DNA of 64,000 nucleotides from Candidatus Omnitrophota bacterium (GCA_029564765.1 JAKQPK010000004.1:27716-91715); one strand, 5' to 3'. Shown: positions 1 through 64,000, numbered from the stretch's first letter. Notes: generated by a model from the sequence alone, not told the origin. Program-made: numbers and translations.

Positions 1-507
1 TTGATGACCCTTTCCATGGATCTTAACAACTCTTCTTCGCTGCCTCCCGGAAGGTCACAGCGACCACATCCTCCCACGAACAACGTGTCTCCGGTCAAAA
101 GATGTCCTGGCGTGTAAAAACATTGGCATCCCGGCGTGTGGCCGGGGGTGTGTAGACATTCGATCGCGACTTTCCCGACACATATTTTTTGGCAATGTTT
201 CGTTTTCTTTAGATGCGGGCAATCAGGCAGATATAGAGTGATCTCTTTTTCTGATATATAAACGGGGATATTTAAAGCCTCTGTGAGTTCTTTGGCGCCA
301 TCGGCATGGTCATAATGTCCATGGCTCAACAAGATGCATGTGATCTTAAGATCTTTTTTCTTGGCTGTACCAAGAATGAAGGGGATATCCCATCCCGGAT
401 CAACAACAGCGATCTCCCCAGTATCTTTATCGCCAAAGAAGTAGGCAAGATTGAGCATGGGGCCTATAGGGATCGATTGAATAAGTAAACAGTCGTTATG
501 GCTCATA
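1..507 (-). CDS. MBL-fold metallo-hydrolase (glyoxalase II-like), N-terminal part; gene continues past window start
   Basis: Reverse-strand translation from ATG (505-507) reads MSHNDCLLIQSIPIGPMLNLAYFFGDK...ILLSHGHYDHADGAKEL...HTPGHTPG...TGDTLFVGG. HxHxDH zinc motif is present. Not in supplied ORF track because it has no stop inside window. Confidence 0.8.
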
Positions 508-577
508 AATTATTTCTTTGAAAAGTGAGATTATTATATCGTGAATGAAAAAAAATACAAATCCATTGTCATTGGTC

Positions 578-605
578 TTGACAGTGGTCATTAGGGGTTT
601 ATAAT
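578..605 (+). promoter_or_regulatory. sigma70-like promoter, TTGACA(578-583)-16 nt-TATAAT(600-605), upstream of redoxin-thiC
   Basis: Near-consensus hexamers read directly, followed by AAAGGAA RBS and ATG at 632. Confidence 0.55.
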
Positions 606-631
606 GAGACATCAACAACAAAGGAATTAAA

Positions 632-2781
<2,150 letters not shown>

Positions 2782-2791
2782 CAAGGATTTT

Positions 2792-4606
2792 TTATCGAGA
2801 GACGTACAGAGGGTTGACCTTTGAAAGATGGAGTCTTTCGATTTTTGCTTTGTGCTGCGCAAGACAGGTCAGGATTTCTTGCCGCTGTTCGAGGAAAATA
2901 TCTGCGTTCTTAGAAAATAGATCTTGATAATAAGCGACACCATCTAAAAGGTTCTTTTTGAACTCTTCGAATGTCGCGACTTGGGTTTCTGTCAGTGTGC
3001 ATTTGCAGTGGCGAAGTTGTTCCATGAAGTTGTCAAGATATAGCTGCAATTCCTTAATGAACATATGGGGTCGAGGTTTATTGTTCAAGACATTTGTTCG
3101 TCCATAAATATGATCGATCATCTGCGCGAGCGTCATGATGCGGGAGAAATAAGCTAAATTTGGACCTGGACAGATCGCAGGACAGCGCTCTTTGTCTTCA
3201 GTGACGATCCCGTTTTTCATCAGAACAGAGGCCCCTAGATCGAAACAAATGCATGTCTTTACGACGACATCGCTGATCTGGCGGACAGCATCCGGGTCAG
3301 CGGATTTGGCAAGCTGATCGATCTTAAGTTTTTGATATTGACGCGATGCCACACAGATCGGATGCGGAGTGAACTCGGTGTTAAATGCTAAGTGGCCTCG
3401 AGGGCAGCGGCTTCCAGGATGGTTATCGGCAAAACGTTTTTGTTGGGCAAGATTGCTTTCTGCTGTTTTAAGATTATTGAAGGGAATTCCCATCGGGGAT
3501 GAATTGCTCAGATAAAGGTCATTCTCATCCGCATCGACGAGTTTCTGAAGTGTCCGGTCGTCGACATTAGAAACTTCGGGCACCAAAAGAAATGGGGTTG
3601 CCCAACCTGTACCATCAGCATCATAATATTCCTGCAAGAACAGATCTTCTTGGGCCGTACCGATCCCGCCTTGGACGGTGATCTTTGGGCTTGGAGGATT
3701 ATGCGTGGGCATCTTTCTGGAAGCGATGGCCTCATCGTAGATCTTGCGCACACTGCCAATAAATTCATTCTTTCTTGTTTTGATCTCTTCGAGGATAGGC
3801 CCAAGGAGCAAGCCATTGGATACGAATGCGTGCCCGCCGCAATTAAGGCCTGATTCGATGCGGTATTCAGAGACCCAAAGGCCTTTTTTTGCCAGAAATT
3901 TTCCTTGTGTCAAGCATGAGCGGTAGTCGCTGACCTTTAGTACGATCTTTTTCTTGATCTGTCCTGCCGCATCGCAATAAAAATCTTTAAAGTTCTCAAT
4001 GTATGCGTATAAACGACGATTGAATCCCGCAGAAAGGATGATCGCAGAGTTCAGCGTGCTTTGCGCGTATCCACGCAACGCGGAAAGAGCGTCTGAGAAT
4101 TCTTCAGGAAGCTCGTTGCCTTCAAGATCATAATTTGTTCGATCAAGTTTTGTCATGATATTGACATCAATGCTTCCTGGCTGGATCCTTTCGCGTAATT
4201 CTTCTTGTAATTTTTGCTTGGAAGCGGCATCCTTCGTCGCGAGCATGGCATTGTATAGTTTTTTGACGCAGGATCTTTCAGGAAGTAGCTCAAAATATTT
4301 TGTTATTTCGCTTCCTTTCTCGAAAGCAGAGGACTTAAGCGCGGCGAATTGCTTGCTAACAAGTCGATCCAGGAGATTAAGATATTCAGTGATGCGCCTG
4401 GCCCTGCAGTCAGGGTCGCGGCGAGATATCTCTTGGTAGGGTTCACCATATTGCTGGCAGTAGAATTTACGCATATGTTCAATGAGAGTGTCATCAACCA
4501 GCGAGATGACAGACGAAATGCCATAGTGGGCGACCTTTAAGGGGGTATCAATAGAGAACCCCGTCCCCATAACAGGGATATGGACTGTGTGAAGTTGTTT
4601 AAACAT
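2792..4606 (-). CDS. hypothetical protein with FabK/NMO-like FMN-oxidoreductase motifs and a Cys-rich C-terminal half
   Basis: PVMGTGFS near N-terminus, NCGGHAFV (AGGH-like) and QGGIGT...GTGW spaced as in NMO/FabK TIM barrels. C-terminal 290 aa has several Cys pairs (CPRGH, CICFD, CPAICPGP). Family not recognised with certainty. Confidence 0.4.
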   Translation of the reverse strand: MFKQLHTVHIPVMGTGFSIDTPLKVAHYGISSVISLVDDTLIEHMRKFYCQQYGEPYQEISRRDPDCRARRITEYLNLLDRLVSKQFAALKSSAFEKGSEITKYFELLPERSCVKKLYNAMLATKDAASKQKLQEELRERIQPGSIDVNIMTKLDRTNYDLEGNELPEEFSDALSALRGYAQSTLNSAIILSAGFNRRLYAYIENFKDFYCDAAGQIKKKIVLKVSDYRSCLTQGKFLAKKGLWVSEYRIESGLNCGGHAFVSNGLLLGPILEEIKTRKNEFIGSVRKIYDEAIASRKMPTHNPPSPKITVQGGIGTAQEDLFLQEYYDADGTGWATPFLLVPEVSNVDDRTLQKLVDADENDLYLSNSSPMGIPFNNLKTAESNLAQQKRFADNHPGSRCPRGHLAFNTEFTPHPICVASRQYQKLKIDQLAKSADPDAVRQISDVVVKTCICFDLGASVLMKNGIVTEDKERCPAICPGPNLAYFSRIMTLAQMIDHIYGRTNVLNNKPRPHMFIKELQLYLDNFMEQLRHCKCTLTETQVATFEEFKKNLLDGVAYYQDLFSKNADIFLEQRQEILTCLAQHKAKIERLHLSKVNPLYVSR

Positions 4607-4700
4607 GGTTGTAATATACTTAATATAAGTATATAAAGCAAGTGCTTTTATATTTTATGTCTTGTTGATTTTTTTACTTTCCTAGCTTACAATACTTTCC

Positions 4701-5807
4701 ATGAGTGACAGATTTTATCAGATGTTAATTCAGAAAAGTTTCCAGAATGCTACTTTGTCGAAGCAGGTATGTCGTCAAATATTACGATCTTCCCGTCTTG
4801 ATCTTCTTAAGCTTATTCAAGCTGCGTTTGTCGTGCGTCAACGGTATTGGAAGAAAGATGTGACGATTCATATCATTAATAATGTGCAAAATGGTTCTTG
4901 CAGCGAAGACTGCCAATATTGCGCTCAGTCACGATTTTCCAAGGCCCCTATTGCTATTTATCCGATGAAGTCTGATCAAGAGATACTTGAGGAAGCCCGC
5001 CTGGCGTATCGTTCGGGTGCATTCCGTTACTGCATGGTCTTTTCGGGAAGGGAACAGGGGGATCAGCGTATCCATCGGCTCGTTGGGATCATTCGCAAGA
5101 TCAAGCGCAGATTCCACCTGGAAGTTTGCGTGTCGTGCGGCTTTATCACGCCGGCGCAAGCCTTGATCCTCAAAAAGGCTGGCTTGAACCGCCTGAACCA
5201 TAACATTAATACGTCTGAGCGTTTTTATAAACAGATCTGCTCAACACATGACTTTCAAGCGCGACTAGAGACCTTGCATGCCGCGCAATCAGCTCAGCTG
5301 GAGATCTGTTCAGGGGTGATCGTTGGCATGGGGGAAACCGTAGAGGATGTTATTGACGCAGCTTTTGTTTTGCGCCAGCATAAGAAAGTTAAGTCCATTC
5401 CTGTTAATTTTTTCTTGCCGATCAAAGGAACCAGTGTATCGCGTAAAACGCAGTTGACACCAGAGTACTGTTTGCGCGTCCTTTGTCTTTATCGTTTTCT
5501 TCATCCTAGGGCTGAGATCCGCATCGCGGCGGGTCGCGAATACCATTTGCGCGATCTTCAGATTTTAGGATTATATGCGGCAAGTTCTATTTTTATGGAT
5601 GGCTACCTGAATGTTCGGGGTGCCTCACGTCTTAAAACCCTGCAGATGATCAAGGATGCTGGCTTCCGCATCCGTTCTGATAGAGATCTTGATGATCTAA
5701 TCGCGAAAGAAAAAGAATGTGGACAAATACAGAGTGAAAACGATCGATTGACGTTCAAGCATAAGGATGGTTTGCATCGTTTTTGCAGCAAGGAGACAGC
5801 GTTATGA
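4701..5807 (+). CDS. bioB: biotin synthase-like radical SAM enzyme (BioB)
   Basis: CSEDCQYCAQS (CxxxCxxC) and LNHNINTSERFY...CSGVIVGMGET...RIAAGRE align with BioB motifs YNHNLDTS / CSGGIVGLGET / RLSAGRE. Ends in ATGA overlap with trxB. Confidence 0.7.
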   Translation: MSDRFYQMLIQKSFQNATLSKQVCRQILRSSRLDLLKLIQAAFVVRQRYWKKDVTIHIINNVQNGSCSEDCQYCAQSRFSKAPIAIYPMKSDQEILEEARLAYRSGAFRYCMVFSGREQGDQRIHRLVGIIRKIKRRFHLEVCVSCGFITPAQALILKKAGLNRLNHNINTSERFYKQICSTHDFQARLETLHAAQSAQLEICSGVIVGMGETVEDVIDAAFVLRQHKKVKSIPVNFFLPIKGTSVSRKTQLTPEYCLRVLCLYRFLHPRAEIRIAAGREYHLRDLQILGLYAASSIFMDGYLNVRGASRLKTLQMIKDAGFRIRSDRDLDDLIAKEKECGQIQSENDRLTFKHKDGLHRFCSKETAL

Positions 5808-6745
5808 TCGAAAATCTTGTGATCATTGGTTCAGGTCCGGCAGGACATACCGCTGCTATTTATGCAGCTAGGGCACAGCTTGATCCTTTGATGTTCGAGG
5901 GCCTCATGGCCGGTGGCGTTGCCGCGGGAGGACAGCTCACAACAACAACACATATCGAGAATTTCCCTGGATTTCCGGAAGGCATCTTAGGATTAGATCT
6001 TATGATGCGTATGCGACAGCAATCCATCAATGCGGGAACGCGCGTTGAAACAAAAACGGTGGAAAGTGTCGATCTTAGCAAAAAACCTTTCGAGATAAGC
6101 GTTGATGGTTATAAAGTCCTTGCAAAGGCTGTCATCATCGCAACCGGAGCAACCGCTAAGCGTTTGGGGATCGTGGGCGAGGAGCAATTTTGGCAAAAAG
6201 GAATTTCCGCATGCGCGGTTTGCGATGGTGGTTTGCCTGTTTTCCGCAATAAAGTACTTGCGGTTATTGGCGGTGGGGATACGGCTTGTGAGGAAGCCCT
6301 ATACTTAACACGCTTTGCGAGCAAGGTTTTGCTTTTTGTCCGCAGGGATGTTCTCAGGGCTTCCAAAGCTATGCAAGAAAAAGTTTTAAAGCATGCAAAG
6401 GTGGATGTCGTTTGGAAGACCCATGTTGTTGAAGCCTTAGGAGATAAGATGCTTCAAAAGATCAAAACACGCCATGCGGATACTGGGAAAGAATTAACAG
6501 TAGATATTGGTGGCCTTTTCTACGCGATCGGCCATCGCCCTAATACAGAATTTTTAAAAGGGCAGATCGATGTCGATGAAGATGGATACATCATGACAAG
6601 GCCGGGAACTACCCAGACAAACATTAAAGGTGTTTTTGCCTGCGGCGATGTCCAGGATAAGCGCTATCGGCAGGCTGTTAGCGCGGCAGGATCAGGTTGT
6701 ATGGCAGCGCTAGATGCGGATAAATACTTAAAAGAAAATGAGTAA
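5804..6745 (+). CDS. trxB: thioredoxin-disulfide reductase
   Basis: GSGPAGHTAAIYAARA FAD motif and CAVCDG redox-active disulfide. Start moved to MIENLVIIGSG with AGGAGA RBS. Confidence 0.9.
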   Translation: MIENLVIIGSGPAGHTAAIYAARAQLDPLMFEGLMAGGVAAGGQLTTTTHIENFPGFPEGILGLDLMMRMRQQSINAGTRVETKTVESVDLSKKPFEISVDGYKVLAKAVIIATGATAKRLGIVGEEQFWQKGISACAVCDGGLPVFRNKVLAVIGGGDTACEEALYLTRFASKVLLFVRRDVLRASKAMQEKVLKHAKVDVVWKTHVVEALGDKMLQKIKTRHADTGKELTVDIGGLFYAIGHRPNTEFLKGQIDVDEDGYIMTRPGTTQTNIKGVFACGDVQDKRYRQAVSAAGSGCMAALDADKYLKENE

Positions 6746-7625
6746 AGTTAGTTTTGTTCAAAAATGGTTCATGGCGATCCGGCCAAGCTCTTTGATATTG
6801 AGCGCCGCACCCGTTCTGCTTGGGACATTGCTTGCCTTTGCTGATGGCGTCGGGCACTGGCGGGCAGCTTTTTTTTCGTTTTTGGGAGCTTTTTTGCTCC
6901 ATATCCTGGTCAACCTCGTAAACGACTATTGTGATCTTAAAAAAGGCGCAGATAAGGAGGGGGACTATGATCCAATGCGAGGGATCCTGGTTGGGGCGAT
7001 CCCTTCCGAAGAAATGAAAACAGCGATCGAGATCGTTATTGCGCTTTTTCTCGTTCCGGCAGCATATTTGATCTTGCGCGGTGGATGGCCGATCACAGTG
7101 ATCGCTGTTACGGCAGTTGCATCGGCGATCTTTTATACAGCAGGAAAAAGACCTTTAGGATATCGGGGTTTTGGCGATCTTTTAGTTTTTGTCTTTTTTG
7201 GGCCTGTCGCAGTCGCGGGTACTTACTATGTTCAGTCCCTAGAGATGAATCCGGCGATCTTACTTGCGGGGATTGCTCCTGGATTGTTTGCCGCAGGAGT
7301 ACTGATGATCAATAATCTGCGGGATCGCGATCGTGATAAAGCGGTCAATAAAAAAACATTGGTTGTTCTTTTTGGAAAAGAATTTGGATGGTGTGCATAT
7401 CATATATTCATTTTCTTTGCATGTATGCTACCGCTCCTTATATATTTGTTAACGAAACAACATGAAATAACATTTATTGCTGCAGGAGTGTATTTTCTTC
7501 TTTTGCCCGCGATGAGGATCCTTGCGCGTGACTCAGAGAGGGATGCCATGAATCAAGCTCTTGGGTTAACAGTCCAAGCTTGCTTTATTTATTGCGTTTT
7601 GTTCGGGATAGGTTGGTTCTTTTAG
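6738..7625 (+). CDS. menA: 1,4-dihydroxy-2-naphthoate polyprenyltransferase (UbiA family, MenA-like)
   Basis: NDYCDLKKGADK and NNLRDRDRDKAVNKKTL aspartate-rich motifs of the UbiA/MenA family. Protein is polytopic membrane. Confidence 0.7.
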   Translation: MSKVSFVQKWFMAIRPSSLILSAAPVLLGTLLAFADGVGHWRAAFFSFLGAFLLHILVNLVNDYCDLKKGADKEGDYDPMRGILVGAIPSEEMKTAIEIVIALFLVPAAYLILRGGWPITVIAVTAVASAIFYTAGKRPLGYRGFGDLLVFVFFGPVAVAGTYYVQSLEMNPAILLAGIAPGLFAAGVLMINNLRDRDRDKAVNKKTLVVLFGKEFGWCAYHIFIFFACMLPLLIYLLTKQHEITFIAAGVYFLLLPAMRILARDSERDAMNQALGLTVQACFIYCVLFGIGWFF

Positions 7626-8134
7626 GTTGGTTCGTTGCCGCGGGCGATCAAGATCTTCCCCGTGCGCACTAATTCGATCAGGCCAAAAGGCTTTAATTCG
7701 ATCTCTAGGCCGTCGATCTCGTCACTGGTTCCTGTCTGCTCGATAATAACCGAAACATCAGTCTTTTCAATGATATGCGCATGAAATTTCTTCAGTATTT
7801 TCAGGAGAGTGATTTTTGATTGTGCTTTGTAGCGGATCTTAAAAAGCGCTAGTTCTTTTTCAATGCCTTTTTCTGGCGCGTGCTCTTCAGCGTTCAACAC
7901 GTCGATCAGCTTTCCTGCTTGCTTGATGATCTGCTCAAGCGTGGAAGGATCGCCTTGTGCGGTGATCGTCATTCGTGAAAAACGCTCATCAAACGATGGT
8001 GAGACGGTGAGTGAATCGATATTAAAACCACGACGCGCAAAAACTAAGGCAATGCGCACCAGGACCCCTGGCTTGTTCGCGACCAGCAAACTAATAGTGT
8101 GCTGATTTTTTTTCGATCGAATTGATTTTTTCAT
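7622..8134 (-). CDS. ilvN: acetolactate synthase small (regulatory) subunit
   Basis: ACT-domain sequence ISLLVANKPGVLVRIALVFARRGFNIDSLTV. Lies immediately downstream of ilvB. Start placed at second Met (MKKSIR). Confidence 0.85.
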   Translation of the reverse strand: MKKSIRSKKNQHTISLLVANKPGVLVRIALVFARRGFNIDSLTVSPSFDERFSRMTITAQGDPSTLEQIIKQAGKLIDVLNAEEHAPEKGIEKELALFKIRYKAQSKITLLKILKKFHAHIIEKTDVSVIIEQTGTSDEIDGLEIELKPFGLIELVRTGKILIARGNEPT

Positions 8135-8135
8135 G

Positions 8136-9845
8136 CTATTTTCTTTCTTTCTTAGGAGGCTCAACGATCATGTGATGTGCCGCCTTGCCTGCAGGGATCA
8201 TTGGGAACACATTGTCCTCACGAATAACATTGGCCTGGATCACTACGGGCCCTTTGTGCATGATCGCCTCAGTAAGAATATTTTTAATATCTTGAACATT
8301 ATTTAAATAAAGCCCTTTAGCGCCGTACGCTTCCGCAAGTTTTACGAAATCAGGGTTTCCTTGGAGCTCCACACCGGAAAGGCGATTATCAAAAAAGAGT
8401 TCTTGCCATTGGCGCACCATCCCAAGGTATCGATTAGCCATAATGATAACCTTAACAGGCAGCTTGTGAACAACGGCAGTTGCGAGCTCCGAAAAGGTCA
8501 TTTGGAATCCACCGTCACCGCATATAGCAAAAACAAGCTCTTGCGGGCGGCCGAATTGGGCCCCGATGGCTGAAGGGAAGCCAAATCCCATCGTTCCAGC
8601 GCCTCCTGAAGAAAGCCATTGGTCCGGCTGATCACATTTGTAGAATTGGGCGCTCCACATTTGGTGCTGGCCCACATCGGTCGCGACGATCGCTTTTCCT
8701 TGCGTTAGTTGAAAAAGTTCGTCAATGATCACCGGCGGCGTTAAGCCTTTGGAGGTATCGTAATGAAGGGGAAAATCTTTTTTTAATGTAGTGATTTCCT
8801 GGATCCATTCATCGGTATCAAGTCGGCTTATAATATCCAACAATTCTTCCAGAACATATTTCGCATCGCCAATACAATATGCGTCAGGGATGACTATTTT
8901 GCGAATTTCAGCAGGGTCAATATCAATATGCAGTTTTTTTGCGTTGACACAGAATTCAGCATTATTTCCGTTGATACGGTCATCCCAGCGGGATCCAATA
9001 GAAAAGATCAGATCACAGCGCGTAAGGGCTTTATTGGCATATGCTGTTCCATGCATCCCCACCATGCCAAGAGATAGAGGGTGAGTTTCTGGGAAAGCAC
9101 CCTTACCTAAAAGAGTGCTTACGACGGGGGCTTGTAGCTTTTCCGCGAGTTTTCGCATTTGTGCGCTTGCCTTCGCGATCACGATACCATGTCCAGCCAA
9201 AAGAAGGGGCCTTTTTGAGGCTTTAAGTAATTTAGCGATCTGGAGAATATCAGTTTTTTTACCTTTTGTCGCAAAATCATAGCCAGGAATATCCATGGGC
9301 TGGTCGATCGAAGAAGTAAATTGGCCTGCCGATACGTCTTTGGGCAGGTCCAATAGAACAGGGCCTGGACGCCCAGTTGAGGCAATGTAAAAGGCTTCTT
9401 TAAGAATACGTGGGATATCGTTTGCCGATTTGATCAAGTAGCTGTGTTTGACGATGGGCATTGTAATGCCCGTTATATCCGCCTCTTGAAAAGCATCTTT
9501 TCCGAGGAGATTGACAACGCTCTGACCACAGAGCACGATCACAGGCACAGAATCCATGTGCGCGTTCATGATACCCGTTACAGTATTTGTGGCTCCAGGG
9601 CCGCTGGTCACAAGGACCACGCCTGGTTTTCCTGTCGCGCGGGCATAGCCATCAGCAATATGCATCGCTCCTTGCTCATGCCGTGTCAAAATGAACTTGA
9701 TCTTTGATGTAAGAAGCGCGTCAAAAATCGGGATCGAAACGCCACCCGGGATCCCGAAAATATATTCCACGCCTTGCTTTTCGAGGCATTGGATGAGGAT
9801 CTCAGCACCGTTAAATATCTTTCCAACTTTTATTTCTTTTTTCAT
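8136..9845 (-). CDS. ilvB: acetolactate synthase large subunit (ThDP-dependent)
   Basis: 569 aa with [24 protein letters not shown]-terminus and typical ThDP-binding region. Confidence 0.9.
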
Positions 9846-9967
9846 AAAACACCTTTTTAATGATTTTAGGATTTACTTTTATACCATAAAAATTTTTTTG
9901 TGGCAAACAATTTTCTAGAGATAAAAAACTTGAATAACGACGATAGATAGGATAGTATATCGCCATT

Positions 9968-10981
9968 ATGAAAAAAGTGGATCATCAAAAATCCTTAAAA
10001 GCTATTGGGCTTATCTCAGGAGGTCTTGATAGTGCGCTTGCCGTCAAGATCGTTCAAGGATTAGGCGTTGAAGTTCATGGCATGCACTTTATTCTTCCGT
10101 GGCTCGATCGGCCTGCAGACACCGTTATTAAGATGGCACGCCAGCTGAACGTTCCTTTGGAAGTTTTTTTCTGTCGAGAAGAATTTTTAGAGATGATCAA
10201 GAAGCCAAAGCATGGGTATGGGGTGGCGATGAATCCCTGCATTGATTGCCATATTTATCAATTGCAAAAAGCAAAAGAATTCATGATAACGTCTGATGCG
10301 GATTTTGTGATCACAGGGGAAGTTCTCGGTCAACGGCCGATGTCGCAGAACCGTCAACAACTTTTGAATATTGAAAAGGAGAGCGGCCTCGGCGGAAAAC
10401 TTCTTCGACCGTTGTCCGCCAAGCTTTTGGCGCCGACAGAATTGGAAAGCTGTGGGGTGATCGATCGTGAAAAGTTGTTTGATTTCTCAGGACGGTCGCG
10501 CTCTGGACTGCAAAGTCTTGCGAAAAATTTAGGTATCACGGATTATATACCGACTGGTGGAGGGTGCTTGCTGACGGATAAAAATTTTGCAAAACGCCTG
10601 AAAGATCTTTTTACGTATGGCTATCGAGGCCATCATGAGATCATCCTTCTTTCTGTAGGGCGACATTTTCGTCTGTCAAACCATCACAAGGTCATTGTTG
10701 GCCGAGATGAGAATGAGAATTCTTGCCTTCTTGAGCAGGCACATCCTAAGGATGTTGTTTTACAGTTAAAAGATTTTCTGGGGCCCCTTGCGCTATTGCA
10801 GGGGAAAGAACCATCTCAGCAGATGATCGATCAGGCAGCTTTTTTAGTAAAGCGATATTCAAAATTTCGGGATCGAATGGCAGATGTTTGCTACTGGCGC
10901 AAAGAAGATCCTCTGACTTCAGAGATCGCGCGTCCAAAGGATATGCTTGAGCAGGATGTTGAGATGTTAAAGATCGCGTAA
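9968..10981 (+). CDS. PP-loop ATPase, ThiI/MnmA-like putative tRNA sulfurtransferase
   Basis: SGGLDSALA PP-loop, NPCIDCH and ITGEVLGQRPMSQ (ThiI-like GExLGQ). No THUMP domain. Exact family uncertain. Confidence 0.5.
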   Translation: MKKVDHQKSLKAIGLISGGLDSALAVKIVQGLGVEVHGMHFILPWLDRPADTVIKMARQLNVPLEVFFCREEFLEMIKKPKHGYGVAMNPCIDCHIYQLQKAKEFMITSDADFVITGEVLGQRPMSQNRQQLLNIEKESGLGGKLLRPLSAKLLAPTELESCGVIDREKLFDFSGRSRSGLQSLAKNLGITDYIPTGGGCLLTDKNFAKRLKDLFTYGYRGHHEIILLSVGRHFRLSNHHKVIVGRDENENSCLLEQAHPKDVVLQLKDFLGPLALLQGKEPSQQMIDQAAFLVKRYSKFRDRMADVCYWRKEDPLTSEIARPKDMLEQDVEMLKIA

Positions 10982-11042
10982 AATAAATAGTTTTTTATTG
11001 ACAATCTAGGATAGATATAATATTATCACACAAATTGCGGCA

Positions 11043-11078
11043 AGGACGTCCAATCGATGGGCGTCCTATTTTCTTTTT
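11043..11078 (+). terminator. intrinsic terminator-like hairpin (AGGACGTC...GGCGTCCT) plus T-tract
   Basis: 8-bp stem with one G-U pair and a 9-nt loop, followed by ATTTTCTTTTT. Lies 60 nt after PP-loop gene stop and after a promoter-like TTGACA(10998)-17-TATTAT(11021). Confidence 0.55.
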
Positions 11079-11133
11079 CAGGGATTCCGCTTTTTTTGTT
11101 AACCATATCTGCACAAAAAGTAGGCAAAAATCT

Positions 11134-11973
11134 ATGAAGATCCTTTCCAAAAGAACGCTTTTAGACAGTCCAGTATCAAAAATCGTTGAAATGAAGATCT
11201 TGTCTCCTGACATTGCGGCAAAAGCGCGTCCAGGGGAGTTCGTTGTTCTCATGGTCAGCGAGCAGGGTGAGCGCGTTCCATTGACCGTTGTTGATACCGA
11301 CCAAAGCCAAGGCTCGGTAACGATCATCTTTCAGCAGGCAGGCTTTAGCACAACTTTACTAGGATCAATGAACATCGGAGATTCTTTATACGCCTTTGTC
11401 GGACCGTTAGGGCATCCGACAGAGATAAAAAAATATGGGAAAGTTATCCTCGTTGGCGGTGGCGTCGGGATCGCAGAGATCTATCCTGTTGCGCGCGCGA
11501 TGAAAGAAGCCGGCAATCATGTTACGACTATCTTAGGCGCGCGGACAAAAGATATGCTGATCCTAGAACAGGAACTTAGGTCCGCCTCTCATGAATTGCA
11601 TGTTGCAACAGATGACGGTTCATATGGGCGGAAAGGTTTTACAGTCGACATCCTAAGAGATCTTCTAGTAAAAAGTCCCTACGATCTTGTTTATTCTGTT
11701 GGGCCGATCCCAATGATGAAGTTCACGGCACTAACGACACGTGAATTCAGTGTGAAGACCCTTGTTTCTCTGAACGCGATTATGATCGACGGGACAGGGA
11801 TGTGCGGTGGTTGCCGTGTGACAGTTGGCAATGAAGCGAAGTTTACTTGTGTTGATGGTCCTGAGTTTGATGCGCATCAGGTCGATTGGGCTGGATTGGA
11901 AAAACGAAATAAGGTTTACGCTCAAAAAGAACAGCATGCATGCCGTTTGGCAGCAGAAATGGCGAAGAAATGA
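11134..11973 (+). CDS. nfnA: PyrK-like FAD/NAD(P)-binding [2Fe-2S] subunit of NfnAB/SudAB-type oxidoreductase
   Basis: PyrK-like fold with C-terminal CGGCRV cluster motif. Paired with GltD-like subunit by an ATGA overlap. Start moved to MKILSKR (11134) because the track start at 11035 overlaps the hairpin. Confidence 0.75.
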   Translation: MKILSKRTLLDSPVSKIVEMKILSPDIAAKARPGEFVVLMVSEQGERVPLTVVDTDQSQGSVTIIFQQAGFSTTLLGSMNIGDSLYAFVGPLGHPTEIKKYGKVILVGGGVGIAEIYPVARAMKEAGNHVTTILGARTKDMLILEQELRSASHELHVATDDGSYGRKGFTVDILRDLLVKSPYDLVYSVGPIPMMKFTALTTREFSVKTLVSLNAIMIDGTGMCGGCRVTVGNEAKFTCVDGPEFDAHQVDWAGLEKRNKVYAQKEQHACRLAAEMAKK

Positions 11974-13391
11974 AAGAACCTGTCAAAATCAAAGAAAGGC
12001 CTGCTGTTGAAAGGTCCGCGACGTTCGATGAGGTTGTTTTTGGCTATAGCGAAGAGGAGGCCTTGCAAGAAGCGTCTCGGTGTCTTCAGTGTAAGAAGCC
12101 ATCCTGTAATGACGGCTGTCCTGTTGGTATTGATGTAAAACGGTTCATAGCTCATCTTGCGAAAAAAGATTATCAAGCATCTTACCTTACAATCAAAGAA
12201 AAAAGTAGTTTTCCGTCTATTTGTGGTCGCGTCTGTCCGGCAGAATATCAATGTCGAAAAGCCTGTGTTTTCACGAAGAAAGGGTCTCCTTTTGCTTCCG
12301 AGCGGGCGATCAATATCCATTTTCTTGAAAGATTTGTTGGGGATTTTGGGAATCAGGAAGGGATCGAGACTCCTGCTGAAAATAATAAAGAATTTATCGA
12401 AAAACGCGTCGCGGTCGTTGGCTCTGGTCCCGCGGGATTGTGTTGCGCGGGTGAATTGGCTCGGCAAGGAATCGATGTAACGGTTTTCGAAGGTCTTCAT
12501 AAGACCGGTGGCGTCTTGCGATACGGTATCCCTCCTTTTCGTCTACCTCGAAATATCCTTGATTTCGAGATTGATTATTTAAAGAAATATAATGTCAAGA
12601 TCGTCACGAATTATATTATCGGCAAGACGAAGTTGCTTGATGAGCTGTTCCGCGAGGGTTTTTCCGCGATCTTTTTAGGGCTGGGAGCGGGGATCCCATC
12701 TTTTTTAAATATTGATGGCGAGAATCTGTGCAATGTCTACTCGGCCAATGAATTTTTAACGCGTGTGAATTTGATGGCGGCTTTTCGTTTCCCTGAATAT
12801 CATACGCCGATCAATGTCGGTAAGCACATCATCATTGTCGGAGGTGGCAACACCGCTATGGACGCAGCACGCGTTGCGATCCGATTGCAGCGTATTCACG
12901 GCATTGAGCCAAGCACAACGGTCTTCTATCGGCGAACTGAGCTTGAGATGCCGGCGCGAAGGCTTGAGATCGAACATGCTAAAGAAGAAGGTGTTAAATT
13001 TGAGTTTTTAGTTCAGCCTGTTGCCTTTTCAGGTGATAAGGACGGCAGCTTACAAACGTTACGATGCCTGCGTTGCGAGCTGGGAGAGCCTGACGCCTCA
13101 GGCCGCCGTCGGCCAGTTTCTATTAAAGGCAGTGAGTTTGACACACCATGTGATAGCGCGATCATCGCCTTAGGATTGCAGGCGAACACAATGTTGACCA
13201 ATACAACGAAAGATCTCAAGCTTGATAAAAATAAGGATATCATTGTTGATCCTGAAACGATGCAGACATCGATCAAAGGTGTTTACGCCGGTGGAGATAT
13301 CGTGGGTGGGGAAGGGACCGTTATCGAGGCTATGGGCATGGCAAAGCGGGCTGCTCGGGCGATCGCGCAATACTTAAAAGATAAAAGTTGA
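11970..13391 (+). CDS. nfnB: glutamate synthase small-chain-like subunit (NfnB/SudA type)
   Basis: CLQCKKPSCNDGCPVGIDV ferredoxin-like region, VAVVGSGPAGLCCAGELARQG dinucleotide motif and a second GGGNTAMD motif. Confidence 0.8.
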   Translation: MKEPVKIKERPAVERSATFDEVVFGYSEEEALQEASRCLQCKKPSCNDGCPVGIDVKRFIAHLAKKDYQASYLTIKEKSSFPSICGRVCPAEYQCRKACVFTKKGSPFASERAINIHFLERFVGDFGNQEGIETPAENNKEFIEKRVAVVGSGPAGLCCAGELARQGIDVTVFEGLHKTGGVLRYGIPPFRLPRNILDFEIDYLKKYNVKIVTNYIIGKTKLLDELFREGFSAIFLGLGAGIPSFLNIDGENLCNVYSANEFLTRVNLMAAFRFPEYHTPINVGKHIIIVGGGNTAMDAARVAIRLQRIHGIEPSTTVFYRRTELEMPARRLEIEHAKEEGVKFEFLVQPVAFSGDKDGSLQTLRCLRCELGEPDASGRRRPVSIKGSEFDTPCDSAIIALGLQANTMLTNTTKDLKLDKNKDIIVDPETMQTSIKGVYAGGDIVGGEGTVIEAMGMAKRAARAIAQYLKDKS

Positions 13392-13415
13392 TTTATTAAC
13401 CTACAGGGAGGATGT

Positions 13416-14756
13416 ATGAGTAAAAAGATTGAGCTGTTTTTAGAACAAGTTGTAAAAAAGAATCCTGGTGAGCTGGAATTTCATCAGGCCGTCAAAGAGG
13501 TTATTCATTCGTTGATGCCGTTTATCGAGAAAAACCCTCGCTATGAGCGCGCCAAGATCTTGGAGCGCATGGTCGAACCGGAACGTGTTATTCTTTTTCG
13601 CGTTCCATGGCAAGATGATAAAGGTGAGATCCAGATCAATAAAGGGTACCGCATTGAAATGAATAGTGCGATCGGCCCATACAAGGGCGGACTCCGTTTT
13701 CATCCAAGCGTGAATCTTGGCATTCTAAAGTTTTTGGCCTTTGAGCAAGTTCTAAAGAACAGTTTGACGACATTACCTATGGGTGGCGGTAAGGGCGGTT
13801 CAGATTTTGACCCTAAAGGAAAATCAGATAACGAGGTTATGCGCTTTTGCCAAAGTTTTATGACAGAGCTGCAGCGCCATATCGGCCCTGATACCGATGT
13901 TCCGGCGGGGGATATCGGCGTTGGAGGGCGCGAGATCGGTTTTATGTTCGGTCAGTATAAACGTTTGCGTAATGAATTCACAGGCGTCTTAACTGGAAAA
14001 GGATTAAATTGGGGAGGAAGCTTGATCCGTCCAGAAGCAACAGGATATGGCTGTGTTTATTTTGTTCAAGAAATGCTTAAAACAAAGAAAGATTCATTAA
14101 AGGGAAAAGTTTGCGCTGTTTCAGGTTCAGGAAATGTCGCGCAATACACAACCGAAAAATTGATCGAGCTTGGCGCGAAAGTTGTTACGTTGTCAGACTC
14201 AAATGGTTCGATCTATGATGAAAAAGGGATCGACACAAAGAAGCTAGAATTCATTATGGAGCTAAAAAATGTCACGCGCGGACGCATCAAAGAATACGCA
14301 GATAAATTTGGCTGCAAATATCTTGATGGGCAAAGGCCATGGTCGGTCAAATGCGATGTCGCATTTCCGAGCGCTACGCAAAACGAGATCACTGGCGATG
14401 ATGCCAAAATGCTTGTCAAGAATGGCTGTATCGCGGTCGGAGAAGGGGCGAATATGCCAACGACCTTAGAAGGTATCGAGGTTTTTCAAGAGGCTAAGAT
14501 CCTTTATGCTCCTGGTAAAGCGGCCAACGCTGGAGGCGTGGCGACATCTGGCCTTGAAATGAGCCAGAATAGTCTTCGTTTGTCATGGTCGCGCGCTGAA
14601 GTGGATGAGCGCTTGCACAACATCATGATCAATATTCATGAAAATTGTATTCGTTATGGTAAGGAAGATAGTGGGTACACTAACTATGTCAATGGTGCCA
14701 ATATTGCCGGATTTGTGAAAGTTGCCAATGCGATGATCGATCAAGGGATCGTATAA
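13416..14756 (+). CDS. gdhA: NADP-specific glutamate dehydrogenase
   Basis: GGGKGGSDFDPKGKSD catalytic-lysine region and GSGNVAQY dinucleotide-binding motif. GGGAGG RBS. Confidence 0.9.
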   Translation: MSKKIELFLEQVVKKNPGELEFHQAVKEVIHSLMPFIEKNPRYERAKILERMVEPERVILFRVPWQDDKGEIQINKGYRIEMNSAIGPYKGGLRFHPSVNLGILKFLAFEQVLKNSLTTLPMGGGKGGSDFDPKGKSDNEVMRFCQSFMTELQRHIGPDTDVPAGDIGVGGREIGFMFGQYKRLRNEFTGVLTGKGLNWGGSLIRPEATGYGCVYFVQEMLKTKKDSLKGKVCAVSGSGNVAQYTTEKLIELGAKVVTLSDSNGSIYDEKGIDTKKLEFIMELKNVTRGRIKEYADKFGCKYLDGQRPWSVKCDVAFPSATQNEITGDDAKMLVKNGCIAVGEGANMPTTLEGIEVFQEAKILYAPGKAANAGGVATSGLEMSQNSLRLSWSRAEVDERLHNIMINIHENCIRYGKEDSGYTNYVNGANIAGFVKVANAMIDQGIV

Positions 14757-14786
14757 AGATAATACAGACTATTCGTCACGTTTAAC

Positions 14787-14818
14787 AAAAAACCCTGGCA
14801 TATTTGTCAGGGTTTTTT
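14787..14818. terminator. bidirectional intrinsic terminator between convergent gdhA and dus
   Basis: AAAAAACCCTG-gcatatttgt-CAGGGTTTTTT: stem flanked by A-tract and T-tract, read directly. Confidence 0.7.
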
Positions 14819-14819
14819 G

Positions 14820-15791
14820 TTAAGCAAGAGACTGCTTAAAGTTTGTCAGTTGGCGTATGATCTCATCTGAGTCGTTTAGGGCGATCAGGCCCGCTCGTAA
14901 TCTTGCGATAAACGGAAAGCCGCTTAAGTATCCAGCATAGTGTTTTCGAAAATCTGCCACACCGGTACGCTTGCCTTTAAATTGAACGGATAATCGAAGA
15001 TGTTCGATGCATAGATCGATACGTTCTTGCATTGTTGCTTCGGATAAGTGTTGACCGGTTGATAGGAAGTGCTTTGTCTGCTGAAAGATCCATGGGTTAG
15101 AGATTGCGGCACGGCCGATCATGATGCCATCGCAGCCCATTTCGAAAAGAATTTTCGCGTGCTCAGGGGTTTTAATATCGCCATTAGCGATCAATGGGAT
15201 TGAGATGGTTTTTCGTATTTTTTCAAGCCATGACCAATCAGCATTTCCTCCGTAACCCTGCGAACGGGTACGACAATGGACGGTCAGGGCCTTGGCGCCT
15301 TGTGCTTCAACGATCTTGGCCACATCAAGGATGACAATGTTGTCGTGATCCCACCCTAGGCGTGTTTTAACCGTGACTGGAACCGTAACGGTCGCGACGA
15401 CTTTCTTGATAATGCGTTCAAGTTTCGGGATATTCTTAAGTAGTCCCGCGCCTTCACCTCGGGCGACAAGATTCCTGACCCAGCACCCGCAATTGATATC
15501 TATAAAGTCAGGGCGAATACTTTCTGCGATACGCGCGGCATTCGCCATTGTTTCTTCGTTGGAGCCAAAGATCTGCACGCCAATAGGGCGCTCTTCATCA
15601 CGGATCGAGATCTTATGAAAAGCAGTCTTGACGTTACGGATCAGTGCTTCACTACTAGTAAATTCAGTCACAAGGACATCAGCCCCTAGGCGTTTGCAGA
15701 TGAGGCGAAACGGGGTATCGCTAACATCTTCCATAGGAGCTAAAAAAACAGGATTATGTATTTCGATCTTGCCTATTTTCATAGGCGCCAT
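14820..15791 (-). CDS. dus: tRNA-dihydrouridine synthase
   Basis: IHNPVFLAPMEDVSDTPFRLICKRLGADVLVTEF N-terminal Dus signature. Confidence 0.85.
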   Translation of the reverse strand: MAPMKIGKIEIHNPVFLAPMEDVSDTPFRLICKRLGADVLVTEFTSSEALIRNVKTAFHKISIRDEERPIGVQIFGSNEETMANAARIAESIRPDFIDINCGCWVRNLVARGEGAGLLKNIPKLERIIKKVVATVTVPVTVKTRLGWDHDNIVILDVAKIVEAQGAKALTVHCRTRSQGYGGNADWSWLEKIRKTISIPLIANGDIKTPEHAKILFEMGCDGIMIGRAAISNPWIFQQTKHFLSTGQHLSEATMQERIDLCIEHLRLSVQFKGKRTGVADFRKHYAGYLSGFPFIARLRAGLIALNDSDEIIRQLTNFKQSLA

Positions 15792-15818
15792 TATATCTTA
15801 ATTTTTTTTCTGTGCATA

Positions 15819-15846
15819 TTGAATTGTCGCATTTTACCGTTATACT
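15819..15846 (+). promoter_or_regulatory. putative promoter TTGAAT-16-TATACT ending 6 nt before mtaB ATG
   Basis: Hexamers read directly. The spacing implies a leaderless or near-leaderless transcript. Confidence 0.35.
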
Positions 15847-15852
15847 ATAGGC

Positions 15853-17142
15853 ATGAATCAGAAAGTTAAATTTTATACGCTTGGATGCCGATCGAACCAG
15901 TCGGAAACAGCGGCCTTAAAAAATCTTTTTTTACAGAAAGGTTATGTTGTCGCGCCCGCAAATAATGCCGCGGACATTGCTGTCATTAACACTTGCACCG
16001 TCACAGAGCAAGGGGATCAGGACGCGCGCAAGCTTGTTCAACGGCTTCAGCGGGATAATCCAAAAATAAAGATCGCCTTGATCGGTTGTCAGGCCCAAAC
16101 GCAGAAAGAGGAATTAAAAAAGCTTCCCAACGTTCACTGGATCGTTGGTAATGCAGAAAAGATGAATTTGATCTCTTTGATCGAAGAACTGAAGCCTTTG
16201 CTACATGAACCTCATGTCCGTGTCGGACCTATAACGACCAAAAGTTTCACTATGCCAGCGGCTGCGATAGAGTCATCACGGACTCGCGCGAACTTAAAGG
16301 TTCAGGATGGCTGTGAGTCCTTTTGCGCGTATTGCGAAGTGCCTTTTGCTCGCGGCCCGGCGAGGAGTCGTGATTTTTGTGACATCCTCAAAGAGGCAGA
16401 GATCTTGGTATTGGCAGGGTATAAGGAAATTGTTTTGACTGGGATCAATATCGGCTCCTATTCAAACTCGGATAAAACATTATTGGACGTTGTCAAGAAG
16501 CTCGAGCTTATCCATGGCCTTGAGCGTATCCGCATTTCTTCTCTAGAGCCTAATGCAATTCCCGATGATCTCATTCTTTGGATGGGTACAAAGACAAAAT
16601 TATGTCGACACTTGCATGTTCCGATCCAAAGCGCGAGCGATAGGATATTGCAGATGATGGGGCGCAAATATACCGCAAGCATGCTGGAGACGTTTTTTGA
16701 ATTTGCTTCGCAGAATATTGACGATCTGTGTATCGGGGCTGATGTTATTGTTGGCTTTCCCGGGGAAAACGAGGATGATTTTATACAAACATATGAATTT
16801 CTTGCGGATAGCCCCATCGCATATTTTCATGTTTTCAGTTATTCAAACCGAAAACATGCGCGTAGCCGACATTTTTCTGGCCAGGTTGAAAAAACGATCA
16901 TTCAGCAAAGAAGCGAGATCCTGCATCAGTTGTCCTTAAGAAAAAAACAGATTTTTCTGGACCTTTTCATTGGCACAGTTCAGAAGGTCCTTTTTGAAGA
17001 ACAGAAGAAGGGTTTCTGGAAAGGGCTAACGGATAATTATTTACGGGTTCAAGTTCAATCAAAAGGTGATATGCGTAACCGTATTTGTTCCGTAGAGATT
17101 TATGAACGGCAGGGTGATATCCTGATCGGTAAAATGGTCTAA
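15853..17142 (+). CDS. MiaB-family radical SAM methylthiotransferase (MtaB-like)
   Basis: KFYTLGCRSNQSE N-terminal MTTase domain, CAYC radical SAM motif. No obvious long TRAM extension. Confidence 0.75.
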   Translation: MNQKVKFYTLGCRSNQSETAALKNLFLQKGYVVAPANNAADIAVINTCTVTEQGDQDARKLVQRLQRDNPKIKIALIGCQAQTQKEELKKLPNVHWIVGNAEKMNLISLIEELKPLLHEPHVRVGPITTKSFTMPAAAIESSRTRANLKVQDGCESFCAYCEVPFARGPARSRDFCDILKEAEILVLAGYKEIVLTGINIGSYSNSDKTLLDVVKKLELIHGLERIRISSLEPNAIPDDLILWMGTKTKLCRHLHVPIQSASDRILQMMGRKYTASMLETFFEFASQNIDDLCIGADVIVGFPGENEDDFIQTYEFLADSPIAYFHVFSYSNRKHARSRHFSGQVEKTIIQQRSEILHQLSLRKKQIFLDLFIGTVQKVLFEEQKKGFWKGLTDNYLRVQVQSKGDMRNRICSVEIYERQGDILIGKMV

Positions 17143-17165
17143 ATTATTTTCTAATAGAGGGTTAT

Positions 17166-17642
17166 ATGAATAATAATGATATAAAATTTATGCAATTGGC
17201 GCTTAAAAAAGCTTATCAAGGTGTTCGCCAAGGCCAAACTCCATTTGGCGCTTGCATTGTTCGAAAAAATAAAGTAATAGCGTTAGCCCATAACCGTGTC
17301 TGGAAGACAACTGATATTACTGCCCACGCGGAAGTGGATGCTATCCGTAAGGCTTGTAAAAAGTTAAGAACGGTTGATCTTTCTGGTTGCACCATCTATT
17401 CTACGTGTGAGCCCTGTCCAATGTGCTTTTCGGCTTGTCATTGGGCAAGGATCGATCGTATTGTTTTTGGCGCGACGATATCGGATGCGAAACGCTATGG
17501 ATTCAACGAGTTATGTGTCTCAACGGATCACTTGAAAAGAAGAGGGAGAACATCTGTTGTTCTACGCGGTAAAGTTTTGATCCGAGAAAATCGATCGCTT
17601 TTTTGTTTCTGGCATAAAAAGCATGGCCAAAAGACATATTAG
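17166..17642 (+). CDS. CMP/dCMP-type zinc deaminase (tRNA adenosine deaminase TadA-like)
   Basis: HAEVDAIRKA and CEPCPMC zinc-binding motifs. Confidence 0.75.
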   Translation: MNNNDIKFMQLALKKAYQGVRQGQTPFGACIVRKNKVIALAHNRVWKTTDITAHAEVDAIRKACKKLRTVDLSGCTIYSTCEPCPMCFSACHWARIDRIVFGATISDAKRYGFNELCVSTDHLKRRGRTSVVLRGKVLIRENRSLFCFWHKKHGQKTY

Positions 17643-17683
17643 CCGTTGACCACTCATTATTTCTTGCCTACCTTAAATTTTCG

Positions 17684-17712
17684 TTGACATTTCTCGTAAA
17701 CAGGGATATTAT
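17684..17712 (+). promoter_or_regulatory. sigma70-like promoter TTGACA-17-TATTAT upstream of glycogen cluster
   Basis: Read directly. About 110-nt leader, then AAAGGAGGT RBS and ATG at 17824. Confidence 0.5.
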
Positions 17713-17823
17713 ACAAAATCGTTTCTAACCTCAGACAGTTTATTGACTTACGATATTTATAGAATGTGCATTCTTTGTGGAGTCTTGAATTCGATAAGAA
17801 ATCTACTTAAAGGAGGTCCCGCC

Positions 17824-18135
17824 ATGGACAAAAAGAGTAAAAAAGAAACAAAAGCTTGCTGCAGCAAGATAAAAACAAAAAAGATCGTTTTTCAACTCAA
17901 TGCCGCATCCGCTGCGAACGTTGTTTTAACAGGGGATTTTAACGCCTGGAGCAAAGAAGGCGTTAAGATGAAAAAAGACAAGGCTGGTATCTGGAAGAAT
18001 GAGATCGATCTTGCCCCTGGCCGCTATGAGTACAAGTTCGTTGTCGACGGAAAATGGTGGACAGATCCCGCAAACACCCGCACAGCGATCAATTCTTTTG
18101 GCGATGTTAATTCTGTGATCGAGGTTACAGCCTAA
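17824..18135 (+). CDS. stand-alone CBM48/AMPK-beta-like glycogen-binding domain protein
   Basis: VLTGDFNAWS...GRYEYKFVVDGKWWTDP matches the CBM48 early-set glycogen-binding signature. Start moved to MDKKSKK after a strong SD. Confidence 0.65.
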   Translation: MDKKSKKETKACCSKIKTKKIVFQLNAASAANVVLTGDFNAWSKEGVKMKKDKAGIWKNEIDLAPGRYEYKFVVDGKWWTDPANTRTAINSFGDVNSVIEVTA

Positions 18136-19295
18136 TGCGCATTGCGCTTCTTGCGTGGGAGTCTTTGCACTCCATTCACGTAGGCGGTATCGGCAATCAT
18201 ATTACAGAGCTTGGCTGTGCCCTTGAGCGCAAAGGACATGAAGTTCACGTCTTTACACGCTTAGGCCAAGCTCAACAGCCGTGGTATGAGAAGATCCACG
18301 GCGTTCATTATCATCGTTGCCCATTCGCATCGCATCCTGACTTTATTGAAGAAGTCAATAACATGTGTCGGGCATTTGTTGATGCGGTTTTTCAAACAGA
18401 AAATTATATTGGTGCTTTTGATATCGTTCACGCGCATGATTGGCTGACTGCTAATGCGTTAGCTTGGATCAAAGAAGGGCGTGGGCGCAAAGCCATTTTT
18501 ACTATACACTCGACAGAATATGGGCGCTGTGGGAATAATTTCTTTGGCGGGAATTCTGAGCGTATCCGTCATCTAGAGTGGTATGGAACATACTGCGCGG
18601 ATCATGTTGTGGCTGTTTCTCGCGCGTTAAAAAATGAGACCATGTGGACGTATAGCGTTCCTGATGGGAAGATCGATGTCATTTACAATGGGATCAATGC
18701 GTATAATTATGATGGCTGGATAGATCCCGCCGGTGTTCGTCGGCAGTACGGTATTGGCCCGGTTGATCCGATGGTCCTTTTCGTCGGCCGTATCGTTTAC
18801 CAAAAAGGGCCGGATCTGCTCGTTGATGCTATTCCGCATATCTTAAAGTTCCATCCGAACACCAAGTTCGTTTTTGCTGGGGATGGGGAGATGCGTTGGA
18901 GCATTGAGGAGCAATCAAGACGTGTCGGGGTGCATCACGCGTTAAGATTCCTTGGTTTTACAAGCGGTTGGCGCCTGGTCGATCTTTTTAAGGCAACGGA
19001 TATTGTCTGTGTCCCAAGTCGCAACGAACCTTTCGGCATCGTTCTTTTGGAAGCCTGGAGCGCTGGCAAGCCTGTTGTTGCTAGTTCATCCGGAGGCCCC
19101 GGTGAGATCATCTGGCACGAGGTCAATGGCCTTAAGGTCTATCCGAACCCTGATTCTATCGCATGGGGAGTAGGGACATGTTTTTCAGATTTTGATTATA
19201 CTCGCTGGATGGGTCGCAATGGCCGCGTGGCCGCTGAAACAGTGTTTTCGTGGGATGTTATCGCTGACGAAGTTTTAACCGTTTACCATATGTAG
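18135..19295 (+). CDS. retaining glycosyltransferase, glycogen/alpha-glucan synthase-like (GT4/GT5)
   Basis: MRIALLAWESLHSIHVGGIGNHITEL N-terminus and C-terminal EPFGIVLLEAWSAGKPVV (E-x7-E) motif. TAATG overlap with preceding gene. Confidence 0.6.
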   Translation: MRIALLAWESLHSIHVGGIGNHITELGCALERKGHEVHVFTRLGQAQQPWYEKIHGVHYHRCPFASHPDFIEEVNNMCRAFVDAVFQTENYIGAFDIVHAHDWLTANALAWIKEGRGRKAIFTIHSTEYGRCGNNFFGGNSERIRHLEWYGTYCADHVVAVSRALKNETMWTYSVPDGKIDVIYNGINAYNYDGWIDPAGVRRQYGIGPVDPMVLFVGRIVYQKGPDLLVDAIPHILKFHPNTKFVFAGDGEMRWSIEEQSRRVGVHHALRFLGFTSGWRLVDLFKATDIVCVPSRNEPFGIVLLEAWSAGKPVVASSSGGPGEIIWHEVNGLKVYPNPDSIAWGVGTCFSDFDYTRWMGRNGRVAAETVFSWDVIADEVLTVYHM

Positions 19296-19298
19296 ATC

Positions 19299-20576
19299 AT
19301 GGCGAAACTAAAAACAAAAATATCCGATAAAAAAAATCCGCGGACAAACCGTCTATCGACAACTGCGCAAACAGCTCCTTCATCATTTGTCTTGCAGCAA
19401 CCACCGCTTCAAAATCTGAACTATCAGCCGATCGGCTCTTCTGAATATCATTGTGGCACTTGGCAGAACGCTGTATCTCCTGAGCGAAATCTACAGGCCA
19501 ACAACGAATACATTCCTGTTCAGCCGCCAAAATTACGAAAATCGATCGACCTTAATGATTCTACATTGCCTGATCTCTCGCAAGCAACACGTTTGCGGTT
19601 AATGGCGCGCGATCCCCATTGGATCCACGCGTATTGGCATGTTTCTCCTTCAGCGATCGATGATGCGCAAAGGGTTTTGGGAGGACATTTTAAGCAGTCG
19701 CGTTATGTGTTGCGGATGCATGACATAACCAGTGTTCATTTTAATGGACGCAATGCCAATCGATCTTTTGATATTGAAGTTGATCTAGGTTCAAAGAGCT
19801 GGTATGTGGATACCTGGCAAGACAACGCTAGCTATTGTGCGCAGATCGGCTTAAAAACATCGCAAGGGGAATTTTATCAATTTGCGGAATCAAACCCCAT
19901 TCATACGCCTCGCTCAAGCTTTTCGGATCGCGGTGATCTTATATGGTTAGATGTCAAGCCAGAATCAAGCAAGATGCCGTTCATCTTAGTAGATACGAGC
20001 GGTAAGCGAAGACGTAGCGGCCGGATCCGATGGTATTTAACCGAGGACGATATTCGCGCGTACTACTCCAAATTATTCCCGATACTGCGAAAGATCCTTG
20101 CGGGAAAAATAGGTTTGCGTAAACGACTAGCGCGTCTTCTTGGAAAACATGTTGAAGGGGATGACGATTTACTGCTTAGCCTTCATAATAATGCCTGGAT
20201 CCGAAAAATGCTATTAGGCGCTTCCGAAGAATTGCTTGAGCAGGGAGAAGGCACGGCAAAAGCTCTTGACATTAATGGATCAGTGACGTCCTGGGGAGGG
20301 TCAAGCGAGCGTATTTCAAAACAACGTAAATTCTTTTTTGAGCTCGCTACAGAATTGATCGTGTACGGGCGAACTGAGCCAGACGCACATGTGTTGCACG
20401 GTTCAAAACATGTTCCTTTGCGGCCAGACGGAACGTTCAGTATGCGATTTGCCCTTGCGGATGACGGATTCATTCCTCTTGATTTTAAGGCCATTTCTAG
20501 CGATAAGATCGAGATCCGCAAGATCCTGACATCCGCAAAGCGCGCAAAAACGAACTACCAAACTGAAATTTCCTAA
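19299..20576 (+). CDS. conserved hypothetical protein inside the glycogen cluster
   Basis: 425 aa with W/H-rich DPHWIHAYWHVSP segment and no recognisable catalytic motif. Confidence 0.5.
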   Translation: MAKLKTKISDKKNPRTNRLSTTAQTAPSSFVLQQPPLQNLNYQPIGSSEYHCGTWQNAVSPERNLQANNEYIPVQPPKLRKSIDLNDSTLPDLSQATRLRLMARDPHWIHAYWHVSPSAIDDAQRVLGGHFKQSRYVLRMHDITSVHFNGRNANRSFDIEVDLGSKSWYVDTWQDNASYCAQIGLKTSQGEFYQFAESNPIHTPRSSFSDRGDLIWLDVKPESSKMPFILVDTSGKRRRSGRIRWYLTEDDIRAYYSKLFPILRKILAGKIGLRKRLARLLGKHVEGDDDLLLSLHNNAWIRKMLLGASEELLEQGEGTAKALDINGSVTSWGGSSERISKQRKFFFELATELIVYGRTEPDAHVLHGSKHVPLRPDGTFSMRFALADDGFIPLDFKAISSDKIEIRKILTSAKRAKTNYQTEIS

Positions 20577-20589
20577 ACGAGACTCATGA

Positions 20590-22278
20590 ATGCTTAAAGG
20601 GTACGTTTGTCTTCTGCTTCACACGCACCTGCCGTTTGTCCGCCACCCGGAAGAAGAGAATTTCCTTGAAGAAAGCTGGCTCTATGAAGCGATTACCGAA
20701 ACATACATCCCGCTGATCCAGATTTTTGATCAGCTCATCAAAGATGGTGTTGATTTTCGCATCACGATGTCCTTGACGCCCCCACTAGCGTCAATGCTCC
20801 AGGATCCGCTGCTACAAAATCGTTATATTCGCCATCTTAATAAGCTTATCGAATTGTCCGAGAAAGAGATCGAGCGAACAGCTTACGACAAGCTTTATCA
20901 TGGGCTTGCATTGATGTATCACCGAAAGTTCTTAGAGGCCAAAGATGTTTTTGTAAATCAATATCATCGTGATCTTGTCCGTGCGTTCAAAAGATTCCAA
21001 GATCTTGGATTTGTCGAGATCATCGCCTCAGCAGCAACACATGGTTTTTTACCCAATCTACAGGTCAATCCTAGCAGTGTCCATGCGCAGATCAAGATTG
21101 GCGTCGATCACTACAAAAAAACATTTGGTTGCCAACCAAAAGGATTTTGGCTTCCAGAATGCGCGTATTTTCCAGGCGTTGATAATGTGCTCAAGGAAGC
21201 AGGTATTCGCTATTTTATCGTTGATTCTCACGGCATCCTGCACGCGGACCCTCGCCCTAAATACAGCGTCTATGCACCATTATTTTGTCCGTCGGGAGTT
21301 GCCGCTTTTGGCCGCGACTGGGAGTCTTCAAAGCAGGTTTGGAGCGCCAAAGAAGGTTATCCTGGAGACGTCGATTACCGTGAATACTATCGAGATATCG
21401 GTTTCGAGCTTGATTATGATTATATCAAGCCATATATTCATCAGCTTGGTTTCCGAACAAATACAGGTATTAAGTATTGGCGTATCACCGGCAATACGGA
21501 ATACAAAGAGGTTTATCGCCCGGATTGGGCGCGCGAAAAAGCAGCGTCCCACGCGGGTAACTTTATGTTTAACCGCGAAAAACAGGTCGAGCATTTATCC
21601 GCGCACATGGACCGAAAACCTTTGATCCTGGCGCCTTACGATGCTGAACTTTTTGGCCATTGGTGGTACGAAGGGCCAATGTGGATCGATTTCTTAATGC
21701 GCAAAGTGGCCTTTGATCAAAAAACGATTAAATTCATAACACCAGGTGAGTACCTAACCCTTTATCCGACGAATCAGATGGCCATGCCTTCCGCATCGAC
21801 ATGGGGCTGGAAAGGGCACAATGAGTTCTGGCTTGAAGGCTCGAATGACTGGATCTATCCGCATCTGCACATGGCAGCAGAGCAAATGACGGAACTTGCG
21901 AAGAAATTTTCAGAACACATCGAGCGTCAACCAAAAAAGAAAACGTTGCTGCAGCGCGCGCTCAATCAAGCGGTACGCGAACTTGTTCTTGCCGAATCAA
22001 GCGATTGGCCATTTATCATGAAGACGAACACCATGGTCCCTTATGCGCATAAACGCGTTAAACAGCATCTTAATCGCTTTGGAAAGCTGCGAGAAGATAT
22101 CCTTAACGGCACGATCGATCCTGACTGGCTGACAGAAGTCGAATGGCGAGATAACATTTTTTCAGATATGGATTGCGCGGTATATTATCTGCTGCAGAAA
22201 AAAATAAAGGTAGTCAAAAAGAAAACCTGCACTAAAAAAATTCAACTTAAAAAAAGGAAGAAAAAAGCCTATGCCTAA
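20590..22278 (+). CDS. GH57 family 1,4-alpha-glucan branching enzyme
   Basis: N-terminal LLHTHLPFVRHP (GH57 region I HxHLP). Length and C-terminal helical domain fit GH57 branching enzymes. Unusual Lys-rich C-terminal tail. Confidence 0.75.
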   Translation: MLKGYVCLLLHTHLPFVRHPEEENFLEESWLYEAITETYIPLIQIFDQLIKDGVDFRITMSLTPPLASMLQDPLLQNRYIRHLNKLIELSEKEIERTAYDKLYHGLALMYHRKFLEAKDVFVNQYHRDLVRAFKRFQDLGFVEIIASAATHGFLPNLQVNPSSVHAQIKIGVDHYKKTFGCQPKGFWLPECAYFPGVDNVLKEAGIRYFIVDSHGILHADPRPKYSVYAPLFCPSGVAAFGRDWESSKQVWSAKEGYPGDVDYREYYRDIGFELDYDYIKPYIHQLGFRTNTGIKYWRITGNTEYKEVYRPDWAREKAASHAGNFMFNREKQVEHLSAHMDRKPLILAPYDAELFGHWWYEGPMWIDFLMRKVAFDQKTIKFITPGEYLTLYPTNQMAMPSASTWGWKGHNEFWLEGSNDWIYPHLHMAAEQMTELAKKFSEHIERQPKKKTLLQRALNQAVRELVLAESSDWPFIMKTNTMVPYAHKRVKQHLNRFGKLREDILNGTIDPDWLTEVEWRDNIFSDMDCAVYYLLQKKIKVVKKKTCTKKIQLKKRKKKAYA

Positions 22279-23716
22279 TATTCCAGAGATCAAAGGTGAA
22301 TTTCCGGATATCACTGTTGTTTCTTCTGATGATCGTTCGCTGGGGTCTTCCTTAGAACCTCTTTACGCGCCGTTTTCAAGCATCCATTGGCCTTCTGTCA
22401 GATCTTCGTTCGGCATCGCGCTTCATATGCATCAGCCGACCATTCCAGCAGAAACAGATGATGTGCGCAATGCGCGCCTGATCTCTAATTTGCAGCATAT
22501 GATGGAACATCAGCACACAGGGGACAACCACAATGCTCCTGTTTTTTTGAATTGCTATTCGCGCATGTCCGATATCATTCGCGAGTTGGCCGCTGCTGGT
22601 CAGAATCCAAGGGTTATGTTGGATTATTCTGGGAATTTACTATGGGGATTTAAGCAAATGGGTGAGGGGCGTGTCCTCGATAACCTTGCCCTGGTCACCT
22701 GTGATAAAAAGTATTATGCGCACGTTGAATGGCTTGGCACTACGTGGTCTCACGCGGTCGCTAGTTCAACGCCGATACCGGACATCAAGCTTCATGTGCT
22801 AGCCTGGCGAAAACATTTTGCGTCGATCTTCGGCAAAGAGGCTCTCAAGCGCGTGAAAGGTTTCTCCGCGCCGGAAATGCATTTGCCGATCCATCCAGAT
22901 GTTTGTTATGAATATCTCAAGGCGCTTAATGAATGCGGTTATCAGTGGCTAATGGTCCAAGAGCATACGATCGAAAATATGGATGGGAGTGGTATCCGAC
23001 GCCCTCATTTTCCGCATCGCCTTATCGCCCGAAATTCAAAAGGGGATGTTCAAGAGATGACCGTTCTGATCAAGACTCAGGGCTCTGACACAAAGCTGGT
23101 CGCTCAAATGCAACCTTATTATGAAGCAAAAACATTATCACCGCAGGAGTACGCTGGGATCGTTATCCCTGCGTATGTCGCTCAGATCGGCGATGGAGAG
23201 AATGGCGGTGTGATGATGAATGAATTTCCTCCGGGATATCGTCAAGCCTTTGCCGAGATTGGCCGCGAAGGAACGGTCGCAATGAATGGGTCTGAGTACC
23301 TGGAATTCATTTATGGCCTTGGCGCTCAAGAAAAGAAATTCATCCCTGTCCAACCGCGAGGACAAAAACGTATCTGGGATACTGTTGGCAGTGCTCTTGG
23401 CCCTGGTGCTTGTGATCACGCGATCGATGAGATCAAGAAAAGTGATCCCGGCTTTAATCTTGATAAAGGCTCTTGGACTAGTGATCGCGACTGGGTTAAA
23501 GGGTATGAAAGCGTCCTCGATCCTATTAATCAGTTAAGCGCGAGATTTCATCAAGTGTTCGACCCGGCCAAGGTGTCCACAGCTAATCCAAAATATAAAA
23601 ACGCTTTGCTTTATTTGTTGCTTTCACAAACAAGCTGTTTTCGTTATTGGGGAGAAGGCTTGTGGACAGAGTACGCTCGCGAGATCTGTCGTCGAGGTTT
23701 TGATACGCTTGCGTGA
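22271..23716 (+). CDS. second GH57 family glycoside hydrolase
   Basis: ALHMHQP motif near N-terminus (HxHQP of GH57). Confidence 0.55.
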   Translation: MPNIPEIKGEFPDITVVSSDDRSLGSSLEPLYAPFSSIHWPSVRSSFGIALHMHQPTIPAETDDVRNARLISNLQHMMEHQHTGDNHNAPVFLNCYSRMSDIIRELAAAGQNPRVMLDYSGNLLWGFKQMGEGRVLDNLALVTCDKKYYAHVEWLGTTWSHAVASSTPIPDIKLHVLAWRKHFASIFGKEALKRVKGFSAPEMHLPIHPDVCYEYLKALNECGYQWLMVQEHTIENMDGSGIRRPHFPHRLIARNSKGDVQEMTVLIKTQGSDTKLVAQMQPYYEAKTLSPQEYAGIVIPAYVAQIGDGENGGVMMNEFPPGYRQAFAEIGREGTVAMNGSEYLEFIYGLGAQEKKFIPVQPRGQKRIWDTVGSALGPGACDHAIDEIKKSDPGFNLDKGSWTSDRDWVKGYESVLDPINQLSARFHQVFDPAKVSTANPKYKNALLYLLLSQTSCFRYWGEGLWTEYAREICRRGFDTLA

Positions 23717-23719
23717 ACT

Positions 23720-24352
23720 ATGCAGACGATCCTTAAGCGCCTTGGCCAAAAGGACCGCCAGGCGATCCGTCAAGTCCTAAACATTTACCATGATGTTGAT
23801 AAAGAAACTCTGCGATTTGCCCGTCGGACGCATATTTCTTGCCCGCCGCGGTGCGGTCTGTGCTGTCAAAGCCCAAAGGTCGAGGCAAGCGTCCTTGAAA
23901 TGTTACCGCTGGCGGTAAAACTGTGGTCTGAAGAAAAAGGCATGTCATGCCTTGAGAATATTGAAAAAAAGCATGCGCAAAAACGTTGTTTCTTTTTCGA
24001 TCCTGATCCGCACAATGCTTTTCAAGGCCGCTGTGGCGCATATCAATGGCGGCCTTTGATCTGCCGCTTGTTCGGATTTTCTTTAAATAAAAATAAATAT
24101 GGGTCCTATGCTTACAGCGGGTGCAAAACTATTAACCATGCTTTGGCTGAAGGGCATTTTGATCTAACGAAATTGACCCAATCGAAAATTCCTCTTACGA
24201 CTATGGCGAATTTTACCATGCGCCTTTCGGGGATCAGTACCTCAAGATACGACACCAAACCTCTCGCTATCAACATGGCGATTAAATTTGCGTTAGAAAA
24301 AATTGGATTTGAACTGGAAAAACACCAGTGGAAATGTAGAATAAAGCAGTAG
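23720..24352 (+). CDS. YkgJ-family cysteine-cluster protein (CxxCxxCC)
   Basis: CPPRCGLCCQS motif and C-terminal CGAYQWRPLICRLFG. Confidence 0.55.
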   Translation: MQTILKRLGQKDRQAIRQVLNIYHDVDKETLRFARRTHISCPPRCGLCCQSPKVEASVLEMLPLAVKLWSEEKGMSCLENIEKKHAQKRCFFFDPDPHNAFQGRCGAYQWRPLICRLFGFSLNKNKYGSYAYSGCKTINHALAEGHFDLTKLTQSKIPLTTMANFTMRLSGISTSRYDTKPLAINMAIKFALEKIGFELEKHQWKCRIKQ

Positions 24353-24362
24353 AGAGGATCCT

Positions 24363-24980
24363 ATGAAACGATTTCTGGCCCACCTTAAAACATACATGTT
24401 TCGCGGTATTTTAGCCGCCATCCCGATCGTGTTATCCTACATCGTCCTTCGTTTTTTGTACCTGACGATCGACAAGCGTGTTGTTATCCTGGTCGATCAC
24501 TATTTTGGCCTTATTATCCCAGGGATAGGCATTGTGGCGTTCTTGATATTGCTATATTTCTTGGGATTACTGGCAAGTAATTTTATTGGTCGTCGGTTTT
24601 TTAGTCTTATTGAGCATATTGCCAACCGGATCCCGATCGTTAGTTCGACGTATAAGATCGGAAAACAGATCTCCTCAACTTTTTCACTGCCAGAAAAAGA
24701 GATCTTTAAAAAAGCTGTTTTACTTGAACACTTCTCAAAAGATGTTTGGACCATTGGATTTGTGACGGGGACGATCTTTGACGCGGCGACAAACGAAAAG
24801 CTCTATAAAGTTTTCGTCCCAACAGTTCCCAATCCCACGTCCGGCTTTATTGCCATCGTGAAAGAATCTCAAGTGCGTGATCCAGGCTGGTCCGTTGAAG
24901 AAGGCTTAAAAGCAGTTATATCCGCAGGGATCATTAGCCCTGCGCAGGTCTTAAGCCCTCCACAGAAAACAATTTTATGA
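24363..24980 (+). CDS. DUF502 family membrane protein
   Basis: Two N-terminal TM segments followed by RRFFSLIEHIANRIPIVSSTYKIGKQ, the DUF502 signature. Confidence 0.6.
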   Translation: MKRFLAHLKTYMFRGILAAIPIVLSYIVLRFLYLTIDKRVVILVDHYFGLIIPGIGIVAFLILLYFLGLLASNFIGRRFFSLIEHIANRIPIVSSTYKIGKQISSTFSLPEKEIFKKAVLLEHFSKDVWTIGFVTGTIFDAATNEKLYKVFVPTVPNPTSGFIAIVKESQVRDPGWSVEEGLKAVISAGIISPAQVLSPPQKTIL

Positions 24981-25330
24981 ACCGCATTCTTCTCACATGC
25001 CTGATGCTTACGGCCAGCAATGTCTTTATGACATTCGCATGGTATGCGCACCTTAAGAATCTCAGTGCGCGGCCATGGTTCTATGCCGCTATGTTTAGCT
25101 GGGGGATAGCGTTTTTTGAGTATATCATTCAAGTTCCCGCGAATCGCATAGGCCATCAAACGATGAGCCTAGGACAGCTAAAGATCTTGCAAGAAGTGAT
25201 CACTTTGTCTGTCTTCATCCCATTCGCGATCTTTTACATGAAAGAAGACCTGAAGTTGGATTATTTGTGGGCTGCTCTGTGCATTTGCGCCGCGGCATTC
25301 TTTATTTTTCGTTCCAAAGGCATTGGCTAA
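24977..25330 (+). CDS. small DMT-superfamily membrane protein (DUF486-like)
   Basis: 117 aa, four predicted TM helices. Confidence 0.5.
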   Translation: MNRILLTCLMLTASNVFMTFAWYAHLKNLSARPWFYAAMFSWGIAFFEYIIQVPANRIGHQTMSLGQLKILQEVITLSVFIPFAIFYMKEDLKLDYLWAALCICAAAFFIFRSKGIG

Positions 25331-25429
25331 TTGTTTTACGGCCGATCTTCTCAACAACTTCTTGCCTCCTAAACACTGAACGAATAAAAATAGAAATATA
25401 TTTGCGTATTTTTTAATGCATTGGATAAT

Positions 25430-26830
25430 ATGAGTATGTTTCTTAAGAGAATCCTACGAAGTCGCTTGATCAATTATAATCCGGAAGCGCTCATTCTTTT
25501 GAGTTTTATGACGGCTATCCTGATCGGCACGTTTTTGCTTAAATTGCCTATTTCGGTCCAAAACGGCCAGACGCTGTCCTGGGTAAACGCGTTCTTTACC
25601 GCAACATCCGCCACCTGCATTACAGGGTTAGGCGTTATAGATATTGGAACAGGCTTATCTTTTTTTGGTCAAATCGTTGTTTTGGTCCTGATCCAGATCG
25701 GTGGCTTAGGCATTATGACGTTATCATTGCTATTCTTAATGCTGCTTCGCCGCCGCTCATCTCTGACAACACGCTCATGCCTGATGTCATTATCCAACGA
25801 GATCGATATCAAAAGTATCCGCGGGGCGGTCTTAAAGATCCTTTCCTTCACGTTAACGATCGAATTGATCGGCGCAGGACTTCTTTTTCTTTACTTGCGA
25901 AATTATCATCCGACCCAGACGGCTATTTACAGTTCTGTGTTCCATTCGATCTCTGCGTTTTGTAACGCTGGGTTTAGCATTTACAAGGAAAATTTTCTTG
26001 TGTTCCAACGTGTTCCATATGTCCAGATCATTGCGATGGTATTAGCGATCATCGGAGGGATCGGGTTTGTCGTGATCAGTGATTTCTTTCATGTCTTTGC
26101 GCCTAAAAAGAACGGCCAGCGAAAAACACTTAGTTCCCATAGCAAAATGGCTCTCATTGGCAGCGGTTTTCTGATCGTACTAGGAGCGCTCGTGATATGG
26201 TCCTTCGAGCGCAGCGAGCAGCTATCCGCTATGCCATTATGGGACCAGATCATGAACGCGCTGTTTTTGTCGAGCGCTTCACGAACCGTTGGCTTTAATG
26301 CTCTTGATATTTCTTTACTGTCGAATGCGACATTATTCTTTGTTGTGATCCTTATGTTCATCGGCGGCTCTCCAGGGTCAACGGCAGGAGGTGTCAAGGT
26401 CAACACGGTTTTTGTGCTGCTTTGTTTTGTTGTCAGCCAGGTTAAAGGGTCCACGAGCACAAACTTTTTAAAACGCAAGATCCCTAATGATATCGTTCAT
26501 AAGGCTGCGGCGATCATTTTGATCTCGCTTGTTTTTGTTGTGCTGTCGGTCTTTGTTTTACAGGTTACGGAAAGCATTGATGATCCAGCGCGCTACGGAG
26601 GCAATAACCAGAATTTTCTGATCCTTGTTTTTGAAGCTGTATCAGCCCTTGGGACTGTGGGGCTTTCCATGGGAGTAACACAAACACTTTCGACCCATGG
26701 AAAACTGATCATCATTTTGCTGATGTATATCGGTCGCGTCGGGCCGCTCACTCTTGCTTTCGCCTTACAGAGATTATCGACGCGGCCAGCTAAATATGAA
26801 CACCCTGAAGAAGATATTTTTATTGGATAA
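25430..26830 (+). CDS. trkH: TrkH/KtrB family potassium transporter
   Basis: Repeated pore-loop motifs (TATSATCITGLGV, CNAGFS, SRTVGFN, LGTVGLSMG). Start moved to ATG at 25430. Confidence 0.85.
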   Translation: MSMFLKRILRSRLINYNPEALILLSFMTAILIGTFLLKLPISVQNGQTLSWVNAFFTATSATCITGLGVIDIGTGLSFFGQIVVLVLIQIGGLGIMTLSLLFLMLLRRRSSLTTRSCLMSLSNEIDIKSIRGAVLKILSFTLTIELIGAGLLFLYLRNYHPTQTAIYSSVFHSISAFCNAGFSIYKENFLVFQRVPYVQIIAMVLAIIGGIGFVVISDFFHVFAPKKNGQRKTLSSHSKMALIGSGFLIVLGALVIWSFERSEQLSAMPLWDQIMNALFLSSASRTVGFNALDISLLSNATLFFVVILMFIGGSPGSTAGGVKVNTVFVLLCFVVSQVKGSTSTNFLKRKIPNDIVHKAAAIILISLVFVVLSVFVLQVTESIDDPARYGGNNQNFLILVFEAVSALGTVGLSMGVTQTLSTHGKLIIILLMYIGRVGPLTLAFALQRLSTRPAKYEHPEEDIFIG

Positions 26831-26841
26831 AAGGAGGATGT

Positions 26842-27498
26842 ATGAACGCACGTAGCGCGCTTATTATCGGGTTAGGGCAGTTTGGGTCCACGCTGGTAGA
26901 AGATCTTTCGAAAAAAGGCTGGGAGCTGATCGTTATTGATAGCGATCCAGAGAAAGCCCAACACGTCAAAGACCGCGTCAGCCAGGTTATCATTGCGGAT
27001 GCCGCGAACCGAGAGATCCTGCAAAAATTTGCAACACAAGCAGAGATGACCATTGTCTGTTCCGGTGAAAAGATCGACAATAGCGTTCTTATCACGTATT
27101 ACCTGAAGGATATTGGTATCAAACGGATCTTAGCGAAGGCATCCAGCAGGGAGCACGGAGAGATCCTACGCGCGGTTGGCGCGGATCAGATATTGTTCCC
27201 AGAGCGCGAGACTGCGCAGCGCTTAGCCCTGAACCTGACTTCGCCTGATATTATGGAGGTCATTAAGCTGTCTGATAATTTTGACATTGTTGAAGCTTCT
27301 ATCCCCGATAGTTTTATCGGAAAAACGATCAAAGAATTAGCTTTACGTAATAAATATCAGATCGATGTTCTCGCGATCAAGAACGCGTTAACCGGCAATT
27401 TGATCATCATGCCGCCCGCCGAGCACAAATTTAGTCCAGATGACATCATGATCATCATCGGAGGGATCGACTCTATTGAGAAGTTCAACATCCGATGA
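26842..27498 (+). CDS. trkA: TrkA/KtrA potassium uptake regulatory subunit
   Basis: IIGLGQFGSTL Rossmann motif plus C-terminal TrkA_C-like region. Confidence 0.85.
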   Translation: MNARSALIIGLGQFGSTLVEDLSKKGWELIVIDSDPEKAQHVKDRVSQVIIADAANREILQKFATQAEMTIVCSGEKIDNSVLITYYLKDIGIKRILAKASSREHGEILRAVGADQILFPERETAQRLALNLTSPDIMEVIKLSDNFDIVEASIPDSFIGKTIKELALRNKYQIDVLAIKNALTGNLIIMPPAEHKFSPDDIMIIIGGIDSIEKFNIR

Positions 27499-27613
27499 TC
27501 CACGATTTGGCAAGATCACCAACATAAATGCTTACCGTAGCAAGCAAACATCAACGACGCATGTCGCGTGCGCCCAAGATCCATAAAAATTATTGTTATC
27601 AGAGGGTCTCTGT

Positions 27614-27630
27614 GCTATAGTTCATATAGC
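27614..27630. promoter_or_regulatory. palindrome GCTATA-gttca-TATAGC, candidate MarR operator
   Basis: Perfect 6-bp inverted repeat with 5-bp spacer, 40 nt upstream of marR ATG. Confidence 0.35.
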
Positions 27631-27670
27631 AAATAGTTAGGGAAGCTAATCATTCTCAAAGGAGTCCAGC

Positions 27671-28123
27671 ATGGCCCTCACATTAGAACGATACGCGGAA
27701 GCAGTTCTCGAGATCTTTCCGGTGATCATCCGCGAGTTCTTGCGTCAACCCAATATGAAGGTTGCCAAGATCCCCTTGACGGTCCCACAGCTGTTCATTA
27801 TGGACTATCTCTATCGCCATGACAGATCAAAGATGAAGGATTTGGCCGGTTTTATGAACGTCACAATGGCCACCATGACAGGGATCGTCGATCGGCTTGT
27901 TAGGGATGGCTATGCGGCCCGGACCGTCGACGCTAATGACCGGCGTGTTGTCAGCATTGTTTTATCAGCTAAGGGAATGGCTTTGGCTAAAAAGATCCAC
28001 CAGATCCGCCGTGAAGGGATCATGCATCTTTTTCAGAAAATCTCAATGAAGGATCGCGCGAACTACCTTAAGATCCTATCATTGATCCGTGATGCATGTC
28101 AAAAAGGCACGAATGAGAAATAA
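27671..28123 (+). CDS. MarR family transcriptional regulator
   Basis: LTVPQLFIMDYLY...LVRDGYAARTVDANDRRVVSIVLSAKG winged-helix MarR signature. Confidence 0.85.
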   Translation: MALTLERYAEAVLEIFPVIIREFLRQPNMKVAKIPLTVPQLFIMDYLYRHDRSKMKDLAGFMNVTMATMTGIVDRLVRDGYAARTVDANDRRVVSIVLSAKGMALAKKIHQIRREGIMHLFQKISMKDRANYLKILSLIRDACQKGTNEK

Positions 28124-29402
28124 AACCCAAGATACTGCCATCATTATTCTTTTCTATTTTCTTACCATTTTTTGCTGCCCACCGCCCAGCGCGTTCGCAG
28201 AAGAGCTTGTGCTGACCCTTGATGAGGCGATCACGCTTGCTTTACGGGATAATCGATCCATACGCTTACAAGCGCAGGATGTCGCGCGCATCAAAGCTCA
28301 GCTCGCAAGTGATAAAAGCGAGCTTTGGCCAACGTTGACCTTTGCCGGTACACAGCAGTACGATAAAGGATACTATCCCGCGGACATGAGCTCGACGATC
28401 ACGCAGACATCGATCCGTCAATACCTTTACAAGGGAGGCTCGATCACGAACCAGATCGAGAAAACAAAATATGATATGCAAGCCGCACAAGCGATCACGA
28501 CCAAGGCGCGGCATGAGATCATTTTAACCGTTACGAAAACTTTTTGCGCGACACTGCTAGCCCAAGAATACGCGCGCCTTAATAAAGCGATCGCAGACAA
28601 TACGCAGCAACATCTAGAATTTATTTCTGCTCGCTATCAAAAAGGGTTGGCGTCCGAGAATGATATTCTTCGGCTTAAGAACTCTTTGGAAAACGTCGCT
28701 GTGGTCTATTATGAATCGCTCGATCAGATCAGCTCGCTAAAAGCGATCCTCCGCAATGCGCTCTATCTTGAAAACGACATTGCTTTATCCCTGACAGGAG
28801 CCCTCGCGTACGAGCCAAGGGATTTTCTTTACGATGAGAGTTTCTTAGAGGCTTTGGCAAGCCGTCCTGAGATTAAAGAATTTGAGGCCCGTGAGAGATC
28901 CGGTATCAAAGCGATCGAGATCGCGAAAGCAGATGGACGTCCAACGATCCATGCCTCTTGGGATTACTACAGCCGTTCGCATATCCTTTCAACAGCATCA
29001 AAGAATTGGAACGACAACATGGTGATCGGTGTAACATTCTCTTGGCCTGTCTTTGACGGCTGGGGCACGAAAGCAAAGGTGGACCAAGCGATCACGGATC
29101 TCAAGCAAGTACAGCTCTTAAAGGAAAAAACGATCAAAGATATCGCGCTGGAACTTAAACAAGCGTATCTTATTCTAAAGGGTTCAATGTCACGGCTCCA
29201 AGCTGTCGAAGCGGAGCTTGTCTGGTATGAAAATTCGATCAAAAAGGTCGTCGCGCAATACGAAAAAGGGGAAGCAAGCCAGCTTGATCTTTCGGACGCG
29301 CAGATAGGCCGGGATATTTCGATCTTTAAAAAGACCCAAGCGGTCTATGATTACCTGATCGCTCATGCTGATTTTCTTAAGGCCACCGGAGGATTACAAT
29401 GA
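28089..29402 (+). CDS. TolC-family outer membrane efflux protein
   Basis: Signal peptide then two OEP-like helical repeats. True start may be MRNK at 28113, overlapping the marR stop. Confidence 0.75.
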   Translation: MMHVKKARMRNKTQDTAIIILFYFLTIFCCPPPSAFAEELVLTLDEAITLALRDNRSIRLQAQDVARIKAQLASDKSELWPTLTFAGTQQYDKGYYPADMSSTITQTSIRQYLYKGGSITNQIEKTKYDMQAAQAITTKARHEIILTVTKTFCATLLAQEYARLNKAIADNTQQHLEFISARYQKGLASENDILRLKNSLENVAVVYYESLDQISSLKAILRNALYLENDIALSLTGALAYEPRDFLYDESFLEALASRPEIKEFEARERSGIKAIEIAKADGRPTIHASWDYYSRSHILSTASKNWNDNMVIGVTFSWPVFDGWGTKAKVDQAITDLKQVQLLKEKTIKDIALELKQAYLILKGSMSRLQAVEAELVWYENSIKKVVAQYEKGEASQLDLSDAQIGRDISIFKKTQAVYDYLIAHADFLKATGGLQ

Positions 29403-30316
29403 AGAGAACTGTTATCATTATAACCATCTTGATCTTTAGCGTTTTTGTTGTTGTGGGATTCGCGCGTTTTTATTTGGATAAATATCGATCAAAAATAGAG
29501 ATCGTCGATCATGCCATTCCTGTTCAGGTCGAGAAGGCGCAAACGCGTACGATGAATCGAAGCTTGGAGTATGTGGGCAATGTCAGAGCTCAAGAAGAAG
29601 CGCTGATCTATCCTAAGGTTCCAGGAAAGCTGATCGAAAAAATAAAAGTAGAAGGGGATGCGGTAAAAAAAGGTGATGTGCTCATGTATATCGACCGTGA
29701 TGAAGTAGGCTTGCGCTTTGAAAAAGCTCCTGTCGAGAGCCCAATGGATGGTGTCGTCGGAGGGATATCTGTTGACCTCGGAGAACATCTAACTACGCAA
29801 ACCGCGGTTGGCTTGATCGTTAAAATGGATCAGATGAAGATCGTGATCGATATTCCTGAGATCTATGCCACAAAGATCTTTTTTGATCAAGCTGTTCATT
29901 TGCAGTTCGATGCGTATCCTGGTGATATCTTTAATGGCCGTATCACGAAGATCAGCCCGATCGTGAATACGGCAAACCGATCTTTTCCCATAGAGATCCT
30001 TATCCCTAATCCTGAGGATAAATTAAAATCAGGCATGTTCGCGAAAGTAGAGATCGTGATCGAGGCGCATCAAGACGCTATCGCGGTACGCAAAGAAGCG
30101 ATCATGGGTAAAGAGCCTAACGCGTATGTTTATGTTATCAACAACGATACTGCACAATTACGCGGCGTTACATTGGGAATTCGCAGCGCGGATCTAGTGG
30201 AGGTTACAAGCGGTGTTGATCCAGATGATGCAGTTGTGATCATGGGTCAGCAACGCCTTTTTGATGGAGCGAAGGTACGTGTTGATACGCGATCCCGGCA
30301 GGAGTTCAAGCTATGA
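29399..30316 (+). CDS. RND efflux periplasmic adaptor (MFP/HlyD family)
   Basis: N-terminal TM anchor, biotinyl-lipoyl-like and beta-barrel regions. Overlaps flanking genes by 4 nt. Confidence 0.8.
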   Translation: MKRTVIIITILIFSVFVVVGFARFYLDKYRSKIEIVDHAIPVQVEKAQTRTMNRSLEYVGNVRAQEEALIYPKVPGKLIEKIKVEGDAVKKGDVLMYIDRDEVGLRFEKAPVESPMDGVVGGISVDLGEHLTTQTAVGLIVKMDQMKIVIDIPEIYATKIFFDQAVHLQFDAYPGDIFNGRITKISPIVNTANRSFPIEILIPNPEDKLKSGMFAKVEIVIEAHQDAIAVRKEAIMGKEPNAYVYVINNDTAQLRGVTLGIRSADLVEVTSGVDPDDAVVIMGQQRLFDGAKVRVDTRSRQEFKL

Positions 30317-33300
30317 ACCTCCCTGAATTCGGCGTAAAACGTCCTGTCACCAATTTGATGATCTTTTCCGCGATCATTGTGTTAGCGATCTATAGCTTAT
30401 CACGTTTAGGTATCGACTCCATGCCAAAGATCGAACCTCCCGTGATCACGGTCATTTCCTCTTATCCGGGCGCTAGCCCTGAAGACGTGGAGGTTAAGGT
30501 CACAGAGCCTCTCGAGAATCAATTGGCGACAACACCCGGTCTGGAAAAGATCATCTCGCATTCCAGCGATGGGTTGTCCCTTATTTCGCTAAAATTTTCT
30601 TGGGAAACCGATCTTGATGCCGTTTCCAACGATATCCGTGACCGAATCGAGCTCGCCAAGCGATTTTTGCCAGATATCCCAGATGAAATGGACCTTCCAT
30701 TTATCTACAAGTTCAACACATCAAATATCCCGATCCTGTTTTTAGGGATCACCGGTCAGCAATCCTACGCGGAACTTTACGATATCATCGATAAGCGGGT
30801 CGCCGACTCATTACGCCAATTACCAGGTGTTGGAACGGTTGAGCTGATCGGAGGACTTGAGAGGCAGATCAATGTTTGGGCTGACCGCCAACGCCTAGAA
30901 GGCTACGGCCTTTCTGTTAATGACCTAGAAAACGCGTTACGCCAGGAGAATATTTCACAGCCTTTAGGCAAACTGAAATCCGGCTTAACGGATTATCTTG
31001 TTCGTTTACCTGGTGAATTCGCTAGCCCAAAAGAAATAGACAAGGTCATTCTCGCAAGGCAAGGGAATAAGCTTGTTTATTTGAAAGACGTCGCGCGTAT
31101 CGAGGATGGCTTTAAGGAAGTTGTTCTGAACGTCCGTATCAATCGTGCACCTGGCCTTCTTTTGATGATCCAAAAACAAACCGACACGAATACCGTTGAG
31201 GTCGCTCAGCGGGTCAAAAAAAGGCTAGATGAACTGCAAGGGGCCCTTCCCACGGATATCAAGATGTTCACGATCTTCGACAATTCACAGGATATCATAG
31301 ACTCGCTCAACAATCTTAAGTCAACTGTATGGATCGGGATCGTTCTGGTCATTTTTGTTGTTTGGTTCTTCTTGCGTCGTCTTTTACCGAGCATCATCAT
31401 CGCCCTTACGATCCCTTTTTCCTTGCTGATCGCATTTATTTATTTATTTTTGAGCGGACGAACGATCAATGTCATCAGCCTTTCTTCCTTGGCGATCGCC
31501 GCGGGGATGATCGTGGATAACGCCATTGTTATTGTGGACAATGTTTACCGCAAGATCGAACATGGCAACCGGCCGAATGAAGCGGCGATCTTTGGATCTA
31601 AAGAAATGTTTTTGTCCATCGCCGCATCAACATTTACGACAGTCGTTGTTTTCTTGCCAATGCTTTTTCTAACAGGGGTTGTTGGTATCATGTTCGGCGA
31701 GCTCGCGATCATCGTGACGGTTACCTTGCTCGCCTCGCTATTCACGTCCTCAAGCTTTACCCCGATGTTATGTTCAAAATGGCTCATGCCTTCTAACGTA
31801 ATTGCCCAAAAAGTTCGACGTAATAACTTTTATGCCTTGTCTGAGAACGTTTTTAGGTCCTTGGAAAATATTTACGCAGCGATGCTTGCGTGGGCACTGC
31901 GTCACAAGAAGTTCGTGATGACGATGTTCGCGGGAGTTTTTGTGGCGACTTTATTCTTAACGCCTTTTATCGGTAACGAGTTTTCTCCGGAAGAGGATAC
32001 CGGCGATCTGAGGCTCACGATCAATTTACCGCTTGGAACACGCCTGGAAGAAACAGATCAGATAGCGAGACGTGTCGAAGAGATCATACAGACACATGTC
32101 CCTGAGGCAAAATTTGTTTTTTGTCGTACAGGTGACGCCCCTGGCCGCGCGCGGGCAAGCGGCCAAGAAACAGGGCCGCATATCATTACGAGTGGCGCCA
32201 AGCTTGTGCCTAAGACAGAGCGAAAACGATCAGATAAGGAGATCGCTCAGTTTTTAAGAAATGAATTTCGAAAGATACCTGGCGTCCTGAAGATCAACGT
32301 TTCCACAGGAAATCCCATTGGACGTCTTATTTCTGGAACAGGCGGAAAAACGGTTCAGGTGGAGATCGTTGGGAATTCTTTTGAAGAAACAGATAGGGTG
32401 GCGAATACCATTAAGACTATGATGGAAAAGATCCCTGGGACGGTCGATGTTTCTATCTCTCGAGAGTTGAACAGGCCAGAGCTCATTATTGAGATCAACA
32501 GGGAAAAAGCAGCTGTTTTAGGGCTTACGATGAATGATATCGCCAAAAATCTAAACACCGCGATCGCGGGATCCACCGCGACAAAATATCGCGAAAAAGG
32601 CGAAACTTATGACATTGTCGTCCGCTTAGAAGAATCGTCACGTCAGAAGATCGAAGACCTCGAAAACCTTTCGATCTTATCACCAGCAAGAAATCAACAG
32701 ATCAAGTTGTCCAATATCGCAACGATCGCTGAAGTGCTGGGGCCTGTCAATATTGAACGACAAAATCGTGAACGCGTTGTCCGCGTGGAATGCAATACGT
32801 TCAAGCGCTCTTCGGGCAAGGTGGTTGACGATATTAAAAAAGAGCTGAAGAACATTGTTTTGCCGTCCAATATCATGGTCAGCATCGGTGGAGAGGCGGA
32901 TGAGCAGCGCAAAGCCTTTGGCGACCTTGGCTTACTTTTGCTTTTGGGCGTAACTCTTGTATACATGATCATGGCGGCACAATTTGAATCACTCGTCGAT
33001 CCGTTCATCATCATGTTCTCGATCCCTTTTACTTTTGTAGGTATTATTTTGGCGATGTTCTTGACGGGAACAACATTAAGCGTGATCAGTTATCTAGGCA
33101 TCATCATGCTTATGGGTATTGTTGTTAATAACGCGATCGTTTTGATCAGTTATATCATTATCTTGCGCAGGAGGGGAGCGTCCATGCAAGAGGCGGTAAC
33201 GGTGGCAGGGAAAGAGCGTCTACGTCCTGTCTTGATGACCACGGTAACGACACTTGCGGGATTCTTACCTCTAGCGTTCTCTCAAGGGGTCGGATCAGAA

Positions 33301-33435
33301 ACATGGCAGCCTTTAGGGATCACGATGTCTGGCGGGCTCGCTGTTTCAACGATGATCACGATGATCTTTGTCCCCACATTTTATGCTATTATACACAAAG
33401 AAAGGCCGAAAAATAAGGACGGTGCTCATGCTTAA
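30313..33435 (+). CDS. RND efflux pump inner-membrane component (AcrB/HAE1-like)
   Basis: 1040 aa, 12-TM topology with two large periplasmic loops and conserved AcrB-type TM motifs. Confidence 0.9.
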   Translation: MNLPEFGVKRPVTNLMIFSAIIVLAIYSLSRLGIDSMPKIEPPVITVISSYPGASPEDVEVKVTEPLENQLATTPGLEKIISHSSDGLSLISLKFSWETDLDAVSNDIRDRIELAKRFLPDIPDEMDLPFIYKFNTSNIPILFLGITGQQSYAELYDIIDKRVADSLRQLPGVGTVELIGGLERQINVWADRQRLEGYGLSVNDLENALRQENISQPLGKLKSGLTDYLVRLPGEFASPKEIDKVILARQGNKLVYLKDVARIEDGFKEVVLNVRINRAPGLLLMIQKQTDTNTVEVAQRVKKRLDELQGALPTDIKMFTIFDNSQDIIDSLNNLKSTVWIGIVLVIFVVWFFLRRLLPSIIIALTIPFSLLIAFIYLFLSGRTINVISLSSLAIAAGMIVDNAIVIVDNVYRKIEHGNRPNEAAIFGSKEMFLSIAASTFTTVVVFLPMLFLTGVVGIMFGELAIIVTVTLLASLFTSSSFTPMLCSKWLMPSNVIAQKVRRNNFYALSENVFRSLENIYAAMLAWALRHKKFVMTMFAGVFVATLFLTPFIGNEFSPEEDTGDLRLTINLPLGTRLEETDQIARRVEEIIQTHVPEAKFVFCRTGDAPGRARASGQETGPHIITSGAKLVPKTERKRSDKEIAQFLRNEFRKIPGVLKINVSTGNPIGRLISGTGGKTVQVEIVGNSFEETDRVANTIKTMMEKIPGTVDVSISRELNRPELIIEINREKAAVLGLTMNDIAKNLNTAIAGSTATKYREKGETYDIVVRLEESSRQKIEDLENLSILSPARNQQIKLSNIATIAEVLGPVNIERQNRERVVRVECNTFKRSSGKVVDDIKKELKNIVLPSNIMVSIGGEADEQRKAFGDLGLLLLLGVTLVYMIMAAQFESLVDPFIIMFSIPFTFVGIILAMFLTGTTLSVISYLGIIMLMGIVVNNAIVLISYIIILRRRGASMQEAVTVAGKERLRPVLMTTVTTLAGFLPLAFSQGVGSETWQPLGITMSGGLAVSTMITMIFVPTFYAIIHKERPKNKDGAHA

Positions 33436-33724
33436 AATGATTTTGATCGCATATAATGAATCTGTCGATCAGGAAATACATGATCTTTTAAGCTCCTGCA
33501 TGGTTAAGCCGAACTATACGAAGGTTGCTGGCACCTTTGGGCGTGGATCATCATCAGGAACGCATGAGGGGACTGATGTATGGCCGGGGCGCAATAATCT
33601 ATTATATGTCGCGTGCACGGCAATGGAAGCGCAGCGGATTATATCCGCTGTCCGTGAATTGCGCAAAACCTTAGGCAAAGATGGGGTTAAGGCTTTTCTT
33701 CAGCCGTTAGAAGAGATCACGTAA
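33427..33724 (+). CDS. small PII-fold-like protein translationally coupled to the RND pump
   Basis: 99 aa (MLKMILIAYNESVDQE...KVAGTFGRG...LLYVACTAMEAQRIISAV) resembles nitrogen-regulatory PII/DUF3240-like small proteins. ATG overlaps the RND stop. Confidence 0.4.
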
Positions 33725-33751
33725 GCGTAAAAGCTAAAAAAAATTGATAAA

Positions 33752-35308
33752 ATGAAAAAGAACCGAGATTCTTGGTCATCGCGCTTAGGCATTATCATGG
33801 CCGTTGCGGGATCGGCTATCGGCCTGGGTAATTTCCTTAGGTTTCCCGCGAAGGTCGCCATGAATGGCGGTGGGGCGTTCATGGTTCCATACTTTATTTC
33901 ATTATTGCTCTTAGGCGTGCCTTTGGTCTGGGTGGAGTGGACGCTTGGCCGTTATGGCGGCGGCTTTGGGCACGGGACAGCGCCTGGCATCTTTCATAGT
34001 ATCTGGCAGAAAAATCGCTTTATTAAATACTTTGGCGTCATTGGCATATTTGGCCCTTTAGTTATTTTTTCGTATTATCTTTTTATTGAATCATGGACTC
34101 TTGCCTATAGCGTCTTTTCTTTTCTTGGAAAATACCAGTTGATCACTGACCAGCAGGGGATGAAGGCCTTTTTGTCCGGCTACCAAGGTCTGACGCAAAA
34201 TCAATATTTTTCCAGCATTATGCCAGCATACACATTCTTTCTTGTGACATTCATTGCGAATATCGTGATCATTTACCATGGTATCAAAAAAGGGATCGAA
34301 AAATTTTGCAGGATCGCGATGCCATTATTATTTTTCTTTAGCGTGATCCTCTTTGTTCGTGTCTTGACCCTTGGGACCCCTGATCCATTAAAGCCGGATT
34401 GGAACATCGTCAACGGCCTTGGTTTTGTCTGGAATCCAGACTTTTCTTCACTCTTGAACGCAAAAGTCTGGCTTGAAGCAGCAGGGCAGATCTTTTTTAC
34501 CCTCAGCGTCGGTATTGGCGTTATATTGACCTATGCGAGTTATTTATCAAAAGCGGACGATGTCGTCTTGTCCGGCACGACCGCGATCAGCACCAATACG
34601 GTCGCTGAAGTCATCTTGGGCGGGACGATCATTTTGCCAGCGGCATTTGTTTTCTTTGGCCCCAACGATACGCAATCGGTCGCGAATTCTGGCATTTTCA
34701 ATCTTGGCTTTGTGACAATGCCTTTGATCATCAACCAATTGCCTTTCGCGCAAATATTTGGCTTTGCCTGGTTCTTTCTTCTGTTCCTTGCCGGCATCAC
34801 TTCATCTGTCTCGTTGGCTCAACCAGCGGTCGCTTTTCTTGAAGATGAATTCAATATCTCTCGCAAAAAAGCTGTTGGTATCTTCGCGATCGTTGCCTTT
34901 ATTTTATGTCAACCTGCGATTTTTTTCTTGAAGAACGGGGTTGTTGATGAGCTTGATTTTTGGGGAGGAACGTTCTTTTTGGTCCTTTTTGCGACCGTTG
35001 AAGTCATCCTCTTTTCCTGGGTTTTTGGTATGAATAAAGCCTGGGATGAGATCCATCAGGGAGCAGATATGCGCATACCAAGGATCTACAGGTTCATTAT
35101 CAAATACATCACTCCTGCCTTTTTATTCATCATCTTAGGTGTTTGGCTCTTTCAAGAATGGCTACCGCTTATTATGATGAAGAATGTCGCGGCCAGCGAT
35201 CAGCTCTATATTTTATTGACACGCGCAGGTCTGCTGTTTTTGCTATGCGTCCTTGCAGGGCTTGTCCATTTTGCCTGGAAAAAAAGAAAAATTCCGCAGA
35301 GATCGTAA
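33752..35308 (+). CDS. sodium-dependent transporter, NSS/SNF family
   Basis: GLGNFLRFP...GGGAF N-terminal NSS signature and 12 TM helices. Confidence 0.85.
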   Translation: MKKNRDSWSSRLGIIMAVAGSAIGLGNFLRFPAKVAMNGGGAFMVPYFISLLLLGVPLVWVEWTLGRYGGGFGHGTAPGIFHSIWQKNRFIKYFGVIGIFGPLVIFSYYLFIESWTLAYSVFSFLGKYQLITDQQGMKAFLSGYQGLTQNQYFSSIMPAYTFFLVTFIANIVIIYHGIKKGIEKFCRIAMPLLFFFSVILFVRVLTLGTPDPLKPDWNIVNGLGFVWNPDFSSLLNAKVWLEAAGQIFFTLSVGIGVILTYASYLSKADDVVLSGTTAISTNTVAEVILGGTIILPAAFVFFGPNDTQSVANSGIFNLGFVTMPLIINQLPFAQIFGFAWFFLLFLAGITSSVSLAQPAVAFLEDEFNISRKKAVGIFAIVAFILCQPAIFFLKNGVVDELDFWGGTFFLVLFATVEVILFSWVFGMNKAWDEIHQGADMRIPRIYRFIIKYITPAFLFIILGVWLFQEWLPLIMMKNVAASDQLYILLTRAGLLFLLCVLAGLVHFAWKKRKIPQRS

Positions 35309-35373
35309 TCACTAACTCCCTGCCTTTCTTTTTCGTATCGCTTAATAAATAAAAATAATCGTATATTGAATTT

Positions 35374-35426
35374 TTACTAATTCCCGATATAATGAATTGG
35401 GTCATTTCCATTCTCAGTTACTAATT
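35374..35426 (+). promoter_or_regulatory. two copies of TTACTAATT (35374-35382 and 35418-35426) flanking a TATAAT, upstream of pstS
   Basis: Exact 9-nt direct repeat 44 nt apart. Candidate regulator-binding sites. Confidence 0.3.
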
Positions 35427-35442
35427 GAAAGAATTTCGTCAA

Positions 35443-36305
35443 TGTTCACAAAACGACACGCGTTTCTGGTTTTTACGCTTTTAATATTCTGTACATCCTG
35501 CATTTTTAATCCACCCTCAAAAAATTCTTTGCAGATCAAAGGTTCGGACACAATGGTAAACCTAATACAGGCTTGGGCAGAGGATTTCATGTCCAAAGAC
35601 CCTGATGTGTTCATTGCTGTTACTGGCGGTGGTTCCGGAACAGGCATAGCCAGCTTGATCAATGGCACATGCGATATCGCGATGACGTCTCGCAACATCA
35701 AACCAAAAGAGATCAAGCTTGCTCAAAAACGCGGGATCGATCCTTTTGAGATCATTGCCGCCTTAGACGGCCTAGCCGTTGTCGTTCACCCTAAAAATCC
35801 AGTTAAAAAACTTACTATTGATCAGCTAGCTCAGATCTTTTCCGGTCATATCACTAATTGGAAAGATGTTGGCGGGATGGACCAAAGTATCGTTGTCCTT
35901 TCTAGGGAAGTAAATTCAGGGACACATATTTATTTTAAAGAACATGTTCTTCGGCAGAATAAAAAAGACTCGAAAGAAGAATTTGCTCCAACAGCGCTTT
36001 TGCTCTCATCGTCACAAGCCATCGCCGATGAAGTCGCGACAAATACAGGCGCAATAGGATATTACGGAATGGGTTATATTTCGCCAAAACATAAGGCGAT
36101 CGCCATTGCGCTTGATGAGCGTTCACCGTATGCGGATCCAACGATCGAAAATGTCATAAACCAGACTTATCCAATATCTAGGCCGCTATATTTGTACACA
36201 AAGGGTGAGCCTCAAGGCGCGATCAAGATGTTCATTGATTTTGCCCATTCACCGCAAGGGCAGGAGATAGTTTTGATCAATGATTTTGTTCCACTGCAGA
36301 AATAA
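35443..36305 (+). CDS. pstS: phosphate ABC transporter substrate-binding protein
   Basis: KGSDTMVNLIQAWAEDF...TGGGSGTGIASLINGTCDIAMTSR PstS signature. Start moved to MFTKRHAF with signal peptide. Confidence 0.85.
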
Positions 36306-36309
36306 TAAT

Positions 36310-37179
36310 ATGCGAAAGATCAAAGAATTTATTATTGAAAAGCTGATATTCTTCTGCGGCCTCGCGTCCATCTTTTTTGTTATCCTGATCTTCCTTTTCT
36401 TACTGAAGGAAGGGCTTTCCTTGCTGACGATCGTCGGCCCCTTTGAATTCCTTGCTGGAAAAAGCTGGTATCCGATCTCAGAACCGCCTCAGTTGGGTAT
36501 TTTACCATTGATCCTTGGCTCATTATTTGTGACTATTGGCGCGGCGATCATCTCTGTACCGATCGGGATAGCCTGCGCGGTCTATATCGCTGAGATCGCG
36601 CCCGCTAAGATCAAAGAGGTCCTTAAAGCGGGTATTGAGCTTTTAGCGGCGATCCCAAGCGTTGTGCTGGGGTTTATCGGCATGATGACCCTCGTTCCCT
36701 GGGTCAAGAATTTATTTGACATCCCCACAGGGTTAACTGCTTTTTCAGGTTCTATTATGCTCGCGTTCATGGCAATGCCAACGATCGTATCTATCGCCGA
36801 AGACGCGCTCTATTCTGTTCCGAAGTCTTATAAAGAAGGAGCTTTGGCTCTGGGGGCCACGCATTGGCAGACCATCTACCGCGTGATCCTGCCAGCGGCT
36901 AGTTCCGGGATCGTCGCGGCGGTCATGTTAGGTATCGGGCGAGTGATCGGAGAAACCATGGCAGTGATGATGATCACAGGCAACGCAGCAGCGATACCAA
37001 AAAGTATCCTGCAGCCCGTGAGAACATTGACGGCGACTATCGCTGCTGAAATGGGTGAGACCGTGGTCGGCAGTGAGCATTATTTTGCTTTGTTCGCGAT
37101 CGGCATTGTTTTATTCGTGATCAGCTTCGCGATCAATGTGACATCTGACTTTTTCTTGCATAAGGATCAAAGAGTATGA
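36310..37179 (+). CDS. pstC: phosphate ABC transporter permease PstC
   Basis: ABC permease with EAA-type loop; position in operon. Confidence 0.85.
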   Translation: MRKIKEFIIEKLIFFCGLASIFFVILIFLFLLKEGLSLLTIVGPFEFLAGKSWYPISEPPQLGILPLILGSLFVTIGAAIISVPIGIACAVYIAEIAPAKIKEVLKAGIELLAAIPSVVLGFIGMMTLVPWVKNLFDIPTGLTAFSGSIMLAFMAMPTIVSIAEDALYSVPKSYKEGALALGATHWQTIYRVILPAASSGIVAAVMLGIGRVIGETMAVMMITGNAAAIPKSILQPVRTLTATIAAEMGETVVGSEHYFALFAIGIVLFVISFAINVTSDFFLHKDQRV

Positions 37180-38021
37180 CATCACTTCAACGACAAAAGA
37201 TCGCATTTGCCCTTTTATTTCTCGCGAACCTTTTGGTCATTGTTCCGGTAGGATTGATCGTCTTCATTATCATCCAAAAAGGATGGCCGGCCATGACATG
37301 GCAGTTCATTACCGATATCCCACGCCAGGGAATGCGTGCCGGCGGCATCTTTCCCGCGATCGTGGGGACCATCTATTTGGTCTCTGGGGCTATCGTTTTC
37401 GCTTTACCCGTCGGTTTGCTGGCAGCGATCTATTTAAGTGAATACGCGAAAGACAACCTTTTAACACGCATCATCAAGCTCGCGATCGTTAACCTCGCGG
37501 GTGTTCCATCGGTCGTTTATGGACTTTTTGGCCTCGTTCTCTTTGTGTCTTTTTGCAAATTCGGCGCGTCGATCCTTTCTGGATCCTTGACACTTGGCAT
37601 TATGATATTGCCGATCATCATCACCGCGTCACGTGAGGCCTTAGAGAGCGTTCCTCATGTTTTTCGAGAGGTCAGCCTATCTCTTGGCGCGAGTAAATGG
37701 CAGACTATTCGCCACATTGTTCTGCCCAACGCCATCCCTGGAATTATTACCGGAACGATCCTGGGGATCGGCCGGGCCGCGGGGGAAACCGCGCCTATCC
37801 TTTTTACGGTAGCCGCTTTTTATCTGCCACGCCTTCCTTCGTCGGTTTTTGATCAGGTAATGGCCTTGCCGTATCACTTGTACGTGATCTCAACACAGGT
37901 CCCTAACGTTGATCCTAAGATCACCTATGGAACAGCGTTGGTTCTATTGATATTGGTGCTTTTTGTTAATTTGATCGCGATCATCATTCGCGCGCGATTT
38001 CGGAAGAAGAAAAAATGGTAA
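37176..38021 (+). CDS. pstA: phosphate ABC transporter permease PstA
   Basis: Second permease paralog, 4-nt overlap with pstC. Confidence 0.85.
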   Translation: MTSLQRQKIAFALLFLANLLVIVPVGLIVFIIIQKGWPAMTWQFITDIPRQGMRAGGIFPAIVGTIYLVSGAIVFALPVGLLAAIYLSEYAKDNLLTRIIKLAIVNLAGVPSVVYGLFGLVLFVSFCKFGASILSGSLTLGIMILPIIITASREALESVPHVFREVSLSLGASKWQTIRHIVLPNAIPGIITGTILGIGRAAGETAPILFTVAAFYLPRLPSSVFDQVMALPYHLYVISTQVPNVDPKITYGTALVLLILVLFVNLIAIIIRARFRKKKKW

Positions 38022-38761
38022 AGATCGATATCCAACGATTAAATATTTGGTTCGGGGCAGCCCAAGCGCTCAAGAATATCACCATGCAGGTGAAAAAAAA
38101 CGAGATCCTTTGCGCGATTGGCCCATCGAACAGCGGAAAAACATCATTCTTGCGCATGCTCAATCGCCTTAATGATCTTACGCTTAGCTTTCGTATGTCC
38201 GGCAGCGTTCTTTTGGATGGCCGCGATATCACAAAAATAGATATCGAGCTGATCCGCAAGAAGATCGGGATGGTGTTCGCGATGCCTTCGCCTTTGCCTT
38301 TATCCGTCTTCGACAATGTCGCATACGGGGTTCGCATGAGCGGTGTCCGTAATAAACACAGCCTCGAGGAGGCTGTGGAAACAGCCCTCAAGCAAGCGTA
38401 TCTTTGGCAAGAAATGAAGGATCGCCTGCATGAATCTGCTTTTAAGCTCTCAGGAGGGCAGCAGCAAAGACTTTGTATCGCTCGGACATTGGCTGTTCAG
38501 CCTGAAGTGATCTTGTTCGATGAACCATGTTCTGGCCTAGATCCGATCTCAACGGCAAAAGTGGAAGAAGCCATGCTAAAGTTGAAAAAAGATTATACGA
38601 TCATCCTTGTGACCAACAATGTCAAGCAGGCGGCTCGCGTCGGCGACCGAACAGCGTTCTTTCTGACCGGAGAACTGATCGAGCTCGATCAGACCGAAAA
38701 AATATTTACAGCGCCTTCTGACCGCCGCACGGATGATTATATTCGAGGGAGATTTGGTTGA
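38015..38761 (+). CDS. pstB: phosphate ABC transporter ATPase PstB1 with degenerate Q-loop and H-loop
   Basis: Walker A GPSNSGKT, signature LSGGQQQR and Walker B ILFDEPC are intact. Q-loop reads GMVFAMPSP (Gln to Ala) and H-loop reads LVTNN (His to Asn). Confidence 0.85.
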
Positions 38762-39507
38762 TGGCAAAGATCGAGATAAAAAACCTTGACCTATGGTATG
38801 GCGATTTTCAAGCGTTAAAAAATATCAATTTAGCGCTGGAAGAAAAACGCATCATCGCCGTTATCGGTCCATCCGGCTGTGGTAAATCCACGCTACTGCG
38901 TGTTTTTAATCGCATGAACGACCTTGTGGAAGGCATTAAAATTAAAGGCCAGTTCGTCATAGACGGTGAGAATATCCTGGACCAGAGGACCAACCTCGTG
39001 ACCCTTCGCAAGAAAGTGGGCATGGTCTTTCAACGCCCGAATCCTTTTCCGCTATCCATCTACGACAACCTTGTTTTTGGGCTTAAGGTCCACGGCATCA
39101 AACGCGACCTTGATCCATTCGTTGAGAAAAGTTTAAAAGCGGTCTTTCTTTGGGATGAGCTAAAAGATCGTCTAAACCGTTCTGCGTTTAGCTTGACGCT
39201 AGAGCAACGTCAACGCTTGTGCATCGCGCGCCTGATCGCTGTTAAACCGGATATCCTTTTGATGGATGAACCCTGTTCCGCCCTGGATCCACAATCAACG
39301 ACTGGCATCGAAGACCTTATGCGCGAGTTAAAAAAGAATTTCACGATCATCATTGTCACGCACAACATGCAACAGGCCGCCCGCGTCTCGGACGAAACGG
39401 GATTCATGCTGCTTGGAGAGCTTGTTGAATTCAATAAAACAGAGGTGATCTTTACAAAACCCCAAGATAGTCGGACCGAGGGTTATATCACAGGACGATA
39501 CGGTTAA
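38758..39507 (+). CDS. pstB: phosphate ABC transporter ATPase PstB2 with degenerate signature motif
   Basis: Walker [11 protein letters not shown]-loop GMVFQRPNP, Walker B LLMDEPC and H-loop VTHNM are intact. Signature reads LTLEQRQR instead of LSGGQQQR. Confidence 0.85.
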
Positions 39508-39516
39508 GGAGGCATC

Positions 39517-40200
39517 ATGCAAAGACATTTTGACGAAGATCTACGTAATTTGAACGCGAACATCATTAAAATGGCATCATTAGCAGAAGATGCCATTCAG
39601 AACGCCACGCGGGCGCTTAAAGACCAAGACCCGGCTTTGGCGCGTACTGTCATAAACAATGACCAACAGATCGATGAAATGGAGCTCTTCATTGAAGAGC
39701 AAGCGATCGACCTCTTGGCCCGTATGCAGCCAATGGCCAGCGACCTTCGTTTTATAACGACAGGAATGAAGATCAACGCGGAACTTGAACGTATCGCGGA
39801 TCTTGCTGTCAATATCGCCCATCGCGTCCTTGAGCTTTCGGGGATGCCGCATTTGAAGCCATTGGTCGATATCCCAAAACTTTCGGCACTGACCTCAAGC
39901 ATGGTCAAGAACGCGATCGATGCGTTCGTAAATCATGATGAAAGTATCGCGCGCAAGGTCATCCTTTCTGATTCTGAGGTCGACCAATTGAATAATGTTA
40001 TTCGTCAAGAGCTGGTCAATGACTACATGATCAAAGACAGCAAGACAGTGACCCGCGCCGTGCCTTTGCTTTTGATCGCGCGACACTTGGAAAGGATCGG
40101 CGATCACGCGACGAATATTGCGGAAGATGTCATTTATATGGTCCACGCCAAGATCGTGAAGCACCATCCTGAAAAGTTAGACGACGGACAATCCATTTAA
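39517..40200 (+). CDS. phoU: phosphate signaling complex protein PhoU
   Basis: Two PhoU repeats containing the conserved ExxxD-type motif (ELERIADLAVNIA, ERIGDHATNIAEDVIYM). Confidence 0.9.
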   Translation: MQRHFDEDLRNLNANIIKMASLAEDAIQNATRALKDQDPALARTVINNDQQIDEMELFIEEQAIDLLARMQPMASDLRFITTGMKINAELERIADLAVNIAHRVLELSGMPHLKPLVDIPKLSALTSSMVKNAIDAFVNHDESIARKVILSDSEVDQLNNVIRQELVNDYMIKDSKTVTRAVPLLLIARHLERIGDHATNIAEDVIYMVHAKIVKHHPEKLDDGQSI

Positions 40201-40212
40201 CGCGGAGGATCC

Positions 40213-41763
40213 ATGCCCACTTCTTTAGATCTTCAGGTCAAGCCGTTAGGTAAGAAGGCAGGCTTTGATAACGAAAAATACCTCTGCGAACAAGCCAATG
40301 AGATCCTCGAGCGCGTAAAGCGGTTCGATAACAAGCTTTATCTTGAGTTTGGCGGAAAGCTTTTGTTTGATTATCACGCTTCTCGTGTCTTACCGGGTTT
40401 TGACCCAAACGTCAAGATCAAACTCCTCAAGCGTCTTGAAAATGACGCGGACATTATCTTGTGTATCCACGCGGGCGATATTGAGCGACGAAAGATCCGC
40501 GCGGATTTTGGGATCACTTATGATGTCGACGCGTTAAAGCTGATCGATGACCTTAAGGACTGGGGGATCGATATCTGCGCGGTCGTGATCACTCGCTTCA
40601 ATCAACAACCTGCCGCGACCATTTTTAAGAACAAGCTTGAACGATTGGGGGTACGTGTTTACACGCACGCCTTCACGAAAGGATATCCGACGAATGTTGA
40701 CCTGATCGTTAGCGAAGAAGGTTACGGCGCGAATGAATATATCTCAACGACCAAGCGCCTTGTGATCGTGACCGGCCCAGGGCCGGGCAGCGGCAAACTT
40801 GCCACGTGCCTCTCACAGCTTTATCATGAACATAAACAAGGGATCAACGCGGGCTACGCGAAATTTGAAACATTCCCAATTTGGAGCATTCCGCTCAAGC
40901 ATCCCGTTAATGTCGCCTATGAATCCGCAACGGCTGACATCAAGGATTTTAATATGATCGATCCTTTTCATTTGCAAGCGTACGACAAACTGGCCATCAA
41001 TTACAATCGTGATGTGGAAGTATTCCCGGTGGTCAAACGTATCCTTGAAAAGATCACGGGTGATGAAATTTACCATTCGCCAACAGATATGGGAGTCAAT
41101 CGCGCAGGATTCGGCATTACCGATGATCAAGCGGTCCAGGAAGCCGCGTGCCAAGAGATCATCCGACGTTATTTTCGGTATAAATGTGAGTACGCGCTGG
41201 GCCTGGTCGATAAGGAATCCGTTGAGCGAGGAGAGCTGCTGATGAAGGAGATGAACATCAACACCAGTGATCGCAAGGTCGTCGAAGCCGCCCGAACGGC
41301 CGCGGAACAAGCGCAACAACAAGGCAAAGGCAATAAAGGGATATTTTGCGGGGCAGCTATCGAACTGGCCGATGGCCGTATCATCACGGGCAAGAATTCC
41401 TCGCTCATGCACGCGGCATCAAGCCTGATCTTAAACGCGCTCAAGGAATTGGCCGATGTCCCTGATAAGATCCCGCTATTGTCCAAAACATCCATTGACT
41501 CGATATCGAACCTGAAAAAAGATATTTTAAAGATGAAAACATTAAGCCTTGATCTAGATGAAGCCTTGATCAGCTTAAGTATTAGCGCGACAACAAGCCC
41601 TGTTTCACAACTGGCCTTAGAAAAGATCAGTGAATTACGTGGCTGCGAGATGCACATGACCCATATCCCAACGCCAGGGGACGAAGCTGGCTTACGCCGG
41701 TTAGGGATCAATCTGACAACAGATCCAAACCTATCGTCCAGCAGCCTCTGTGACTATTCTTAA
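40213..41763 (+). CDS. UPF0371/DUF1846-like protein of unknown function
   Basis: N-terminal FDNEKYL...LYLEFGGKLLFDYHASRVLPGFDPNVK resembles the UPF0371 family. Starts 13 nt after phoU. Confidence 0.5.
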   Translation: MPTSLDLQVKPLGKKAGFDNEKYLCEQANEILERVKRFDNKLYLEFGGKLLFDYHASRVLPGFDPNVKIKLLKRLENDADIILCIHAGDIERRKIRADFGITYDVDALKLIDDLKDWGIDICAVVITRFNQQPAATIFKNKLERLGVRVYTHAFTKGYPTNVDLIVSEEGYGANEYISTTKRLVIVTGPGPGSGKLATCLSQLYHEHKQGINAGYAKFETFPIWSIPLKHPVNVAYESATADIKDFNMIDPFHLQAYDKLAINYNRDVEVFPVVKRILEKITGDEIYHSPTDMGVNRAGFGITDDQAVQEAACQEIIRRYFRYKCEYALGLVDKESVERGELLMKEMNINTSDRKVVEAARTAAEQAQQQGKGNKGIFCGAAIELADGRIITGKNSSLMHAASSLILNALKELADVPDKIPLLSKTSIDSISNLKKDILKMKTLSLDLDEALISLSISATTSPVSQLALEKISELRGCEMHMTHIPTPGDEAGLRRLGINLTTDPNLSSSSLCDYS

Positions 41764-41764
41764 A

Positions 41765-42553
41765 ATGCGCAAAAGAATATTTTTATCCATACGCTCCTTT
41801 CTTTTTCTTTCGCTCTGCCTGGTGTTTTACGCATGCAGCCCCTCAAAACCAACAACGCCAAGTGTCATCTTTCAATCTTCTGTTATGGACGCGCTTTCTC
41901 AAGGTGTCTTTGAGGGGGATCTAACCTGCGCAGAGCTTTTGCAGCAAGGAGATTTTGGCCTTGGCACCTTCAATGACCTTGACGGCGAAATGATCGTTCT
42001 GGATGGCCAAGTCTATCAAGTCAAATCTGACGGGAGCGTCCTGAAGCCAGACCCATCAACACAACTGCCTTTCGCGACCGTGACATTCTTTAGGCCTGAT
42101 CAGAAGATCTCCTTGGATAAAGAACTGAGCTACGCTCAAATAAAAGACCTTTTGGATGCCGCTTTGCCGTTTAAGAATATCTTTTATGCTATCCGTATCG
42201 ACGGAAAATTCTCCCAGGTTACTGTGCGCAGTGTTCCTCCGCAGTGGAAGCCTTATCCCGATCTCGCTCAAGCCATAAGCGAACAAAGAATATTCCAGAA
42301 AAATGATCTTGCCGGGACCATCATCGGTTTTTGGTTCCCTCATTACGCGAAAAATATCAATGCCACCGGATATCATTTTCATTTCATTGATCGAACGCGA
42401 ACATTCGCCGGCCACTTACTGGACGCGCGATTGATATCCGCAACAGCATCGATCCAAAGCGTTTACAAACTGAATATTGCGTTACCAAAAACAGCGAACT
42501 TTGATAGTACCGACCTAACACAAGAACAACACGTCATAATACCTGAAAAATAG
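41765..42553 (+). CDS. alpha-acetolactate decarboxylase family protein with signal/lipoprotein peptide
   Basis: GDFGLGTFNDLDGEMIVLDGQVYQ and IRIDGKFSQVTVRSVP...TGYHFHFI align closely with ALDC. Hydrophobic N-terminus ends in a Cys. Confidence 0.8.
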   Translation: MRKRIFLSIRSFLFLSLCLVFYACSPSKPTTPSVIFQSSVMDALSQGVFEGDLTCAELLQQGDFGLGTFNDLDGEMIVLDGQVYQVKSDGSVLKPDPSTQLPFATVTFFRPDQKISLDKELSYAQIKDLLDAALPFKNIFYAIRIDGKFSQVTVRSVPPQWKPYPDLAQAISEQRIFQKNDLAGTIIGFWFPHYAKNINATGYHFHFIDRTRTFAGHLLDARLISATASIQSVYKLNIALPKTANFDSTDLTQEQHVIIPEK

Positions 42554-42556
42554 AAT

Positions 42557-43252
42557 ATGGATGATCACGCGGTCATTGCTGGGTCGGTCACGATCCGGCC
42601 TTATCATACGAGCGATCGTGACGCGCTACGGCGTATAAGCTGCGCGACAGCTTTTTTGGGCCTGCCCTTATCATTATTCGTTGATGATGATGTCATCGTC
42701 GCGGATATCCTGACGCGATACTACACGGACTTCGAACCGCGATCTTGCTTTGTTGCTGTCGTTGGGAATACCGTTGTTGGCTATATCATTGGATCAACGG
42801 ACACGAAAAAGGCTCGGCAGATCTTTATGCGGCAGATCATGATGCCCGCATTATGGCGCGCGGTCAGAAAAGGCATTTTCCTTAAGAAAAATGCCTTGCG
42901 ATTCCTTAGGCATCTTATGGTCAGCGTGATCAAAGGTGAATTCCGCGATCCGGATTTCTCGCGCCTCTATCCCGCGACCTTGCATATCAACATTGACAAG
43001 AACTTTCATCGTCATCGCATAGGGTCTAAATTGATCGCGCGATATCTGGAGTATCTGCAAAACGATCATATTGCCGGAGTGCATTTGGGCACGATCTCTT
43101 CAAGCGCTAAGGAATTTTTTATCAAGAATGGTTTTTCACTTTTATATAGCGGCCGTCGCTCATATTTATGCTATATTACCAAAGACATCGCGAACTATTA
43201 TATTCTAGGAAAAAACTCTCAGAACAAGTTAACGTATGACATTCTTCCGTAA
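42557..43252 (+). CDS. GNAT family N-acetyltransferase
   Basis: Acetyl-CoA-binding-like RHRIGSKLIARYLEY region. Confidence 0.55.
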   Translation: MDDHAVIAGSVTIRPYHTSDRDALRRISCATAFLGLPLSLFVDDDVIVADILTRYYTDFEPRSCFVAVVGNTVVGYIIGSTDTKKARQIFMRQIMMPALWRAVRKGIFLKKNALRFLRHLMVSVIKGEFRDPDFSRLYPATLHINIDKNFHRHRIGSKLIARYLEYLQNDHIAGVHLGTISSSAKEFFIKNGFSLLYSGRRSYLCYITKDIANYYILGKNSQNKLTYDILP

Positions 43253-44651
43253 GCTACGATTCAGTATCCTGATCAGCATCTTTTTAGTGCTTTTATTCAT
43301 TGCGCTAGGGGATTATCTTCGCCATCCTTCACGCCAGGCCTGGATCTCGACAACTCCCGCTCCAAGCACGGATCGCATCCTCATCCTTGCTCCTCATCCG
43401 GATGATGAAGTTTTAGGGTGCGCTGGCATCATTCAGCGCGCGCGACGTAACGGTGTCCCGGTGAAGATCGTTTTCTTAACCTATGGGGACAATAATCAAT
43501 GGTCCTTTCTTGTTTACCGAAAACACTTTGTCTTAATGCCCAAGGCCGTCCGCCTTATGGGTGAGATGCGCCGTCAGGAGGGAATTGAAGCAGGCAAGAT
43601 CTTAGGTGTTGATGAGCAAGACCTCATTTTTCTTGGCTACCCGGATTTTAAGACATTGAACATCTGGTATACCAATTGGGGTCAAAGTTCGCCGATCAAA
43701 AGCATGTTAACCCATGTTCGCGCTGTTCCATATCAAACAGCTTTCCGTCCCGGGGCTGAATATAAGGGCGAAGATATCTTAGAAGACCTAAAGTCGATCA
43801 TTCGTGATTTTAAACCAACAAAGATCTTTGTTTCTCATCCCGCGGACCATAATCCAGACCATCGATCCTTATACTTATTCACAAAAGTCGCGCTGTTCGA
43901 TCTTGAGAATGAGCTACGCCCAGCACTGAACCCCTATCTGATCCATTATAAGCATTGGCCGCGGCCTGCTGGTTATTATCCGCAAAGCAAGTTAGATCCA
44001 CCTCAAGCGCTTGCGGATGAAATCTCCTGGAGATCGATCACCCTGACATCTGATGAGATCGCGATCAAGCATTTGGCTATTCAAAAGCATCATTCCCAGT
44101 TCATCTCAAGCCCTGGATATCTTTTATCCTTCGTCAGGTCCCCGGAATTATTCGGTGATTTTCCAGATATCATCGTGAATAAAGATGCTTCCGGCCGAAC
44201 ACTGACCAAGGACAGGGAAGATGATCTGCGCCTTCCTCCTGAAGAGCTTGAGGATGAAGAGATCGCCTCCTTCGTTGGCATTGAAAAACGGTCCGTCTTC
44301 CTTGAAAATGATTGCCTCGTGATCACCTTGGCCCTTTCAAGGCCTTTAGGAAAGACCGTTGGCCTATCCCTTTTTACGTTTGGATATAAAAAAGATGTGC
44401 CGTTCAAGGATATGCCGAAGATCCGCATCCGCTTTGGAACACTGTGGCACAAGGTCTTTGACCAGCGCAAACAGATCAAAGGAAAAGGTGTTGTCATCAA
44501 GAGGAGCGCAAAAAAGATAACCGTTCGCATCCCGCTTGACTTATTAGGAAAACCTGAGAAGATATTCACAAGCGCCAATACGTATCTCGGCGCTGTTCCG
44601 CTCGATTGGGTGTCATGGCGTATTCTCGATCTGTCAGGGCAAAAACCATAA
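43236..44651 (+). CDS. PIG-L/LmbE family de-N-acetylase with N-terminal TM anchor and C-terminal extension
   Basis: LILAPHPDDEVLGCAG motif. About 200-aa extra C-terminal domain of unknown function. Confidence 0.7.
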   Translation: MTFFRKLRFSILISIFLVLLFIALGDYLRHPSRQAWISTTPAPSTDRILILAPHPDDEVLGCAGIIQRARRNGVPVKIVFLTYGDNNQWSFLVYRKHFVLMPKAVRLMGEMRRQEGIEAGKILGVDEQDLIFLGYPDFKTLNIWYTNWGQSSPIKSMLTHVRAVPYQTAFRPGAEYKGEDILEDLKSIIRDFKPTKIFVSHPADHNPDHRSLYLFTKVALFDLENELRPALNPYLIHYKHWPRPAGYYPQSKLDPPQALADEISWRSITLTSDEIAIKHLAIQKHHSQFISSPGYLLSFVRSPELFGDFPDIIVNKDASGRTLTKDREDDLRLPPEELEDEEIASFVGIEKRSVFLENDCLVITLALSRPLGKTVGLSLFTFGYKKDVPFKDMPKIRIRFGTLWHKVFDQRKQIKGKGVVIKRSAKKITVRIPLDLLGKPEKIFTSANTYLGAVPLDWVSWRILDLSGQKP

Positions 44652-44661
44652 AAGGAGGGAC

Positions 44662-45997
44662 CATGTTGCGTAAAATCGGCATTGGGATCATCAGCAGTTT
44701 TATCATTCTCACGGTCGTTGCAGAGGCAAAGGCAGAGGTAAAATTTAAATGGGGCCCTTATTTACGCGCGCGTTATGAATATTGGAAAAACTGGCGTGAC
44801 ATGGACAACACCCAGCTTGATAACCGTAGTTTCTTCAGGATCAAGACATCCCTCTGGGGACAAGCGGACCTTGATGAAAAATATTCTTTTTATTGCAAAT
44901 TAACGAATGAAACAAAGGCCTATACGTATTTCGCCCCTTCCAGTTCAAAACCCAGCGGAAAGACCGAAAAAGGCCTTCGTTACGATATTAATGAAGTTGT
45001 TTTTGACAATATATATTTTGATTTTAAGAAAGTCCTTGATGCCCCGGTCAACATCCGCTTGGGCCGCCAGGATCTTTTTGGGTATGGAGAGAACTTTCTT
45101 TTAGCGGACGGTACTCCCAACGACGGTTCCCGCACGTATTATTTTAACGCGATGAAAACGTCGTGGTCGATCAATGAGCGCAACACCTTTGACTTTATTT
45201 ATATCCGCAATCCAAAAGACGACACCTATTTGCCGATCATCAATGAAGACAAATCCCCCCAAAATTTGAACACGACCGATGAAGAAGGCTATGTTGGCTA
45301 TCTGCGCAATCGATCGATCCAGAATCTCGCGCTCGATGGATATTACATCTACAAACGTGAAGATGCAGATGGCGGCGTAGGGTACCAGTCCCAAAAAGGG
45401 ATCATTAACACGATCGGTTCTTTTGCCCGCTATGATTTTCCTACCTGGGCCATTAAAGGGCAGGCCGCATATCAGTTTGGTGATTATGGCGCGAATAGCC
45501 GTGAAGCCCTGGGTGGATATGGGTATGTTGAAAAGAACTTCAAGGATATGCGCTGGACACCAACAGCGAAAGCAGGATTTATCTATCTTTCTGGTAATAA
45601 AGCAGGAACAGATAAGAATGAAGCCTGGGATCCTTTATTCTCTCGCTATCCATGGTTTTCGGAGCTCTACAGTTTGAGCATGGCAGCGGAAACAGGCATT
45701 GTTGACTACTGGACGAACATTTCCGCTTATTGCGCGGAATTCGCGGTTAAACCAACAGAAAAAACAAAGCTTTCTTTAAACTACTATTTTCTGCGTGCCA
45801 ATGAGCAAGTGGCCGCGAACACGATCTTTTCCGGCAGAGGGAAGACGCGAGGGCATCTTCCTGAGGTGCGTGTCGATTACGCTTTGACAAAATCAATATC
45901 AATGTATGTTCTCGCTGAATATCTGATCCCTGGGAACTTTTACAAGAATGATGACCCAGGATTATTTGTTCGTACGGAATTCCAGATCAAATTCTAA
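44662..45997 (+). CDS. outer-membrane beta-barrel protein, alginate-export (AlgE)-like porin
   Basis: AAGGAGGG RBS, signal peptide, alternating beta-strand pattern, C-terminal ...EFQIKF with terminal Phe. Confidence 0.5.
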
Positions 45998-46031
45998 TAT
46001 CCTTGATCACAGCTAAAGAGGTATTCTGCAT

Positions 46032-46364
46032 ATGAAAAAAAGCGTCAACACCATCCGCGGGATCGCGCTGGATCTTTCAAGCCTCGTTTCTTATCAGAAA
46101 AATTCTGTGATCAGCCGTGAGATCATCAAAGGCGAAAGTGGAACAGTAACGCTTTTCGCCTTTGACAAAAATGAAGGATTAAGCGAGCACACAGCTCCGT
46201 TCGATGCGATGGTCATTGTTTTGGACGGCTCCGTAAAGATCTGCATCAGCAAAAAACCGCATCTTCTTAAAAAAGGTCAGTCCATTATTATGCCGGCGCA
46301 TCAACCGCACAGCCTTAAAGCTATCAAACGATTTAAAATGTTATTGATTCTCATAAAAAAATAA
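46032..46364 (+). CDS. cupin domain protein
   Basis: Cupin motifs G(X)5HXH-like (SEHTAPFDAMVIVLDGS) and PAHQPHSL. TAATG-coupled to the response regulator. Confidence 0.6.
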   Translation: MKKSVNTIRGIALDLSSLVSYQKNSVISREIIKGESGTVTLFAFDKNEGLSEHTAPFDAMVIVLDGSVKICISKKPHLLKKGQSIIMPAHQPHSLKAIKRFKMLLILIKK

Positions 46365-47068
46365 TGTTTTCTTCGCCACAAAAGATCCTCATCGTCGAAG
46401 ACGATCGAAATATATCCAAACTTGTTCGCTATAATCTAGAAAAAGCTGACCTCGAATGCCTGACGTGCATCTGCGGGGAAGAAGCGTTCGAGATACTAGA
46501 TCAAAAACCGATCGATCTGATCATTTTGGATATTATGCTCCCGAAAATGGACGGCCTTTCTGTCTGCCGTGAGATCCGCAACAACGAACGATTAAAGCAT
46601 ATACCGATCGTAATACTCACCGCGAAAGGCGAGGAGATCGATAGGGTCGTCGGCCTTGAGTTGGGCGCGGATGATTATATGGTCAAACCCTTTAGCCCTC
46701 GCGAGCTTGTCTTAAGGGTCAAAGCGATCTTGCGCCGCAAAAAGACCGTTGAAACAAAAAAAGATATCGTGTCGATCGGCGATATTTGCGTGGACATCCC
46801 TCGCCATAAGGCTACGGTCAAAGATAAAGAGATCGAATTGACCGCGATGGAGTTCAAGCTCCTGACAGTGCTCATGGAGCGACGCGGACGCGTTCAGACG
46901 CGCGACACACTGCTTGCGGATGTCTGGGGGATGAGCTCTGAGATCTATACACGCACGATCGATACCCATGTCAAACGCCTTCGGCAAAAGTTAGGCAAGG
47001 CCGGAAAGCGCATTGAGACCATAGTTGGCGTTGGATACAAGATGCGAGATGACATCGATGCGGATTAA
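46364..47068 (+). CDS. OmpR/PhoB-family response regulator (probable PhoB/PhoP of this Pho locus)
   Basis: Receiver domain (ILIVEDD...LDIMLPKMDG) plus winged-helix output domain. Its neighbours are Pho-related genes. Confidence 0.8.
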   Translation: MFSSPQKILIVEDDRNISKLVRYNLEKADLECLTCICGEEAFEILDQKPIDLIILDIMLPKMDGLSVCREIRNNERLKHIPIVILTAKGEEIDRVVGLELGADDYMVKPFSPRELVLRVKAILRRKKTVETKKDIVSIGDICVDIPRHKATVKDKEIELTAMEFKLLTVLMERRGRVQTRDTLLADVWGMSSEIYTRTIDTHVKRLRQKLGKAGKRIETIVGVGYKMRDDIDAD

Positions 47069-48830
47069 GCTGCATTGGAAGCTGACTCTGTTCTTTTGCT
47101 CAGCGGCACTCTTAGGGCTTGTTGCCGGTTACTTTCTTCTAACGACCCCTCTTCAGGATTATCTTGAAAAAAGCCTAAAGAAAAACCTTCACGCCCAGCT
47201 ATCCCTTGGGCGTAAATTTCTTGTCTCCCAAATAGATCTTTTAAGGGACGCGACCCCTTTTGACGCGATCTCTGATGATCTGGGCCGTCAATTGAACGTC
47301 CGGGTCACGATCATTGATAATAGCGGAACCGTATTAGGGGACAGTGATCTTGACCAAGAGAAATTAAGGACCGCTGAGAACCATAGCGATCGCCAAGAGA
47401 TCCAGCAAGCTGCCAAAACGGGTTTCGGCTTTATCAAGCGATACAGCTATACGATCAAGGATTATCTGCTATACGTCGCCATCCCTTTTTCCTATAACGA
47501 AAAAAATGCGTTTTTGCGATTTGCCATCCCGCTTACCGATGTTAGGGCCCTTCAAGAAAAATTCCAGCTAACGATCGCGCTCACACTATTACTCGTTTTT
47601 ATCCTAAGCCTTGCGCTGACTTTCTTGATATCCAGCATTGTTTCACGTCCTCTGTCGCAGATGGCCAACATCGCCAAGGCAATGGCGCAAGGGGATTTTT
47701 CCATAAAGCCGTCCATCTACTCGACCGATGAGATAGGGGACTTGGCTTCTGCCTTGACACATATGTCCGATGAGATCAACAATAAGATCGAACGGATCCG
47801 TCACGAAAGCGCTAAATTAGATGCTGTGCTCTCAAGCATGTTCGAGGGGATCATGGTCGTCAACAGCCGCGGCGAGATCATTTTAATGAACCCATCCTTA
47901 AAAAAGCTGTTCTTTGTGGACACGGAACCTTTAGGCCGCAAGCCGATCGAAGCGATCCGCAACGCGCTTGTCCAACAGGTCACAGATCAAATACTGGGAC
48001 TAAGCCAAAATTTTATCTCTCAAGAAGTCCAGATCACTCATCCCAACGACAAGATTTTGCGCGTCAACGGGACGCCGATCATCAGGGATAATCGGCTTGA
48101 AGGCGCGGTATTGGTTTTCCACGACATTACTGAACTGCGGCGCCTGGAAAGGATCCGCCAAGAGTTCGTCGCCAATGTTTCACATGAATTACGCACACCC
48201 ATCTCCAGCATCAAAGGTTACGCGGAGACCTTACTATCAGGAGCCATCGAAGATAAGGAGAACGCGAAAGATTTCATTAATATTATTTATCAGGACAGTA
48301 ACCGCCTGGCCAGCCTGATCAGCGACCTTTTGGACCTGGCTAAGATCGAATCTGAAAAATTACAAATGGAATTCCTGCCGGTTGAGATCAAGCCCTTAGT
48401 CCTGCGCTGCATCAGTATCCTTAAAAAAACGATCGATGAAAAACAATTAACCGTCTCCTGCGAGATCTCTGAAAAACTGCCTAAGGCCATGGCTGATGAC
48501 GCGCGTTTGTCGCAGGTACTGTTGAACTTATTGGATAATGCTGTCAAATACACTCCTCAAAAAGGAACGATCAGGATCGGCGCGCAAGTAGCCGAGAAAT
48601 ATATCCAGATCGATATTTCTGATACGGGTATCGGCATCCCACAAGAAGATATTCCGCGTATTTTTGAACGATTTTATCGTGTCGACAAAGCCCGCTCGCG
48701 GGAATTAGGCGGCACCGGCCTTGGCCTTTCTATCGCCAAGCACATCGTCCTATCGCACGGCGGCCAGATCTGGGCCCACTCCAAACCCGGCGAAGGAACG
48801 ACCTTTAGCTTCACCATCCCTGAAGCATAA
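47049..48830 (+). CDS. sensor histidine kinase (PhoR-like) with periplasmic sensor, HAMP, PAS and HisKA/HATPase
   Basis: H-box FVANVSHELRTPISSI, N-box LLDNAVKYT and G-boxes DTGIGIP / GGTGLGLSI. Confidence 0.8.
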   Translation: MTSMRIKLHWKLTLFFCSAALLGLVAGYFLLTTPLQDYLEKSLKKNLHAQLSLGRKFLVSQIDLLRDATPFDAISDDLGRQLNVRVTIIDNSGTVLGDSDLDQEKLRTAENHSDRQEIQQAAKTGFGFIKRYSYTIKDYLLYVAIPFSYNEKNAFLRFAIPLTDVRALQEKFQLTIALTLLLVFILSLALTFLISSIVSRPLSQMANIAKAMAQGDFSIKPSIYSTDEIGDLASALTHMSDEINNKIERIRHESAKLDAVLSSMFEGIMVVNSRGEIILMNPSLKKLFFVDTEPLGRKPIEAIRNALVQQVTDQILGLSQNFISQEVQITHPNDKILRVNGTPIIRDNRLEGAVLVFHDITELRRLERIRQEFVANVSHELRTPISSIKGYAETLLSGAIEDKENAKDFINIIYQDSNRLASLISDLLDLAKIESEKLQMEFLPVEIKPLVLRCISILKKTIDEKQLTVSCEISEKLPKAMADDARLSQVLLNLLDNAVKYTPQKGTIRIGAQVAEKYIQIDISDTGIGIPQEDIPRIFERFYRVDKARSRELGGTGLGLSIAKHIVLSHGGQIWAHSKPGEGTTFSFTIPEA

Positions 48831-48852
48831 GCTTTTTCTTCCTTTTTCATAT

Positions 48853-48868
48853 TTCACGCAAAGTTCAC
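48853..48868 (+). promoter_or_regulatory. Pho-box-like direct repeat TTCAC-N6-TTCAC (11-bp periodicity)
   Basis: TTCACgcaaagTTCACacac read directly downstream of phoR and upstream of small ORF, porin and pstS2. Confidence 0.35.
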
Positions 48869-48958
48869 ACACTCTCCATATCACCGTGACAGCTTCTTTT
48901 TATACTCAAAGCACCATATTCATTGCGAATAACGTAGGGTGACGAGAGGAGGTGAATC

Positions 48959-49156
48959 ATGCACCAGGAAATCCAGATATTTTCAGCACTGGATCAAGAC
49001 ATATTTATGAGCCAACTACGTTCGCAAATCCATAAACTTAATACAATTATTTTTAATCTGGAAAATCAAAGGACAGATTTCTCATATGCGGCAATGCTCG
49101 TAAAAGAGATCGAAAAGAATTTACGGCGTATCCGCAAAACATGGCTGGAAAACTAA
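48959..49156 (+). CDS. small hypothetical protein (65 aa) with strong SD
   Basis: GAGGAGGTG-6 nt-ATG. Predicted helical, no recognisable motif. Confidence 0.45.
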   Translation: MHQEIQIFSALDQDIFMSQLRSQIHKLNTIIFNLENQRTDFSYAAMLVKEIEKNLRRIRKTWLEN

Positions 49157-49169
49157 ACGGAGGAATTTC

Positions 49170-50468
49170 ATGAAAAAATTATTTATGATCGCAGTGCTTG
49201 CATTGCTGAGCGTATGCGTCATGGCGCCGCAGGCAAAAGCAGGCGAAGTCGACATGCTTATCCAAAAGCTTGTCGAAAAAGGCATCTTGACTCCTGGCGA
49301 AGGAGCCACCTTGATTGTGGAAACCAAGGAAGAGGTTAAAAAACAACTGGCTTCCGGTAAATCCGAAAGCGTACCCTCATGGGTTCAAACCATGAAGCTT
49401 AAAGGTGATTTTCGCTTTCGCTATCAATTTGACAGACACACAAGCACATCGAACGAAAACCGTGCTCGTATGCGCGCTCGTGTCGGCGTTGAAGCAAAAG
49501 CCAATGATAAGATGAAAGTCGGTATTGGAATCGCGACCGGTAAAGTAAATGATCCACGCTCAACGAATATTACCTTAGGTCAGACCGGAAGCAAAGACTC
49601 CACTTTCAATACGAACACCCCAGGCTCATTTAAAAATATTATCTTAGATTATGCCTACGGTGAGTATGCTTTTAACAATAACCTCTCGCTTATAGCTGGT
49701 AAGTTTAGCAATCCATTATGGCGCGTCACAGACCTTCTCTGGGATGGAGACATCAACCCTGAAGGTGTTGCCGTAAACTTAACACACAAATTATCCACAT
49801 CTATAGATCTATTCATGAACAATTTATTGTTCATCTTAGATGAAAATACATCCGTAGAATCAAAATATCCGATGATGGGTGCAATTCAGCCTGGATTTAA
49901 CTACGCGATAAGCGATTCTTTGAAATTAAAAGGTGCTGTCACGGGTTATTTCTTTAGCGGTGTTGAAAAACGTGCATCATTTAGAAACCGCTCAACCAAT
50001 ACACTTAACGGCAGTGTTTATAAGTATAACTATAATTCCGTTAACCCAAGCATGGAATTCAGCATCAAAGAACCGTTTGGCGGCATTGTTCCTTCCGCGT
50101 CTATCTTCAGTGAAGGCGTTTTCAATGTTTCCGAAGATGTTGATAATGCCCGTGGCGGTTTTGCTGCTGGCGTAAAGTTTGGAGCGGAAAGAGTCAGCAA
50201 TAAAGGCGACTGGCAGGCAAGACTGATCTATGGCAAATTAAGCCGTGATGCCTGGCTTGACATCTTCCCGGATTCAGATCGTTACAGCGGAAGAACTAAT
50301 ATGAAAAGTTATGAAGCGATCTTTTCCTATGGGTTAGGAAAGAACACATCGCTTGATTTTGATTATTACTATAGCCAAGACTTGAACAAGGTTGCCACCT
50401 CAAGCTCAGGCCCAGCAGGATATAGGCCGTCCCATATGTTGCAGGTTGACTGGAATCTAAAGTTCTAA
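49170..50468 (+). CDS. outer-membrane porin, candidate phosphate-selective porin
   Basis: Signal peptide, beta-barrel pattern, C-terminal WNLKF. Immediately precedes pstS2. Confidence 0.5.
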   Translation: MKKLFMIAVLALLSVCVMAPQAKAGEVDMLIQKLVEKGILTPGEGATLIVETKEEVKKQLASGKSESVPSWVQTMKLKGDFRFRYQFDRHTSTSNENRARMRARVGVEAKANDKMKVGIGIATGKVNDPRSTNITLGQTGSKDSTFNTNTPGSFKNIILDYAYGEYAFNNNLSLIAGKFSNPLWRVTDLLWDGDINPEGVAVNLTHKLSTSIDLFMNNLLFILDENTSVESKYPMMGAIQPGFNYAISDSLKLKGAVTGYFFSGVEKRASFRNRSTNTLNGSVYKYNYNSVNPSMEFSIKEPFGGIVPSASIFSEGVFNVSEDVDNARGGFAAGVKFGAERVSNKGDWQARLIYGKLSRDAWLDIFPDSDRYSGRTNMKSYEAIFSYGLGKNTSLDFDYYYSQDLNKVATSSSGPAGYRPSHMLQVDWNLKF

Positions 50469-50486
50469 CCATGAAAGGATAATGAA

Positions 50487-51299
50487 ATGAAAACTCTTAA
50501 TAAAATTCTGCTTACCGGGCTTGCGGTCTTGAGTATCGCAATGCCTGCTTTTGCAGAAAAGATCGTTGTTACGGGCTCAACAACAGTTTTACCGCTTTCA
50601 CAAAAAGCCGCGGAAGTTTTTATGCAAAACAATCCTAATGCGGATATTTCTATACGCGGCGGGGGTTCCGGTGTTGGGATAGCTTCCATCATTGATGGTA
50701 GTTGTGATATTGCTAATTCATCACGACCGATCAGAGATGTTGAGCTTCAAAAAGGTGCTTCCAACGGCCGCGACATCAAGGCACACATTGTTGCTATGGA
50801 TGGGATCGCGATCGTTGTCCACCCTTCGAACGGGATCAGCGCTTTGACCAAATCCCAAGTAAGAGATATTTATACCGGGAAAATTTCCAATTGGTCTCAA
50901 GTTGGAGGAAAAAACGAAAAGATCGTCGCCATCTCTCGTGATACCTCCAGCGGAACCTTTGAAGCGTTCATGGAGCTTGTTTTGGATAAGCAAAAGGTGC
51001 GTCCTGATGCCATTATGCAAGCATCAAATCAGGCGATCGCAACAACTGTCGCACGTACGCCAAATGCGATCGGCTACGTTGGACTTGGCTTTCTTTCCGG
51101 TGATATTAAAGCGGTTACAATCGACGGTGTAATGCCTTCCAAGGAAACGGTTTTACTTGGGAAATATAAGGTTGGACGTCCGCTGTTCATGTATACCAAC
51201 GGCGCTCCTAAAGGCCTCGCTAAAGATTATCTTGACTTCATCAAAAGTGCTCAAGGACAAAGCATTGCTGATGAGTTAGGGTATGTTGGATTAAAATAA
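50487..51299 (+). CDS. pstS: phosphate ABC transporter substrate-binding protein, second copy
   Basis: TGSTTVLPLSQKAAEVF...GGGSGVGIASIIDGSCDIANSSR. Confidence 0.85.
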   Translation: MKTLNKILLTGLAVLSIAMPAFAEKIVVTGSTTVLPLSQKAAEVFMQNNPNADISIRGGGSGVGIASIIDGSCDIANSSRPIRDVELQKGASNGRDIKAHIVAMDGIAIVVHPSNGISALTKSQVRDIYTGKISNWSQVGGKNEKIVAISRDTSSGTFEAFMELVLDKQKVRPDAIMQASNQAIATTVARTPNAIGYVGLGFLSGDIKAVTIDGVMPSKETVLLGKYKVGRPLFMYTNGAPKGLAKDYLDFIKSAQGQSIADELGYVGLK

Positions 51300-51314
51300 G
51301 AAAACAAGCCACCA

Positions 51315-51355
51315 GACAAAGGAGCTTTGGTTTTCTAAAACAAAGCTCCTTTGTC
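51315..51355 (+). other. perfect 15-bp stem-loop between pstS2 and pstC2
   Basis: GACAAAGGAGCTTTG-gttttctaaaa-CAAAGCTCCTTTGTC read directly, followed by TCTTAAAATTTT. Confidence 0.65.
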
Positions 51356-51381
51356 TCTTAAAATTTTGTATAATAAGTATT

Positions 51382-52272
51382 ATGTCATTATTTCGTCTTA
51401 AAGAAAAGATCATACAAGGCGTTTTTACTGTTTTGGCATTCTCATCATTGCTTTTTCTTGTTGGGATCATCTTTGTCCTCTTTAAAGAAGGCCTTCCAAT
51501 CTTTAAGGATGTTAAAATATCAGATTTCTTATTTGGCCGTTTTTGGTATCCTACATACGAACCTCCAGAGTTCGGCGTCTTGCCATTGATCGTTGGATCA
51601 TTCTATGTTTCCTTAGGGGCAATGTTCGTGTGTGTTCCTCTGGGTATCGGAAGCGCTCTTTATATCAATGAGATGGCAAGCTACAAGCAAAAAGCTATCT
51701 TGAAGCCTCTCATTGAGATCCTGGCAAGCGTTCCATCTATTATCTATGGCTTCTTTGCTATGGCTATCCTCGCGCCATTCTTGCAGAAAACGTTCAACAT
51801 CCCTATCGGTCTTTGCACCCTGAACGCAAGTATTATTTTAGGGGTAATGGCAACGCCGACGGTTTGTAGCCTTGCTGAAGATGCCCTCAGCTATGTCCCG
51901 CGCTCCTTTCGCGAAGCTTCTTTTGCCGTAGGCGCGACCCGCTGGCAAACATTGATCAAGGTTGTTATTCCAGCCGCAGGATCAGGGATATCGACTGCTG
52001 TGATCCTTGGTATGAGCCGCGCGATCGGAGAAACCATGACCGTCTTGATGGCCGCTGGAGGAGCGGCGATCATTCCCACATCTATTTTTGATCCTGTCCG
52101 CCCAATGACCGCCGCCATTGCCGCGGAAATGGGAGAAGCTCCTGTAGGGGGAGACCATTATCATGCGCTTTTTGCCATTGCATTGGCTTTATTTTTAATA
52201 ACATTCTTTTTTAATATTCTTGCGGAGATCATTAGCCGGCGTTTTCGCATCAAATTGGGATTATCCGGATGA
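51382..52272 (+). CDS. pstC: phosphate ABC transporter permease PstC, second copy
   Basis: Paralogous to 36310-37179. Confidence 0.85.
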   Translation: MSLFRLKEKIIQGVFTVLAFSSLLFLVGIIFVLFKEGLPIFKDVKISDFLFGRFWYPTYEPPEFGVLPLIVGSFYVSLGAMFVCVPLGIGSALYINEMASYKQKAILKPLIEILASVPSIIYGFFAMAILAPFLQKTFNIPIGLCTLNASIILGVMATPTVCSLAEDALSYVPRSFREASFAVGATRWQTLIKVVIPAAGSGISTAVILGMSRAIGETMTVLMAAGGAAIIPTSIFDPVRPMTAAIAAEMGEAPVGGDHYHALFAIALALFLITFFFNILAEIISRRFRIKLGLSG

Positions 52273-53120
52273 ACCAAAACACTATTCAAAAGATTGGCTT
52301 TGGATTCCTATCGTTTTCTGTTATCGCAACGATCTCATTCTTGTTCATTATTATTTTCTTTATCGCAGCCCGTGGTATCCGTGTTATTTCCTGGGAGTTC
52401 TTAACAGCCGGCCCTCGCGATGGTATGACAGCAGGCGGAGTCGCGCCAGCCATCGTTGGAACTTTTTATTTAACCCTGGGAGCGATTATTTTCGCTCTGC
52501 CCTTAGGCATCGCATGTGCGATCTATCTTTGTGAATATTCGCCTAAGGGGGCCGTTGTCAACATTATCCGCTTAAGTATTAACAATTTAGCCGGCGTCCC
52601 TTCTGTTGTCTTCGGGCTTTTTGGCTTAGCAGTGTTCGTAAAATTCTTCAACTTTGGCGCCTCTATTCTTTCGGGAAGTTTAAGCCTTGGTATTTTGGTC
52701 TTACCGCTCATTATTTCAGCAACTCAGGAAGCATTGCTGGCGATCCCGCATTCAATACGTGAAGCCTCCATGGCCTTAGGTGCGACAAAATGGCAAACCA
52801 TTAAAAAGATTGTTTTGCCTGCAGCCGTTCCAGGAATCTTAACAGGAACGATCCTTAGTATCGGCCGTGTCGCAGGAGAGACCGCTCCTATTTTATTTAC
52901 TGCGGCAGCATTTTATTTAAAAGGATACCCGAAATCCGTTTTTTCAGAGGTCATGGCCCTTCCTTACCACATCTACGCTCTGATGACAGAAGGCGTTTAT
53001 CCTGAAAAACAAACAGCGATCGCCTATGGCTGCAGTTTTATCTTGCTGGTCTTGGTTCTTTTGGTTTCCGGCCTGGCGATCTTTATCCGTCAACGACAGA
53101 GGAGTTATTATCATGGATAA
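52269..53120 (+). CDS. pstA: phosphate ABC transporter permease PstA, second copy
   Basis: Paralogous to 37176-38021. Confidence 0.85.
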
Positions 53121-53877
53121 TCTACCGATCAAAATGCGCGCGCATGGCGTCGACTTTTTTTACGGCCAACACCACGCCCTAAAGAACATCAATCTCGATA
53201 TCGCCAAAAACCATGTCACGGCGATCATCGGGCCATCGGGATGTGGAAAATCAACCTTTATCCGCCTTTTAAACCGTATGAATGAAATGGTGCCCAACAC
53301 GACCTTAACGGGCAAGATCTATCTTGATTGCCTGGATATTTTAAGCCCGTGCATCGATCCGGCGGAAGTCCGACGTCGCGTCGGCATGGTCTTTCAAAAA
53401 CCAAATCCGTTTCCAAAAAATATCTTTGAAAATATCAGCTACGGTCTTGAAGTCAACGGGATCAAGAACAAACAGCTTATTGAAGATCGTGTCGTCGAGT
53501 CGTTAAAAAAATCTGCTATTTGGGATGAGGTCAAGGATAGACTGCATGATAGCGCGCTAAGGCTTTCCGGGGGTCAGCAGCAGCGTCTTTGCATCGCGCG
53601 TTGTCTGGCGATCCAGCCGGAAGTCCTCTTGTTCGATGAGCCGTGCGCCAGCTTGGATCCGATCTCAACACGCAAGATCGAAGAACTCATTTTAGAGCTA
53701 AAAAAAGACTACACGATTGCCATTGTCACGCACAACATGCAACAGGCCGCGCGTATTTCAGATTATACGGGATTTTTTCTTTTGGGGGACCTGATCGAAT
53801 TTGATAAAACAGAAAAGATCTTTAAAGCGCCGCATGACTCTCGAACGGAAGACTATATTACGGGAAGGTTCGGATAA
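53113..53877 (+). CDS. pstB: phosphate ABC transporter ATPase PstB, fully canonical
   Basis: [45 protein letters not shown] and [13 protein letters not shown] are all consensus. Start moved to MDNLPIK after GAGGAG. Confidence 0.85.
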
Positions 53878-53878
53878 A

Positions 53879-54268
53879 ATGAAAAATATTCTTTTTGTCT
53901 GCATTGAGAATTCTTGCCGAAGTCAGATCGCCGAAGGTTTTGCAAAAATGATGGCAGGGGACTTATTTAACGTCTATAGCGCTGGCTCGCGGCCATCGGG
54001 AGTTGTCAATCCAACTGCCATAAATGTTATGCAAGAGATTGGTATTGATATTTCTAAGAATGACTCTAAAGGCTTTGATGATCTTCCTGTTAAAAAATTT
54101 GACCGTGTCATAACGCTTGGATGCGGTGATCAATGTCCTTTTGTCCCAGCAGACGTCCATATAGATTGGAAAATACCTGACCCTAAAGGGCACGACCTGG
54201 AATTCTTTCGCTCTGTGCGTGATCTGATCAAGCAACACGTCCAACAGCTGATCCAAGAATTAACATAG
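53879..54268 (+). CDS. arsC: thioredoxin-coupled arsenate reductase / LMW-PTP family protein
   Basis: MKNILFVCIENSCRSQIAEG (CX5R P-loop) and downstream GCGDQCPF cysteine pair as in Bacillus-type ArsC. Confidence 0.7.
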   Translation: MKNILFVCIENSCRSQIAEGFAKMMAGDLFNVYSAGSRPSGVVNPTAINVMQEIGIDISKNDSKGFDDLPVKKFDRVITLGCGDQCPFVPADVHIDWKIPDPKGHDLEFFRSVRDLIKQHVQQLIQELT

Positions 54269-54276
54269 GAGAAAAA

Positions 54277-54942
54277 ATGCAACGACATTTTGATGAAGAA
54301 TTACGTAAACTCAAAGACGGGATCCTCATAATGGCCACGTCTGTTGATCAAGCCATCTTGGAATCGGTTGAGGCGCTAAAAACACTGGATGCGTCCAAGG
54401 CAAAAGACGTGATCACTTGTGATCAAAAGATCGACGAGATGGAAAACACTTTGCAAGAGCATTGCCTGAATTTACTTGCCTGTCAGCAACCTATGGCCAT
54501 TGATCTGCGATTCTTAACCATGGCCATGAGCATCACAACAGACCTTGAGCGCATGGCAGACCTCGCAGTCGATATCGCACAGCGTGTTTGCGAGCTTGCG
54601 GATAAACCACTCTTAAAACCTCTGATCGATATTCCTCAATTAACTGTGATCGCCCAACAAATGATCAAGAAAGCGATCAACGCTTTCTTGAACAATGACG
54701 CGGACCTCGCGCGCAAAGTGATCTTGATGGATAACGAAGCGGATCGCTTGCGCAATCTCATCCAAAAAGAGCTCATCTGTGACTATATGGCGAAAGATCC
54801 AACGACAGCAACCCGCGCTGTTCCGCTGCTGTTGATCGCAAGGCATCTGGAGCGGATCTGCGACCATGCCACAAACATCGCCGAAGATATCATTTATATG
54901 ATAGACGCGAAAGTGGTCAAACATCACCCTGAAAATCTTTAA
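54277..54942 (+). CDS. phoU: PhoU, second copy
   Basis: Paralogous to 39517-40200 and shares the MQRHFDE N-terminus. Confidence 0.9.
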   Translation: MQRHFDEELRKLKDGILIMATSVDQAILESVEALKTLDASKAKDVITCDQKIDEMENTLQEHCLNLLACQQPMAIDLRFLTMAMSITTDLERMADLAVDIAQRVCELADKPLLKPLIDIPQLTVIAQQMIKKAINAFLNNDADLARKVILMDNEADRLRNLIQKELICDYMAKDPTTATRAVPLLLIARHLERICDHATNIAEDIIYMIDAKVVKHHPENL

Positions 54943-54996
54943 AAAGATTTTTATTTAATTATTTGTAAAATACCCAGCAAGTTCTATAATGACACT

Positions 54997-55019
54997 AAAG
55001 CGCCCTATAAAGGCGCTTT
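54997..55019 (+). terminator. 8-bp hairpin AAAGCGCC/GGCGCTTT after the pst2-phoU2 operon
   Basis: Read directly. Weak T-tract. Preceded by a TTGTAA-16-TATAAT promoter-like element, so it may be a 5' stem of the next transcript instead. Confidence 0.35.
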
Positions 55020-55061
55020 AGGCATTTTAACAGAACTTTTACAAATATTAATGGAGGATGT

Positions 55062-55526
55062 ATGCGTACGTTTTACTTGGCGATCGTTTTAGGGGTTTGC
55101 GTGGTAGGCTGTAGTTCAAAAAGCAATGAAACAGCGATGCTGCCAACTGATCTGACAGCCGCCAACAAGGAGATCACGATCTCATTGACCGATCCATCGA
55201 TGCCGCCGACAACCGAAATGACGACCACAACAGCAACCGCGACGCTCCCTTCTGTATCACAAATCATGCCAGACACACAAACATCCACAACAGCCTTAGA
55301 GACCCCAACGACAAAGCAGATCCAGCAGGCACTTCAAAACGCTGGCCTATATCAAGGGAAGATCGATGGCGTGATCGGAAGTAAAACAAAAGCCGCTATC
55401 AAAGCGTTCCAGGAGGGAAATGGCCTGACCGCGGACGGCAAGGTCGGCAAGAAAACATGGGCGAAATTAGCACCTTTCTTAAATAATCCCGCTGCGGCAC
55501 CGAGCGCGGTTTTGCCGTCACGTTAA
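55062..55526 (+). CDS. lipoprotein with Thr-rich linker and peptidoglycan-binding (PG_binding_1) domain
   Basis: LGVCVVGCSS lipobox, TTEMTTTTATAT linker, and QQALQNAGLYQGKIDGVIGSKTKAAIKAFQEGNGLTADGKVG. Confidence 0.7.
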   Translation: MRTFYLAIVLGVCVVGCSSKSNETAMLPTDLTAANKEITISLTDPSMPPTTEMTTTTATATLPSVSQIMPDTQTSTTALETPTTKQIQQALQNAGLYQGKIDGVIGSKTKAAIKAFQEGNGLTADGKVGKKTWAKLAPFLNNPAAAPSAVLPSR

Positions 55527-55553
55527 TGAGCGGACAGCTAACGCGTACTTTCA

Positions 55554-55587
55554 AAGCGCCAGAAAAAGTTTCTGGCGCTTTTTCTTT
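55554..55587 (+). terminator. intrinsic terminator, 10-bp stem AAGCGCCAGA/TCTGGCGCTT plus T-tract
   Basis: Read directly after the PG-binding lipoprotein gene. Confidence 0.65.
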
Positions 55588-55611
55588 GCGGCCAACAGGT
55601 CTTTTGATCGC

Positions 55612-56874
55612 ATGAACACAACAGCCTCTACCTACGATATCGCTATCATCGGTGCCGGAGCAGCTGGATGTATGGCAGCCATCCGCGCAAGTGATGGATG
55701 CCGCCGTGTGATTCTGATCGACAAGAATCAAGCGATCGGATGTAAATTGCTTTTGACCGGTCATCATCGCTGCAATCTGACCAATACAGCTTCAATCGAC
55801 AATATGGTCGCGGCATTCGAGCACGCGGGACGCTTCTTAAAGCCGTCCTTGCTCACGTTCTCCAATCAGCACCTTCAAGATTTTTTTGCGCGTTATGGCC
55901 TTGCGCTGAAAGTTGAGGACAACGGCCGGGTCTTTCCCGCAACGGATCGATCACGATCGGTCATCGCGGTCCTTGAAGAACTTCTGAAGAAAAATTCTGT
56001 TACCACATGCTTTAATACCTGTGTTCTTGATATCGAAAAAAATGACGATCTTTTCTGCCTGCGCACGCAGGATCCTGTTTCGATACGCGCGAAAAAGCTC
56101 ATCATCGCCACAGGCGGATGCTCTTATCCGAAAACCGGCTCGACAGGTGACGGTGCGCGCTTCGCGAAAATATTTGGCCACAAAACCCTTACTGTTTTTC
56201 CAGCCCTGACCCCGCTCAAGACAGAGGACGCTTGGGCAAAGTCGCTGCAAGGGATCTCCATAAAAAATGTTACCGTCGCCTTGATCGACCGAACAAAAAA
56301 GGTCATTTGCGGGCCAGGGGAAATGCTGTTCACTCATTTTGGTGTCTCTGGTCCTCTGATCCTGGACATAAGTCGATCGGTCTTAAAAGCCCTGGCTCAA
56401 AAGCCGACAGCAACGCTTTTCTTGAATTTCCTTCCTTCAACTAAGCCTCAGGACCTCGAAAAAGAGATCCTCAAAGCATGCTCTCGGCCAATGGCTTCAA
56501 CTGTCGGTGACTTTCTGCGCGACTACCTGCCCAAGAACGTGGCGAAAACCTTGCTAACGCTTATAACGCTCCCAGCTGAAAAACGATTGAACCAGATCAC
56601 GAAGAATGAGCGAAAAGCCCTTATGATGATCTTGCAAAAACAGCCTCTGACGATCAATGGATGCCTGTCTTGGGAAAGCGCGATGGCCACCGAAGGAGGC
56701 GTCGCCATGGAAGACATCAACCCGAAAACAATGGGATCACGCCTTGTGCCAGGCCTTTATTTTGCCGGCGAAACCATCGAGGGCCGCGGCCCCAGTGGCG
56801 GATACAACCTGCAGCAAGCCTTCTCCACCGGATATTTAGCAGGGGAATCGGCGAAAAAAAGCCTTCAAGAATAG
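55612..56874 (+). CDS. HI0933-like NAD(FAD)-utilizing dehydrogenase family flavoprotein
   Basis: YDIAIIGAGAAGCMAAIRA and GHHRCNLTN typical of the HI0933/YhiN family. Confidence 0.8.
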   Translation: MNTTASTYDIAIIGAGAAGCMAAIRASDGCRRVILIDKNQAIGCKLLLTGHHRCNLTNTASIDNMVAAFEHAGRFLKPSLLTFSNQHLQDFFARYGLALKVEDNGRVFPATDRSRSVIAVLEELLKKNSVTTCFNTCVLDIEKNDDLFCLRTQDPVSIRAKKLIIATGGCSYPKTGSTGDGARFAKIFGHKTLTVFPALTPLKTEDAWAKSLQGISIKNVTVALIDRTKKVICGPGEMLFTHFGVSGPLILDISRSVLKALAQKPTATLFLNFLPSTKPQDLEKEILKACSRPMASTVGDFLRDYLPKNVAKTLLTLITLPAEKRLNQITKNERKALMMILQKQPLTINGCLSWESAMATEGGVAMEDINPKTMGSRLVPGLYFAGETIEGRGPSGGYNLQQAFSTGYLAGESAKKSLQE

Positions 56875-56884
56875 CAAAAGGTTT

Positions 56885-56912
56885 TTGCTAATTTTTAAAA
56901 ATCTCGTATAAT
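56885..56912 (+). promoter_or_regulatory. promoter-like TTGCTA-16-TATAAT upstream of ppk2
   Basis: Hexamers read directly, 17 nt before the ATG. Confidence 0.4.
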
Positions 56913-56928
56913 AAAAATACTTTTATTT

Positions 56929-57804
56929 ATGATATCTAAAATAAAAAACTTCATTCAACCTTACAAGATCACCAGCGGAAAAAATTTCCGCCTCAAGGAT
57001 TTTGATCCAGCGGATACAGCGCACCTGCGTTCAAAGGAACAAGCCGAAGAACTCCTTTCTCAAGGCATCAAGCGCGTGCGTGCGCTGCAAGAAAAGCTCT
57101 ACGCCCAGGACCAATGGTCACTGCTGTTGATCTTTCAGGCCATGGATGCCGCGGGCAAAGACGGAGCGATCAAACACGTGATGTCCGGCGTCAACCCTCA
57201 GGGCTGCCAGGTGTTTTCCTTCAAAGAACCGTCCCGCGAAGAACTTGACCACGATTTCTTATGGCGGACAACCTGTCGATTACCCGAGCGCGGCCGTATT
57301 GGCATCTTTAACCGCTCTTACTATGAAGAAGTCCTCACTGTTTGCGTTCATCCCAAGATCTTGCAGAACCAAAAGCTTCCAAAAAAACTTATCACAAAAG
57401 ACATCTTTGGCCAACGCTATGAAAGTATCCGCGATCTTGAAAAACATCTTGCGCGCAATGGCACATCCGTTCACAAATTTTTCCTTAATATTTCCAAGCA
57501 GGAGCAGCACAAACGGCTTTTACGCCGCCTGGATGACCCCTGCCGCAACTGGAAATTTTCCATGGCAGACCTTCGCGAGCGTGAATACTGGGATGCGTAC
57601 ATGAAAGCGTATGAAGAGACGATCAGGAAAACAGCAACAAAGAACGCGCCCTGGTATGTTGTGCCAGCGAATAACAAGTGGTTCTCGCGCCTTGTCATCG
57701 CCGCGGCTGTCATTGACGCGTTAGAGAGCTTGGACCTGGCATTCCCGCAGCTGAACGCGCGGCAGAAGAAAGAACTTTTAAGCGCAAAACGGTCATTAGC
57801 CTAA
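56929..57804 (+). CDS. ppk2: polyphosphate kinase 2 (polyphosphate:nucleotide phosphotransferase)
   Basis: DAAGKDG Walker A-like P-loop, CRLPERGRIGIFNRSYYEEVL and PPK2 lid region. Confidence 0.85.
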   Translation: MISKIKNFIQPYKITSGKNFRLKDFDPADTAHLRSKEQAEELLSQGIKRVRALQEKLYAQDQWSLLLIFQAMDAAGKDGAIKHVMSGVNPQGCQVFSFKEPSREELDHDFLWRTTCRLPERGRIGIFNRSYYEEVLTVCVHPKILQNQKLPKKLITKDIFGQRYESIRDLEKHLARNGTSVHKFFLNISKQEQHKRLLRRLDDPCRNWKFSMADLREREYWDAYMKAYEETIRKTATKNAPWYVVPANNKWFSRLVIAAAVIDALESLDLAFPQLNARQKKELLSAKRSLA

Positions 57805-57823
57805 ACGGCCTAAAGGAGGCTTT

Positions 57824-58231
57824 ATGGAACAGATCAAGATCAAATACGATGGTGGATTACGCTGCAGCGCCACGAACGATCTCGGCGGATCGCTGATCAC
57901 GGATGCGCCTAAAAAGTTTGGAGGCAAGGCGGAATCGTTTTCACCGACCGGGGCATTGGTCGCGAGCCTTGGCGCCTGTATCTTAACGATGATGGATGTT
58001 GTCGCGCAAAAGCACGGCTTTTCCATCGCTTCAACAACGATCAACGCCCTTGAAGAAATGGCGGAAAAACCATCTTTGCGTATCGCGAAGATCATCCTGG
58101 CTTTTCACATGGCAAAAAATATCCCGGTCGAAAAACGCCCGCTGATCGAGAATGTCGTAAAGCTGTGCCCGGTCCATAACAGCCTTGATCCAAACATTGT
58201 TTATGATGTCACGTTCACGTATCCCGACTAA
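57824..58231 (+). CDS. OsmC/Ohr family peroxiredoxin-like protein
   Basis: Size and GALVASLGACILTMM / VKLCPVHNSL cysteine positions typical of OsmC. Confidence 0.65.
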   Translation: MEQIKIKYDGGLRCSATNDLGGSLITDAPKKFGGKAESFSPTGALVASLGACILTMMDVVAQKHGFSIASTTINALEEMAEKPSLRIAKIILAFHMAKNIPVEKRPLIENVVKLCPVHNSLDPNIVYDVTFTYPD

Positions 58232-58244
58232 AGAAAGACCGCTC

Positions 58245-58613
58245 ATGAAAAAATCCCTGCTTCTCTTGATCGTTCTGCTTATTTCTTTCGTAAGACTATC
58301 CTTGGCCCAAGACCAGGATTATTTTCAACCCCTAGGGAACCAAAGCTTTCAAGGAAAGATCACAGACGTTATTTACGACGATCGTATGGTCATTGTCCGC
58401 TACAACATGGACACCAGCGCAAGTCTTGACTCTGACGATTACGAGCAGGTCAACTGCTATGTCGCCAACGTGACCCAGCTAACCAAGGACGGAAAACCGA
58501 TCAGCTTTGACGATCTGCATGAGGGACAAAAAGTACATGTTGATATTATGGTCGATGAAGACGGCCACCGAGTAACAAACGTGATCAACGTTCTTTCAAA
58601 AGAAGACATGTGA
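58245..58613 (+). CDS. small secreted hypothetical protein
   Basis: MKKSLLLLIVLLISFVRLSLA signal peptide. Acidic mature part. Confidence 0.4.
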   Translation: MKKSLLLLIVLLISFVRLSLAQDQDYFQPLGNQSFQGKITDVIYDDRMVIVRYNMDTSASLDSDDYEQVNCYVANVTQLTKDGKPISFDDLHEGQKVHVDIMVDEDGHRVTNVINVLSKEDM

Positions 58614-59188
58614 TGAAAGCCCTGCTCGCTTCCTTTCTCTTTATCTTTCTAGCGGAAATGGGGGATAAGACCCAATTGCTGGCCATGTCGTTAGCGGCAA
58701 AACACAAGATCCGCGACGTCTTGATCGCGATCTTTACCGCGACCTTGGTCAATCAATCACTAGCGGTCTTTGCCGGGCACTTTTTGACAACAGTTTTGCC
58801 TCTGAAGCCCATCATGCTCATGGCCGCGATCTCTTTTATCGTCTTTGGCTTCTGGATGCTGCGCGATGAACCGGCTGACACCAAGGATAAAAACTTTTCA
58901 AAATTAGGCCCGATCATGACGATCGCGGCCACATTCTTTTTAGCGGAATTAGGGGACAAGACCCAGATCGCCACCATTAGCTTAGCGATCCGCTATCAGC
59001 ATCTCACGGCTGTCCTCGCGGGCACAACGCTTGCAATGCTCTCGGCGAACGCGGTTGGCATCGTGGCAGGTGTCATCATGCACAAACATCTTCCAGAAAA
59101 AACGATCAAGTGGTGTTCCGCGGCCCTTTTTATCCTTTTTGGGATCTATAGCGGATACCGTGTCCTTATCCAACAACCGGTCATGTGA
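58610..59188 (+). CDS. GDT1/TMEM165 (UPF0016) family cation transporter
   Basis: Two E-x-G-D-K-T motifs (EMGDKTQ, ELGDKTQ) in a 6-TM protein. Confidence 0.8.
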   Translation: MMKALLASFLFIFLAEMGDKTQLLAMSLAAKHKIRDVLIAIFTATLVNQSLAVFAGHFLTTVLPLKPIMLMAAISFIVFGFWMLRDEPADTKDKNFSKLGPIMTIAATFFLAELGDKTQIATISLAIRYQHLTAVLAGTTLAMLSANAVGIVAGVIMHKHLPEKTIKWCSAALFILFGIYSGYRVLIQQPVM

Positions 59189-59189
59189 A

Positions 59190-59969
59190 ATGAACATTCT
59201 TGACGCTGTATTTTTAGGGATCATCGAAGGGCTGACAGAATTCTTGCCAGTCTCATCGACCGGCCATTTAATGATCACGGCCCGCCTGCTCAAGGTCCCG
59301 ACAACAGAATTCTTAAAAAGTTTTGAGATCGCGATCCAATTAGGCGCCATCTCTTCGGTCATCGTCCTTTACTTTAGGTCACTCGTCTTAGATCATGAGA
59401 TCATCAAGCGTGTCTGTGTCGCGTTCTTGCCAACAGCCGTGATCGGCCTTGCCCTTTACAAAGTGATCAAGAATTATTTATTAGGGGATGTTCGCATCGT
59501 TCTGCTTTCTTTGTTCTTAGGAGGGATCTTCTTGATCGTCTTTGAAACCTTCCGACGTCCGCGGCCTGAGGCAGAAGAAAAAATAGAGGCGATCACGTAC
59601 CGTCAGGCTTTTTTGATCGGCATCGCGCAATCGCTGGCCGTGATCCCTGGCGTTTCCCGTTCCGCGGCGACCATTATCGCGGGGCTTATGTTAGGGCTCA
59701 AACGCACAACGATCGCTGAGTTCTCATTTTTGCTGGCGGTCCCAACGATGCTGGCGGCCACGGCACTTGATCTGCTGAAGACCGCGCATCAATTCACGCG
59801 TGAGGAGGCAGGCCTGTTGGCCGTCGGCCTTCTGGTATCATTTCTCGTCGCTTTGGCATCGATCAAATTCTTTTTATCGTTCATTAAGAAAAACAGCTTT
59901 ATCACTTTTGGCGTTTACAGGATCCTGATCGCTATAGCATTATTTATATTTTTCTCGTATAATCAATAA
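59190..59969 (+). CDS. uppP: undecaprenyl-diphosphatase
   Basis: MNILDAVFLGIIEGLTEFLPVSSTGHL N-terminal UppP/BacA signature and PGVSRS motif. Confidence 0.9.
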   Translation: MNILDAVFLGIIEGLTEFLPVSSTGHLMITARLLKVPTTEFLKSFEIAIQLGAISSVIVLYFRSLVLDHEIIKRVCVAFLPTAVIGLALYKVIKNYLLGDVRIVLLSLFLGGIFLIVFETFRRPRPEAEEKIEAITYRQAFLIGIAQSLAVIPGVSRSAATIIAGLMLGLKRTTIAEFSFLLAVPTMLAATALDLLKTAHQFTREEAGLLAVGLLVSFLVALASIKFFLSFIKKNSFITFGVYRILIAIALFIFFSYNQ

Positions 59970-60019
59970 AACCTTAGTGGCGCGATACGCGTGCCATCAA
60001 CTAACAACCCCGATACCGA

Positions 60020-62446
60020 ATGATGATGGAGATCACAGACCCAGTCCTAATGTTTTCGTTCATTATGTTCCTCTTGCTGATCGCGCCGATCATCTCGCGA
60101 AAGTTCAAGATACCGGAGATCGTGGGCCTGATCCTGGCTGGCATCTTTGTTGGACCGCACGGGCTTGGGATCCTTCGGCCAGAAGGGTCAATAGCCCTTT
60201 TCGCGTCCGTTGGGCTGATCTACATCATGTTCCTGGCCGGGCTTGAGATCAACACTCATGAGTTCAACCGTCAAAAACAATACAGCATTCTCTTCGGCTC
60301 CTTGACGTTCGGTATCCCTATGCTCTTGGGAACCCTGGGCGCCAAAGCTCTTTTTCAATTTTCATGGCCAACAGCGCTCCTTTTGGCCAGTATGTTCGCC
60401 TCGCACACGCTTATTTCTTTTCCAGCAACTGTCCAGTTAGGCATCAGCAGGGAACGCTCTGTAGTCGCGGCAGTCGGGGGCACGATCATCACTGATACCG
60501 CGGCCATGCTTGTCCTCGCGATCATTGCAGAATACGCCAGCGCGAGTTTATCCGCGGCGTTCTGGACCAGGCAACTATTCCTACTCTGTGGATTAGTTAT
60601 TTTTTCTTTATGGCTTTTGCCGAAAATAGCGCAATTTTTCCTGCGTATCTTGTCCCCGGAAGACAAGGCTGAATTTATTTTTGTGCTCGCGCTTGTCTTT
60701 CTGACAGCGTATCTGGCGCATTTGGCTGGCGTGGAACCGATCATCGGAGCGTTCTTGGCAGGGCTTGCCTTAAGCCGCATGATCTCAGAGCAAAGCCCGT
60801 TGATGAACCGCTTGGAATTTATCGGTAACGCGCTTTTTATACCGTTCTTTTTGATATCCGTTGGTATGCTCGTTAATCTTCGCGTTCTTGCCGCGGGAGG
60901 GAAGGTTTGGGCCGTGGCTCTTTTTATGGTCAGCGCCGTGATCGCTTGCAAATACGCGGCGAGCATGTTGTTCGCGCGCCTTGCAAAATTTTCTAAGGAC
61001 GAAGGACGGCTGATCTTTGGGCTGAGCATCAATCAAGCCGCCGCGACATTAGCGGCTGTCATCGTGGGCTTGCGATTGGGAATATTCGACGAATCGATCC
61101 TTAACGGCACGATCCTGATGATCTTGATCACGTGTATCGTTGGCCCCGTATATACAGAAAAATACGGCAAAAAGATCGCCCTAGGACATACCAAACCGCC
61201 AGACCATATCCAACATGGCGATGAAAGGGTGATGGTAGGGGTCAGCCGCTCGGAATCGGTCGAATTCCTAACAGATATCGCTTTAAAACTACGACCCAAG
61301 GACTCCCAGGAGCCTTTATTCCCGCTCTACGTTGTCCAGGACGGAGAAAATCTTGACCAGCGCGTAGCGGCAGGGGAAAAGCTCTTGGGTAAGATCGTCA
61401 CGCGTGCCGTGGCCGCGAATATCCCGGTCTCACCGATCAATCGTATCGACGTCAACATCCCTGGAGGCATCCTGCACGCGCTCCATGAATGGCATATCGA
61501 CACGTTCGTGATGGGTGCCAGCCGTTATGAATCCAGTTTTAAAACAATGCTATTCGGTGTCCATGAAAAAATATCGCAGGAAAGCCGTCAGCTTATTTTC
61601 TTGTGCCAAATCACCCATGATCTGAGTATCGATAAAAAAATGTTCTTCATCCTTCCTCCGATCGCGGAACTTCATGCTGGATTTTACCGCGCAGTAGAGG
61701 CAACCCTCAAGCTGGCCGCGAACAATAAACTTCAGGCCCATATCGTCGCCACACCCGAAACGATCGCGCACTTGAAAGCAACGTTCAAAAAAGAACTCGC
61801 GACAGCGGATGTGGTGTGGGTATCACTGTCCCAGGCCAAAGAATTTTCGCAGTACCTTAAAGATATCCGCATGCAGGGAAGTGACGCGATCGTTTTCTTT
61901 AGTCCACGCCGGGGACAGATCGGCTCACGTCCGTCGATCGAACGCCTTTATTACCAGCTGTGCCATCAGTTCCCCAAAAATAATATCTTCCTCGTGCACC
62001 CTTCAGACCTTCAGAACACCTCAAAGAGTTTAACGCCCAACGATACGCGCTTATCTGAAAATATCCGCAATCATCCATTTTTAAGCAGCCCAGCAACGAA
62101 TATTCACGCGCAAAACCCTCAGCAGGCGGTTGAAACGCTTTTGGCGTCATATTTTGGGGCGCAACCACGAATGATCGCGCAATTAATAAAAGATTTTCTA
62201 CCGCTGGACCCTCTGGAGCTGACACCCGAGATCCTGCTGCTGCACACGCACACTGACAATATCGATCAGCCCATAGTTTTGCTGGGGATCAACCACGGAG
62301 ACTTTGTTTTTCCGCCTTTGGCAAAGAAAACCTCTGCCTTTTTCCTTCTGATCAGTCCGCGAACGGAAACATCGCTTCATTTGCAAACCCTTGCCAAGAT
62401 CGCTCGGATCGCCAAAGAATTCCACGGATCTGATCATCGATCATAA
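60020..62446 (+). CDS. cation:proton antiporter (Na_H exchanger domain) fused to C-terminal tandem USP-like domains
   Basis: About 390-aa 12-TM exchanger domain, then about 400 aa with two UspA-like segments (VMVGVSRSES..., LYVV...). Confidence 0.7.
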   Translation: MMMEITDPVLMFSFIMFLLLIAPIISRKFKIPEIVGLILAGIFVGPHGLGILRPEGSIALFASVGLIYIMFLAGLEINTHEFNRQKQYSILFGSLTFGIPMLLGTLGAKALFQFSWPTALLLASMFASHTLISFPATVQLGISRERSVVAAVGGTIITDTAAMLVLAIIAEYASASLSAAFWTRQLFLLCGLVIFSLWLLPKIAQFFLRILSPEDKAEFIFVLALVFLTAYLAHLAGVEPIIGAFLAGLALSRMISEQSPLMNRLEFIGNALFIPFFLISVGMLVNLRVLAAGGKVWAVALFMVSAVIACKYAASMLFARLAKFSKDEGRLIFGLSINQAAATLAAVIVGLRLGIFDESILNGTILMILITCIVGPVYTEKYGKKIALGHTKPPDHIQHGDERVMVGVSRSESVEFLTDIALKLRPKDSQEPLFPLYVVQDGENLDQRVAAGEKLLGKIVTRAVAANIPVSPINRIDVNIPGGILHALHEWHIDTFVMGASRYESSFKTMLFGVHEKISQESRQLIFLCQITHDLSIDKKMFFILPPIAELHAGFYRAVEATLKLAANNKLQAHIVATPETIAHLKATFKKELATADVVWVSLSQAKEFSQYLKDIRMQGSDAIVFFSPRRGQIGSRPSIERLYYQLCHQFPKNNIFLVHPSDLQNTSKSLTPNDTRLSENIRNHPFLSSPATNIHAQNPQQAVETLLASYFGAQPRMIAQLIKDFLPLDPLELTPEILLLHTHTDNIDQPIVLLGINHGDFVFPPLAKKTSAFFLLISPRTETSLHLQTLAKIARIAKEFHGSDHRS

Positions 62447-62541
62447 AAAATAAGATGTTTTTTATCTTTCGCATACGCTGTGTTAAAATAACATATCAAT
62501 AAGATCGATCTTAAGCAGTATTAAAAAACCCTAAGAAAATA

Positions 62542-64000
62542 ATGGCTCTTCCTATCGAATTTCTCATATTGATCGCGGCCGCCTTAACGCTTTTGAGCGT
62601 GCTCGCCAGCAAGATCTCTGACCGTCTGGCCGTGCCGGCACTCTTGCTATTTTTACTGATCGGAATGGCCGCCGGATGTGAGGGGATCGGCGGCATTTAT
62701 TTTAACAATTATCATATCGCCAAATTCATCGGCATTGTCGCCCTTATTTTCATTATCTTTTTAGGAGGCATTGACACCTCCTGGAAAGCCATCAAACCCG
62801 TGATCGGCCCAGGGATCGTGCTCTCGACCCTGGGAGTCCTTTTGACAGCCTTTATTGTCGGGGTCTTCGCCGTTGCGATCCTAAAATTCACGCTCATTGA
62901 AGGCCTTCTAATGGGTGCCATCGTTTCTTCAACTGATGCCGCGGCTGTCTTTAGCGTGCTTCGATCCCGAAGGATATCATTACGACGTAATTTGAAGCCC
63001 TTACTTGAGCTTGAATCCGGCAGTAATGACCCCATGGCCGTATTCTTGACGGTCGGATTGTTGAGCATCCTCACGCGGACGAACAATACCTTTTTTAGTG
63101 TTGCGCTCTCTTTCTTGCTCGACATGGGCCTGGGCGCTTTTATCGGCTACAGCATGGCACGGATCACTGTCGCGACCATCAATCGGGTCAAGCTTGAGTA
63201 CGAAGGATTATACCCGGTCTTGACGATATCCCTTGTCCTTCTGACATACGCGATCACGACCTTGGTCAAGGGAAATGGATTTTTGGCAGTATATGTCCTG
63301 GGGCTTTTTTTAAGCCGAAGCGATTTCGCGCACAAACGCACCCTTGTCCGCTTCCACGAAGGCATCGCCTGGCTGATGCAGATCATCATGTTCTTGACCC
63401 TTGGGCTACTTGTCACGCCGACCGAGATCGTTCCTGTTGTCGGCAAAGGGCTTCTGATCGCCGCGATCCTGATCTTTTTGGCGCGCCCGATCAGTATTTT
63501 CCTGTGCTTAGCGCCGTTTAAATTCTCTTTGCCGGAAAAAGGCATGATCTCCTGGGTGGGGCTACGCGGGGCTGTGCCGATCATCTTGGCAACCTTCCCG
63601 CTGCTCGCGGATATCCCGCAAGCCCAGACGATGTTCAATATCGTCTTTTTCGTTGTCCTGACCTCGGTCCTTCTGCAGGGAACGTCTATCCCTTTCGTGG
63701 CTAAACTGTTGAAGGTCCAAGCGCCTTACGATGCCCGCAAACGTTTCCCGATCGAATTTGATCAGACCGAAGGGATGGACGCGTTTTTAGAGAACATTAT
63801 CGTCCCTTACAATTCGGTCGTTGTTAAAAAAGCGATCTTCGAGCTAAAGGTGCCTCCACGCGCGCTCATTGTCCTGATCTCACGTAATGAAAAGTTCATC
63901 ATCCCCAGCGGATCGACGCTGATCGAAGGCGGGGACGTGCTTTTGATCCTGGCCAATGAAAAAGATTTCAAGACCCTGCAACATGCCGTCGCGAAACTTA
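62542..64000 (+). CDS. NhaP2-type K+(Na+)/H+ antiporter with C-terminal TrkA_C domain, 5' part; continues past window end
   Basis: My own + strand translation from ATG 62542 gives MALPIEFLILIAAALTLLSVLASKISDRLAVPALLLFLLIGMAAG...ESGSNDP...WVGLRGAVPIILA...LIVLISRNEKFIIPSGSTLIEGGDVLLIL with no stop to position 64000. Absent from the ORF track. The minus-strand ORFs listed here are antisense artefacts. Confidence 0.75.
   Translation, partial: MALPIEFLILIAAALTLLSVLASKISDRLAVPALLLFLLIGMAAGCEGIGGIYFNNYHIAKFIGIVALIFIIFLGGIDTSWKAIKPVIGPGIVLSTLGVLLTAFIVGVFAVAILKFTLIEGLLMGAIVSSTDAAAVFSVLRSRRISLRRNLKPLLELESGSNDPMAVFLTVGLLSILTRTNNTFFSVALSFLLDMGLGAFIGYSMARITVATINRVKLEYEGLYPVLTISLVLLTYAITTLVKGNGFLAVYVLGLFLSRSDFAHKRTLVRFHEGIAWLMQIIMFLTLGLLVTPTEIVPVVGKGLLIAAILIFLARPISIFLCLAPFKFSLPEKGMISWVGLRGAVPIILATFPLLADIPQAQTMFNIVFFVVLTSVLLQGTSIPFVAKLLKVQAPYDARKRFPIEFDQTEGMDAFLENIIVPYNSVVVKKAIFELKVPPRALIVLISRNEKFIIPSGSTLIEGGDVLLILANEKDFKTLQHAVAKL

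Follow-up and report, generated by a model that had tools for sequence, protein, structure and literature searches.

The pst Operon and Its Surroundings

The DNA analyzed here, a 64-kb stretch from an uncultured Omnitrophota bacterium referred to as the window, carries an operon for phosphate uptake with the gene order Porin_5-pstS-pstC-pstA-pstB-X-phoU, in which X is an arsC-like gene (53879..54268, + strand) encoding a 129-aa protein of the arsenate reductase type with the fold of LMW phosphatases. The operon adjoins a Pho-type two-component system, whose first gene (46364..47068, +) encodes a response regulator of the OmpR/PhoB family. The best NCBIfam match of this regulator is PhoB (TIGR02154), albeit below the cut-off (236 versus 296 bits), and its designation as phoB-like is supported by the position of its gene beside that of a phosphate-sensing histidine kinase of the PnpS/PhoR type (47058..48830, +; NCBIfam PnpS NF046044, 448.7 bits versus a cut-off of 400), which displays the domain arrangement HAMP-PAS-HisKA-HATPase_c. 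Cupin_2 genes are located 5' of the window phoB as well as 5' of the arsC homologue in another locus (L173), but these are unrelated in sequence and a cupin link was dismissed.

Upstream of the porin gene lies a conserved ORF of 65 aa and unknown function (48959..49156, +), which is present as a gene call in the window locus (L001) and in L005. It has no match in Pfam, and its C-terminal motif NLRRIRKT is kept in L005, L091 and L097. The first large gene of the operon encodes an outer-membrane porin (Porin_5; 49170..50468, +; Pfam PF16930, E = 4.8e-48) and is found 5' of pstS in nearly all arsC-carrying loci. It is followed, all on the + strand, by the gene of an 'S-type' phosphate-binding protein, pstS (50487..51299; NCBIfam TIGR02136, 281.7 bits versus 206.6), the two permease genes pstC (51382..52272; TIGR02138, 290.6 bits versus 196.45) and pstA (52269..53120; TIGR00974, 296.1 bits versus 193.45), the ATPase gene pstB (53113..53877; TIGR00972, 389.8 bits versus 343.2), the start of which was taken from the gene call in L001, and, beyond the arsC-like gene, phoU (54277..54942; TIGR02135, 193.7 bits versus 130.25), which encodes a phosphate signaling complex protein with two PhoU domains. 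All five Pst/PhoU components are adjacent on one strand and each scores above its NCBIfam cut-off; within the stretch spanning pstS and phoU, no intergenic gap exceeds 82 nt. Downstream of phoU, a PG_binding_1 gene (55062-55526) precedes the first strong terminator-like hairpin (55553..55581, +), which consists of a 13-bp stem and a T run.

A further pst operon, located at 35397-40200, contains pstS, pstC, pstA, a pair of pstB genes and a phoU of its own, but lacks an inserted LMWP gene. The labels "second pst operon" and "pstB3" used in the preliminary description are correct in this respect, the pstB gene next to the arsC-like ORF being the third one in the window.

The arsC-like ORF itself is intact and spans 129 codons from its ATG (53879-53881) to its TAG stop codon (54266-54268). 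Since the TAA stop codon of pstB occupies 53875-53877, a single base (53878) separates both genes, in agreement with a start that had been placed 2 nt after the pstB stop, i.e., at the end of the stop codon plus two. Likewise, the distance of 8 nt to phoU proved to be exact: 8 bases, including an AGGAG ribosome-binding site, lie between the arsC-like stop codon and the phoU ATG at 54277. Both peptides quoted in the preliminary description are encoded by the ORF, CIENSCRSQIAEG corresponding to residues 8-20 and GCGDQCPF to residues 81-88; the locus had thus been described accurately throughout. With an E-value of 8e-23 for the Pfam family LMWPc, 6213 database homologues at E <= 1e-5 and an identical copy of the 129-aa protein recorded on 13 contigs, the ORF is far beyond what chance would produce. 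The identical protein bears the NCBI name 'arsenate reductase ArsC [Candidatus Omnitrophota bacterium]'; the product is thus already annotated as ArsC, and it is the conserved placement in the operon that appears to be the undescribed part.

Transcriptional Organization

Between phoR and the 65-aa ORF, a direct repeat of the sequence TTCACG-N5-TTCACA with a periodicity of 11 bp (48853..48868, +) precedes a TATACT hexamer by about 35 nt and constitutes a candidate Pho box, which resembles a binding site of the PhoP/PhoB type. By pattern count alone this candidate had to be rejected, because the three copies of TTCAC-N6-TTCAC in the window compare with an expectation of 4.2 and are hence not above chance. 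It was retained solely because the same repeat, GTTCAC-N5-GTTCACA, is conserved at the equivalent spot, where phoR is followed by the small ORF or the porin gene, in three orthologous loci (L005, L170 and L175). A scan of the window for promoter-like and terminator-like sites, whose overall counts were at chance level, returned none at the pstB/arsC or the arsC/phoU junction. Co-transcription of arsC with the pst operon as well as Pho control can be inferred on good grounds, the latter from the operon position together with the candidate motif.

Protein Family and Fold

The arsC-like protein belongs to the LMW phosphatase superfamily: residues 4-124 match the Pfam profile LMWPc (PF01451) with 81.7 bits, well above the gathering score of 23.2, and the N-terminus features the P-loop C8-IENSC-R14-S15. 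Within this superfamily, its best NCBIfam matches are two ArsC equivalogs, both of which remain below their cut-offs, namely TIGR02689 (Synechocystis glutaredoxin type; 118.1 versus 157.6 bits) and TIGR02691 (thioredoxin type of pI258 and Bacillus; 107.5 versus 174.3 bits). The profile of the tyrosine phosphatase Wzb (NF007520), on the other hand, reaches 25.4 bits against a cut-off of 243 and covers residues 2-79 only. A sequence search of the PDB with phmmer ranked SynArsC first (E = 7e-28), followed by the ArsC of pI258, Cg_ArsC1', the ArsC of B. subtilis and Cg_ArsC2, while protein phosphatases first appeared at E ~1e-6.

This ranking is mirrored at the level of structure. An AlphaFold model (AF2; 21 homologues in the alignment), which was obtained with a pLDDT of 90.6 and has a beta-alpha-beta layout, was compared with the PDB by Foldseek, and the top 22 matches are all arsenate reductases with TM scores of 0.77-0.89. 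YwlE, Wzb and the eukaryotic LMW-PTPs, which act as tyrosine or arginine phosphatases, rank beneath all ArsC structures at 18-26% identity. The features of LMW-PTPs such as Wzb and PtpA are missing: the profile score lies below the cut-off, the motif DPKG is devoid of the following aromatic residues, and the cysteines of the loop are invariant.

Catalytic Residues and Relation to Known Arsenate Reductases

The key residues of the protein comprise the P-loop C8-x5-R14-S15, the motif C82-G-D84-x-C86-P87 and the pair D101-P102, so that a nucleophilic cysteine in the P-loop, further redox cysteines and a DP general acid, as expected of LMWP-type ArsC enzymes in general, are all present. Among 21 close homologues, C8, N11, S12, C13, R14, S15, C82, D84, C86, P87, D101 and P102 are invariant. 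When 19 pst-embedded copies were compared with 60 homologues from ars operons, i.e., with arsenic genes as neighbors, C8, N11, R14, S15, S34, C82, D84, C86, P87, W97, D101, P102 and R114 turned out to be kept at about 100% in either group. The second and third redox cysteines, the absence of which had been named in the preliminary description as an indication of a phosphatase, are thereby identified as Cys82 and Cys86, both invariant in 19/19 pst-embedded and 60/60 ars-operon homologues.

The potassium site is conserved in part. Taking Asn13, Glu21, Ser36 and Asp65 to be the K+ ligands of pI258 ArsC, the first three have counterparts in N11, E19 and S34, whereas Asp65 is replaced by Lys64. This lysine is shared by all 19 pst-linked and by 53 of the 60 ars-linked homologues. 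A difference between both groups exists at position 94, where histidine is specific to the pst-embedded copies (17/19) and arginine or tyrosine is found in the copies from ars operons; judged from sequence, His94 could be the mark of a shifted function.

Comparison with characterized enzymes leads to a class assignment that departs from the Bacillus type envisaged initially. The thioredoxin-coupled enzymes of S. aureus pI258 (1LJL) and B. subtilis (1JL3) share 41-43% identity with the arsC-like protein at TM scores of 0.85-0.88, and Cys10, Arg16, Ser17 and Asp105 of pI258 ArsC, in addition to three of its four K+ ligands, have equivalents here. Their redox loop, however, has the spacing C82-x6-C89, while that of the arsC-like protein, C82-x3-C86, is two residues shorter; together with the exchange of Asp65 for lysine and the missed NCBIfam equivalog cut-offs, this sets the protein apart from the Bacillus type. 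The closest solved structure by sequence is the glutaredoxin-coupled SynArsC of Synechocystis (PDB 2L17; E = 7e-28, 44% identity), which has the P-loop CxxNSCRSQMAEGFAK and the GCG motif in common with the arsC-like protein. Nevertheless, SynArsC employs Cys80 and Cys82 (C-G-C) and possesses no later cysteine, whereas the arsC-like protein lacks Cys80 and carries Cys86 in place of a leucine.

An identical cysteine pattern is provided by Cg_ArsC1' of Corynebacterium glutamicum (PDB 3T38), which is aligned by BLASTP without gaps over 121 aa at 34% identity (E = 4e-29). In this alignment, from which the residue numbers of Cg_ArsC1' were counted, C88, C162 and C166 coincide with C8, C82 and C86 within a common G-C-G-D-x-C-P motif; both proteins have the DP acid, and both have a lysine at the position of the K+ ligand Asp of pI258. 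Differences consist in an additional N-terminal extension of Cg_ArsC1' (213 aa), in its P-loop, which reads CVHNAGRS instead of CIENSCRS, and in the location of its gene, which resides in an ars cluster and not in a pst operon. By its sequence, the arsC-like protein thus belongs to the three-cysteine class resembling Cg_ArsC1', outside the Bacillus/pI258 class. The dependence of Cg_ArsC1' on thioredoxin is taken from the title of the PDB entry.

Genomic Context of the Homologues

The context of the family was surveyed in 160 homologue loci from GTDB genomes and JGI metagenomes, to which ten looked-up top database hits were added; neighboring ORFs were clustered and the cluster representatives identified by means of Pfam and NCBIfam. 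Inspection of the neighbor clusters labeled LMWP revealed that these are in part small ArsR regulators, which had been joined through fusion proteins. Most homologues with 43-65% identity reside beside genes for Acr3, an aquaporin-type (MIP) channel, ArsM, ArsP or ArsR/SmtB regulators, and further neighbors encode a glyoxalase (ArsI-like), a GNAT protein (ArsN-like) and DUF6428. The Acr3 neighbors match TIGR00832 with 408-454 bits (cut-off 283), the ArsM neighbors reach 366 bits (cut-off 263), ArsR is likewise above its NCBIfam cut-off, and the ArsR/SmtB regulators carry a CVC motif. In L092, whose protein is 65% identical to that of the window, the order is arsR-arsP-acr3-arsC. At the level of the family, these neighbor genes strongly tie the protein to arsenic detoxification. 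A different setting is encountered for the close homologue in L101, which is found among genes for PerR-like, flavodiiron and rubrerythrin proteins, i.e., in an oxidative-stress cluster, a location that may reflect a general function of certain family members in thiol redox.

The window itself contains neither an arsenite exporter (Acr3, ArsB-like, MIP or ArsP) nor an ArsR homologue. In tblastn searches with 130 neighbor proteins, representing Acr3, MIP, ArsM, ArsP, ArsI-like, ArsN-like and DUF6428 proteins, no match at E <= 1e-3 was obtained in the window, so that the arsB or acr3 gene which the preliminary description advised to look for is not encoded within these 64 kb. Similarly, the thioredoxin/glutaredoxin motif C[GP][PY]C is absent from window ORFs of 70 aa or more.

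The order pstB-arsC-phoU recurs in 22 distinct loci including that of the window (L001, L005, L009, L010, L089-L091, L093, L094, L096, L097, L103, L140, L169-L172 and L174-L178), at protein identities of 54-100%. Porin_5-pstS-pstC-pstA nearly always lies upstream, the genes 3' of phoU vary, and the junctions of arsC are typically formed by a 1-nt gap or an overlap. In two loci, pstB and arsC are separated by one more small ORF, which is lipoprotein-like, and L140 has a second paralogue without the nucleophilic cysteine adjoining phoU. Among the ten looked-up top database hits, nine share the pstB-arsC-phoU order, and in the tenth, from a Ratteibacteria MAG, arsC faces a pst operon at its phoU end in convergent orientation.

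Links between arsC and phosphate genes extend beyond this arrangement. Four Chloroflexota-like loci, which form a tight cluster of their own, have the order pstS-arsC-pstC; L154 reads pstSCAB-phoU-arsC-...-phoBR, L156 pstCAB-phoU-MIP-arsC and L084 (Aurantimicrobium) phoRB-MIP-arsC, and L138, L029 and L031 have convergent or divergent pst or pho neighbors. Altogether, about 12 of the approximately 140 loci outside the Omnitrophota group have pst or pho genes as neighbors, while by our estimate a random gene would do so in well under 1% of cases. In at least one other phylum, arsC appears to have been inserted independently at another position of the pst operon. Regarding the history of the Omnitrophota copies, a first NJ tree based on BLOSUM distances yielded an almost clean clade of the pst-embedded proteins. 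In a second NJ analysis of 128 alignment columns, though, their monophyly was recovered in 0/200 bootstraps and the ars-operon copies of L092/L095/L098 and L100/L104/L106 fell among those embedded in pst operons; neither monophyly nor a single insertion is therefore claimed.

Phosphate/Arsenate Discrimination by PstS

A possible rationale for the placement is offered by the phosphate-binding protein. For either PstS protein of the window, the nearest PDB entries are those of PBP-1 from C. perfringens (4Q8R/4GD5), with 4Q8R as the best match of the PstS encoded in the arsC operon; S31, T33 and S79 of the latter are aligned to S11, S13 and S59 of PBP-1. In PBP-1, Ser59 takes the place of the Asp that engages in a low-barrier hydrogen bond in other binding proteins, and the protein discriminates between phosphate and arsenate only about 150- to 200-fold, compared with more than 500-fold for the other proteins tested (PMC5381212). 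In all arsC-carrying Omnitrophota operons, PstS displays [S/A]-S-R at this site, and by analogy with PBP-1 leakage of arsenate through transporters with such S-type binding proteins is plausible in Omnitrophota. Yet the arsC-free pst operon of the window likewise encodes an S-type PstS, and Asp-type proteins occur in the Chloroflexota loci and in L116 and L029, where arsC is linked to pst genes as well. Low discrimination by PstS thus applies to all the Omnitrophota operons but fails as a general explanation and is regarded as a contributing rationale only.

Proposed Function and Alternative Explanations

The reading favored here, with a probability of roughly 0.7, is that the gene encodes a thiol-coupled arsenate reductase and is expressed together with the Pst transporter. 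The proposal of the preliminary description, according to which a reductase of the ArsC type is built into a pst operon, is upheld by the conserved cysteines, by the 22 structural matches to ArsC enzymes and by relatives encoded in the arrangement arsR-arsP-acr3-arsC. The product would be a cytoplasmic reductase, and its gene would share a transcript with pstB and phoU, probably with translational coupling to them, within a Porin_5-pstSCAB-arsC-phoU operon under Pho regulation. On the model of its homologues pI258 ArsC and Cg_ArsC1', arsenate would be attacked by Cys8 of the CX5R loop; the resulting Cys8-As adduct would in turn be attacked by Cys82 with release of arsenite, and resolution by Cys86 would give rise to a Cys82-Cys86 disulfide on a flexible loop. 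As judged from the cysteine pattern, this disulfide is most likely reduced by thioredoxin, glutaredoxin being a possible donor as well. The enzyme would be made only with, and in proportion to, the high-affinity phosphate transporter, and therefore the capacity for arsenate reduction would track the route of arsenate entry during phosphate starvation. The arsenite formed might leave the cell via an ArsR-controlled exporter encoded elsewhere, the synthesis of which it could induce.

Several observations count against such a reductase. The window holds no exporter, and reduction without export would raise toxicity; at the sequence level, the cut-offs of both ArsC equivalogs are missed, Lys64 stands in place of Asp65, and the pst-specific His94 may indicate a divergent function. 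Moreover, Omnitrophota are mostly known from anoxic habitats, where arsenate is scarce.

It is unlikely that the protein is an ArsC-fold thiol-redox protein with another task, either regulatory, for instance as a sensor of arsenate entry or redox state that reports to PstB, PhoU and PhoR, or as a reductase of a different oxyanion. The tight and often overlapping junctions with pstB and phoU, which suggest stoichiometric co-production, are in line with this idea, as are the restriction of His94 to the pst-embedded copies, the lack of an exporter nearby, the oxidative-stress cluster of L101 and the paralogue without a nucleophilic cysteine beside phoU in L140. It is opposed by the equal conservation of the arsenate-reduction apparatus in pst-embedded and ars-operon copies; furthermore, neither a fusion with PstB or PhoU nor any sign that the protein contacts them was observed, and no precedent is known. 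A related and still less probable variant is a cytoplasmic proofreading or sensing subunit that belongs to the Pst-PhoU machinery instead of being an independent detoxification enzyme, and which would intercept arsenate at the exit of the transporter or inform PhoU/PhoR of arsenate import through the redox state of Cys82-Cys86. Such a subunit would be present in a fixed ratio with PstB and PhoU, and its signal would adjust uptake or Pho signaling.

That the protein is no reductase at all but an LMW protein phosphatase, acting on phosphotyrosine or phosphoarginine in a component of Pho signaling such as PhoR, PhoB, PhoU or PstB, is very unlikely. The LMWPc fold, the CX5R(S) P-loop and the DP general-acid motif would be compatible with it, the gene lies directly beside phoU and near phoBR, and ArsC enzymes of the LMWP type retain weak phosphatase activity. 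The phosphatase in Pho signaling that the preliminary description had raised as an alternative nonetheless fits poorly with about 25 bits for Wzb as opposed to 107-118 bits for the ArsC models, with the rank of the PTP and YwlE structures beneath every ArsC structure, with the invariant Cys82 and Cys86, which are absent from phosphatases, and with a DPKG motif that lacks aromatic residues after DP. In addition, close relatives are encoded in arsR-arsP-acr3 operons, and the aquaporin-type channel accompanying the pst-linked genes of L156, L084 and L138 suits arsenite efflux rather than signaling. Most improbable of all is a functional arsC whose insertion into the operon was accidental and whose position, as a neutral hitch-hiker, has no adaptive meaning. 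Its GC3 of 39%, compared with 54% in pstB and phoU, the frequent mobility of ars genes and an NJ tree that resolves no single pst clade would be in line with this scenario. However, the GC3 value, low as it is, remains within the range of the operon as spanned by pstS and the porin gene, and gives no clear sign of recent horizontal transfer. The position, moreover, has been kept in 22 loci down to 54% identity with differing genes downstream, other phyla show insertions elsewhere in their pst operons, and pst or pho adjacency in about 12 of about 140 other loci exceeds the well under 1% estimated for a random gene.

Relation to Known Arsenic-Phosphate Linkages and Implications

Phosphate transporters exclude arsenate incompletely, and the problem is worst under phosphate starvation. 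The links between arsenic and phosphate metabolism known so far take the form of either regulatory cross-talk or arsenic islands with spare pst genes. For instance, aio/ars islands with pst operons have been described (PMC3834237), and the arsR-sphX-...-acr3-arsH cluster of Nodularia combines ars genes with a PstS-like gene (PMC3610870). Such islands resemble the window locus in that genes for arsenic and for phosphate uptake are linked, reflecting the mimicry of phosphate by arsenate; in the islands, however, pst or PstS-like genes are situated in or beside arsenic-controlled resistance clusters, whereas in the window a lone arsC, unaccompanied by further ars genes in the vicinity, lies within a pst operon of the Pho type. 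In marine cyanobacteria, phosphate limitation or stress induces genes of arsenic detoxification and efflux, such as arsB of Crocosphaera (reviewed in PMC11665274). The logic is the same, since arsenate detoxification is switched on together with phosphate scavenging, but there it relies on cross-talk between separate loci and in the window on membership of one operon. Full-text searches of open-access papers yielded no account of an arsC gene within a pst operon, or of this feature in Omnitrophota.

The operon of the window represents the reverse and simpler design, in which a single reductase gene is placed inside a phosphate-starvation operon, and arsenate detoxification thereby appears to be built into phosphate scavenging. 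The arrangement pstB-arsC-phoU is a new form of a known linkage between arsenic and phosphate, which fits established physiology and is therefore not very surprising. If the reading as a co-expressed reductase is true, leakage of arsenate via Pst would constitute a selective force strong enough to reshape a core nutrient operon, and such selection would act even in lineages that are not known from arsenic-rich sites. The gene arrangement would then serve as a marker for metagenomics of phosphorus and arsenic cycling, and would offer a clean genetic means of quantifying the arsenate that passes through a Pst transporter whose binding protein discriminates poorly.

PstS proteins and upstream region of the second pst operon

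Both the pstS gene of the first pst operon (window 35397-36305) and pstS2 of the second operon (50487-51299), which carries the ArsC-like gene arsC between pstB and phoU, encode 'S-type' PstS proteins. In both proteins, Ser (S79 in PstS2) occupies the site of the Asp engaged in the low-barrier hydrogen bond, and for both the closest solved structure is PBP-1 of C. perfringens (4Q8R), which features the lowest arsenate discrimination among the PstS proteins measured (PMC5381212). An S-type PstS is common to all arsC-bearing Omnitrophota operons and absent from the pst-arsC loci of the Chloroflexota type.

In the upstream region of the second operon, a direct repeat, TTCACG-N5-TTCACA (48853-48868), is located 5' of a TATACT hexamer, and GTTCAC-N5-GTTCACA occurs at the equivalent site in three related pstB-arsC-phoU loci (L005, L170 and L175). 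This repeat is a candidate Pho box of Omnitrophota. Further downstream, a conserved ORF of 65 aa (48959-49156) resides between phoR and the porin gene; a Pfam search yielded no match for it, and its C-terminal NLRRIRKT is retained in L005, L091 and L097. This ORF may encode a leader peptide or a small protein of the Pho regulon.

Diversity of arsC gene arrangements

Among the relatives sharing the pstB-arsC-phoU order, L172 (4604-4999) and L094 (3215-3625) accommodate an additional ORF of 131-137 aa between pstB and arsC, neither of which matched Pfam, and the N-terminus of the L094 product is lipoprotein-like. In L140, a second LMWP/ArsC-like paralogue (6078-6596) is situated 3' of phoU, in which Asp replaces the nucleophilic Cys (LFLDYDNACRSQ) and which scores only ~64 bits against ArsC models; it may be a relative devoid of catalysis or one acting differently.

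In other phyla, the same ArsC family is found inside or beside pst/pho operons at different positions, with the orders pstS-arsC-pstC (L012, L013, L112 and L121), pstCAB-phoU-MIP-arsC (L156) and phoRB-MIP-arsC (L084). The aquaporin-type channel that accompanies arsC in some of these pst/pho-linked loci could provide an exit for arsenite. A close arsC homologue (56% identity) in L101 (1823-5384) follows PerR/Fur-like, flavodiiron-like and rubrerythrin-like genes, identified by eye from N-terminal sequences without profile search, a setting that points to oxidative stress and not to arsenic or phosphate.

Neighbouring genes of the window

Two pstB genes in tandem (38015-38761 and 38758-39507) and a separate phoU belong to the first pst operon (35397-40200), which lacks both porin gene and arsC; in L103, L174 and L176 the two pst operons directly adjoin one another. 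Between the operons of the window (40213-45997) lie genes for DUF1846, alpha-acetolactate decarboxylase, a GNAT, a deacetylase of the PIG-L/LmbE family and an outer-membrane protein of the Alginate_exp type. Among the members of the PIG-L family are the deacetylases that act in making mycothiol and bacillithiol, and the PIG-L/LmbE-family gene could bear on the thiol used by the cell. A complete RND efflux system (28089-33435), consisting of an OEP outer-membrane factor, a HlyD-type adaptor and an AcrB-family pump (885 bits), is unrelated to the placement of arsC within pst. Finally, a PPK2-family polyphosphate kinase gene (56929-57804; TIGR03709, 385.9 bits versus a cut-off of 247.2) is located 2 kb downstream of phoU, and this proximity marks the region as a phosphorus-homeostasis neighbourhood.
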